Positions 1 to 27,386 of a DNA stretch of 27,386 nucleotides are shown piece after piece. Both the position numbers and the translations under genes were made by a program. The DNA lies in the NCBI GenBank assembly GCA_964249415.1, contig CAXUCT010000006.1, forward strand, positions 1 to 27,386. The letters are read 5' to 3'. Numbering within the stretch: the stretch's first letter is position 1; each line of letters begins with the position of its first letter. The stretch comes from an uncultured Bryobacteraceae bacterium. GTDB taxonomy: Bacteria; Acidobacteriota; Terriglobia; Bryobacterales; Bryobacteraceae. Under the pieces are notes generated by a model. The model searched no databases. It saw only the letters and a list, made by a program, of their open reading frames with translations, and was not told the DNA's origin.

Positions 1-2
1 TT

Positions 3-728
3 GCCCGTCTGGTCGAAGAGCCGCTGATGGCGGAACACTGCCTGGTGGCGTCCTCGTTCACCAAACAAACCCTGGTTGAGAATGGCGTCGCTCCTGAACG
101 GGTCCACGTCATTCCGTACGGCATCGATTTAGAAAGATTCGCCGCCAAAAAGATGGTGCGCCACCAGGCCCGGCCCTTACAATTGCTCTTTGTGGGAAGG
201 CTGGTGCAGCGCAAGGGTTTGAAGTACCTGCTCGAAGCGCTGCAGTTCCTGCCGGCCGGATCAGTGGAGCTCACGGTGGTCGGCCGGCCGGTCGACGATC
301 TCGCCTGGATCCAGAATAGCCGCATGCCCATTCGCTTGCGAGAATCCGTTAACTTCGCGCAATTGCTCCAGGCTTATGAAGATGCAGACGTCTTCGTATT
401 TCCCTCGTTAGCCGAAGGCTTTGGACACGTGCTGCTGGAAGCCATGGCCTGTGGTCTTCCCGTCATCAGTACTACGCGCACGGCGGCGCCCGACATCATT
501 CGTCAAGGGAAAGAAGGCTTCCTTATTGAGCCGGGCGATAGTTGGCAACTCGCCCAAGCTATTGAAGAGTTCCTGCGCGACCGCTCCCGTGTCCTCTCGA
601 TGGGTGAGGCCGCTCGCGTCCTAGCAGAAGCCTTTAATTGGCCTCGCTTCCGCGAACAACTGATTCAGGTGGTTGCCCGGATCCTTCAGCACTCTCCTGA
701 TCGCGTACAAATGTTGAGCCATGTTTGA
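3..728 (+). CDS. GT4 family glycosyltransferase (5'-partial; frame is open back to the window edge)
   Basis: GT-B C-terminal motifs LFVGRLVQRKG and DVFVFPSLAEGFGHVLLEAMACGLPVI (E-x7-E). Codons upstream of ATG27 (ARLVEEPL) contain no stop, so the gene starts before the window. Confidence 0.93.
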   Translation, partial: ARLVEEPLMAEHCLVASSFTKQTLVENGVAPERVHVIPYGIDLERFAAKKMVRHQARPLQLLFVGRLVQRKGLKYLLEALQFLPAGSVELTVVGRPVDDLAWIQNSRMPIRLRESVNFAQLLQAYEDADVFVFPSLAEGFGHVLLEAMACGLPVISTTRTAAPDIIRQGKEGFLIEPGDSWQLAQAIEEFLRDRSRVLSMGEAARVLAEAFNWPRFREQLIQVVARILQHSPDRVQMLSHV

Positions 729-2049
729 ATTCCAAATCTGGTTGGGCGTAATTATCGTCGGCCTGGGCATGTGCTACGCCTATGCCGGCTCGCGCGACGT
801 CTTCCACCCGCTCATGTTCATCGGCCCCATGATGCTGTTCATGTACGCGTGGATGCCCTTGAAGCTTTATAAGAGCGGGGGCTTAGACGGCTTTTTTCAA
901 ATGGACCAGTTGACGCTGGTGCAATGGATCAATGTCGGCGGCATGCTGTGCTTTGTATTGGGATGCCTTTCTCCAGGATGCCGGTTACATTCATTCCGGC
1001 CCCCGGAGCCGATGTCCGAACGCTCCGCGCGAGTGTTGATTCTTGTCGCGCTCCTGATTGGTTGCCTGGGATTCGGCGCTTGGGCGATCACCATCAGAAA
1101 CGTCGGCGGCTTGAAGGAGGCCTTCAGCAATTCCTATAGCGGCGGCTGGGACGACAACGGCTATGTGCGAGATGGCGCTCTGCTCATGTTCCCGGCCTTC
1201 TTACTCATCCTTGCGGTTTCGGTCCGCGTCGGCTTCAAGCTGAGTTACGTGGCCATGATGCTGCTCTTCGTCGGACCTTGGGGAATTCAAGCACTGTTCA
1301 CAGCTCGCCGCGGCCCTACCTTCATGATCTTCATCATGGTCGCCATGGGCTGGTACCTGAATCGGGGCAAGCGGCCCTCCCTTGTGGCTACCGGCGCGGC
1401 GGGACTGGTGCTGGGAATGCTCCTGCTTTTTTTGGTTACAAACCGCGGCAACATCTACATGGGATCCGAGCAGCAACTCACCACCGACGTCAGCGGCATT
1501 GCCGCTAAGGCAGACACCGGCAATGAATTCATTTACGGAGCCGGCGCCATCCTCAGCGCGGAGCAAAGACAATCTTTCTTTTGGGGCCGCCGGTACATGG
1601 CGCAAATTGTAGTCCGGCCCATTCCTCACTCCCTTTGGCCTACCAAGTACGAGGACTTTGGTCTGCCGGAAATGTGGCGCAACGGCGGCACAGGCGAAGG
1701 AATCGCCGAAACCCTCGGCTGGGCGGGTGCGGAGGGCTCAGCGCCAGGCATCATTGCCGATCTCTGGTTGGAGTTCCGCTGGCTGAACTTTCCATTCCTT
1801 TTCCTCATGGGACAGTTCTATGCGCGTGTCTGGCGCAGAGCGCAAACCCACGGTGGCCCCTGGATTACCGAGTACATCATGATGTCCGCGCTCTCCATCT
1901 ACTTCGTCATGCAAACCATGGAAGCCGTAATTTTCCGTCTGCTGATTCTTTCTACCCCGGTGTGGATCGCGTGGTTGATTGCTGGCCGGCGCGTGCCGCA
2001 GACCGGCGCCTCATCAGAGTTCGCTCCTCAAATTACCTCGGCGGCTTAA
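721..2049 (+). CDS. Wzy-like polysaccharide polymerase / O-antigen polymerase-type integral membrane protein
   Basis: 442 aa, about 10 or more hydrophobic segments by eye, two large loops (YSGGWDDNGYVRDG; SFFWGRRY...PGIIADLW) and an Arg motif ARRGPT. It sits between GT4 genes and overlaps the upstream stop by 8 nt. Function is inferred from topology and context. Confidence 0.65.
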   Translation: MFEFQIWLGVIIVGLGMCYAYAGSRDVFHPLMFIGPMMLFMYAWMPLKLYKSGGLDGFFQMDQLTLVQWINVGGMLCFVLGCLSPGCRLHSFRPPEPMSERSARVLILVALLIGCLGFGAWAITIRNVGGLKEAFSNSYSGGWDDNGYVRDGALLMFPAFLLILAVSVRVGFKLSYVAMMLLFVGPWGIQALFTARRGPTFMIFIMVAMGWYLNRGKRPSLVATGAAGLVLGMLLLFLVTNRGNIYMGSEQQLTTDVSGIAAKADTGNEFIYGAGAILSAEQRQSFFWGRRYMAQIVVRPIPHSLWPTKYEDFGLPEMWRNGGTGEGIAETLGWAGAEGSAPGIIADLWLEFRWLNFPFLFLMGQFYARVWRRAQTHGGPWITEYIMMSALSIYFVMQTMEAVIFRLLILSTPVWIAWLIAGRRVPQTGASSEFAPQITSAA

Positions 2050-3294
2050 ATGACTCAACGGTATTCGCACGTGCTTCATGGCACAAGCAGCACGCCTTCG
2101 CCTGGGCAGTCGGAAAGCGACGCCTCGTCTCTCTTGGCGGTGATCTGGATCGACTGGTACGCCTACCACGTCGCCCGTTTGCGGGCCCTTGCGGCACATC
2201 CCGTCCTGCGGAACCGTGTCACTGGCATCGAACTAGTTGGTGGCGCCGGGGTTCACGGCGCGTTAGTGTTCCGCGCGGAGGAGCGCGACGGACTGCCTAT
2301 CACTACACTGATGCCCGAATCCGGCTGGACCGAAGCCGGACAGAAGCAGCTAGCGCGCCTGGTTTGGAAGAAACTCGACGCGCTGAAGCCGCAGGCCGTG
2401 CTGGTGCCCGGCTACTATACATTGCCCGCCATGGCAGCTTTGCTGTGGGCCCGGTTGCATGGAAAACGAGCGGTTTTGATGAGTGAGTCCACGCGGGACG
2501 ATCATCCGCGCAAACCGCTCGTCGAAGCAATCAAAGGCATGTTTCTCACGCGTGCTTTCCACGGCGCAATCACTGGCGGCAAGCGGCAAGCTGCCTATAT
2601 GAAGGATCTTGGCTTTCGCGAACGAGATCTTGCCGGGTTGTATGACGTTGTCGGTAACGAATACTTCTCTGAACAAGCCGATTACTACCGTGAGCGATCG
2701 TCTCGCCGGGCCTATAATCTGCCGGAGCGGTATTTCGTTTATGTAGGCCGTCTAGCGCCGGAAAAAAACCTCTCCGCGCTGATCGATGCCTTTGCCCAGT
2801 ACCGTCTCGAAGGCGGTCCGCTGTCGCTCGTGCTGGTGGGCGACGGGCCCGAGGCTACCGCGCTTCGCCGGCAAGTCGAAGCCAAGGGTCTGACCGGGCA
2901 TGTCCTTTTCGCCGGTCTTAAAGATACTCGCGAGATCGGCCCCTATTACGCCTTTGCCGATTGGTTTATTCTCCCCAGCTGGCTTGATCCCTGGGGCTTG
3001 GTCGTGAACGAAGCCATGGCCGCCGGTCTGCCGGTCATTGTCTCCGGCCGCTGTGGTTGTTCCGACGACCTGGTCGATGACGGTGCAAACGGGTATGTGT
3101 TCAATCCTGCTGAGGGAGGCTCTCTCTTCCGCGTGCTGATGCGCACATCCGGAATCAGTGCCGCCCAGCGCGAGCTTATGGCTCGAAAATCCAGAGACAT
3201 CATTTCGCATTACTCGCCCAGTTTGTGGGCGGAGGAGGTAGTCCGCATTGCAGGCCTCACGCATAGCGTCAGTCACTTCGCCCCACGAAGCTAA
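2050..3294 (+). CDS. GT4 family glycosyltransferase
   Basis: YVGRLAPEKN and FILPSWLDPWGLVVNEAMAAGLPV motifs. ATG directly follows the upstream TAA. Confidence 0.93.
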   Translation: MTQRYSHVLHGTSSTPSPGQSESDASSLLAVIWIDWYAYHVARLRALAAHPVLRNRVTGIELVGGAGVHGALVFRAEERDGLPITTLMPESGWTEAGQKQLARLVWKKLDALKPQAVLVPGYYTLPAMAALLWARLHGKRAVLMSESTRDDHPRKPLVEAIKGMFLTRAFHGAITGGKRQAAYMKDLGFRERDLAGLYDVVGNEYFSEQADYYRERSSRRAYNLPERYFVYVGRLAPEKNLSALIDAFAQYRLEGGPLSLVLVGDGPEATALRRQVEAKGLTGHVLFAGLKDTREIGPYYAFADWFILPSWLDPWGLVVNEAMAAGLPVIVSGRCGCSDDLVDDGANGYVFNPAEGGSLFRVLMRTSGISAAQRELMARKSRDIISHYSPSLWAEEVVRIAGLTHSVSHFAPRS

Positions 3295-4462
3295 GCAAGC
3301 GGCCACCTGGCTGCAGGTTTTGTCTCACGTGGACCCGGAGTTCGGTGGCATTGCAACTTCCGTCCCGGAGTTATCCCGCGCCACCGAGGCTCAGGGCGGG
3401 ATCGCGTGTCCTATCGCCGGCTTCTCCGATCCCCTGGAGCGCGCCTCAAAAGAGGAGCGGGTGCGAGCGAAGCATTACTCTGCAAACAGGTTCCGTTGGG
3501 TGCTGGATCAGAACTTGCGGCGGCAGTTTCGGGAGACTATCCGCGCCGCTCAGGGTGTCCACATCCACGGTGTGTGGGAGCCGCACTGCGCAGTCGCCGC
3601 CGCAGCGGCGCGCGTTTGCAAGCGGCCCTACGTGATCTCCGCGCACGGCATGCTCGACCAGTGGGCGCTGCGGCAAAAGCGAGTGAAGAAGGCTCTGTAT
3701 GCGGCGCTTGTCGAAGCTCGCAATCTGCAGCGCGCCTCGTGCTTGCGTGCCCTGACCGCTAGCGAAGTGCAGGATTATCGCCGCGTCGGTCTCAACAATC
3801 CCATTGCTATCGTGCCCAACGGCATCGACGTCCCGCACGGTGTCACCGGTGATCTGTTTTGGGAAACTTATCCGCATTTGGCGGGCCGGCGCATTGTTCT
3901 CTTCATGGGGCGCATTCACAAGAAAAAAGGCTTGGAGCTTCTCTTGCAAGCCTGGTCGCGCGTCCCGCAGAAATCCGACGACGCCCACGTTGTCATCGCG
4001 GGGCCCGATTTTGATGGCAGCCTCTCCACCCTTCGTCACACCGTCGAAAAGCTCGGACTCCAGCAGTCTGTCACTTTTGCCGGCATGCTTAAAGGCGAAC
4101 ACAAGTGGAGTGCCCTACGCGCCGCCAGCGTCTTCGTTCTACCCTCCTACTCGGAAGGGTTCAGCGTCGCCGTTCTTGAAGCCCTGTCCATGGGTGCTCC
4201 AGTAATCGTCACCGAGCAGTGCCATATTCCTGAAGTCGCGCTGCACCAGTGCGGCTGGACGATTCAACCTGAAGCCGAACAGGTGGAACAAGCGCTTACT
4301 GAATTTCTTCAACTTCCGCCGGAAGAGGCCGTCCGCATGGGCGAGCGTGGACGGGATCTCATCGAAAGCCGTTTCCGCTGGTCCGTTGTCGGCAAACAGA
4401 TGGCAGATGTCTATAACTGGCTCCGGGGCGGCCCAAAGCCAACCACGGTCGAGATTGCTTAA
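3248..4462 (+). CDS. GT4 family glycosyltransferase (start uncertain, TTG)
   Basis: N-terminal LQVLSHVDPEFGGI, YVISAHGML, LFMGRIHKKKG and FVLPSYSEGFSVAVLEALSMG. Confidence 0.92.
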   Translation: MQASRIASVTSPHEAKQAATWLQVLSHVDPEFGGIATSVPELSRATEAQGGIACPIAGFSDPLERASKEERVRAKHYSANRFRWVLDQNLRRQFRETIRAAQGVHIHGVWEPHCAVAAAAARVCKRPYVISAHGMLDQWALRQKRVKKALYAALVEARNLQRASCLRALTASEVQDYRRVGLNNPIAIVPNGIDVPHGVTGDLFWETYPHLAGRRIVLFMGRIHKKKGLELLLQAWSRVPQKSDDAHVVIAGPDFDGSLSTLRHTVEKLGLQQSVTFAGMLKGEHKWSALRAASVFVLPSYSEGFSVAVLEALSMGAPVIVTEQCHIPEVALHQCGWTIQPEAEQVEQALTEFLQLPPEEAVRMGERGRDLIESRFRWSVVGKQMADVYNWLRGGPKPTTVEIA

Positions 4463-4463
4463 C

Positions 4464-5069
4464 ATGCATCACTTGCCAGTCGATCTGTCGCGCTATCAAA
4501 ACAGCGAGTACCACCCGGGACGTCCTTGGATTGTGCGTCTGGTGTGGTTTCTGATCGGACTTCCGCTGTTGCGTTGTTCCGTCATCCCGTCTTCTGCCTT
4601 TCGGCGCATGCTGCTGCGTGCCTTTGGCGCCCAAATCGGCGAGGGCGTTGTAATGCAGCAGAATTTTTGCGTGAAGTATCCGTGGAACCTGAAAGTCGGC
4701 AACTACTCTTGGTTTGGTGAGGAGTGCTGGATCGATAATCTGGTTCCCGTCACCATCGGCAGTCATGTCTGCATCTCCCAAGGCGCCTATCTTTGCACAG
4801 GGAATCACGATTGGTCCGATCCCGCGTTTAGACTGATCGTCCGTCCTATTCGCCTCGAAGATGGCGCTTGGGTAGGGGCTCGCGCTTCGCTTGCGCCGGG
4901 CGTCGTCATTGGTGAATGCGCCATCGTTGGCTTAGGTGCCGTCGTGAGTAAGAACATTGCTCCGTTTGAAATTCATGCCGGTAATCCGGCCGCATTTGTC
5001 CGCATGAGAGAGTTCCATGCACAGCCCTCGGCAGAAACCGTGGCTGATCTAACCTCTGTCGCGCGCTAA
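4464..5069 (+). CDS. wcaF: WcaF-like hexapeptide-repeat O-acetyltransferase
   Basis: VKYPWNLKVGNYSWFGEECWIDNL, ISQGAYLCTGNHDWSDPAF and left-handed beta-helix hexapeptides. Start reassigned from 4347 to ATG 4464, 1 nt after the upstream stop. Confidence 0.85.
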   Translation: MHHLPVDLSRYQNSEYHPGRPWIVRLVWFLIGLPLLRCSVIPSSAFRRMLLRAFGAQIGEGVVMQQNFCVKYPWNLKVGNYSWFGEECWIDNLVPVTIGSHVCISQGAYLCTGNHDWSDPAFRLIVRPIRLEDGAWVGARASLAPGVVIGECAIVGLGAVVSKNIAPFEIHAGNPAAFVRMREFHAQPSAETVADLTSVAR

Positions 5070-5085
5070 CAGCCGCTTTTTTCAT

Positions 5086-6330
5086 ATGCCGTCCGCGCTG
5101 GTCTTATATCAATACTTCTATCCGGATGACGTTGTCAGCTCCGTTCTTCTGACGGAGATGGCCGAAGGTCTGGCTCGTCGCGGCTGGAAAGTAACTGCTA
5201 TGCCGTGCAATCGCAGTTGGCGCGATGCTGCGGACCGCTTCCCGCACAGCCAAGTTCATAACGGTGTTTCTATCAAGCGCGTCTGGCGTCCGGCCTTCCC
5301 GCAAGCTACCGGCTGGGGACGTCTCGCAAACTGCGCTTGGATGATTGGCGCATGGTCGTTGAGCGCCCTTTGGAGAAGTCCGGACGTTCTCATCATCGGC
5401 ACGGATCCCGTCTTGAGCGCCGCCACCGCTATTCCATGGAAGTTCTTCCAGAGAAAAACACACACCGTGCACTGGTGTTTTGACCTTTATCCGGAAGCCG
5501 CGGTGTCCGACGGCGTTCTCAAGCCCGGTCTCCTGCTGTCTCTTTTGCAAAAGCTGATGGGCATCGCCTACCGCCGTTTCGACTTGATTGCAGACATTGG
5601 CACTTGCATGCGTGAGCGGCTGGCCGGGTACGGTAGCCCGGCTAAAATGATCACCCTGCCGCCCTGGGCCCTCACTGAACCCGCTTCGCCCTTACGGGTC
5701 AATGCCGCGGAGCGTCAGTCTATCTTCGGCGATGCGAAACTCGCCTTGATGTACTCGGGCAGCTTCGGCCGGGCGCATTCCTATGCTGAACTCTTGACGG
5801 TCGCTCGCGCCCTGCGGGACGCGGGCGCGCACTTCGCCTTCAGTATCCGAGGCAATCGGGCGGATGAAGTTCGTAACGCCGTCGCGGCAGAAGACAACAA
5901 CATCTCATTCGTGCCATTTACTTCGCAGGATCGCCTTGAAGAGCGACTCAGCGCGGCTGATATTCACGTTGTTTCCCTGCGTCGCGAATGGACCGGAACC
6001 GTGGTCCCTTCGAAGTTCTTCGGCGCCTTAGCTGCCGGCCGTCCTATCCTCTTCATCGGCGACGAGCAATCCTACCTTGCACGCATCATAAGGCAACATT
6101 CCGTCGGATGGGTGTGTTCGCCCGGGTCGGAGCGAGATGTCGCGCGCGAACTCCGGTCTCTCGCCCAAAACCCCTCCGCGCTTGAGGGCTTGCGCGAACA
6201 TTGCCATCGCGTGTATCACGAGTTCTTCTCGCGCGGCCTGCTCCTCGATTCGGACCTGCGCAATCTGTCGGGTGAGCCGGCGCGGCGAGGCACTGATGGG
6301 CAGCCCGCGCCTATTCCGTCTCTGCCCTGA
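5086..6330 (+). CDS. GT4 family glycosyltransferase, WcaI/WbuB-like
   Basis: YQYFYPDDVVSS, HWCFDLYPEA, MYSGSFGRAH and VVPSKFFGALAAGRPI (the PSK motif typical of the WcaI/WbuB subgroup). Confidence 0.88.
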   Translation: MPSALVLYQYFYPDDVVSSVLLTEMAEGLARRGWKVTAMPCNRSWRDAADRFPHSQVHNGVSIKRVWRPAFPQATGWGRLANCAWMIGAWSLSALWRSPDVLIIGTDPVLSAATAIPWKFFQRKTHTVHWCFDLYPEAAVSDGVLKPGLLLSLLQKLMGIAYRRFDLIADIGTCMRERLAGYGSPAKMITLPPWALTEPASPLRVNAAERQSIFGDAKLALMYSGSFGRAHSYAELLTVARALRDAGAHFAFSIRGNRADEVRNAVAAEDNNISFVPFTSQDRLEERLSAADIHVVSLRREWTGTVVPSKFFGALAAGRPILFIGDEQSYLARIIRQHSVGWVCSPGSERDVARELRSLAQNPSALEGLREHCHRVYHEFFSRGLLLDSDLRNLSGEPARRGTDGQPAPIPSLP

Positions 6331-6374
6331 CCGCCGCCGGGCTGAATCCAATTTAGTAATTTGGATGCAAGCTC

Positions 6375-7403
6375 GTGAAACTCTCGGATCAAAGGGTAGT
6401 CGTCTGCGGTGCCGGAGGATTTATTGGCGGTCATCTGGTCCAAGACCTTCTGAATAGCGGCGTTCGCGTCGTGCGGGCCGTTGATGTAAAGCCGCGCGCA
6501 GAGTGGTATCAGCAATCGGAGGCCGTAGAAAATCTTGTACTTGACTTGAAAAACAAGCAGGCCTGTGAGGAAGCTGTCGCAGGAGCTGGCGTCGTATTCA
6601 ATCTTGCGTCCGACATGGGCGGCATGGGTTTTATCGAAAACAACCGTGCTCTCTGCATGCTCAGCGTTCTGATCAACACTCACCTTTTGGTCGCGGCCCT
6701 CCAGGCCGGCATCAAGCGCTTTTTCTATGCGTCATCTGCCTGCGTCTATAACGGCGACAAGCAAAAGGACGCTCAAGTAACGCCGCTTAAAGAAGAAGAC
6801 GCCTATCCCGCGCTTCCGGAAGACGGATATGGTTGGGAAAAGCTTTTCAGCGAGCGCATGTGCCGGCACTTTAACGAAGATTTCGGGCTAGCATCGCGAA
6901 TTGCTCGATACCACAATGTGTACGGTCCGCTTGGCACTTACGAGGGCGGCCGCGAGAAGGCACCCGCTGCCATTTGCCGAAAGATAATTGAAGCGAAGCA
7001 CTCCGGAAAGAAAGAAATCGAAATCTGGGGAGATGGCAATCAAACTCGCAGTTTCATGTACATCGACGATTGCATCACCGGTACCAAGATGATCACCGAA
7101 AGCGACATTCGCGAGCCGGTGAATCTCGGCAGCAGTGAGTTAGTCACTATTAATCAACTCGTTGACATCGTGGAAGAGATCGCCGGACTGACACTAAAAA
7201 GACGCTATAACCTTAGCGCTCCCAAAGGTGTGAACGGCCGCAACAGCGACAACACCAAAATTCAGCAGTATCTGAATTGGGAGCCTTCTATCCGTCTCAA
7301 AGACGGTCTTGCTAAAACCTACGCCTGGATCGAGAGCCAAATGCTCGATTCATTAGAAAATCAATTTACTTACCCGCTCTCTCTCGCCGCTAAGCTCCCT
7401 TAG
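6375..7403 (+). CDS. NAD-dependent epimerase, GDP-mannose 3,5-epimerase (GME)-like extended SDR
   Basis: GAGGFIG Rossmann motif, DMGGMGFI, FFYASSACVY, YGWEK (YxxxK), RYHNVYGPLGTYEGGREKAPAAICRK and IWGDGNQTRSFMYIDDC. GTG start. Confidence 0.85.
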   Translation: MKLSDQRVVVCGAGGFIGGHLVQDLLNSGVRVVRAVDVKPRAEWYQQSEAVENLVLDLKNKQACEEAVAGAGVVFNLASDMGGMGFIENNRALCMLSVLINTHLLVAALQAGIKRFFYASSACVYNGDKQKDAQVTPLKEEDAYPALPEDGYGWEKLFSERMCRHFNEDFGLASRIARYHNVYGPLGTYEGGREKAPAAICRKIIEAKHSGKKEIEIWGDGNQTRSFMYIDDCITGTKMITESDIREPVNLGSSELVTINQLVDIVEEIAGLTLKRRYNLSAPKGVNGRNSDNTKIQQYLNWEPSIRLKDGLAKTYAWIESQMLDSLENQFTYPLSLAAKLP

Positions 7404-7490
7404 CGGATTTCACTGACTCGTTCTCGCACATAATCCAGCCGCAGATCAAAGGACCGCCCCTCGCCGTTCGTTGAAGCCCTGCGCTGTTTT

Positions 7491-7494
7491 GGAG
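7491..7494 (+). promoter_or_regulatory. Shine-Dalgarno (GGAG) of the WecA-like gene
   Basis: GGAG 8 nt upstream of ATG 7503. Confidence 0.6.
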
Positions 7495-7502
7495 ACTCTC
7501 AA

Positions 7503-8945
7503 ATGCTCACCTTGATTGTGGTGTCTTGCTGCTCGCTGCTGGTGTCTTTCTTGCTTACACCGTTTTTCCGGGACTTCTTCGGCTTTCTTGTCATTGTTGA
7601 CAAGCCGGACGCACGTAAGATTCACGCCCGCCCCATCCCTCGCATCGGTGGAATACCATTGGCGGTCAGCTACGCCCTGGCTTCGCTTGCGTTGCTGATT
7701 CTTCACTGGCGCTGGAGAGATCTGATCAGCATAAATGACCCCACCATTCAGCTCATCATCCGGCTTTTGCCTGCCGCTGGAATGATCTTTGTGACCGGGC
7801 TTATCGACGACCTCATCGGCTTATCGCCTGGAAAGAAACTGCTCGGAGAGCTCGCGGCGGGTTCTTACGCCTGCTGGATTGGTGTCCGCCTGGCAACTCC
7901 TGCCGGTTACCATGGCCCTGCCATCTTCATCGACATCCTTAGCGTCGTTTGGCTGATCTTCTGCGCTAATGCCATCAATCTGATCGACGGTATGGACGGC
8001 CTCGCTACCGGTGTTGCGCTGCTCGCCTCCATCAGCCTGCTCATGGCGGCCGTCATTAATCATCACCCTGAGCTTGCTCTGGCGATTTTGCCCTTCATTG
8101 GGGGCCTTTTTGGATTCCTGTGCTACAACTTCAATCCCGCCTCTGTCTTCCTCGGCGATTCGGGAAGTCTGTTGGTCGGCTTCTTGCTCGGGAGTTATGG
8201 GCTCATGTGGAATCGCCACGCCTCTACGGGCCTGGGAATGGCTGCGCCGCTGGTCGCTCTCGCGTTTCCCCTGACCGAAGTTCTGATCTCCATCATGCGG
8301 CGCTTTCTCCGCCACAAGCCCATTTTTGGCGCTGACCGCGGCCACATCCATCACAAGATGTTGTCCCTCGGTCTCAGCCAGCGCAGAGCAGTGTTGTCGC
8401 TCTATGGCATCTCCGCTCTTGCCGGTATGCTCGCCGTCCTTCAAACGCTTCTGCAACCGCGGCTCGCCACTGTGCTGTTGCTGCTGTTCCTCACCGTTGC
8501 GTATCTCGGATTCCGATCCTTGCGCTACTCCGAGTTCGGCGTGCTGAAGCAATTCCTGTTTGCAGGCGAGTTCCGGCGTGCGTTGCGCGTAAAAATTCTG
8601 CTGCACGAGTATGAAGAGCTGCTGTCCAAAGCCAAAACTGTGGAGCAATGTTGGGTGGTTCTGCGCGATGCCTGCCGGGATGCCGAATTCACCTCCGTTT
8701 CCCTCCGCTTCGGTGGACGCGTCTTTATGGACGAGTACAACGGCCGCACTTCACAACCCTCACGCTCCCTCCAGATGTGGCTCTCGTCTTCTGATTCCGT
8801 CACGTTCGGTATGGACGCTCGCCGCTCGTCTCTCGCCATGCTGGTCGCTCCCTTCGTAGAGAGCCTGGAAACTAAACTGCGCACCATCGCTCCGGCCGTT
8901 AACGTGTCTGAGCCGGTTCAAACCCACGCGGCCGCCGCTAGCTAA
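7503..8945 (+). CDS. wecA: WecA/MraY (PNPT) family undecaprenyl-phosphate HexNAc-1-phosphate transferase with a C-terminal extension of about 135 aa
   Basis: DKPDARKIHARPIPRIGG, GLIDD, NAINLIDGMDGL, FLGDSGS and DRGHIHH (HIHH is characteristic of WecA-type enzymes). Confidence 0.85.
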   Translation: MLTLIVVSCCSLLVSFLLTPFFRDFFGFLVIVDKPDARKIHARPIPRIGGIPLAVSYALASLALLILHWRWRDLISINDPTIQLIIRLLPAAGMIFVTGLIDDLIGLSPGKKLLGELAAGSYACWIGVRLATPAGYHGPAIFIDILSVVWLIFCANAINLIDGMDGLATGVALLASISLLMAAVINHHPELALAILPFIGGLFGFLCYNFNPASVFLGDSGSLLVGFLLGSYGLMWNRHASTGLGMAAPLVALAFPLTEVLISIMRRFLRHKPIFGADRGHIHHKMLSLGLSQRRAVLSLYGISALAGMLAVLQTLLQPRLATVLLLLFLTVAYLGFRSLRYSEFGVLKQFLFAGEFRRALRVKILLHEYEELLSKAKTVEQCWVVLRDACRDAEFTSVSLRFGGRVFMDEYNGRTSQPSRSLQMWLSSSDSVTFGMDARRSSLAMLVAPFVESLETKLRTIAPAVNVSEPVQTHAAAAS

Positions 8946-8958
8946 TTCCTTGCAGTTA

Positions 8959-10113
8959 ATGTTATCTACTTCAATCCAAAGTCAGGTCTCCCTCGACTCC
9001 GAATACGACGCCGTAATCGTCGGCGGTGGCTTTTATGGCTGCTGCTTGGCACTCGCGCTCGCACGCCGGCTCCCGCGCATTCTGATACTTGAGCGCGAGC
9101 GAGATCTCCTCACGCGTGCTTCCTACGCCAATCAGGCCCGCGTCCATAACGGCTATCACTATCCCCGAAGCTTGCTCACGGGAATGCGCTCCGCTGCGAA
9201 TTACCCGCGCTTCATCAAAGAGTTTGAAGATTGCATTGATCACACGTTCCATCAGGTCTACGCCATTGCGCGCGGCAGTTCAAAGGTCACGGCCTATCAG
9301 TTTCGCAAGTTTTGTGAACAGGTCGGCATTCCTGTAAAGCTCGCCCCACCGTCTATCCTGAAGCTCTTTAATCCAGCGTTGATTGAGGGTGCCGTCTCTA
9401 CTGAAGAATGCGCCTTTGACGCCGCCAAGCTAAGAGCCCGTATGCTCCTGAAGCTTCGGGAGGCCGGCGTTTCTGTTGCCTGCAATCAGGAAGCGGAACG
9501 CGTGCTCAAGGCTCCGGATAACTCCATCACAACAGTTCTGCGCGACGGCTCCGAAGTGAACTCTTCCTATGTCTTTAATTGCACTTACTCGCATATTAAC
9601 CAGCTGTTGGCCAGGTCCGGGTTGCCCAAGTTACCCCTGAAACACGAGACGGCTGAACTGGCCATCGTCGAAGTGCCCGATGTCTTAAGACGCGTTGGTC
9701 TGACTGTAATGGATGGTCCATTCTTTTCTTCCATGCCTTTCCCCGCGCTAGGGCTGCACAGCTTTTCTCACGTCAGGTATACACCCCATGAAAGCTGGAG
9801 CGATTTCAGCGGTGCGGATTCCACTCGCGGCCGCGCAGAACCCAAGTCCAACGCCGTATTCATGCTGAAGGACGCGCAGAGATTCGTTCCCGCGCTTCGC
9901 GACGCTCGCGTCGTTCAATCGCTATTTGAAACCAAAACTGTGCTCTTACAAAACGAAGTGGACGACGGCCGTCCCATACTCTGTCGAGCCGACCACGGAA
10001 TCAAAAACCTATTTGTCATCCTCGGAGCGAAAATCGACAACATCTACGACATTATCGAGACCCTCGAAGCCCGGCATTTCGAACGGAGGGCCGCCTATGA
10101 AGCCTGCTATTGA
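8959..10113 (+). CDS. FAD-dependent oxidoreductase (DAO-like Rossmann fold; alternative TTG start at 8950)
   Basis: AVIVGGGFYG dinucleotide-binding motif, ILERE, RASYANQARVHNGYHYPRS and C-terminal GAKIDNIYD. No signal peptide seen. Confidence 0.85.
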   Translation: MLSTSIQSQVSLDSEYDAVIVGGGFYGCCLALALARRLPRILILERERDLLTRASYANQARVHNGYHYPRSLLTGMRSAANYPRFIKEFEDCIDHTFHQVYAIARGSSKVTAYQFRKFCEQVGIPVKLAPPSILKLFNPALIEGAVSTEECAFDAAKLRARMLLKLREAGVSVACNQEAERVLKAPDNSITTVLRDGSEVNSSYVFNCTYSHINQLLARSGLPKLPLKHETAELAIVEVPDVLRRVGLTVMDGPFFSSMPFPALGLHSFSHVRYTPHESWSDFSGADSTRGRAEPKSNAVFMLKDAQRFVPALRDARVVQSLFETKTVLLQNEVDDGRPILCRADHGIKNLFVILGAKIDNIYDIIETLEARHFERRAAYEACY

Positions 10114-11119
10114 GCACATCAATACGGTAGAAATGAAAGATACTCCGCTGAATACCGACGTCGTTGTGTCGGTCTCAGCCATCTTGCCGCCTGACGCGCA
10201 AGCCATCGAATCCTTCGTTCGCGCCATGCTCGGCGTGCTGCGTTCCCGGTACTCCTATTACGAGCTTCTGCTGATCGATAATGGCCTGACACTTGGACTT
10301 AACAATCAAGTCCAGCTCCTCCAAGACGTGCTTCCTAACGTGCGCTTAGTCCGGCTCTCCCGTCACTACGGCAAAGAAGTAGCCATCGCGGCCGCGCTTG
10401 ACCATTGCATCGGCGATTACGTCGTGGTCATGGATCCAACCACCGATCCGCCTGAATTGGTCCCCGCCCTGATCGCGCGCGCCATTGCAGGCTGCGACAC
10501 GGTTGTCGCTGAACCGGCAAACCGTGCCCCTGGCCGCCTCCAGCAATACCTATCAGCGCCCGTTTACCGCCTCGCCAGCCGGATCCTAGGCTTTCCGCTG
10601 CGCCCCGATGAATCGTACTTCCGGGTCTTCAGCCGCCGCCTTGTTAACTCCATCATCAGGATCCGCAGTAAGAGCCGCTATCTTACGTGCCTGAACGGAT
10701 CCGTTGGTCTTCAATCCTGCACCATCTTCTACGACGCAGCCCAGCTCCGCCACAAACACTCGGCCTTGCGCCGCGTCGTCCGTCAGTTGATCGACGCCAG
10801 CGATATTCTTGTCTCAAACAGCGCCACGCCCTTGCGCTTCGCTTCTTTTCTTGGACTCGTCGCATGCGTCGCCAATCTGCTTTATCTGTTCTACATTCTC
10901 GGGGTCAGTTTGGTGAAGGCCCGCATCGCTGAGGGCTGGTTAACCACTTCCGTTACTCATACGTTGATGTTCCTGCTGATGTTCTTCATCATGACCATCC
11001 TTTCCGAGTACATTGCGCGCATTCTCGACGAGACAAAGGACCAGCCTCTCTATTTCGTCGAATCGGAAAGTAACAGCACGGTCTCTTCTGCAACACACGA
11101 ACGCCTTAACGTCGTCTAA
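10097..11119 (+). CDS. GtrB/ArnC-like GT2 membrane protein with degenerate catalytic motifs
   Basis: LSRHYGKEVAIAAALDH, DPPELV, two C-terminal TM helices and LSEYIARILDETKDQPLYFVE. Start reassigned from 9926 to ATG 10097, overlapping the oxidoreductase by 17 nt. Confidence 0.85.
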   Translation: MKPAIEHINTVEMKDTPLNTDVVVSVSAILPPDAQAIESFVRAMLGVLRSRYSYYELLLIDNGLTLGLNNQVQLLQDVLPNVRLVRLSRHYGKEVAIAAALDHCIGDYVVVMDPTTDPPELVPALIARAIAGCDTVVAEPANRAPGRLQQYLSAPVYRLASRILGFPLRPDESYFRVFSRRLVNSIIRIRSKSRYLTCLNGSVGLQSCTIFYDAAQLRHKHSALRRVVRQLIDASDILVSNSATPLRFASFLGLVACVANLLYLFYILGVSLVKARIAEGWLTTSVTHTLMFLLMFFIMTILSEYIARILDETKDQPLYFVESESNSTVSSATHERLNVV

Positions 11120-11140
11120 GCCGCTCTTCGTTTATCTCGC

Positions 11141-13123
11141 GTGAGTACCCAAATCACATCACAGCTCGCTACTGAACTGCTCCCAACGCCTCTTCCCCGG
11201 CAAGAGTCCGTCAGGCGTGATCTGGCCATTCTTCTTGTCTTAAGTGCATTGCTCTCCCTTGCGCGCTGGTGTACTCTCGAAAGCTTTTGGGGTGATTCGC
11301 CGCGCTGGATCTTCGAAGCGTATCGTGGCGCTTCGGGAGAGCTTCTGTATCGCGACTTTGCATGGCAGTATCCTCCCCTGCCGTTACTGTTGTGTAGCAG
11401 CGCCCTCCAATTGCTGGGCTCAACGTTTTGGTCGGTGCAACTGCTGCTCGATCTTGTTAGCGCGGCCGTCGTCATTTTGACATGGGACTTAGGCCGCCGG
11501 CTTCTGCCAAAGCCTCTGCCCTTACTCGCTGCCGCTGCCATGGCGTGTGCAGGTGCTTCGAACCCCAGTAACTTCGCGGTTTTGTCGATCAAGGTGTTTT
11601 ACACGTAATTCTTCGTCGGCATGATCGGCCTGCTCATCGTGTTGCGCGAGGTTGTCGATTATCTGCGGGCGGGGACCTGGGGTGCGCGCAGGCTAAGTTG
11701 GCTCGCCCTCGGAGCCGCGGTTTGTCTTCTCAGCAAGCCTGAGTACATTCTGGGCTTGGCCGGATGCTTGGCTGCTCTCGCTCTCGCCGACTTACGTGTT
11801 TGGTATCGAGACCGCACGTTCTCTTCCTGGCTCGTTCAGTACACCAAAATCTTGTTGGCATGCGTTGCTCCGTCGCTTATGGTCTACGCGGTATTCGCAT
11901 TTCTATGCGGCCCCCGAAACGTAATCGCCGGTGTAGGCGGATACGGACTCGCTGCCCTTAGCTGCCCCTGGTGGCCTACCGGACTCGGTCTGTTTGGCGC
12001 AGTGGCCGCACTCGGGTATGGAGTCATCGATGCCGCTCTCCTCTCGCTCACCCGTTTTACAGCTTTCAAGCAACGCTACGGCAGCCGGTATAACCTTCTT
12101 TGGGCCGCTACAGCCGTTGCGCTGGTAATCGCCGCGCTGTACTTACCGTTCTGCGCCGAGCTCCCCATGTTTCAGGGACACATCACGGTTCCTCGCGCGC
12201 TGACCTACTTTCTCTCTACCGGAACGGTCTTGCTCCCGGTCATGTGGTTCTCTATAGTCTTGTGTGGATGGCTGGCCGTGCGGCTGCTCAAATCTCTGAA
12301 AGCTCGCATCCGCTTTAGCACCGGCGATGCCATCCTGTTCAGCATTCTCAGTTCCGCAGTGCTGATCTCGCTCCGCGGCTTGTTCAACGGAACCATGAGT
12401 CAGCTTAGTCTTGCCAGCGTTGCTGCTTACCCGATCTGGTTCCTCATCGGTCCTTATTTATTGATCCGCGTTCTCCAGCGCGCCAAACCAACAAATCTCG
12501 AAGACCGCTTTAGCATTGCCTTTGCACCCTTCCCCGTCACAGCTGTCGTCGCGGTGTTTCTAGTCTTTCGGCTCCTTAATGTCGTAGCGGGCGAAGTGAG
12601 AAGGCCCTACGCCCGTATTGTCACTCCCGCGGGAACGGTCCGCGTAACCGACACATCCGTCAGTCCCCAAGTCTACGCTTACATTGCCGGCCACTCTTCT
12701 CCTCACGAGCCCATTCTTGATTTGGCCGGAGGCGGAGGTATCAACTTGGCAGACCGCCGGCCAAGTCCGCTCTTTTCTACCCAATTCACCGCCCTAGAGC
12801 CTCCCGCTAGATATCTACGACTCGATGAAAGCCTAATGCGTCAGCATCCCCCGCGGCTTGTCATTGCCAGTGCGGGCGCTAATTTCGGCGCCACTTACGG
12901 CATCTGCATGAACACCGGCTGTACCTTTCCTGTTTTAGTCTGGCGCTCCCACCGCCCGGCTTGTGAAGCTTCCGTAGCGTTTCCTGTGCTGGACTATGTC
13001 CGGCAAAACTATCATCCGCTCGCCCGCTTTGGCGACAAAATTATCTACTCCCGTCATGGCAGTTTAGATGAAAATCCGTTACCTAATACAACTAACCTTC
13101 TTAGCTCTGCTCACGCTCAGTAG
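11141..13123 (+). pseudogene. GT-C-like multi-TM membrane protein interrupted by an in-frame TAA at 11606-11608 (ORF track fragments 11141-11608 and 11621-13123)
   Basis: Both ORFs are in the same frame and read ...IKVFYT*FFVGMIGLL... N-terminal loop GDSPRW...GELLYRDFAWQYPP resembles GT-C lipid-linked-sugar transferases, followed by many TM segments and a C-terminal soluble domain. No SD before ATG 11621. Confidence 0.7.
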
Positions 13124-15104
13124 CGTGCTTGGTGGCGCAATTATAGATTCAGATTGGCGCTGCTATGGTAAGGACCCCGCCTTTACTCATTTCTCGAGCC
13201 TCGATCAGATCAACAAGGCGAACGCCGGCAATCTCCGGGTCGCGTGGGTTCACCACACCGGTCATGCTAATACAAGCCTGAAGACTACCATTGAGTGCAA
13301 TCCGCTGGTGGTGAATGGAACCGTCTATGTGACGTCACCTGTCTTAGAAGTGATTGCGCTCGAAGGCGCCACTGGCCGGCAAATTTGGAAGTATAACCCC
13401 TTTCCTTTTGAATACGATCTTTTTTATAACTGGCTCTTCTATCTCATCGTGCTCCTCGTTTCGGGGTCGCTCTGGCTCATGGTCCGAATGCGGAAACGAC
13501 AGAACGCCCCAGTTAGCGTCACCGTTCAGTGCGCGGCAGCCCTCTTTCTACTTGCCGGGGTCAGCCTCGATCCTCGCCACTTACTCACTCCCATGAACCA
13601 GGAGCGCCGGCAAGGGCCCAGCCGCGGGTTGAGCTACTGGGAATCCGGCTCGGACAAACGCATCTTCTTCGCCGGCGGCCATCATTTGATCGCGTTGAAC
13701 GCTCTCACAGGCAAGCCCATCCCCAGCTTTGGCGCAAACGGCAGTGTAGATCTCACGCAGGGCCTGGAGCGTAACATCGACGGCCAAATATACGCCGTCA
13801 CTACGCCTGGCGCCATCTATAAAGACCTCATCATTATCGGAGCGAAAGTAGGCGAAGGCCCGCTACCCGCCGCTCCTGGCGACGTTCGTGCTTTCGACGT
13901 GCGCACCGGAGAGCAGAAGTGGATCTTTCATACCATCCCTCATCCGGGTGAGGCCGGTTATGACACTTGGCCCGCCGATACCTGGAAACATGTCGGCGGC
14001 GCAAACCCTTGGGGCGGTATGAGTCTGGATCCCGTGCGCGGTTACGTCTTTGTGCCAACCGGTTCCGCAACGTTCGACTTCTACGGTGGTGATCGCGCCG
14101 GGAAGGACCTCTTCGCCGATTCGGTGATTGCGCTCCAAGCCGGTACCGGCAAGCTCGTCTGGTACTACCAGACAGTCCATCACAATCTGTGGGATTACGA
14201 TTTAGCGTCTCCACCGAATTTAGTGACAGTACAGCACGACGGAAAACCTGTCGACGCTGTCGTACAGCCTTCGAAAAGCGGTTTGGTCTTTGTGTTGAAT
14301 CGCGACACCGGCCAACCGTTGTTCCCCGTCGAAGAGCGCCCCGTACCGCAATCCACGCTCAATGGCGAGCAGGCGTGGGGCACCCAACCTTATCCGTTGA
14401 AACCACCGCCATTAGCGCGAACCGAGATTACAGAAAACGATTTAACTGATATCACGCCGCAAGCCCACGAGTTCGCTCTTCGTGAGTTCCGCAAAGCAGC
14501 GTCCGCTCGAATTTACGCTCCGCCCAGCACCCACCTGACGATCGTGACGCCGGGCTTCCACGGCGGAGCAAACTGGAGCGGATCTTCTGTCGATCCCCGT
14601 ACCGCGCGCCTGGTAGTCAATTCCAATGACATACCGTTCACGCTGCAAATGAGGACACCGAGGTTTTGGCAGCCATACAGATGGAGCTTTTACGGCTTTC
14701 ATCGATTCGCTGACCAGGACGGCTACCCTGCGGTTAAGCCGCCTTGGGGCAAACTGACCGAGATCAATCTCAATACCGGTGACATCGCCTGGCAGATTCC
14801 CTTGGGGGAATATCCGGAACTTGCCGCCAAGGGTATTCCAACTACTGGAACTGAGAACGCCGGCGGCTCCATCATCACCGCCGGAGGGCTCATCTTCATC
14901 GGGTCCACATTCGACGAAAAGTTCCGCGCTTTCGATGTCGATACCGGGAAACTGCTGTGGCAAACCAAGCTGGACGCAGCTGCACACGCGTCGCCCTCCA
15001 CTTACTCAATCAACGGCAAGCAGTACGTGCTAACGGCCGCTGCCGGCGGTTCCATGGTGGAGAGCCCGGCCGGTGACGAGTACGTCGCCTTCACTCTTCC
15101 CTAG
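13068..15104 (+). CDS. PQQ-dependent dehydrogenase (glucose/quinate dehydrogenase-like beta-propeller) with signal peptide and an internal hydrophobic insertion
   Basis: DWRCYGKD...HFSSLDQIN, ECNPLVVNG, GDVRAFDVRTG, GGANPWGGMSLD, HHNLWDYD, PGFHGGANWSG, PPWGKL, ENAGGSIITAGGLIFIG and repeated TG..LW propeller motifs. Confidence 0.9.
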   Translation: MKIRYLIQLTFLALLTLSSVLGGAIIDSDWRCYGKDPAFTHFSSLDQINKANAGNLRVAWVHHTGHANTSLKTTIECNPLVVNGTVYVTSPVLEVIALEGATGRQIWKYNPFPFEYDLFYNWLFYLIVLLVSGSLWLMVRMRKRQNAPVSVTVQCAAALFLLAGVSLDPRHLLTPMNQERRQGPSRGLSYWESGSDKRIFFAGGHHLIALNALTGKPIPSFGANGSVDLTQGLERNIDGQIYAVTTPGAIYKDLIIIGAKVGEGPLPAAPGDVRAFDVRTGEQKWIFHTIPHPGEAGYDTWPADTWKHVGGANPWGGMSLDPVRGYVFVPTGSATFDFYGGDRAGKDLFADSVIALQAGTGKLVWYYQTVHHNLWDYDLASPPNLVTVQHDGKPVDAVVQPSKSGLVFVLNRDTGQPLFPVEERPVPQSTLNGEQAWGTQPYPLKPPPLARTEITENDLTDITPQAHEFALREFRKAASARIYAPPSTHLTIVTPGFHGGANWSGSSVDPRTARLVVNSNDIPFTLQMRTPRFWQPYRWSFYGFHRFADQDGYPAVKPPWGKLTEINLNTGDIAWQIPLGEYPELAAKGIPTTGTENAGGSIITAGGLIFIGSTFDEKFRAFDVDTGKLLWQTKLDAAAHASPSTYSINGKQYVLTAAAGGSMVESPAGDEYVAFTLP

Positions 15105-15136
15105 CCGAAAACGCCGCCATTCCAATCCCTCCTTCC

Positions 15137-15140
15137 GGAG
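15137..15140 (+). promoter_or_regulatory. Shine-Dalgarno (GGAG) of the 533-aa gene
   Basis: GGAG 6 nt upstream of ATG 15147. Confidence 0.55.
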
Positions 15141-15146
15141 CTTTAA

Positions 15147-16748
15147 ATGAAGTTATCGAGACCAATCCTCTTCGTCTTAGCGGGTATCGTTGTAGCCTCC
15201 TGCGTCGTTCTGGTCGCCGGACATCGATATAACGTAAAAGCGGAGTTCTCAAACGACGGACTGAAATCCCTACAATCCAACGGCTTCGACTTCCTCGGGA
15301 ATGGGGGCTTTTTCATCCATGATGTCTTCCTCCGAAACCCCAGCGGAGAAACTCGTCCGGGCGCCACGGATGGCGACCATACGTTCAATGCCCAGCGTCA
15401 GGAGCTTGATCGAACTTTTCCTTGGGGGCATATCAAAGTCACTTACTCCACGTCGCACAAGCGCCTTCTCCTCAGCATTCTCACTACAAACACGTCGGAT
15501 TCGGATACGATCCAGAGTGTCTGGTATCAGCCACTCACGCTGAAGTTACCTACGAAAGCCAAAGAGTACGATGGATCCATTCCGCTGCTCGCTTACAATG
15601 TCGGCGAGGTAGCAGTCTCCAAAGTTTCGTTCGACTCGGGAGCATTGGCGGCTGTAAGCGAAGACGTGGCAAAGCCGATACTAATCGGCTTTCCTTGGGC
15701 CGACAACCGGCCGGAGAACACGATTTTTCCTTTATCCGTAAGCACCGGGCGCGTGAAGTCCTACCCGGACAGCATTCCCGCCATCAATCGTCCCATCGCT
15801 CCTGGGAGCACCGACGAATACCGCCTATCAATTCGTTTTGGCCCTGTTTCGGAGACAGAAACTGAGTTTGCTTCCGATGTCTACCAGAAGTTTGGCAAGG
15901 TTTATCCCTCAACTTTGAACTGGCCGGACCGGCGTGCCATCGGCGCTATCTTCCTCGGTTCCTCGGGGGAGACCTCCGAAAACAACCCTCGTGCCTGGTT
16001 CGACGATCACAATCTGAACATCAACACTCCTGCCGGCTGCGCGGAGTTCCGCCGGCGCATATTAGGCCTGGCCGACAGCGCCGTCTCCATCATGAAAGAC
16101 ATGCATGCCCAGGGAGCAATCACTTGGGATATTGAAGGCGAACAGTACACGCACGCGAACTACATCGGTGATCCCCGCTTAACGAATGAACTCGCGCCGG
16201 AGATGGCTACTCTCGCCGATGAATACTTCGCTCGCTTTCGTCGCGCAGGTCTCCGCGTAGGCATCTGCATTCGGCCGCAGCAACTCCACGTTTCAGCGGA
16301 TAGGAAGGACGCTACCCAGATCGCCTTAGCCGATCCTACTCCCGTGCTGATTGACAAGATCAATTACGCGAAAAAGCGCTGGGGCGCTACGATCTTCTAC
16401 ATCGATTCGAACGTCAACTCTTACGACGCGAATCCCATGGATGTAAACGTAATGCAGAAGTTGAGCGCCACCTTCCCCGATGTCCTATTCGTGCCCGAGC
16501 ACTCGAATTTGCGCTATTACGCCTACTCCGCGCCGTATCGAGAACTGCGGCAAGGCTTCGCCGGTACCACCGACTTTACTCACGATACATACCCGAAGGC
16601 CTTCACGGTCATCTACACAGCCGATGGCCTGATCGACTACTACCACAAGAGCTTGGCCAGCGCCGTCAAAGGCGGCGACAGTCTGATGTATCGCACTTGG
16701 TGGCGCGATCCTCAGAACGACAAGCTCAAGATGCTCGCCAGCCGCTAA
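15147..16748 (+). CDS. Uncharacterised exported or membrane-anchored protein, putative glycoside-hydrolase-like (paralog of 25813-27386)
   Basis: N-terminal hydrophobic segment (ILFVLAGIVVASCVVLVAG), beta-rich N-terminal half, and a C-terminal half with WDIEG, YIGDP, APEM, RPQQ, RWGATIFYIDS, VPE shared with the minus-strand paralog. The CDS is solid; the function is inference. Confidence 0.75.
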   Translation: MKLSRPILFVLAGIVVASCVVLVAGHRYNVKAEFSNDGLKSLQSNGFDFLGNGGFFIHDVFLRNPSGETRPGATDGDHTFNAQRQELDRTFPWGHIKVTYSTSHKRLLLSILTTNTSDSDTIQSVWYQPLTLKLPTKAKEYDGSIPLLAYNVGEVAVSKVSFDSGALAAVSEDVAKPILIGFPWADNRPENTIFPLSVSTGRVKSYPDSIPAINRPIAPGSTDEYRLSIRFGPVSETETEFASDVYQKFGKVYPSTLNWPDRRAIGAIFLGSSGETSENNPRAWFDDHNLNINTPAGCAEFRRRILGLADSAVSIMKDMHAQGAITWDIEGEQYTHANYIGDPRLTNELAPEMATLADEYFARFRRAGLRVGICIRPQQLHVSADRKDATQIALADPTPVLIDKINYAKKRWGATIFYIDSNVNSYDANPMDVNVMQKLSATFPDVLFVPEHSNLRYYAYSAPYRELRQGFAGTTDFTHDTYPKAFTVIYTADGLIDYYHKSLASAVKGGDSLMYRTWWRDPQNDKLKMLASR

Positions 16749-16753
16749 GATAC

Positions 16754-17326
16754 ATGGAACTCCCGGCGCCTCTCATCGTTGATCTCGACGGTACTCTTGT
16801 CTTAACCGACACGCTGCATGAAGCGTTCCTTGCTTTGCTCCGAGTCAATCCCTGGCTTGCCTTCACGGCCCTGTTCTCCATACCGCAAGGCCGCGCCAAG
16901 TTCAAGGAGCGAATTGCAGAAGTCACGCCCTTGGAACTGGCACGCCTTCCCTACAACAGCGACCTCGTGCTTTATCTGAAGTCTCAGGGCCATCGTCGCT
17001 TGATCCTTGCCACGGGCGCTCCCAGGAAGATAGCTGCCGCAGTCGCGGCCCACTTAGGCATCTTTGAGTGCGTTCTTTGTACGGAAGGCAAAATCAACTT
17101 AACCGGCGAAAGAAAGGCCGTCGCCATTGCCAAGTATCTGAACGGTGGCGGTTTCGTCTACGCGGGCAACTCGCGCGCCGATCTGCCTGTATGGGCACGA
17201 GCTAAAGCTGCTCTTGTCGTGAACGCGTCTCCGTCTCTCGCTCGTGAAGTAAACAAGCTGGGCATCAACATAGACCGGGAGTTTCCACGTAGCGTTTCTC
17301 CCTGGCGGCTTCTCTTCCGTCGGTAG
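16754..17326 (+). CDS. HAD-superfamily phosphatase resembling the N-terminal domain of HAD-UbiA fusion proteins
   Basis: IVDLDGTL (motif I), LILATGA (motif II), GERKA (motif III) and YAGNSRADLPVW (motif IV). Start reassigned from 16697 to ATG 16754. Confidence 0.85.
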   Translation: MELPAPLIVDLDGTLVLTDTLHEAFLALLRVNPWLAFTALFSIPQGRAKFKERIAEVTPLELARLPYNSDLVLYLKSQGHRRLILATGAPRKIAAAVAAHLGIFECVLCTEGKINLTGERKAVAIAKYLNGGGFVYAGNSRADLPVWARAKAALVVNASPSLAREVNKLGINIDREFPRSVSPWRLLFRR

Positions 17327-17377
17327 CCTGGCTTAAACCCTCCACCCCGTCATTCGCGCAATAACGCGGTCTCTATC

Positions 17378-17381
17378 AGGA
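17378..17381 (+). promoter_or_regulatory. Shine-Dalgarno-like AGGA of the UbiA-family gene
   Basis: AGGA 8 nt upstream of ATG 17390. Confidence 0.45.
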
Positions 17382-17389
17382 TTTATTGC

Positions 17390-18391
17390 ATGTCAGCACC
17401 TGCTGTTCAACCTATTACAAAAGTTAACCGTCCCTCTCTCCGTGGACATCTCGCCATCGCGCGCATGGATCATTGGGTCAAGAATGTTTTCGTGTTGCCC
17501 GGTATTCTTATTCCACTTGTTGTCGACCCGGGACACTGGCCGCCTCGCTTAGCGCTCCGAATCATCATCGGATTGGCGTCCGTCTGTCTTATTACCTCAA
17601 GCAACTACGTCATCAACGAGGTTCTCGATGCGCCGTCGGATCGTTTTCACCCTCTCAAGTCATCCCGCCCGGTGCCTTCGGGAAAAGTCAGCATCCCGCT
17701 TGCTTACGTGCAATGGCTCGCCTTGATGGTCGTGGGACTCGCGCTCGCCGCCACCATATCCGTGCCCTTCCTGCTTACAATGGCTGCCCTTTGGGTTATG
17801 GGTTGCGCTTACAACATCGCGCCCATACGGACGAAAGATGTGCCCTATCTGGACGTCCTATCCGAATCCGTCAACAATCCGCTACGCATGTTAGCTGGCT
17901 GGTTTATTACTGGCACCTCCCTAATCCCTCCCGCCTCTCTCCTGTTCAGTTACTGGATGATTGGCTGTTACTTCATGGCTTTGAAACGCTATGCCGAATA
18001 CCGCGACCTTGACAACGTGAAGGTCGCCGCGCTCTACCGTAAATCGTTTGCATTTTATACGGAAGAACGCCTCCTCGCTTCCGTTCTTTTTTACAGTTCC
18101 GCGGCCATGCTCTTCTTCGGCGCCTTTATCATGCGGTACCGGTTGGAACTCCTCCTCGCCATCCCGTTAATCGCATTGGTTATGGCCTTCTATTTGGACC
18201 TGTCGTTCAAGCCCAATAGTGCGGTCCAACGGCCTGAAGGTTTATATCGCGAGCGCGGGCTGGTGGCCTCCGTCGTAGCATGCGCCATCTTCATCTTGGT
18301 CCTGTTCATGGTGGACATCCCCTGGGTGCGATCCATCTTCGCCCCCACCATCCCCACTGAGAGCGTTGTAAATACTCTGCCCGCGAGGTAG
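17390..18391 (+). CDS. UbiA-family prenyltransferase, polyprenyl-phosphate phosphoribosyltransferase (DPPR synthase, Rv3806c/NoeC-like)
   Basis: ARMDHWVKNVFV, SSNYVINEVLDAPSDRFHPLKSSRPVPSGKV, ALKRYAE and multiple TM helices. These match the DPPR-synthase subgroup rather than quinone UbiA/MenA. Confidence 0.85.
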   Translation: MSAPAVQPITKVNRPSLRGHLAIARMDHWVKNVFVLPGILIPLVVDPGHWPPRLALRIIIGLASVCLITSSNYVINEVLDAPSDRFHPLKSSRPVPSGKVSIPLAYVQWLALMVVGLALAATISVPFLLTMAALWVMGCAYNIAPIRTKDVPYLDVLSESVNNPLRMLAGWFITGTSLIPPASLLFSYWMIGCYFMALKRYAEYRDLDNVKVAALYRKSFAFYTEERLLASVLFYSSAAMLFFGAFIMRYRLELLLAIPLIALVMAFYLDLSFKPNSAVQRPEGLYRERGLVASVVACAIFILVLFMVDIPWVRSIFAPTIPTESVVNTLPAR

Positions 18392-18421
18392 CATGTTTCA
18401 ACACAACTGCGCCTTTCACAC

Positions 18422-20056
18422 ATGAACTCCGACACCGTCGCGCCATTTCACCAGGCCACGCCCGTTGCCGCCCTGCCCACTCTCGGCCTCACCCGCTCGC
18501 TACGTTTTGTGCCTTCGCTGCCCATTGCAATGGTGCTCATGGCCTTGCTCGCGCTGGGCTGTGGCTTAGCGAAAGGCGTTCTGTGGGGAGTGCCTCCGCC
18601 CGTTGCCCAGGATGAGTCCGGCTACCTTTTAAATGCCGACACGTTTGCCTCCGGTCGAATCACGAATCCAACACACCCCATGTGGCGGCACTTTGAATCT
18701 ATGTTTGTGATCCAACAGCCGACCTATACCAGCAAATACCCGCCCGGGCAGGGACTCGTGCTCGCATTGGGCCAAAAGGTGTTCGGCGAACCGATTGTTG
18801 GTGTGTGGCTGAGTACCGCTCTCGCCAGCGCGGCAATGTGTTGGATGTTTTGGCGATGGCTTACGCCTTCTTGGGCTCTCCTTGCTTCGCTCATCGCTGT
18901 CGCCCATCTCGTCGTCAACTACTGGAACTTCACCTATTGGGGAGGCTCCGTAGCGGCTCTGGGTGGCGCACTCGTCTTCGGAGGCTTGCGGCGTTTCCCG
19001 GCGGGTTTCCGTGCCATCGACGGCTTACTCGTCGGTCTCGGAATCGTCATCTTCGCTAATACCAGGCCCTTTGAAGGCTTGGTGACCTGCGCGGCGGCAG
19101 CGCTGGCTTTCGCTGCCTGGATGATTCGAGATCACATCCGCCTTCCAGTTGCCATCTTGCTCCGGATGTTTGTGCCGCTGGCTGCTGTCCTGGCGCTCGC
19201 CGCATTCTGGATCGGCTTCTATAACTACCGTACGACTGGTAGCGTGCTGACGTTTGCGCAAGGTGTTCACTCGGAGGCGTACTACCCGGTTCCGGTTTTG
19301 GTTTTCCAGCACCCTGGGCCGGCGCCTACGTTCGATCACGAGTACATGAGAGTTCAATACCTGAGGGACATTCAAGAGTTTCAAAAGCAACGGTCCATTC
19401 CCGGCTTCGTTGCCGCGGCCCGGACGAAGTTCCTGGCCATTTGGGGCTTCTACGTTGGCATCGGCCTTACACTGCCCTTGTTTGCGTTGCCGCTTCTTCT
19501 TAAGAATCCCTGGATGCGTTTTGCACTCTCCGTCTGCGCGGTGAGTCTGGCCGTGATGTTTTTTGAGACTTGGCTCTTTCCGCACTATGCTGCTCCTATT
19601 GCGCCGCTTTTATTCCTGATTCTGACCGAATGCCTGATAGCTCTCTCGCCTTGGCAGTGGCGCGGTCTACCGCTCGGCAGAGGACTCGTTGCTTTAGTCG
19701 TGCTCTTCCACATTGCTCTTGTCGGGTTCGCGATATTTCACCGTCCGCAATACATCGCGACCCGCGAGCCTTGGGCCCTCGCCCGGCAGCAAATCCTTCA
19801 GCGCCTTGGACATGACGGACACAATCATTTGGTGATCGTTCGCTACGCCGCCAATCACACGCCCGATGCGGAGTGGGTCTATAACAAAGCAGATCTCGAC
19901 AAGACACCGGTGGTCTGGGCCCACGAAATGTCAGGCGAGGATGAACGTAAAATCCTCAACTACTATTCGAATCGCTACGTTTGGCTGCTCGAAGCGGATA
20001 CCAAACCGCCCCGCCTTTCCCCTCTTCGCGCTGCCCTGCCTGTTTCCGTAAACTAA
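18422..20056 (+). CDS. GT-C-like membrane glycosyltransferase (paralog of 23048-24754)
   Basis: First loop [25 protein letters not shown] with acidic DE pair, KYPPGQG, NTRPFEG, many TM segments and C-terminal VIVRY...EWVYNKADLD..VVWA domain. Confidence 0.72.
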   Translation: MNSDTVAPFHQATPVAALPTLGLTRSLRFVPSLPIAMVLMALLALGCGLAKGVLWGVPPPVAQDESGYLLNADTFASGRITNPTHPMWRHFESMFVIQQPTYTSKYPPGQGLVLALGQKVFGEPIVGVWLSTALASAAMCWMFWRWLTPSWALLASLIAVAHLVVNYWNFTYWGGSVAALGGALVFGGLRRFPAGFRAIDGLLVGLGIVIFANTRPFEGLVTCAAAALAFAAWMIRDHIRLPVAILLRMFVPLAAVLALAAFWIGFYNYRTTGSVLTFAQGVHSEAYYPVPVLVFQHPGPAPTFDHEYMRVQYLRDIQEFQKQRSIPGFVAAARTKFLAIWGFYVGIGLTLPLFALPLLLKNPWMRFALSVCAVSLAVMFFETWLFPHYAAPIAPLLFLILTECLIALSPWQWRGLPLGRGLVALVVLFHIALVGFAIFHRPQYIATREPWALARQQILQRLGHDGHNHLVIVRYAANHTPDAEWVYNKADLDKTPVVWAHEMSGEDERKILNYYSNRYVWLLEADTKPPRLSPLRAALPVSVN

Positions 20057-20063
20057 CGCCGCC

Positions 20064-21284
20064 GTGGCCACTGCACTTCTCACCAATAGCCGGGGAATTT
20101 CATCCCGAGTCCGGCAGATTGTCAACATCCGCATACCGGAGCTGGACGGTCTGCGCGGATGCGCCATCCTTCTCGTTCTCCTGTTCCACTGCGGTACCTT
20201 CAATGCCACCAACTGGCAGGCGAGGCTGTTGCGGCTGGGTACTGGAGTGAGTCTCGGCTGGTCGGGAGTGGATCTTTTCTTCGTCCTTTCAGGCTTCCTC
20301 ATCACCGGAATCCTGCTTGAGACCAAGGGTTGCTTCAACTATTTCTCCTCTTTCTACGCGCGCCGCGTACTGCGCATCTTTCCGTTGTACATGGCCTTCG
20401 TGCTGATCTTCTTTTGGATCGCTCTCCCGATTGCTCATGCGTTCGGCCATGGCATGGAGATAAAGTACTCCGCCCAGATCTGGTATTGGCTCTATGTATC
20501 GAACTGGCGGGTCGGCCTCGGACTTACTCACGAAGATTATTTGAACCACTTCTGGTCGCTGGCTATCGAGGAGCAGTTCTACCTCATTTGGCCGTTGGTC
20601 GTTTCCCTTATTTCTGAGCGGCTACTGCTGAGGTTGTGCGGCGTCATTATCGTAGGCTGTCTCGCGCTGCGCACTTCGCTGGTCCACCTGCTTCCCGCCG
20701 CGGCCATCAATTTTCTCACCCCTTTCCGCATCGATACGCTCGCGTTTGGAGCGGTCGTTTGTCTCCTCTTCAGGAACGCTGACTGGTTAGCGCGCTATCG
20801 ACGGCAGAACACTCGCGTCCTCTGGGCAGCGAGCTTAGGGCTGATTATTCTGGTGGTCTTCTGCGGCGCGGTCAGTGTCGAGCATATCGCCGTCCGGACT
20901 ATCGGGTACACGCTATTCGCGGCCTTTTACGCCTCCTTAGTCTTCGGAGCCGCCGCGAGTTCCGGTGCAGCCGGTTCGTTCGTCACTGTCCTGCGCAGCC
21001 GTTTTCTAAGGACTTTCGGAAAATATAGTTACGGCATCTATGTCATACACATGCCGGTGTACATCATCGTTCGTCATCTTCTTAACCGGCTTAGCGAGCA
21101 CTGGCATCGCGACTACAACGCGCCTTTTGCCTTTCTGTGCGTAGTGGCATGCTCGCTTATCTCGTATGGACTCGCGCGCGTGTCCTGGAAATTGCTCGAA
21201 CAGCCGTTCCTTCGCATGAAGGAACGTTTTCCCTATTGCCTGGATTCCAACATTGAGCCAAACACTAACAGATCATCAGGTTGA
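20064..21284 (+). CDS. Acyltransferase-3 family (OafA/OatA-like) membrane O-acyltransferase
   Basis: RIPELDGLRG, GVDLFFVLSGFLIT, FYARRVLRIFPLY, HFWSLAIEEQFY, FGKYSYGIYVIH and LEQPF. GTG start. Confidence 0.93.
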   Translation: MATALLTNSRGISSRVRQIVNIRIPELDGLRGCAILLVLLFHCGTFNATNWQARLLRLGTGVSLGWSGVDLFFVLSGFLITGILLETKGCFNYFSSFYARRVLRIFPLYMAFVLIFFWIALPIAHAFGHGMEIKYSAQIWYWLYVSNWRVGLGLTHEDYLNHFWSLAIEEQFYLIWPLVVSLISERLLLRLCGVIIVGCLALRTSLVHLLPAAAINFLTPFRIDTLAFGAVVCLLFRNADWLARYRRQNTRVLWAASLGLIILVVFCGAVSVEHIAVRTIGYTLFAAFYASLVFGAAASSGAAGSFVTVLRSRFLRTFGKYSYGIYVIHMPVYIIVRHLLNRLSEHWHRDYNAPFAFLCVVACSLISYGLARVSWKLLEQPFLRMKERFPYCLDSNIEPNTNRSSG

Positions 21285-21297
21285 CGCGGCAAAGGCA

Positions 21298-23013
21298 ATG
21301 CGGAACCCGCTTGCTTCACGCCATCGCGTAGGTCTCCTGTGCGCCTTTCTGACGGCCCTGTGCATCCTCGCCACCTACCCGGTGCTCGAAATGGGGACGA
21401 ACGACGATTGGTCCTACGTTCGCACTGCGTTCGACATGGCGCGGACCGGCCACCTGCTTTACAACGGCTGGGCCACCGCCATGCTCGGCTGGCAAATTTA
21501 TTGGGGCGCTCTTTTCGTCAAGCTATTTGGCTTCTCGTTTCTCGCTGTCCGTCTTTCCACGTTGCCCTTGGCCGCAGCTTCGGGTTATCTCCTGTACCAG
21601 GTTTTTATCTGGTTTGGAGTCAACCCCCGCAATGCTGCGCTGGGCACGTTGACCGTTGTCGTCTCGCCTGTCTTCCTGCCGGTGGCGGCAAGCTTTATGA
21701 CGGACGTGCCCGGGTTCCTGCTTCTTCTCGCCTCGCTGTATGCCTGCCTCAAGGCCCTTGATGCCACGAAGAGTCAGACTGCTTTTGCCTGGCTCGCGAT
21801 AGCTACCGTTGTCAGCGTCGGCGGCGGAACCGCCCGGCAAACCGTCTGGTTGGGCGCCTTGGTCATTGTTCCTTCCACGGCTTGGCTGCTGCGCCGCTCG
21901 GCGGGCCTGCTGGCCGGTACCGCTGTTCTTTGGGTGGGTACTCTGGTGACGATCCTTGCGGTCATGCACTGGTATGCCCAGCAGCCCTACGCTATACCCG
22001 AGAAGTTCTTCGACCAAAGCCTCAAGTTGCGACTTCTGTCCACTCTCGCGCAGCAGACGCGGAACTCACTTCTCACGGTGCTGCTGGTCCTCTTTCCCGT
22101 GTTAACGGCTTACCTAACCGGCTTCCGAACGGTTTCAAAGAAGCTCGCCTTGGCAGTGTTCGCGGCTGCGATGTTGCTGATCGCCCTTCGAACGCACGGC
22201 GCACATTCACTGGTGCTGGCGCCCTGGCTGCCCAATATGATTTCCGAATACGGAGTCTTAGGAAACGGTGAGTTGGAAAACCTCGGAACAAAGCCCATCG
22301 TGCTTGGATTTTTCGTAAGACTCATTATCACCTTGGCCGTCTTCTTGGCCAGTTCCGTCTTTGTGGCTTCCTTATTTAACCGCGCTTCTTGGCTTGAGCC
22401 TGCAAAAAGGCTCGCGCCTTCCTGGTTTGTTACAGCCGTTCTCCTTGGCCCTCTCACGCTCGCCTACCTCCTCTTACTTACGCCGAGGGCTGCTTTTGCC
22501 ATCAATATTGACCGTTACCTCATTCCGGTATTCGCGCTGCTCTCCATCCCCATCCTGCGTTTCTATCAAGAGCGAGTGCAGGAGCGCGCGCCCGCCTACA
22601 GCTTTGCTGTACTGGCGCTCTTTACCCTCTACGGCGTAGCATCAACCCACGACTACTTCGCTACCAATCGCGCCCGCTTGACCGCGGCGGAAAACGTCAG
22701 AAGCAGCGGCGTCCCCCGCACCGCTATTCAGGGCGGTTGGGAATACGATGCCTGGACGCAACTGCAACTGGCCGGTTACATCAACGATTGGCGCATCGAA
22801 TATCCGCCGGATGCCTTTCACGAAACAAGCTTGCTGAAACTCCCGCAGCCATGCCGCTTCTGGTGGAGCAAATACACGCCTGTTATCACCCCTCGCTACT
22901 TTGTCGTGTTCTCTCCCCAACCATGCCTCGCGCCGTCCCGCTTTGCGCCTGTCCAGTACCGCACTTGGTTGCCGCCTTTTCAACGGGAGATCGATGTTCA
23001 GCAGCTGCCTTAG
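21298..23013 (+). CDS. GT-C (ArnT/PMT, GT39/GT83-like) membrane glycosyltransferase (alternative TTG start at 21253)
   Basis: MGTNDDWSY acidic loop after TM1, GHLLYNGW, SFMTDVP, about 12 TM segments by eye and a C-terminal soluble domain (IQGGWEYDAW). Confidence 0.78.
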   Translation: MRNPLASRHRVGLLCAFLTALCILATYPVLEMGTNDDWSYVRTAFDMARTGHLLYNGWATAMLGWQIYWGALFVKLFGFSFLAVRLSTLPLAAASGYLLYQVFIWFGVNPRNAALGTLTVVVSPVFLPVAASFMTDVPGFLLLLASLYACLKALDATKSQTAFAWLAIATVVSVGGGTARQTVWLGALVIVPSTAWLLRRSAGLLAGTAVLWVGTLVTILAVMHWYAQQPYAIPEKFFDQSLKLRLLSTLAQQTRNSLLTVLLVLFPVLTAYLTGFRTVSKKLALAVFAAAMLLIALRTHGAHSLVLAPWLPNMISEYGVLGNGELENLGTKPIVLGFFVRLIITLAVFLASSVFVASLFNRASWLEPAKRLAPSWFVTAVLLGPLTLAYLLLLTPRAAFAINIDRYLIPVFALLSIPILRFYQERVQERAPAYSFAVLALFTLYGVASTHDYFATNRARLTAAENVRSSGVPRTAIQGGWEYDAWTQLQLAGYINDWRIEYPPDAFHETSLLKLPQPCRFWWSKYTPVITPRYFVVFSPQPCLAPSRFAPVQYRTWLPPFQREIDVQQLP

Positions 23014-23047
23014 CTGCTCCTGAACTGGTTCATCCGGTTCCCACCCA

Positions 23048-24754
23048 ATGAAGATATTTTCTTCTAACGCCGATCTTCTGTTGCTGGAAGCTGCGGTGTA
23101 CTTCGCTGCCTCCATTGTCGCGATAATGTTCCCGCGCGTACGCCCGGCTTGGCTCCAATTGGCAAGACACGCATTTAAGCGCCTCGCCCAGCGGCGTGCA
23201 CTCGCCGTAGGCTTCGTGGTGGCATTTGTACTTGCCCTGCGGGGAGCACTGCTTCCTCTTTTGCCGCCGCCTGTGCCGGGTGTACATGACGAATTCAGCT
23301 ATCTCTTGGCCGCTGATACGTTCGCGTCGGGACGACTGACAAATCCGGCGCATCCGCTCTGGCAGTATTTCGAGAGCTTTCATATCATCCAGCACCCAAC
23401 ATACGCCTCCATGTATCCCCCGGCGCAAGGGTTGATGTTGGCGTTCGGGAAGGTAATCGGCGGAAGTCCCTGGATCGGCGTGTACCTCAGCGCGGCACTT
23501 ATGTGTGGCGCTATTTGCTGGATGCTCCAAGCTTGGGTACCGCCGCAATGGGCGCTCATGGGCGGCTTGATTGCCGCACTGCGATGGGGCATCTACAGTT
23601 ACTGGATGGAAAGCTATTGGGGCGGCGCGGTAGCCGCATTGGCCGGAGCGCTGGCCGTCGGTGCCCTTCTGCGCATCTTCAAGGAGCGGAGCGTTTGGCC
23701 GGCGGCGACATTGGGCATGGCATTGATCCTCCTCGCAAACAGCCGTCCCTATGAGGGCCTCCTCTTTACTGTTCCCGTCCTCGGCGCGCTTTGTCTCTGG
23801 ATGATCGGTAAGCATTCACCGAAAGCGCCGGTCTTATTAACGCGCGTAGTGCTCCCGCTAGTGGTTGTATCGGCGCTGGGAACGGCGGCAACCGGCTATT
23901 ACTTCTGGCGCGTGACCGGCAATCCGATGCGCATGCCCTATCAGGTAGACGAAGACACATACGCTGTGACCAACCCGCTTCTTTGGCAACCGCTGCGCCC
24001 GATTCCCGAATACCACAATGCGGTCATGCGCAGTTATTACCCCGTCCGTGAGATGGCCGCTTACCGGCAGGCGCATTCCTGGAATGGCTGGTTGCTGGAG
24101 ACATGGCGCAAGATCACTACTTTGGTCTTCTTCTACTTCTGGCCTGCCGTCTTGCCGGTGCTATTGGCAACACCTTTTTTATGGAGGAACCGCCGCGCTC
24201 GGTTCGCCCTCGTCGTTGCCGGCATTATGCTCCTCGGTCTGACACTTGAAATCTGGCCGATGATGCTGCATTACCACGCGCCGATTACCGGATTGATTGT
24301 CCTGCTCATCATCCAAACAATGCGTTACTGGCGGCATGTAAAGTGGCGCGGCCGGCCGGTGGGCGCCGCCATCTCCCGAACGATACCGCTATTCTGTGCG
24401 TCGCTCCTCCTTGTTCGGCTGGGCGCCGCCGTGCTTCACGTTCCCGTTCCAGACCACGGCATGACACCCTGGTTCTCGGTTGCATCCGGAAATCTGCAAC
24501 GCGCCAGAATCCTGCATTATCTGGAAGGCCAACCCGGCCGGCAACTGGTTGTGGTTCGATACCAACCGGATCACGATGCTGGTGACGAATGGGTGTATAA
24601 CGAAGCGGATATCGATAGTGCAAAAGTAGTTTGGGCCCGCGACGCCGGATTGAGAAATGATGCCCCGCTTCTCCGTTATTTCAATAGTCGCCATGTGTGG
24701 CTTCTGGAGGCCGATAAGACGCCGCCGCATCTGAGCCGCGGTCTTTGCCCATAG
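23048..24754 (+). CDS. GT-C-like membrane glycosyltransferase (paralog of 18422-20056)
   Basis: [40 protein letters not shown] and C-terminal VVVRY...[14 protein letters not shown]. Confidence 0.72.
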
Positions 24755-24820
24755 CCATCCCCGCCGGAGTCCCTAACGCCTACGAGCCATCCGATAATTA
24801 CAGATTGCGAGCGACCCCAT

Positions 24821-25816
24821 ATGATTTCTACCGTAATTCCTATCTTCAACGAAGAAGAGAACCTGCCCGAATTGCGACGGCGGGTGACGGCGGCGCTTGA
24901 TTACACAGGTAGCGGCTGGGAATTGATTCTTGTGAATGATGGCAGCAGAGACCGCTCCGAGCAGATCATTCGAAGCTACGCACGCGAAGACCCGCGCATC
25001 AAGCTGGTCTCGTTCTCGCGCAACTTCGGGCACCAGCCTGCCGTCACCGCCGGTATCCATCACGCCGGCGGCGGTTGCGTTGTGCTGATGGACGGCGACA
25101 TGCAAGATCCTCCGGAAATCATTCCGGAGATGGTAGCGAAATGGCGCGAGGGTTATCAAATCGTGCGCGCGGAACGCCATAGCCGCGCAGAAGGCGGCCT
25201 GCGCGGCCTCGGTTTCCGGCTCTTCTATCCTCTGCTCCGCAAAGTCACTGACCTGCCGGACGGCGGCGAGGCGGGCATCTTCGGCCTGATGGATCGCGTT
25301 GTAGTGGACGAGTTCAACAAGCTTCCGGAGCGCAACCGCTTTATTCCGGGGTTGCGCTCCTGGCTTGGGTATTCGCAAGCAAGCGTGTTCTATGACCGCC
25401 AGGACCGCGCCGCCGGACAGCCCAAGCAAACCCTGAGCCGCCTGATTAAATACGCGCTCGACGCCATGATCAGTTTCATCAACAATCCGCTGCGACTGGC
25501 TACCTGGATGGGAGTGATGATTTCGGCTTTCGCCTTCGTCATTGTGATGATCTATCTAATCGCGTACTTTGTGCAAACCAATCCGCCTCCTCGCGGATTC
25601 ACTTCGATTCTGATTGCGGTGCTCTTTCTAGGCGGAGTCCAACTCGTGTGCCTCGGCATCCTGGGCGAGTACATCGGCCGCATTTACGAAGAAACGAAGC
25701 AGCGCCCGCTTTACATAGTTCGAGACCTGGTGGGTTTCGGTTCCTCCGAAGCGGAGCGGCAAACTTCGCGTGCAACGGCCGCGGGCGTGAACGGCGCAGC
25801 CGGTTACGCCCGCTAG
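24821..25816 (+). CDS. GT2 polyprenol-phosphate glycosyltransferase (GtrB/ArnC/DPM1-like), catalytic motifs intact
   Basis: VIPIFNEEEN, VNDGSRDRS, FSRNFGHQPA, MDGDMQDPPE, ERNRFIPGLRSWLGY, two TM helices and GEYIGRIYEETKQRPLY. Confidence 0.92.
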   Translation: MISTVIPIFNEEENLPELRRRVTAALDYTGSGWELILVNDGSRDRSEQIIRSYAREDPRIKLVSFSRNFGHQPAVTAGIHHAGGGCVVLMDGDMQDPPEIIPEMVAKWREGYQIVRAERHSRAEGGLRGLGFRLFYPLLRKVTDLPDGGEAGIFGLMDRVVVDEFNKLPERNRFIPGLRSWLGYSQASVFYDRQDRAAGQPKQTLSRLIKYALDAMISFINNPLRLATWMGVMISAFAFVIVMIYLIAYFVQTNPPPRGFTSILIAVLFLGGVQLVCLGILGEYIGRIYEETKQRPLYIVRDLVGFGSSEAERQTSRATAAGVNGAAGYAR

Positions 25817-27386
25817 TGATTCACCTCTCGGACGGCCGCGAAGCGCTTAACGGGCAGAAAGGGCGGCGCCTGGATCGGGTCGATGGCGACCGGCGGAGGA
25901 GGCTGTGAGGTTGCAAAGCGCGACTGCTGATACAGTTGCAGAACTTGGCTGTTCAGCGGCTCATCATCAAACCACGCGCGGAATGAAAGAATGTCGCCAT
26001 TATTGACCGCATGAGTGAATTCGCTCCACTGATTCGGATCGTTGGGGTTATTCGTTAGGTCATGATTCGGGGCGTCGCCCACGTAAGTAACGCTGAAGGC
26101 GTTCGGCCATATCGTCTTTGCATCGGGCGGCGTGTGAAGCGGCTTATACGGTGCCCAGAAGCTCGCTAACGGGGCCGTGTAAGCATAGTCTTTCGGCCAG
26201 ATGTTTTCGGGAATAATCAACACGTTGGGCAGCGCTTGTTGCACCTGTTGAAAAGTTGACGGCGCGGTGGAGTTGTCGGGCCTGTCGTCGGAATCCACAT
26301 AGAACAGCGTGCAACCCCAGCGGTTGTAAGCGTACTGAATCTTGCTGATCATGACGCCCGCTTCGTTTTGGATAGGGACTGAATCCTGATTGGGCGGCGA
26401 CACGGAGAAATTCAGCTGCTGTGGACGAATGGTCATGCCGCAGCGCAACCCCGCACTCGTGAAGCGCGCGAAGAAGGCGTCCGCCACTCCGTTCATCTCG
26501 GGAGACATGTTAGGTAACTGCGAAGGATCTCCAACATAACTGGTATTCGGCTGCGGATACTGTTGCCCTTCGAGATCCCAGACGATGGCCCCCTGCGCGT
26601 TCATGTTCTTGAGAATCTGGACGGAGTTGTCGGCATAAGACAACACAGCCTGCTGGAAGGCGCTGAGACCCGCGGCGTTTTGGATATTGATGTTCTGGGC
26701 AACAGTGTAATTGCGCGGATTGGGATTCGACGGAGAGAGGGCCGACGAAGTGGGATTCGTCATGAATAGCTCACCGATAGGGCGGCGATCAGTCCAATTG
26801 AGTGTTTGCGGCCAGGTTTGGCCGAAGGTGGTTAATACATCGCCTGCAATGGCGTGATAATCGGTGCCCGATGGCGCGAAACGCAAGGAGAAAGAGTACA
26901 CGTCTGTTTGGCCCGGCGCAACCGGTCGGCTGACAGGGACTGAGGTCGCGAGAAAGCCTTCGGCGCCCTCGTTGTTCGTCGATACTTCCATCTCGTAGTG
27001 ATTGGCCGCGCCAGATGGGCTGAAGCCCAAATACAGCGGTTTAGCATCGCTATCGGCGAGCACCAACATGCCCGAGCCCCAGTCCGCTGGGATCAGAACC
27101 GGAGCGTCCAGGTTGTTATGGAATTGAGGGTAGTTGGCTGCTCCAAATTGCGATGGCAAGCTGGGGAACTGAAGACCGAAGGGAAAGATATCGATTCCAC
27201 TCAGTGTTTGGTCGCTGGTGTTGGTCACGCTCAAGGTGACGGCGAGGTTGCTGCCGCCAGCCGGCGTTGTGAACTGGCACGTCACGTGGCCCCAACTCCA
27301 GGACCAGGTAAGCGTATCGGTCCCCGGATTCCAGACAGCAGTATTGCCGATACCGCCCCAACCCCCGCCCGTGCCGAGAGTGTACC
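25813..27386 (-). CDS. Uncharacterised glycoside-hydrolase-like protein, paralog of 15147-16748 (5'-partial; frame is open to the window edge)
   Basis: Upstream of the ORF-track GTG (27285) the frame continues without a stop (YTLGTGGGWGGIGNTAVWNPGTDTLTWSWSWGH). Shares LNWxDRRxIG, QGAIxWDxEG, YxGDP, PEM, RPQQL, RWGxTxFYxDS and GDxLxxRxW with 15147-16748. Confidence 0.8.
   Translation of the reverse strand, partial: YTLGTGGGWGGIGNTAVWNPGTDTLTWSWSWGHVTCQFTTPAGGSNLAVTLSVTNTSDQTLSGIDIFPFGLQFPSLPSQFGAANYPQFHNNLDAPVLIPADWGSGMLVLADSDAKPLYLGFSPSGAANHYEMEVSTNNEGAEGFLATSVPVSRPVAPGQTDVYSFSLRFAPSGTDYHAIAGDVLTTFGQTWPQTLNWTDRRPIGELFMTNPTSSALSPSNPNPRNYTVAQNINIQNAAGLSAFQQAVLSYADNSVQILKNMNAQGAIVWDLEGQQYPQPNTSYVGDPSQLPNMSPEMNGVADAFFARFTSAGLRCGMTIRPQQLNFSVSPPNQDSVPIQNEAGVMISKIQYAYNRWGCTLFYVDSDDRPDNSTAPSTFQQVQQALPNVLIIPENIWPKDYAYTAPLASFWAPYKPLHTPPDAKTIWPNAFSVTYVGDAPNHDLTNNPNDPNQWSEFTHAVNNGDILSFRAWFDDEPLNSQVLQLYQQSRFATSQPPPPVAIDPIQAPPFLPVKRFAAVREVNH

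Follow-up and report, generated by a model that had tools for sequence, protein, structure and literature searches.

Known glycan-decoration schemes most likely combined in a new way at a Wzx/Wzy polysaccharide locus of a Terriglobia genome

The Gtr system consists of the flippase GtrA, the polyprenyl-phosphate glucosyltransferase GtrB, and a GtrC-type GT-C glycosyltransferase, and the Arn system is organized as ArnC/ArnT/ArnEF. In the Rhizobium Rgt system, the donor synthase RgtE feeds the GT-Cs RgtA-D; mycobacterial arabinan/LAM assembly employs a UbiA-type DPPR synthase, DprE1/E2, Aft/Emb GT-Cs, and Ppm1. O-acetyltransferases of the acyltransferase-3 (AT3) family act on surface glycans (Oac/OafA type), and PslG and BcsZ are glycosidases of polysaccharide loci. 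The three-component system for extracytoplasmic pentofuranose glycosylation in Citrobacter youngae O1/O2 comprises ORF15 (PRP-PPPRS), ORF14 (small flippase), and ORF12 (GT136 GT-C) (PMC11127046), and the PRP-PPPRS-type mechanism has been demonstrated experimentally (Kelly et al. 2024, PMC11127046).

The DNA analyzed here (the window) was one whole contig of 27 kb (27,386 nucleotides) from the metagenome-assembled Terriglobia genome of an uncultured soil acidobacterium, a fragmented bin (523 contigs, 79.6% complete), and it covered two thirds, on the distal side, of a polysaccharide locus of the Wza/Wzc/Wzx/Wzy type. All genes listed by the initial annotation were found at or near their annotated positions on the + strand, and the co-oriented, tight packing that it described was confirmed (gaps of ≤100 nt), with the exception of the convergent last gene (25813..27386). 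The backbone genes, all on the + strand, were as follows: (i) a GT4 glycosyltransferase gene cut at its 5′ end by the contig end (3..728; Pfam Glycos_transf_1, E 1.6e-33), the ortholog of which in a relative encoded 425 aa and was preceded by GT4, GT4, Wzx, Wzc, and Wza genes; (ii) a candidate gene for a Wzy-like repeat-unit polymerase (721..2049), a multi-pass membrane protein with approximately seven or more hydrophobic segments that weakly matched TIGR04370 (oligosaccharide repeat unit polymerase; E 4.9e-7, under cut-off); (iii) two GT4 genes (2050-3294 and 3248-4462), a WcaF-like hexapeptide acetyltransferase gene (4347-5069), and a WcaI-like GT4 gene (5086-6330), assigned by Pfam/NCBIfam matches; (iv) an extended SDR sugar epimerase/reductase gene (6375..7403; Pfam Epimerase, E 1e-41) of nucleotide-sugar type, whose top NCBIfam match was GDP-L-fucose synthase-like and under cut-off; and (v) a gene for a WecA/MraY-family polyprenyl-phosphate sugar-1-phosphate transferase, the primer enzyme (7503..8945; PF00953, E 1.9e-31; TIGR02380 ECA_wecA, E 1.5e-26, under cut-off). 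The proposed Wzy/WecA backbone was real, with a WecA-like gene inside the window and wza, wzc, and wzx directly upstream in relatives, where inspection of the flanks located them; the genome analyzed also carried these three genes, on its contigs C123 and C516 (copies on C123 77-83% identical). No compositional sign of recent transfer was found, the GC content being 0.567-0.578 in the window and 0.566 in the genome.

The whole gene order was kept in three related lineages, at 76-84%, 72%, and 61% identity, which bore out the neighborhood conservation that the initial annotation had wanted checked. All compared genes were under purifying selection (dN/dS 0.04-0.16, the replaced GT-C4 slot excepted; see below). 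A fourth lineage (49%) kept the backbone but had a different distal block (MBOAT, FkbH-like, and methyltransferase genes). The most conserved sub-block, retained where the rest was replaced, was composed of the WecA-like gene and the DAO, GT2a, and GT-C1 genes (see below). The cluster was rare among related genomes, with the GT-C1 ortholog in 2/301 genomes of the order.

The window and the pentofuranose system shared a HAD phosphatase, a UbiA-type phosphoribosyltransferase, and a GT-C gene directly downstream, and in both the setting was a surface-polysaccharide locus with a WecA-like primer enzyme; the N(D/E)xxDxxxD motif of UbiA and the motif I catalytic Asp of HAD (DLDGT) were likewise common to both. 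The phosphoribose-phosphatase-like HAD gene (16697..17326, +) matched positions 9-196 of NF006088 (E 1.1e-50), and the gene for the UbiA-family polyprenyl-phosphate phosphoribosyltransferase-like enzyme (17390..18391, +) had NF006088 and DPPR synthases as top NCBIfam matches (HAD-UbiA and DPPR synthases first, all below equivalog cut-offs), the two genes together corresponding, as separate halves, to the fused HAD-UbiA model NF006088. The best PDB match of UbiA was Rv3806c (8J8J, E 6e-12), with the NExxDxxxDR.HP.K..RP motif aligned (NEVLDAPSDR against NDVRDVEADR of 8J8J). These matches agreed with the HAD plus DPPR-synthase-like UbiA pair and with the pentofuranose arm that had been proposed, and one arm of the locus is most likely of the polyprenyl-phospho-pentofuranose type, as judged from sequence. 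The two systems differed in that here (i) HAD and UbiA were separate genes rather than fused; (ii) a small flippase gene of the SMR/ArnE-like kind was missing, and the gaps left no room for it; (iii) the adjacent GT-C, for which the GT-C fold was shown, came from a large unnamed family usually located away from UbiA; and (iv) no ORF13-type or DprE1/E2-type epimerase lay beside the pair. No DprE1/DprE2-type pair was present beside the UbiA gene in the window, the only flavoenzyme of which was of the DAO family rather than the FAD_binding_4 type; its only SDR was that among the backbone genes, and the DAO flavoenzyme and a PQQ enzyme were nearby (see below).

Compared to the Gtr and Arn systems, the window contained a full-length GtrB/ArnC homolog adjoining a GT-C gene, namely the canonical polyprenyl-phosphate glycosyltransferase gene GT2b (24821..25816, +), which matched 5EKP (E 1.4e-78) and ArnC (E 1e-52) over their full length and displayed NEE, NDG, and DxD (DGD) motifs and two C-terminal TM helices. 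Here, however, several GT-Cs accompanied one canonical synthase, GtrA and ArnE/F were lacking, and a second GtrB-like gene (GT2a) was devoid of DxD and coupled to a flavoenzyme. GT2a (10097..11119, +) matched GtrB (5EKE, E 1e-26) over its full length and kept the GtrB scaffold with two C-terminal TM helices, but all acidic nucleotide/metal motifs were lost (NEE to PPD, NDG to DNG, and DxD to D-P-T, in all four orthologs), and its homolog in L099 had a GT-A domain without its N-terminal half. Both GT2s of the initial annotation were GtrB-like, but a donor-synthase role is doubtful for GT2a on these motifs, and GT2b would be the only credible one in the block. The reported absence of a flippase stood: no GtrA/ArnEF/SMR lipid-sugar flippase gene was encoded in the locus, no small four-TM flippase gene occurred in the window or among the predicted genes of the corresponding loci in relatives, and GtrA was not found in the 79.6%-complete genome; since all intergenic gaps were ≤100 nt, no small flippase gene could lie between the window genes.

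Similar to the Oac/OafA and PslG/BcsZ cases, an acyltransferase-3 and exported glycosidase-like proteins were encoded inside the polysaccharide locus, as the initial annotation had it. The membrane O-acyltransferase (20064..21284, +; PF01757, E 1e-27) had no fused SGNH domain. The exported glycoside-hydrolase-like protein (15147..16748, +; AF2 pLDDT 92.6) was modeled as a beta-sandwich plus TIM barrel; its Foldseek matches were GH129, GH36, GH31, and GH101 (E 2e-15 and weaker, TM ~0.5), a GH129/GH36/GH31-like fold in contrast to the GH39/GH8-like one of PslG/BcsZ. Its family had no Pfam model and >1200 cluster representatives, Big, PA14, or LamG domains were frequent fusion partners of its homologs, and it contained invariant D and E residues. 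The convergent last gene (25813..27386, -), cut at its N-terminus by the contig end, encoded a paralog (34% identity, E 3e-78), and its ortholog in a relative had 588 aa and was followed by unrelated genes, e.g., Ppx/GppA.

All four proposed GT-C-like genes were present on the + strand: one was confirmed by fold and one by paralogy, and the other two are candidates from family-level PMT_2 matches. GT-C2 (18422..20056), from the large unnamed family, gave an AlphaFold2 model (pLDDT 89.5) that matched ArnT, ALG9, PglB, Pmt4, AftA, and RgtB/C/D and nothing else significantly; against PDB, its top 39 matches were all GT-C or related (AftD and Emb among them), and against Swiss-Prot, they were RgtB/C/D and ArnT; for this protein, the structural check returned the GT-C fold and no other. 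Neither sequence nor profile searches with the GT-C families returned any PDB entry, and GT-C2 was settled by the fold model. D64 and E65 after TM1 were invariant in its family. GT-C4 (23048..24754) was a GT-C2 paralog (38% identity, 484 residues). GT-C3 (21298..23013) was a putative PMT_2-like membrane glycosyltransferase whose own PMT_2 match was below threshold (E 1.7e-4), while 23/32 members of its family matched PMT_2 and 7 matched PMT, and D36 and D37 (DD after TM1) were invariant. Compared profile to profile, the three GT-C families showed no significant similarity, though the acidic motif after TM1 was aligned. The slot of GT-C4 was variable: close relatives carried GT-C3-like genes there instead, and relatives carried extra GT-C3 paralogs. 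A 613-aa gene of the 72% relative was considered as the GT-C4 ortholog and rejected as a GT-C3 paralog. The four GT-Cs were therefore not a fixed set, and the distal end most likely behaves as a serotype-type variable region with swapped GT-C genes. Arrays of several GT-C genes also occurred at other loci.

What was established here comprises the identities of the genes, the fold of one GT-C, synteny, and purifying selection; as to the donors, the acceptor, the site of action, and the sequence of steps, we infer the following, which we regard as probable: the block decorates the locus's own Wzx/Wzy polymer with sugars and acyl groups in the periplasm. The WecA-like primer, GT4s, hexapeptide acetyltransferase, and SDR would assemble the repeat unit on undecaprenyl diphosphate, and, after flipping and polymerization, several GT-Cs would decorate the polymer or lipid-linked repeat at the periplasmic face, taking single sugars from polyprenyl-monophosphate donors: (i) a hexose or similar sugar that may be loaded by GT2b and (ii) ribofuranose or its epimer, which UbiA would load from PRPP before HAD removes the 5-phosphate. 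The acyltransferase-3 would add O-acyl groups, and the two glycosidase-like proteins may trim or release the polymer. The initial reading is supported in part: the block is a conserved set of lipid-linked-sugar enzymes, under selection and joined to the genes of a Wzx/Wzy polysaccharide, and the acceptor, argued from linkage, would be the locus's polysaccharide. Calling the system undescribed goes too far: its HAD/UbiA/GT-C arm has a counterpart in the PMC11127046 system, and Gtr-type and acyltransferase-3 decoration are classic. Against the decoration reading stand the missing lipid-sugar flippase in the locus and GtrA in the genome, the in-frame stop of GT-C1 in this assembly, the paralogs GT-C2 and GT-C4, which by adjacency would use different donors, and the usual neighborhood of the broad GT-C2 family.

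GT-C1 (11141..13123, +) was a putative PMT_2-like membrane glycosyltransferase with ~11 hydrophobic segments; its own Pfam PMT_2 match was below threshold (E 6e-4), and 11/33 family members matched PMT_2, with D52 and D72 of the first periplasmic loop invariant. The gene was present as proposed, but its frame was interrupted by a TAA (11606-11608) found in this assembly only, which sat in a locally rearranged stretch of ~25 nt differing from three relatives, where GT-C1 was intact (641-661 aa). Together with the rarity of the cluster, this makes it possible, though on the unlikely side, that the system is partly decayed in this genome, with GT-C1 a pseudogene and the accessory island heading for loss; against this, the lesion was the single one in 27 kb, the dN/dS of GT-C1 versus its closest ortholog was 0.13, similar to its neighbors, and the TAA may be an assembly error of a fragmented bin. 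The neighbor-like dN/dS implied that any inactivation would be recent, or else an assembly error.

Decoration of the locus's polymer must further be weighed against other periplasmic acceptors of the GT-C block, secreted or membrane proteins (PMT-like O-glycosylation) or lipid A/LPS core (as with ArnT and RgtA-D), which we hold to be unlikely. The nearest named folds of GT-C2 were indeed ArnT and the Rhizobium core/lipid A galacturonosyltransferases RgtB/C/D, and the GT-C1 and GT-C3 families matched the protein-mannosyltransferase models PMT_2 and PMT. Moreover, the broad GT-C2 family had a housekeeping neighborhood rather than polysaccharide loci: its conserved neighbors were PFK and a GT87 gene, and other cluster genes occurred within 10 kb of its members in 0/56 full loci, indicating that UbiA adjacency is not a family trait. 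The block nevertheless adjoined polysaccharide genes, co-oriented and with gaps of ≤100 nt, this attachment was kept in three lineages, other polymer modifiers occupied the same position in the fourth, and rare accessory genes are unlike core LPS functions. The locus resembled the Rgt and mycobacterial arabinan/LAM systems in having several GT-Cs on lipid-monophosphate donors, one of them PRPP-derived, but the acceptors of those systems are lipid A/core or galactan/mannan, while the context here was a Wzx/Wzy exopolysaccharide; in addition, the genes here were clustered and rare accessory ones, and DprE1/DprE2 and an Rv3807c-type phosphatase of the arabinan/LAM type were lacking.

The DAO-family FAD oxidoreductase gene (8950..10113, +; PF01266, E 2e-24; none close among the solved structures searched) overlapped GT2a by 17 nt, a pairing kept in four lineages, and dN/dS was 0.08 for DAO and 0.064 for GT2a. 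For the exported PQQ dehydrogenase of the initial annotation, PF01011 (E 9e-188) and PDB matches to quinoprotein alcohol dehydrogenases confirmed a PQQ-type propeller gene, a putative dehydrogenase: this eight-bladed propeller protein (13068..15104, +) displayed the layout signal peptide–first 85 propeller residues–inserted TM hairpin (~residues 113-170, conserved in four orthologs)–remaining propeller. An mGDH-type five-helix N-terminal anchor was rejected, its layout being different. PqqE was above cut-off in 6/26 relatives and was not found above cut-off in this 79.6%-complete genome; a search for the PqqC family, which matched no control genome, carried no information. The DAO enzyme, GT2a, and the PQQ propeller most likely act, by oxidation or in another way, on a sugar bound to a lipid or to the polymer. 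That the three represent an undescribed route for lipid-linked sugars, equivalent in role to DprE1/DprE2 without orthology and also replacing the missing flippase, is quite improbable; in such a case, the GtrB relic, translationally coupled to DAO, would bind a polyprenyl-phosphate sugar, present it, or flip it, and the flavoenzyme and/or periplasmic quinoprotein would oxidize it, yielding an epimerized or keto/uronic donor for GT-C1.

That the block builds a separate periplasmic glycan, its GT-Cs polymerizing onto a primer as for mycobacterial arabinan, is very improbable. In its favor, four to five GT-Cs with two or three donor routes recall arabinogalactan/LAM synthesis, AftA, AftD, and Emb were among the fold matches of GT-C2, and GT-C1 could be a core rather than a decorating enzyme given the retention of WecA-DAO-GT2a-GT-C1 where the rest was replaced, but DprE1/DprE2 homologs were absent, the full Wzx/Wzy/Wza/Wzc machinery with at least five GT4s already explains one polymer, and a GT-C set varying between close relatives fits side-chain diversification better.

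Few bacteria are as abundant in soil as Acidobacteria, whose exopolysaccharides influence the aggregation of soil and the tolerance of desiccation; to our knowledge, almost nothing is known of how these polymers are built. The locus provides testable material: three GT-C families without a name or with weak family matches only, a new glycosidase-like family (>1200 cluster representatives), a GtrB relative with degenerate catalytic motifs on which purifying selection is strong, and a membrane-hairpin quinoprotein within a biosynthetic locus. With its flippase for lipid-monophosphate sugars absent, the locus is one more case that raises the question by which route these donors pass the membrane. 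With Gtr-type, PRPP-derived pentofuranose, and AT3 acylation schemes stacked on one Wzx/Wzy locus, known decoration schemes are most likely combined here in a new way, and the variable end, with GT-C genes swapped between close relatives, resembles the serotype diversification of O-antigens.

The + strand of the window was filled by 20 co-oriented genes, which overlapped or were spaced by no more than 100 nt, with a single convergent gene at the contig end, and the GC content (0.567–0.578) equaled the genome mean of 0.566. The backbone genes (3–8945, + strand) encoded four GT4 glycosyltransferases and the WecA/MraY-family primer enzyme, together with a hexapeptide acetyltransferase resembling WcaF, an extended SDR, and a multi-pass protein that matched the Wzy type weakly. 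The window was the entire contig C6 of a 4.3-Mb genome that was distributed over 523 contigs and was 79.6% complete; related loci were taken from Terriglobia/Acidobacteriaceae metagenome-assembled genomes, and the contig of a 72%-identical relative was walked by exact-protein look-ups. The flanks, where the initial annotation had suggested looking for wza, wzc, and wzx, contained all three: in this relative, Wza, Wzc, and Wzx genes plus two further GT4 genes lay directly upstream of the backbone, with unrelated genes (Ppx/GppA and others) 3′ of the last locus gene, and in the window's own genome, contig C123 carried Wza/Wzc/Wzx genes that were 77–83% identical, while C516 carried the two GT4 genes. 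Judged by this gene content, the locus is a complete Wzx/Wzy-dependent export system that was split by assembly.

The gene order was also conserved, as the initial annotation had proposed to check: the order from the GT4 genes to the GT-C candidate GT-C3 was identical in the lineages with 76–84%, 72%, and 61% identity to the window, and the 49% lineage kept the backbone and WecA–DAO–(truncated GT2a)–GT-C1, beyond which FkbH-like, MBOAT, and methyltransferase genes took the place of the rest. Between GT-C3 and the donor synthase gene GT2b, the content of the slot varied: (i) the GT-C2-like GT-C4 in the window, (ii) one extra GT-C3-like gene in the closest relative, and (iii) two such genes, one on the opposite strand, in the 72% relative. 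These extra GT-C3 paralogs (L001:14493–16322 on the − strand, L001:16454–18295, and L102:6374–8143) displayed 52–57% identity, and the minus-strand copy contained a short tandem repeat of the pentapeptide EFRST. The cluster was rare: among 301 genomes of the order, a GT-C1 relative was found in only two, including that of the window, and a search of 24 genomes of the genus gave no UbiA ortholog.

GT-C2 (18422–20056, + strand) had no sequence match in Pfam or PDB, and its more than 1600 homologs were all annotated as hypothetical. Its AlphaFold2 model (mean pLDDT 89.5, from a 35-sequence alignment) gave significant Foldseek matches to ArnT, ALG9/ALG12, PglB/AglB/STT3, Pmt4, and AftA/AftD/Emb, and, in Swiss-Prot, to RgtB/C/D and ArnT; D64 and E65, immediately past TM1, were invariant in the family. 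GT-C4 (23048–24754, +) shared 38% identity with GT-C2 over 484 residues and retained the post-TM1 motif. GT-C3 (21298–23013, +; true start at 21298) had its own PMT_2 match below threshold, with PMT_2 matched by 23 of 32 family members and PMT by 7 of 32, and a DD pair past TM1 was invariant; in the GT-C1 family, 11 of 33 members matched PMT_2 and no other Pfam family. A protein-atlas feature search placed the GT-C1, GT-C2, and GT-C3 families near PMT_2 clusters. The assignment of all four multi-TM genes to GT-C thus held for GT-C2 (predicted fold) and GT-C4 (paralogy), with only family-level PMT_2 matches for GT-C1 and GT-C3. Other folds were ruled out for GT-C2/GT-C4 and appear unlikely for GT-C1/GT-C3 because of the fold model, paralogy, and PMT_2 family matches; transporters occurred among the GT-C2 fold matches at a probability of ≤0.1 only.

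Two further GT-C2-family members (contigs C157 and C214) and a GT-C3 copy (C48, about 46–51% identity) were present in the window's genome. The broad GT-C2 family (593 loci, species genomes) displayed no linkage to any other cluster gene (56 full loci, 10 kb). Its usual place was between phosphofructokinase and GT87-family GT-C genes, and this housekeeping gene (L004–L083, for example L075:11506–12735 and L005:8222–9511) formed with the GT87-family gene a conserved GT-C pair in most Terriglobia genomes. A Thermoflexales (Chloroflexota) contig, L100:1–19582, harbored a larger multi-GT-C array than the window: YfhO, four PMT_2-type, GT87-like, and GT-C1-like genes, between which three GT2 and two methyltransferase genes were interspersed.

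GT-C1 (11141–13123, +) was read as two same-frame ORFs, 11141–11608 and 11621–13123, split by a TAA at 11606–11608, while its orthologs at 76%, 71%, and 61% identity were uninterrupted (641–661 aa); one intact ortholog is L101:10001–11983. Around the TAA (11590–11625), about 25 nt were locally rearranged relative to three intact orthologs, with an apparent 3-nt gain, a 3-nt loss, and substitutions. The dN/dS of GT-C1 against the closest ortholog was 0.13, near the values of the adjoining genes, and therefore the lesion was either a recent event or an assembly error.

Two GtrB-like GT2 genes had been taken as donor synthases, which stood for GT2b but not for GT2a. GT2b (24821–25816) displayed full-length matches to GtrB (5EKP, E 1.4e-78) and ArnC, retained the NEE, NDG, and DGD motifs, and had two C-terminal TM helices. 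GT2a (10097–11119) also had a full-length GtrB match (E 1e-26) but with NEE changed to PPD, NDG to DNG, and DxD to D-P-T, and orthologs as distant as 73% identity shared exactly this degeneration. In the 49% lineage, a 226-aa homolog was missing the GT-A domain's N-terminal half, and its juxtamembrane and TM part was retained. With 91% identity to its closest ortholog and a dN/dS of 0.064, GT2a was one of the best-conserved genes. The DAO flavoenzyme gene (8950–10113) overlapped it in every lineage compared (window 8950–11119; L099:7720–9866), and both were under strong purifying selection. From its motifs, GT2a is not credible as a synthase that depends on nucleotide sugars, conserved though the protein is. 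The HAD (16697–17326) and UbiA (17390–18391) genes matched the N- and C-terminal halves, respectively, of the fused HAD–UbiA model NF006088; the HAD protein had a DLDGT motif, and the best solved relative of UbiA was Rv3806c, a decaprenyl-phosphate phosphoribosyltransferase, to which it aligned across the NExxDxxxDR.HP.K..RP stretch. HAD and UbiA correspond to the enzyme pair that was shown to produce undecaprenyl-phospho-ribofuranose from PRPP, from which a GT-C adds side chains in the periplasm (Kelly et al. 2024, PMC11127046).

The PQQ propeller protein (13068–15104) was composed of a signal peptide, about 85 propeller residues, a hydrophobic-RxRxR-hydrophobic insertion in the first blade region (residues about 113–170, window 13404–13580), and the remaining propeller. 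The insertion was present as a feature in four orthologs, with drifting sequence, and would tether the periplasmic quinoprotein to the membrane as a hairpin. The WDYD stretch of the PQQ protein, the presumed site of the catalytic Asp, aligned with that of quinoprotein alcohol dehydrogenases; PqqE was above the cut-off in 6 of 26 related genomes and was not found in the window's own 79.6%-complete genome. The acyltransferase-3 gene was clearly assigned. The 533-aa protein at 15147 (model pLDDT 92.6) had a beta-sandwich plus a TIM barrel and a fold resembling GH129, GH36, GH31, and GH101 enzymes; its family (>1200 cluster representatives) had no Pfam model, and homologs frequently carried Big, PA14, LamG, or pectate-lyase-like domains as fusions. 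The convergent last gene was its paralog (34% identity), and further copies of this second GH-like gene lay on C317 (76%) and C193 (31%) of the same genome.

With the listed gene set confirmed, and with gene identities, one predicted fold, synteny, and selection observed, the most economical reading was that the locus decorates its own polysaccharide in the periplasm after polymerisation, for which we infer the donor sugars, the acceptor, and the donor-to-GT-C pairing. At least two lipid-monophosphate donors would supply sugars, one made by GT2b and one a PRPP-derived pentofuranose; further steps may be O-acylation and glycosidase-type processing, and the distal end would be variable in a serotype-like manner. 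Several points spoke against this reading: no lipid-sugar flippase gene was found in the gene maps of the locus, nor GtrA in the 79.6%-complete genome; adjacency at face value would give the paralogs GT-C2 and GT-C4 different donors; proteins or LPS would serve just as well as the polysaccharide as acceptor; and the DAO/GT2a pair and the hairpin quinoprotein are not accounted for. As periplasmic glycan tailoring, the initial interpretation was partly supported: the locus is a new combination of known decoration systems, not new in kind. Its main interest lies in the unnamed families and the conserved redox/relic genes, namely the DAO/GT2a pair and the putative hairpin quinoprotein, which possibly oxidise or present a lipid-linked sugar.

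Follow-up and report, generated by a model that had tools for sequence, protein, structure and literature searches.

Why clusters for the synthesis of extracellular polysaccharide (EPS) carry a glycosidase gene is an open question (PMC9075953). The stretch of DNA analysed here, called the window below, comprises 27,386 nucleotides of contig CAXUCT010000006.1 from an uncultured Bryobacteraceae bacterium, and it raises this question for two genes of one glycoside hydrolase (GH)-like family that carries no annotation. Extracellular polysaccharide is both made and consumed on a large scale by Acidobacteria and by other phyla that live beside them in soil (Armatimonadota, Planctomycetota and Verrucomicrobiota). 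To our knowledge, the EPS machinery of these phyla is almost uncharacterised.

Our best explanation for the first of the two genes, copy 1, is a membrane-anchored enzyme facing the periplasm, which most likely trims or cleaves the EPS polymer of its own locus at an alpha bond by a retaining mechanism. We regard this reading as reasonably probable. The two proteins most likely represent a new family of polysaccharide-trimming enzymes at the level of sequence, and not a new kind of system.

Two paralogs and the surrounding EPS locus

Copy 1 (positions 15147..16748, + strand) encodes 533 amino acids. A GGAG sequence lies 7 nt upstream of its ATG, and the gene is tightly packed in its operon, with gaps of 42 nt and 5 nt on its two sides; the second of these separates its stop codon from the start of a HAD gene. 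Copy 2 (25813..27386, - strand) is a 5'-truncated paralog of which 523 amino acids are visible. The contig ends there, so its reading frame (25813-27384) is open at the 5' end and its N-terminus lies past the contig end. At its 3' end it overlaps a convergent GT2 gene by 4 nt.

A preliminary description of this DNA had taken the two genes for copies of one family because of a series of shared motifs: WGH, TNTSD, RPxAPGxTDxY, LNWxDRRxIG, QGAIxWD(I/L)EG, Y(I/V)GDP, PEM, AGLRxGxxIRPQQL, RWGxTxFY(I/V)DS, PE and GDxLxxRxW. Both copies do carry the whole series, arranged in one order, and the motif residues are mostly invariant or nearly so in family alignments of 36 and of 246 members. BLASTP aligns the two proteins over 477 columns at 34% identity (E 4e-81). 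Since they fall into separate, strongly supported deep clades, a recent duplication is excluded and, judging from the sequences, the copies are old paralogs.

The genes upstream of copy 1 outline a pathway of the Wzx/Wzy type. EPS backbone genes occupy 721..7403 (+ strand) and encode a Wzy-like polymerase (this call is a weak match to TIGR04370), three GT4 glycosyltransferases, a hexapeptide acyltransferase and an epimerase. A priming phosphoglycosyl transferase (PGT) of the WecA/MraY type follows at 7503..8945 (+ strand). The locus also has GT-C-like proteins and polyprenyl-phosphate-sugar GT2s, and a PQQ dehydrogenase gene directly precedes copy 1 here and its ortholog in two relatives. Glycosyltransferases of family GT4 are retaining enzymes, and those of the locus would be expected to form alpha bonds in the polymer backbone. 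The polymer of this pathway, with its WecA-like primer, several retaining GT4 enzymes and Wzy, and with Wza and Wzc in relatives, would be the most likely substrate of copy 1.

That the family acts on the glycan of this locus had been surmised from the window, and the conserved in-operon synteny of copy 1 orthologs strengthens the surmise. The ortholog starts 72-256 bp past the WecA-like gene in 8 of 78 genome loci, and 3 further loci carry the DAO-GT2-GTC-PQQ insert of the window, which brings the PGT-operon position to 11/78. In seven relatives, orthologs with 44-64% identity lie within Wza-Wzc-GT4-Wzy-PGT operons. The clade of copy 1 has 100% support, and 9 of its 12 members are in the operon position. 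Four clades of the family hold fixed positions at EPS loci across many genomes: after the PGT gene, divergent from Wza, convergent at the glycosyltransferase end, and that of the copy 2 clade. One relative has all 4 copies within about 50 kb around its EPS locus. The copy 2 lineage, which is deep and probably secreted, flanks the EPS locus in a relative as well.

The family extends beyond such loci. The genome of the window has five copies, three of them away from EPS genes in unrelated contexts. With the marker queries used, no EPS markers were seen near non-acidobacterial members; the member from Abditibacteriota adjoins GH3 and CE15-like genes. Some members are fused to PA14, Ig-like, LamG or pectate-lyase-like modules, including some giant PA14 fusions. 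Together with the GH3 and CE15-like neighbours, these carbohydrate-type modules would speak for a carbohydrate role of the family. When grouped at 50% identity, the family amounts to about 1,500 clusters, and its distribution is patchy: it occurs in 5/24 genomes of the same genus, and a sample of 200 genomes from the phylum gave no member.

Predicted fold and candidate active site

The preliminary description had proposed a TIM barrel following a beta-sandwich domain, and the AlphaFold (AF2) model of copy 1 bears this out (pLDDT 90.8 over the full chain; the barrel by itself reaches 91.8). An all-beta sandwich domain formed by residues 31-232 (15237..15842, + strand) carries the WGH and TNTSD motifs and also aligns to the periplasmic beta-sandwich domains of YidC and to the N-domains of GH31, GH36 and GH129. 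It is followed by a (beta/alpha)8 barrel at residues 255-533 (15909..16745, + strand), for which the DSSP string shows 8 strands and 8 helices. Helix 8 spans residues 523-532 of 533 in the model; the protein ends there, and hence copy 1 has no C-terminal beta-sandwich.

Copy 1 had also been described as exported. Residues 4-26 (15156..15224, + strand) form a hydrophobic helix, which we read as a signal anchor and not as a cleavable signal peptide. Such a helix is common to the copy 1 orthogroup, where no conserved lipobox or AXA cleavage site was seen, and 162/234 family members have a hydrophobic stretch of 17 residues within their first 50. We also considered the string VASC of copy 1 as a lipoprotein signal and rejected it: the cysteine varies among members, and only 9/234 have a lipobox-like string. 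The extracytoplasmic location of copy 1 is a prediction, according to which the protein would sit in the cytoplasmic membrane and face the periplasm.

A likeness to enzymes of the GH13/GH101/GH129 type had been suggested from motifs, and the structural searches agree with it in broad terms, as the best whole-chain Foldseek matches are GH129, GH36, GH31 and GH101. Among them are GH129 5opq (E 3e-15, TM 0.52), 5wzn (E 5e-10) and the GH101 structures 5a58 (E 5e-9) and 5a59; structural alignments to GH129 and GH101 have 10-12% identity. The barrel alone matches GH29, GH13 GlgE, GH36 and GH129 with Foldseek E-values of 1e-7 to 1e-8, and GH13, GH31, GH36 and GH66 with Z 13-15. The likeness to GH13 is one of structure and not of sequence (Z about 14-15, with 8-14% identity). 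Taken by itself the barrel is about equally near GH13, GH29, GH31 and GH36, and it is equidistant also to the beta-acting GH84 and GH18. Alpha specificity is therefore only the majority reading of these comparisons.

In the model, the residues previously put forward as a catalytic pair, those of FYxD and (V/I)PE, occupy positions that would suit such a role. Asp420 (GAT, 16404..16406, + strand), the proposed nucleophile, stands one residue past strand 4, and Glu451 (GAG, 16497..16499, + strand), the proposed general acid/base, one residue past strand 5. Both are present in 128/128 diverse representatives of the family. Together with Arg376 at the end of strand 3 (16272..16274, + strand; invariant in 243/246 members), they are the sole fully invariant residues among the 16 key positions tabulated for these representatives. 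Glu451 is conserved in 245/246 members across the family and in 117/118 members of the copy 1 orthogroup. The two acids are 31 residues apart, compared with 32 for D764 and E796 in the GH101 mutants among the Foldseek matches.

Other acids also stand at strand ends. Strand 2 ends in Asp328-Ile-Glu330 (16128..16136, + strand) of the WDIEG motif, whose near-invariant acids may bind substrate or a metal. Asp493 after strand 7 (16623..16625, + strand) is present in 118/118 members of the copy 1 orthogroup and in 78/128 elsewhere; by analogy to GH13 it is a possible transition-state stabiliser. An alternative catalytic apparatus, Asp328/Glu330 with Glu451, is less favoured because a few diverse members vary at the strand 2 positions (Asp328 122/128, Glu330 125/128), in contrast to the constancy of Asp420 and Glu451. 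The strand 6 residues Glu466 (165/246) and Arg468 (167/246) are conserved in about 67% of members. Copy 2 retains the equivalent acids Asp364 (26293-26295, - strand) and Glu393 (26206-26208, - strand), and its WDLEG motif lies at 26569-26577 (- strand).

If the pair is correctly chosen, Asp420 would act as nucleophile and Glu451 as acid/base, with Asp328/Glu330, Arg376, Tyr418, His452 and Asp493 as likely substrate-binding or transition-state residues. The reaction would most likely be cleavage or trimming of an alpha-glycosidic bond by double displacement, by analogy with GH13, GH29, GH31, GH36, GH101 and GH129, all of which are retaining and act on axially (alpha) linked sugars. The physiological role may resemble that of PslG: trimming, chain-length control or clearing of polymer from the periplasm. 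Copy 2, which keeps all putative catalytic residues, would probably act outside the cell, remodelling or degrading this polymer or a related glycan.

The preliminary description could not assign a numbered family, and our searches leave both copies outside the characterised families, GH or other, as represented in Pfam and NCBIfam, in PDB sequences and in the GH129 and DUF6259 HMMs. Pfam-A (2025), searched with 36 aligned members at E up to 5, gave only noise, as did phmmer and profile searches of PDB sequences, and NCBIfam 20 gave nothing for either copy. No match was found to the fucosidase or the GHL models of Pfam. All homologs are annotated as "hypothetical protein", and in the literature on DUF6259, GHL families and acidobacterial EPS hydrolases of such type we found no description of the family. 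Membership in GH129 was rejected: PF11308 has 0 matches in the genome of the window, and hhalign gives 0.6% probability to an alignment with acidobacterial GH129. PF11308 does find true GH129 genes in 2/151 genomes of the phylum; the acidobacterial GH129 used for comparison has no phmmer match in the PDB. A relationship to DUF6259 was rejected as well at the sequence level, as PF19773 matches a different gene of the same genome (contig C1) and neither copy, and hhalign gives 0.2% probability. Neither GH36/GH27 (clan GH-D) nor GH31 fits: Melibiase and Glyco_hydro_31 have no match at E 5, and the strand 6 acid/base position is poorly conserved. GH13 (clan GH-H) has no PF00128 match here, and its signature regions (I-IV) are absent. 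GH39, to which PslG belongs, is part of clan GH-A, whose two catalytic Glu follow strand 4 (the acid/base, in an NE motif) and strand 7 (the nucleophile). Such a layout was rejected too: the strand-end residues here are Y-I-D-S-N for strand 4 and T-A-D for strand 7, and no GH39 is among the top fold or sequence matches. Having no relative by sequence in Pfam, NCBIfam or the PDB, and only "hypothetical" members, the family is a good candidate for a new glycoside hydrolase family.

Replacement of Asp420 and other potential roles

Asp420 is kept in 105/118 members of the copy 1 orthogroup and replaced in the other 13 (about 11%), by Y, N, G, S, H or V. These replacements represent at least 9 independent changes, and the loss is confined to the in-operon lineage. 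Asp328, Glu330, Asp342, Glu352, Asp493 and Arg516 stay 118/118. Tyr420 co-varies with His452Arg in 5/6 cases. Three of the variants, P0059 (Y), P0007 (H) and P0093 (S), occupy the usual operon position in loci that look intact. The replaceability of Asp420 in this orthogroup was unforeseen in the preliminary description. Repeated loss in intact-looking loci means that hydrolysis via Asp420 is not essential to the selected role of the in-operon protein in those genomes.

Two suggestions can be made from this pattern. The in-operon protein may mainly be a non-hydrolytic part of the export or assembly apparatus, a glycan-binding chaperone or scaffold whose catalysis is dispensable or vestigial. 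The independent losses next to six unchanged positions would fit such a role, as would the normal placement of the three variants, and the joint change of Tyr420 and His452Arg suggests a site that was remodelled rather than decayed. However, 89% of the orthogroup, copy 1 included, keep Asp420 and nearly all keep Glu451, and PslG, which is likewise membrane-associated, depends on hydrolysis for its contribution to Psl (PMC6813494). We therefore consider a scaffold unlikely. It is also conceivable that the in-operon lineage acts on a lipid-linked intermediate, either in release or transfer of the polymer from undecaprenyl diphosphate or, without the nucleophile, as "glycosynthase-like" inverting transferases that use the beta-linked polyprenyl-phosphate sugars of the locus. 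This is suggested because the nucleophile has been repeatedly replaced in an otherwise intact pocket and the gene directly follows the priming transferase. We give this idea little credence, though if true it would fill the poorly understood release or termination step of Wzy-dependent EPS pathways.

Other potential roles do not depend on the loss of Asp420. A transglycosylase or a branching or remodelling enzyme, similar to the transferases of GH13, GH31 and GH66, could rearrange the polymer or transfer segments of it in the periplasm instead of hydrolysing it. The fold neighbours of copy 1 include the transglycosidases GlgE, CGTases, cycloisomaltooligosaccharide glucanotransferase and Agd31B, and the locus encodes many functions for tailoring in the periplasm (the GT-C-like proteins, the polyprenyl-phosphate-sugar GT2s and the acyltransferase). 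Yet sequence does not tell transfer from hydrolysis, and the secreted, PA14-fused paralogs resemble degradative enzymes; we regard this role as unlikely, hardly more probable than a scaffold. It is rather improbable that the proteins are catabolic glycosidases for foreign glycans of plant, fungal or microbial origin and that their adjacency to EPS genes is incidental. The three copies in unrelated contexts of the same genome, the GH3 and CE15-like genes beside the Abditibacteriota member and the patchy occurrence would fit; four distinct clades at fixed positions around the same type of EPS locus in many genomes, and the tight packing of copy 1 in its operon, would not. Finally, the fold may host chemistry other than glycosidic cleavage, for example a sugar lactonase acting after the adjacent PQQ dehydrogenase. 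That gene is the immediate upstream neighbour in the window and two relatives, and a search with language-model features placed DUF6259 clusters close to the family, some of them also annotated with D-apionate lactonase domains. But most orthologs lack an adjacent PQQ gene, the DUF6259 HMM matches a different gene, as described above, and the strong structural neighbours are all glycosidases, so that a lactonase is hardly credible.

Under the preferred reading, a periplasm-facing enzyme that trims its own polymer, both the candidate active site of the family and its candidate substrate, the product of its own operon, are defined. Paralogs at fixed positions, with loss of the nucleophile only in the lineage inside the operon, amount to a natural experiment on the question of why EPS clusters carry glycosidases. 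The enzymes might also find use in dissecting the matrix polymers of acidobacteria or in dispersing them.

Likeness to known systems

GH129 and GH101 are the closest in architecture. They include the alpha-N-acetylgalactosaminidase NagBb and the 3,6-anhydro-D-galactosidase ZgGH129 on the one hand, and endo-alpha-GalNAcases on the other. Their acid pair lies after strands 4 and 5, and its spacing of about 31-32 residues is like that of the candidate pair in copy 1. In both families an N-terminal beta-sandwich precedes a GH13-like (beta/alpha)8 barrel (PMC8106489), an arrangement shared with copy 1. Nevertheless, copy 1 has no sequence relationship to them and lacks their C-terminal beta domains, and it has a membrane anchor and a context of EPS biosynthesis instead of a catabolic one.

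GH36/GH27, GH31, GH29 and GH13 share the barrel with copy 1 and likewise have an Asp that follows strand 4 (Foldseek E 1e-12 to 1e-7; VIA Z 13-15), and GH31 and GH36 also have the N-terminal beta-sandwich. In GH27, GH31 and GH36 the acid/base comes after strand 6, whereas the family of copy 1 has its near-invariant Glu451 after strand 5. GH129, GH36 and GH31 continue past the barrel into a C-terminal beta-sandwich, unlike copy 1. The nearest non-self clusters are of the DUF6259/GHL type (GHL10, Cwp19), by predicted structure (TM 0.71) and by language-model features; Cwp19 compares with the barrel at Z 14.2-14.6. Like the family of copy 1, these are uncharacterised or barely characterised GH-like families with a TIM barrel.

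In function the closest parallel is PslG and, by extension, BcsZ, PelA, PgaB and AlgL, which cleave glycans from within EPS operons as proposed for copy 1 (PMC6813494, PMC9075953). PslG is associated with the inner membrane as a part of the Psl machinery, and its hydrolytic activity is needed for its contribution to Psl synthesis (PMC6813494); it is reported to be an endo-beta-glucanase (PMC11912335). Similarly, the copy 1 gene lies inside a Wzx/Wzy-type EPS cluster, is probably co-transcribed with it, and encodes a protein predicted to reside in the inner membrane and face the periplasm, where it may trim or control its own polymer. The analogy is functional only: PslG, as a GH39 enzyme, comes from a different fold lineage, and the family of copy 1 differs from it further in having several paralog lineages around the locus.

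A pair of paralogs and their family

The window, an entire 27.4-kb contig of a metagenome-assembled genome that is 79.6% complete, holds two related open reading frames. Copy 1 (P0001; 15147-16748, + strand) encodes 533 aa, while copy 2 (P0002; 25813-27384, - strand) runs off the contig end with 523 aa visible. BLASTP aligns them at 34% identity over 477 columns (E 4e-81), and all eleven motifs that the preliminary description had paired occur in both, in identical order. Hence the likeness goes far beyond chance, the kinship is real and that observation was correct. Copy 2 also retains all tabulated key residues of copy 1.

Neither copy has a match in Pfam-A or NCBIfam. When 36 members of the family alignment were compared with Pfam at E values up to 5, only accessory domains (PA14, Ig-like modules) and noise were returned, and PDB sequences gave nothing meaningful by phmmer or by profile. 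Among the candidates scored from a set of 5.8 billion proteins, all 568 family matches are named 'hypothetical'; in AlphaFold DB, members carry 'Uncharacterized protein' or loose automatic names only. Clustered at 50% identity, the members found by an exhaustive profile search form 1,543 clusters, of which 874 score below E 1e-30. Where a source is named, it is mostly a MAG of Bryobacterales/Terriglobia; four other soil phyla are represented as well, including Armatimonadota (Capsulimonas, Abditibacterium), Planctomycetota and Verrucomicrobiota. In the window's phylum, a sample of 200 genomes yielded no member, nor did 16 genomes of the same order but other families; five of 24 same-genus genomes have the family. 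Such a patchy distribution points to an accessory locus that may have moved horizontally.

Fold and putative active site

An AlphaFold2 model of copy 1, built from the 36-sequence alignment (pLDDT 90.8, pTM 0.86), predicts a helix (residues 4-26), an all-beta domain (31-232) and a regular eight-fold beta/alpha alternation (255-533) whose last element is helix 8. With the whole chain, the best Foldseek match in the PDB is GH129 (ZgGH129 5opq, E 3e-15; NagBb 5wzn), followed by GH36 alpha-galactosidases, GH31 (MYORG, sulfoquinovosidases, YicI) and GH101; the same families are matched among Swiss-Prot models. For the N-domain by itself, YidC periplasmic beta-sandwiches are matched as well. In an all-against-all VIA comparison the barrel scores Z 13-15 against GH13 amylases, Cwp19 (GHL10), GH66, GH31 and GH36. 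Folded alone (pLDDT 91.8), it gives a flat Foldseek ranking of GH29 fucosidases, GH13 GlgE, GH36 and GH129 (E 1e-8 to 1e-6, TM about 0.5), and in VIA it reaches Z 12.6-14.7 with GH13, GH31, GH36 and GH66, GH84 and GH18 being only slightly lower. No single GH family is favoured, with identities of 8-16% throughout. The proposed TIM-barrel hydrolase of GH13/GH101/GH129 type following a beta-sandwich is thus right at the level of the predicted fold.

Two closer assignments were rejected at the sequence level. With the GH129 HMM, true GH129 genes are recovered elsewhere in the phylum and none in the window's genome, and hhalign gives the family profile a 0.6% probability against one of those recovered. 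DUF6259, which in predicted shape comes closest among clusters outside the family (TM 0.71), has an HMM that matches a different gene of the same genome, and hhalign gives 0.2%. As judged by Pfam, NCBIfam and the PDB, the family is new in sequence, its predicted fold is well known and its probable job is of a known kind; we hypothesize that it is also a new CAZy family.

GH13, GH101 and GH129 place a catalytic Asp after strand 4 and a Glu after strand 5. In the DSSP string of the model, Asp420 directly follows strand 4 (414-419), and Glu451 and His452 follow strand 5 (447-450). Asp328 and Glu330 come just after strand 2 (323-327), Arg376 after strand 3 (370-375) and Asp493 after strand 7 (488-490), while Arg516 lies within strand 8 (512-516). 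The catalytic mutants among the GH101 matches are D764N and E796Q, a spacing of 32 residues compared with 31 for Asp420-Glu451. Conservation was assessed in 246 near-full-length members, split into 128 diverse representatives and 118 close copy 1 relatives. Asp420, Glu451 and Arg376 are each invariant in the diverse set (128/128); Asp328 is kept in 122, Glu330 in 125 and Asp493 in 78. This invariance singles out the acids of FYxD and PE, the pair originally proposed, as the candidate catalytic residues and the family's putative signature. After strand 6, the site of the acid/base in GH27, GH31 and GH36, this family is poorly conserved (Glu466 165/246, Arg468 167/246).

Genomic setting

The window's exopolysaccharide (EPS) locus encodes a Wzy-like protein, three complete GT4 transferases (a fourth is truncated where the contig begins), a hexapeptide acyltransferase, an epimerase and a WecA/MraY-type primer enzyme, which is followed by DAO, GT2, GT-C-like, PQQ dehydrogenase and copy 1 genes. 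Downstream of copy 1 are HAD, DPPR-synthase-like UbiA, further GT-C-like, acyltransferase-3 and PgfS/ArnC-like GT2 genes, and copy 2 lies convergent at the window's end. Copy 1 has GGAG 7 nt upstream of its ATG and is 42 nt from the PQQ gene and 5 nt from the HAD gene. The PgfS/ArnC-like polyprenyl-phosphate GT2 (24821-25816, + strand; NCBIfam E 2e-80, below cutoff) shares 4 nt at its 3' end with that of the convergent copy 2 (25813-27384, - strand), and there is no terminator space between them. The PQQ dehydrogenase (13068-15104) most resembles TIGR03074, the membrane-bound glucose/quinate/shikimate type (E 7e-139, below cutoff); in two relatives, L006 and L097, its gene likewise directly precedes the GH-like one, and in most other orthologous loci it is elsewhere or absent. 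HAD and UbiA, adjacent genes in the window (16754-18391), form one protein of about 480 aa in several related EPS loci (Pfam HAD plus UbiA in one product at L007:17789-19234, L009:20431-21602 and L096:11662-13116), and this fusion supports functional coupling of the HAD phosphatase and UbiA steps.

The window's gene order is kept in a 64%-identical relative and in the contig of P0007, an ortholog 72% identical to copy 1. Orthologs at 44-55% identity lie directly 3' of a WecA-like gene in clusters opening with Wza and Wzc. When the flanks of 78 genome loci were searched with the window's proteins, three placements recurred in Bryobacterales. In 8 loci the family gene shares the strand of the primer gene and lies 72-256 bp behind it, and 3 further loci are of this kind, with the DAO-GT2-GTC-PQQ insert. 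In the second placement the gene is divergent from Wza-Wzc and the match to Wza is about 500-1,200 bp away; the flank table shows this at 8 loci, the stricter rule applied for the tree at 5. In the third, seen at 6 loci, the gene is convergent at the hexapeptide/GT4 end. A maximum-likelihood tree of 86 domains puts the three placements into separate clades. That of copy 1 has 12 members (100% support), 9 of them in the operon position. Copy 2 belongs to a different, deep clade, which it shares with another copy from its own genome (78% identity) and with two genes of a relative, G151, where they lie upstream of the same locus. All four family genes of G151 lie inside about 50 kb around this locus, and two members are of 1,275 and 1,775 aa with three or four PA14 domains. 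N-termini are signal-peptide-like in relatives of the copy 2 clade and carry a longer anchor helix in the copy 1 clade.

The EPS tie does not hold for every family member: three further copies within the window's genome have unrelated neighbourhoods, and an Abditibacteriota member adjoins GH3 and CE15-like genes. Downstream of the syntenic locus in G151, after the 1,775-aa member, comes a protein of 255 aa (L016:7966-8733) that matches PA14 weakly and bears a PEP-CTERM motif, which hints at a tie to an exosortase/PEP-CTERM system. Another relative's EPS locus (L098:12422-15912, with Ser at position 420) also has FkbH-like, small carrier-like and MBOAT genes, possibly an O-acylation module absent from the window.

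Possible roles

On the likeliest reading, copy 1 is tethered to the membrane, faces the periplasm and is an enzyme of the retaining alpha-glycosidase kind. Most likely it trims the polymer of the adjacent pathway, which is expected to be alpha-linked since GT4 transferases are retaining. Copy 2 and the PA14 giants may be secreted enzymes that remodel or degrade the same glycan.

Unexpectedly, Asp420 is replaced in 13 of the 118 close copy 1 relatives (Tyr 6, Asn 2, Gly 2, Ser, His and Val 1 each), by at least nine independent changes on their tree, and several variants are backed by multiple member sequences or contigs. Tyr420 is accompanied by His452Arg in 5 of 6 cases. The three variants examined, P0059 (Tyr), P0007 (His) and P0093 (Ser), keep the usual operon position in loci that look intact. 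Asp328, Glu330, Asp342, Glu352, Asp493 and Arg516 are unchanged in the same 118 sequences, and the window's copy 1 has Asp at 420. By these substitutions, the putative nucleophile position is under relaxed or altered constraint in the in-operon lineage. They speak for a rival suggestion, that this lineage is mainly non-catalytic. Transglycosylation instead of hydrolysis is another alternative, and so are catabolic enzymes whose place beside the locus is incidental. A weak alternative is that copy 1 is coupled to the PQQ enzyme in some non-glycosidase chemistry, because most orthologs have no PQQ neighbour.

If copy 1 does trim the polymer of its own pathway, its closest functional precedent would be PslG. 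That enzyme, associated with the inner membrane, is an interaction partner of the Psl machinery, and through its hydrolytic activity it helps in the synthesis and placement of Psl (PMC6813494, PMC9075953).

Follow-up and report, generated by a model that had tools for sequence, protein, structure and literature searches.

The adjacent HAD, UbiA and GT-C genes of an exopolysaccharide locus probably represent, in split-gene form, the published three-component system for extracytoplasmic pentofuranose glycosylation, and the trio most likely attaches ribofuranose-type sugars outside the cytoplasm of a soil bacterium. The locus belongs to an uncultured Bryobacteraceae bacterium (assembly GCA_964249415.1, contig CAXUCT010000006.1) and was analysed over 27,386 nucleotides, here called the window (Table 1). 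The three genes are co-oriented, with a gap of 63 nt between HAD and UbiA, and are presumably co-transcribed. In a promoter and terminator scan, terminator-like sites were not enriched in the operon, and none was listed for the HAD-UbiA or UbiA-GT-C gaps. A sequence-only reading of the same DNA had recognised a HAD phosphatase, a UbiA of the DPPR-synthase type and a GT-C in a row, and all three were recovered at or near the positions it gave.

Table 1. Features of the locus, in window coordinates
Feature	Coordinates	Strand	Basis
Extended SDR (epimerase/dehydratase family)	6375..7403	+	Family scans
DAO flavoprotein	8950..10113	+ (same strand as trio)	
GT-C gene with in-frame TAA at 11606-11608	11141..13123	+	Ortholog in related locus L006 intact (695 aa open frame)
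Membrane-anchored PQQ-dependent dehydrogenase (glucose/quinate family)	13068..15104	+	PF01011, E 9e-188; TIGR03074, E 7e-139
Stand-alone HAD-family phosphatase, predicted phosphoribose 5-phosphatase (PRP-like)	16754..17326	+	NF006088, identity to fused family
UbiA-superfamily membrane enzyme, predicted polyprenyl-phosphate 5-phosphoribosyltransferase (PPPRS/DPPRS-like, divergent clade)	17390..18391	+	Pfam/NCBIfam, 8j8j, contact residues
GT-C-fold glycosyltransferase, likeliest user of the lipid-linked pentofuranose	18422..20056	+	AlphaFold model, fold matches
Acyltransferase-3 membrane O-acyltransferase (glycan tailoring, same operon)	20064..21284	+	Pfam PF01757, E 9.7e-28
Second GT-C candidate	21253..23013	+	Weak PMT_2 match, 10 predicted TM
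Third GT-C candidate	23048..24754	+	Paralog of 18422-20056, 36% identity
GtrB/PgfS-like polyprenyl-phosphate hexosyltransferase	24821..25816	+	NF047588, E 2.2e-80; two C-terminal TM segments

At the cytoplasmic face, the UbiA enzyme would transfer ribose-5-phosphate from PRPP to polyprenyl (probably undecaprenyl) phosphate, and the stand-alone HAD would remove the 5-phosphate to yield polyprenyl-P-ribofuranose. The lipid-linked sugar would then be flipped across the membrane and, in the periplasm, the neighbouring GT-C, possibly together with its paralogs, would transfer the pentofuranose to an exopolysaccharide. The acceptor would be the polymer produced by the Wzx/Wzy-type genes located in the window's first 9 kb. 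The GT-C gene begins 30 nt past the UbiA stop codon, and in two related loci (L006 and L007) a homolog likewise lies directly downstream of UbiA. The encoded protein has no match in Pfam or NCBIfam. Its AlphaFold model (pLDDT 88) has a fold whose matches are all GT-C enzymes: PglB, ArnT, ALG9/12, AftD, EmbC, AftA and AftB, with a probability of 1.00 each. Furthermore, the D64-E65 pair in the first periplasmic loop is invariant.

A lipid-linked ribofuranose route is not new, and the trio is probably a further example of a pathway described in 2024. The three-component pentofuranose system was shown biochemically for the Citrobacter youngae O antigens (Kelly et al. 2024, PNAS, PMC11127046). Its O1/O2 parts are the PRP-PPPRS ORF15, the MATE flippase ORF14 and the GT-C/GT136 enzyme ORF12, and the same donor and transfer chemistry was demonstrated there for ORF15 and ORF12 (PMC11127046). 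Both systems comprise a HAD-type phosphoribose phosphatase, a DPPRS-like UbiA and a GT-C, in the order HAD then UbiA. They also share the N-(D/E)-xx-D-xxx-D and KRxxE motifs and the setting in a polysaccharide locus, and neither requires DprE1/DprE2. In contrast to the single fused protein of C. youngae, HAD and UbiA are separate genes in the window, and the UbiA, a member of a divergent clade, is only 29% identical to the corresponding half of a fused HAD-UbiA homolog. The window locus is of the Wza/Wzc/Wzy exopolysaccharide type and derives from a soil MAG, whereas the C. youngae O antigen depends on an ABC transporter. It also contains four or five GT-Cs and two GtrB-like donor synthases. 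A dedicated flippase gene (for a MATE protein in C. youngae and for GtrA/SMR proteins in related systems) was not found: no window ORF matches MatE, GtrA or Polysacc_synt, and PF04138 (GtrA) was not found in the assembly, which is 79.6% complete. A search of a phage collection for an ORF15-like example returned one weak, unannotated match only.

These differences are modest, and the HAD-UbiA-GT-C module reveals no new mechanism. It broadens the pathway beyond the O antigens of enterobacteria to take in exopolysaccharide loci of uncultured soil bacteria, and indicates that the donor-synthase module can come as separate genes and can pair with two HAD subfamilies and with many different GT-Cs. 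In practice, this may help to predict Ribf-type side chains and to annotate those genes of polysaccharide loci that are labelled 'UbiA prenyltransferase'.

The decaprenyl-phospho-arabinose pathway of mycobacteria consists of the DPPRS Rv3806c, the PAP2 phosphatase Rv3807c, DprE1/DprE2 and the Aft/Emb GT-Cs. A PRPP-dependent UbiA-type enzyme, removal of the 5-phosphate and several periplasmic GT-Cs are common to mycobacteria and, as predicted, to the window. However, the window phosphatase is a HAD rather than a PAP2 enzyme, a homolog of the GtrA-like Rv3789 is lacking, and no ortholog of DprE1/DprE2 was found, so that no arabinose route is evident. The sequence-only reading had reported neither DprE1 nor DprE2 in the window and had called for a genome-wide search; its statement holds, and extends to the whole assembly at its 79.6% completeness. 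The best score in this assembly is 50 bits for the DprE1 model (NF053785, cut-off 500), obtained by GlcD, and 69.7 bits for the DprE2 model (NF053786, cut-off 250), the accession of which was taken from an Acidimicrobiaceae locus. The assembly has no ALO domain, and its four FAD_binding_4 genes were rejected as DprE1 candidates: they are GlcD, a GlcD-like protein, GlcE and MurB. As the assembly is 79.6% complete, dprE1/dprE2 may sit in its missing part.

Related genomes give a similar picture. In the fully syntenic relative G031 (77% identity), a genome-wide search found no DprE1-like gene, and a scan of ten ORFs within 20 kb on either side, which also defines the scope for DprE2, found no SDR, MATE or GtrA domain. 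No DprE1-like gene at all is present in 37 of the 50 genomes that carry the UbiA clade. In a scan of 112 direct neighbours, the 25 most frequent families do not include FAD_binding_4, ALO or adh_short. A 46 kb stretch at the Tsukamurella DPPRS, read in search of reference sequences, has no dprE1/dprE2. Several candidates were discarded. The two commonest UbiA neighbours (~430 and ~260 aa), which by size had been guessed to be DprE1 and DprE2, proved to be a PMT_2 GT-C and a HAD-IA hydrolase in family scans. ALO-domain proteins of two Bryobacteraceae genomes are DprE1-like in length, and the one checked (G035) is a xylitol-oxidase homolog (E 1e-120). The ORF that follows a myxobacterial DprE1-like gene (L088:2398-3213) is not DprE2.

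Since no DprE1/DprE2 was found, the sugar most likely stays ribofuranose, and we infer Ribf as its identity. The earlier proposal that the donor remains polyprenyl-P-ribofuranose for use by the adjacent GT-C is well supported by the contact residues, the 8j8j fold, the HAD homology and the gene neighbourhoods as well as from the DprE1/DprE2 search.

The same donor could instead be turned into another pentofuranose (Xylf, Araf or a keto or oxidised form), before or after transfer, by the SDR, the DAO flavoprotein or the PQQ enzyme of the locus, all of which could alter the sugar, or by DprE1/DprE2 encoded in the 20% of the genome that the assembly misses. We regard this as unlikely, even though there is a precedent: in C. 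youngae O2, a GalE-like SDR alone turns undP-Ribf into undP-Xylf (PMC11127046). The window SDR is analogous to ORF13, and extended SDRs adjoin the clade UbiA or HAD-UbiA in several loci (e.g. L051 and L047). Yet the window SDR lies 10 kb upstream, beside the initiating phosphoglycosyltransferase, resembles nucleotide-sugar enzymes (Fcl, LegB, GalE) and shares only ~25-28% identity with the UbiA-adjacent SDRs. It is most likely a nucleotide-sugar enzyme and possibly a lipid-linked pentose epimerase. DAO-family genes are direct neighbours of UbiA in four loci, but an ortholog of the window DAO occurs in L006 only. The PQQ dehydrogenase, which has five N-terminal TM segments, is kept beside the module in both L006 and L007; however, as a periplasmic quinoprotein it lacks an evident reductase with which it could carry out an epimerisation. 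The incompleteness of the assembly leaves room for DprE1/DprE2, against which stands the syntenic G031 with its lack of any DprE1-like gene.

The SDR, the DAO flavoprotein and the PQQ dehydrogenase are three same-strand oxidoreductases that the sequence-only reading did not mention. The quinoprotein is encoded two genes upstream of the HAD, and the DAO flavoprotein is paired with a GtrB-like protein. If the periplasmic quinoprotein or the GtrB-paired DAO acted on lipid-linked ribofuranose in this locus and in L006 and L007, a new oxidative or epimerising route to a modified pentofuranose, by enzymes unrelated to DprE1/DprE2, would result, after which several GT-Cs would build, beyond the cytoplasm, a pentofuranose-rich side structure of the acidobacterial exopolysaccharide. 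We consider this speculation decidedly improbable. A search for PqqC gave zero matches, and its controls were equally silent.

The assignment of the UbiA enzyme to the phosphoribosyltransferases draws on family models, solved structures and individual residues. The protein matches the Pfam UbiA family (E 1.8e-21). In NCBIfam it comes closest to NF006088 (9e-26), followed by three models of decaprenyl-phosphate phosphoribosyltransferase (1.6e-22 to 9e-19), and it stays under the cut-off of each. Against the DPPRS models NF008976-8 it scores 80.3, 75.6 and 67.9 bits, where 234, 207 and 474 bits would be needed; this also sets it apart from the mycobacterial enzymes. The M. tuberculosis PRTase 8j8j is its best solved-structure match by sequence (E 5.9e-12) and also its best fold match (TM 0.68/0.77). 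An uncharacterised A. fulgidus UbiA scores nearly as well in both comparisons.

In Rv3806c, PRPP and Mg are contacted by R22, K28, Y70, N73, D77, K87, R90, Q135, Y138, K143 and Y157 (PMC10994848). Nine of these eleven residues are kept in the window UbiA and invariant in its clade: R22, K28, Y70, N73, D77, K87, R90, Y138 and K143 align with identical or basic residues. The two ribose contacts Q135 and Y157 are not kept and are replaced by Gly and Asn. Among the 31 clade members, the invariant positions include R25, K31, Y73, N76, D80, D84, K90, R93, Y141, K149 and the KRYAE motif. Loop II (N76-E77-V-L-D80-A-P-S-D84) is invariant as a whole and corresponds to the N-D-xx-D-xxx-D motif of PPPRS, with Glu instead of Asp at the second position of NDxxD. 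The KRxxE motif of loop IV is likewise kept (K199-R200-Y-A-E203).

These residues bear on a further reading, in which the UbiA genuinely prenylates a small acceptor, aromatic or otherwise, or serves in lipid synthesis, and its adjacency to HAD and GT-C is incidental. The scores under all curated DPPRS cut-offs would fit such an enzyme, as would the near-equal similarity to the A. fulgidus homolog, which was crystallised with prenyl diphosphates, and the region of residues 145-166 (PIRTKD..DV), which is closer to AfUbiA than to Rv3806c. But the R-x3-W-x-K-N motif of TM1 and Y73 are present and invariant, and the pyrophosphate and 5-phosphate sites of PRPP in Rv3806c, formed by the TM1 motif and Y70, were reported not to be conserved in prenyltransferases (PMC10994848). 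In addition, the locus has no aromatic-pathway genes, HADs and GT-Cs recur beside the clade, and a Rhizobium homolog lies in a UbiA-HAD-GtrA operon. A prenyltransferase is therefore very improbable, and we retain the phosphoribosyltransferase assignment.

The Rhizobium operon, on pRL10 of R. johnstonii 3841 and known from annotation, encodes a HAD hydrolase next to a UbiA that falls within the same broad clade (39% identity to the window UbiA), and the two UbiAs have the motifs NYxINE..D..D and SKD..YLDV.SES.NNP in common. Unlike the window, it has the order UbiA then HAD, a candidate flippase of the GtrA family and no adjacent GT-C. Across 69 related loci, a HAD lies at most three genes away in 30 and a GT-C in 37, and the recurring HAD phosphatases belong to two subfamilies. 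The clade occurs in MAGs labelled Acidobacteriota, Gemmatimonadota, Myxococcota, Planctomycetota, Chloroflexota and others, with UbiA identities of 57-77% across these phyla; the closest homologs reach 91%.

The HAD gene has a possible TTG start (ORF 16697-17326), but the ATG at 16754 is the likely start, because the family alignment opens with its Met and the preceding gene extends as far as 16748. The product matches the Pfam HAD family (E 7.8e-11), and its motif I, DLDGT (residues 10-14), is intact, with D10 and D12 forming the DxD nucleophile motif. The catalytic Asp in loop I and the association with a PPPRS are those of a PRP, here encoded by a separate gene. A sequence search against the PDB gave no match. 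NF006088 (PRK08238), the model of fused HAD-UbiA proteins, aligns with the HAD over positions 9-196 (E 1.1e-50) and with the UbiA over positions 186-384, in the same order. Instead of one polypeptide of ~480 aa scoring at least 351 bits, the cut-off of this model, the window has two ORFs scoring 172.7 and 90.5 bits, and the UbiA part is far more divergent than the HAD part. Essentially all longer homologs of the HAD are fused HAD-UbiA proteins, and the N-terminal HAD domain of ~1,700 of them shares 43-51% identity with it over more than 90% of its length. In one such protein (P0244), the UbiA half matches 8j8j at 1e-30. Given this identity to a domain fused to DPPRS-like UbiAs, the best NF006088 match (E 1e-50) in the N-terminal half and the position just upstream of UbiA, there is only the slimmest chance that the HAD, as a member of a promiscuous family and without a PDB match, is an unrelated sugar-phosphate phosphatase for nucleotide-sugar supply, with the UbiA product keeping its 5-phosphate or losing it to another enzyme.

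Downstream of the trio, the GtrB/PgfS-like protein is predicted from its family match to be a separate lipid-linked donor route.

Nearly all genes of the window lie on the + strand and are separated by short intergenic gaps. The assembly that holds it as one entire contig (G000:C6) is a 79.6% complete MAG of 523 contigs. We consider it probable that the module of HAD phosphatase, UbiA protein and 544-aa protein turns PRPP into a lipid-linked pentofuranose that serves a GT-C as donor, unmodified ribose being the likeliest form of the sugar.

Genes of the window in listed order, with families assigned by Pfam and NCBIfam scans
Feature	Position	Remark
GT4 glycosyltransferases	left end of window	four or five
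Wzy-like polymerase	left part, after the GT4s	
Hexapeptide acyltransferase	after the Wzy-like polymerase	
Extended SDR	6375-7403	
WecA/MraY-type initiating transferase	between extended SDR and DAO	
DAO-family flavoprotein	8950-10113	
First GtrB/ArnC-like GT2	between DAO and next GT-C	DAO-GT2 pair spans 8950-11119
GT-C	11141-13123	in-frame TAA at 11606-11608
Membrane PQQ dehydrogenase, glucose/quinate family	13068-15104	five N-terminal TM segments
Exported 533-aa protein	15147-16748	directly 5' of HAD
HAD	16754-17326	
UbiA	17390-18391	
544-aa polytopic protein	18422-20056	without family match; GT-C by fold
AT3 acyltransferase	3' of the 544-aa protein	
Two further GT-C candidates	3' of the AT3 acyltransferase	
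Second GtrB-like GT2	24821-25816	
Paralog of the 533-aa protein	25813-27384 (-)	

The sequence-only reading had raised a possible lipid-linked ribofuranosylation route, distinct from the cytoplasmic PRPP-using enzymes known for O-antigen ribose. The idea is correct in substance but not new, because Kelly et al. 2024 (PMC11127046) demonstrated both polyprenyl-P-ribofuranose (Ribf) synthesis and its use by a GT-C in C. youngae. There, ORF15 joins an N-terminal HAD phosphoribose phosphatase (PRP) to a C-terminal UbiA polyprenyl-phosphate phosphoribosyltransferase and converts PRPP to polyprenyl-P-Ribf; with a MATE protein proposed as flippase, the GT-C ORF12 (GT136) then attaches Ribf to the O antigen on the periplasmic side. 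Optional additions are an SDR (ORF13) or DprE1/E2, which yield xylofuranose or arabinofuranose; the authors describe the three-component system as widespread, with several GT-Cs in some loci (PMC11127046). Compared with this published description, HAD and UbiA are split genes in the window whereas they are fused in ORF15, the UbiA comes from a divergent clade, no recognisable flippase was found in the locus, and the genes belong to a GT-C-rich EPS locus of the Wzx/Wzy type.

We only infer which sugar the donor carries, and its conversion to another pentose appears unlikely. The SDR, the DAO flavoprotein or the PQQ dehydrogenase could act on the donor or the product. The SDR resembles nucleotide-sugar enzymes and adjoins the initiating transferase. 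The DAO gene has an ortholog in one related locus only (L006); it overlaps the start of the first GtrB/ArnC-like GT2, and this pair is likewise conserved in L006 only. That GT2 scores 123 bits against PgfS and its paralog at the right of the window 270 bits. Only in the related loci L006 and L007 does a conserved PQQ dehydrogenase accompany the HAD-UbiA module; PqqC had no match in the source assembly, with control genomes equally silent. The earlier remark that no DprE1 or DprE2 is visible in the window can be extended to the 79.6% complete assembly, in which the DprE1 model reached 50 bits (GlcD; cut-off 500), the DprE2 model 70 bits (cut-off 250) and no ALO domain was found. The closest syntenic relative, a Terriglobia MAG (G031), conserves every window gene and has no DprE1-like gene; a scan of ten ORFs from the 20 kb on either side revealed Wza, Wzc and a PEP-CTERM protein among them and no epimerase, MATE or GtrA. 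Among 50 clade-bearing genomes, a DprE1-like gene was detected in 13 (E <= 1e-30) and in none of the other 37. In only one, an Acidimicrobiaceae MAG, does it lie within ~7 kb, beside a second, canonical UbiA.

The two remaining alternatives, a UbiA with an activity other than phosphoribosyl transfer and a HAD that is an unrelated phosphatase, are improbable even when taken together. The top UbiA model was NF006088 (fused HAD-UbiA proteins), followed by three decaprenyl-phosphate phosphoribosyltransferase (DPPRS) models, all below curated cut-offs. In Rv3806c, the M. tuberculosis DPPRS, Mg is contacted by N73 and D77, the PRPP pyrophosphate by R22, K87, R90, K143 and Y138, the ribose 5-phosphate by K28, Y70 and Y157, and the ribose by Q135; according to the same structure paper, UbiA prenyltransferases do not share the phosphoribose sites (PMC10994848). 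Positions were mapped by phmmer alignment to the Rv3806c structure 8j8j and MAFFT alignment with a Tsukamurella DPPRS. The window protein keeps nine contact residues (R25, K31, Y73, N76, D80, K90, R93, Y141 and K149), invariant across 31 clade members, as well as the KRxxE motif mutated by Kelly et al. It departs from Rv3806c at Q135 (Gly), Y157 (Asn) and D74 (Glu), and shares just 29% identity with the UbiA half of a fused enzyme. The best fold match of its model (pLDDT 74) is 8j8j (TM 0.68/0.77, rmsd 3.9), followed by an uncharacterised A. fulgidus UbiA (TM 0.61/0.69). Alignment and predicted structure support PRPP chemistry but are not proof of it.

The HAD probably starts at ATG 16754, six bases past the stop of the upstream gene, and carries the DLDGT nucleophile motif. 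Its ~1,700 matches among longer proteins are essentially all 475-500 aa long with PF12710 and PF01040, at 43-51% identity over >90% of the HAD length. Since these homologs are fused to UbiA, and the UbiA half of one of them (P0244) matches 8j8j at 1e-30, the HAD corresponds, judging from the alignments, to the phosphatase domain that DPPRS-like enzymes normally carry as a fusion, here encoded on its own. C. youngae ORF15 shares this fused architecture.

The 544-aa protein has >1,600 homologs. Its AlphaFold model, built on 32 homologs (pLDDT 88), matches GT-C enzymes only (PglB, ArnT, ALG9/12, STT3, AftD, EmbC, AftA and AftB), and D64-E65 is invariant in the first periplasmic loop. Family models, the DLDGT motif and these fold matches confirm the succession of HAD, UbiA and GT-C first read from the sequence.

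Two other features of the window deserve mention. The stop within the upstream GT-C stands where the L006 ortholog, an open frame of 695 aa, has Pro, and both flanks are well conserved; either the gene recently acquired a nonsense mutation or the assembly is wrong at this point. The exported 533-aa protein, with an N-terminal signal or anchor segment, and its Pfam-less paralog share 34% identity, and protein-atlas features link them to clusters of DUF6259 and glycoside-hydrolase-like proteins. In the syntenic relative (L114), a 1,760-aa protein encoded downstream has a third copy as its N-terminal part.

The UbiA clade is very widespread: a scan of one genome per species confirmed 408 loci. 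It was not found in 30 relatives from the same genus and order, although its members are 57-77% identical across MAGs of many phyla, which points to horizontal transfer of the locus or perhaps to a contig binned wrongly. Of the 69 loci in which a UbiA ORF was called, 30 have a HAD and 37 a GT-C no more than three genes away. The commonest Pfam families among 112 direct neighbours are HAD (24), PMT_2 GT-C (17), GT2 (6), methyltransferases (5) and DAO (4); FAD_binding_4, ALO and adh_short do not occur among the first 25 families. Within 80 related loci (L006-L085), the HAD partner is mostly of an HAD-IA subfamily (CTE7-like; 29 loci) and in only six a PRP-like HAD-IB, as in the window, and the GT-C partners fall into seven or more sequence clusters. 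The donor synthase behaves as a portable module. Extended, GalE-like SDR genes directly adjoin UbiA or the HAD-UbiA pair in several related loci (L051:8727-9734, L047:7249-8355, L037 and L070) and may encode lipid-linked pentose epimerases of the ORF13 kind. Lastly, Rhizobium johnstonii 3841 pRL10 (L104, 325107-327156) carries an annotated UbiA-HAD-GtrA three-gene operon whose UbiA is 39% identical to that of the window; this cultured, genetically tractable organism would offer a convenient experimental model for the clade.
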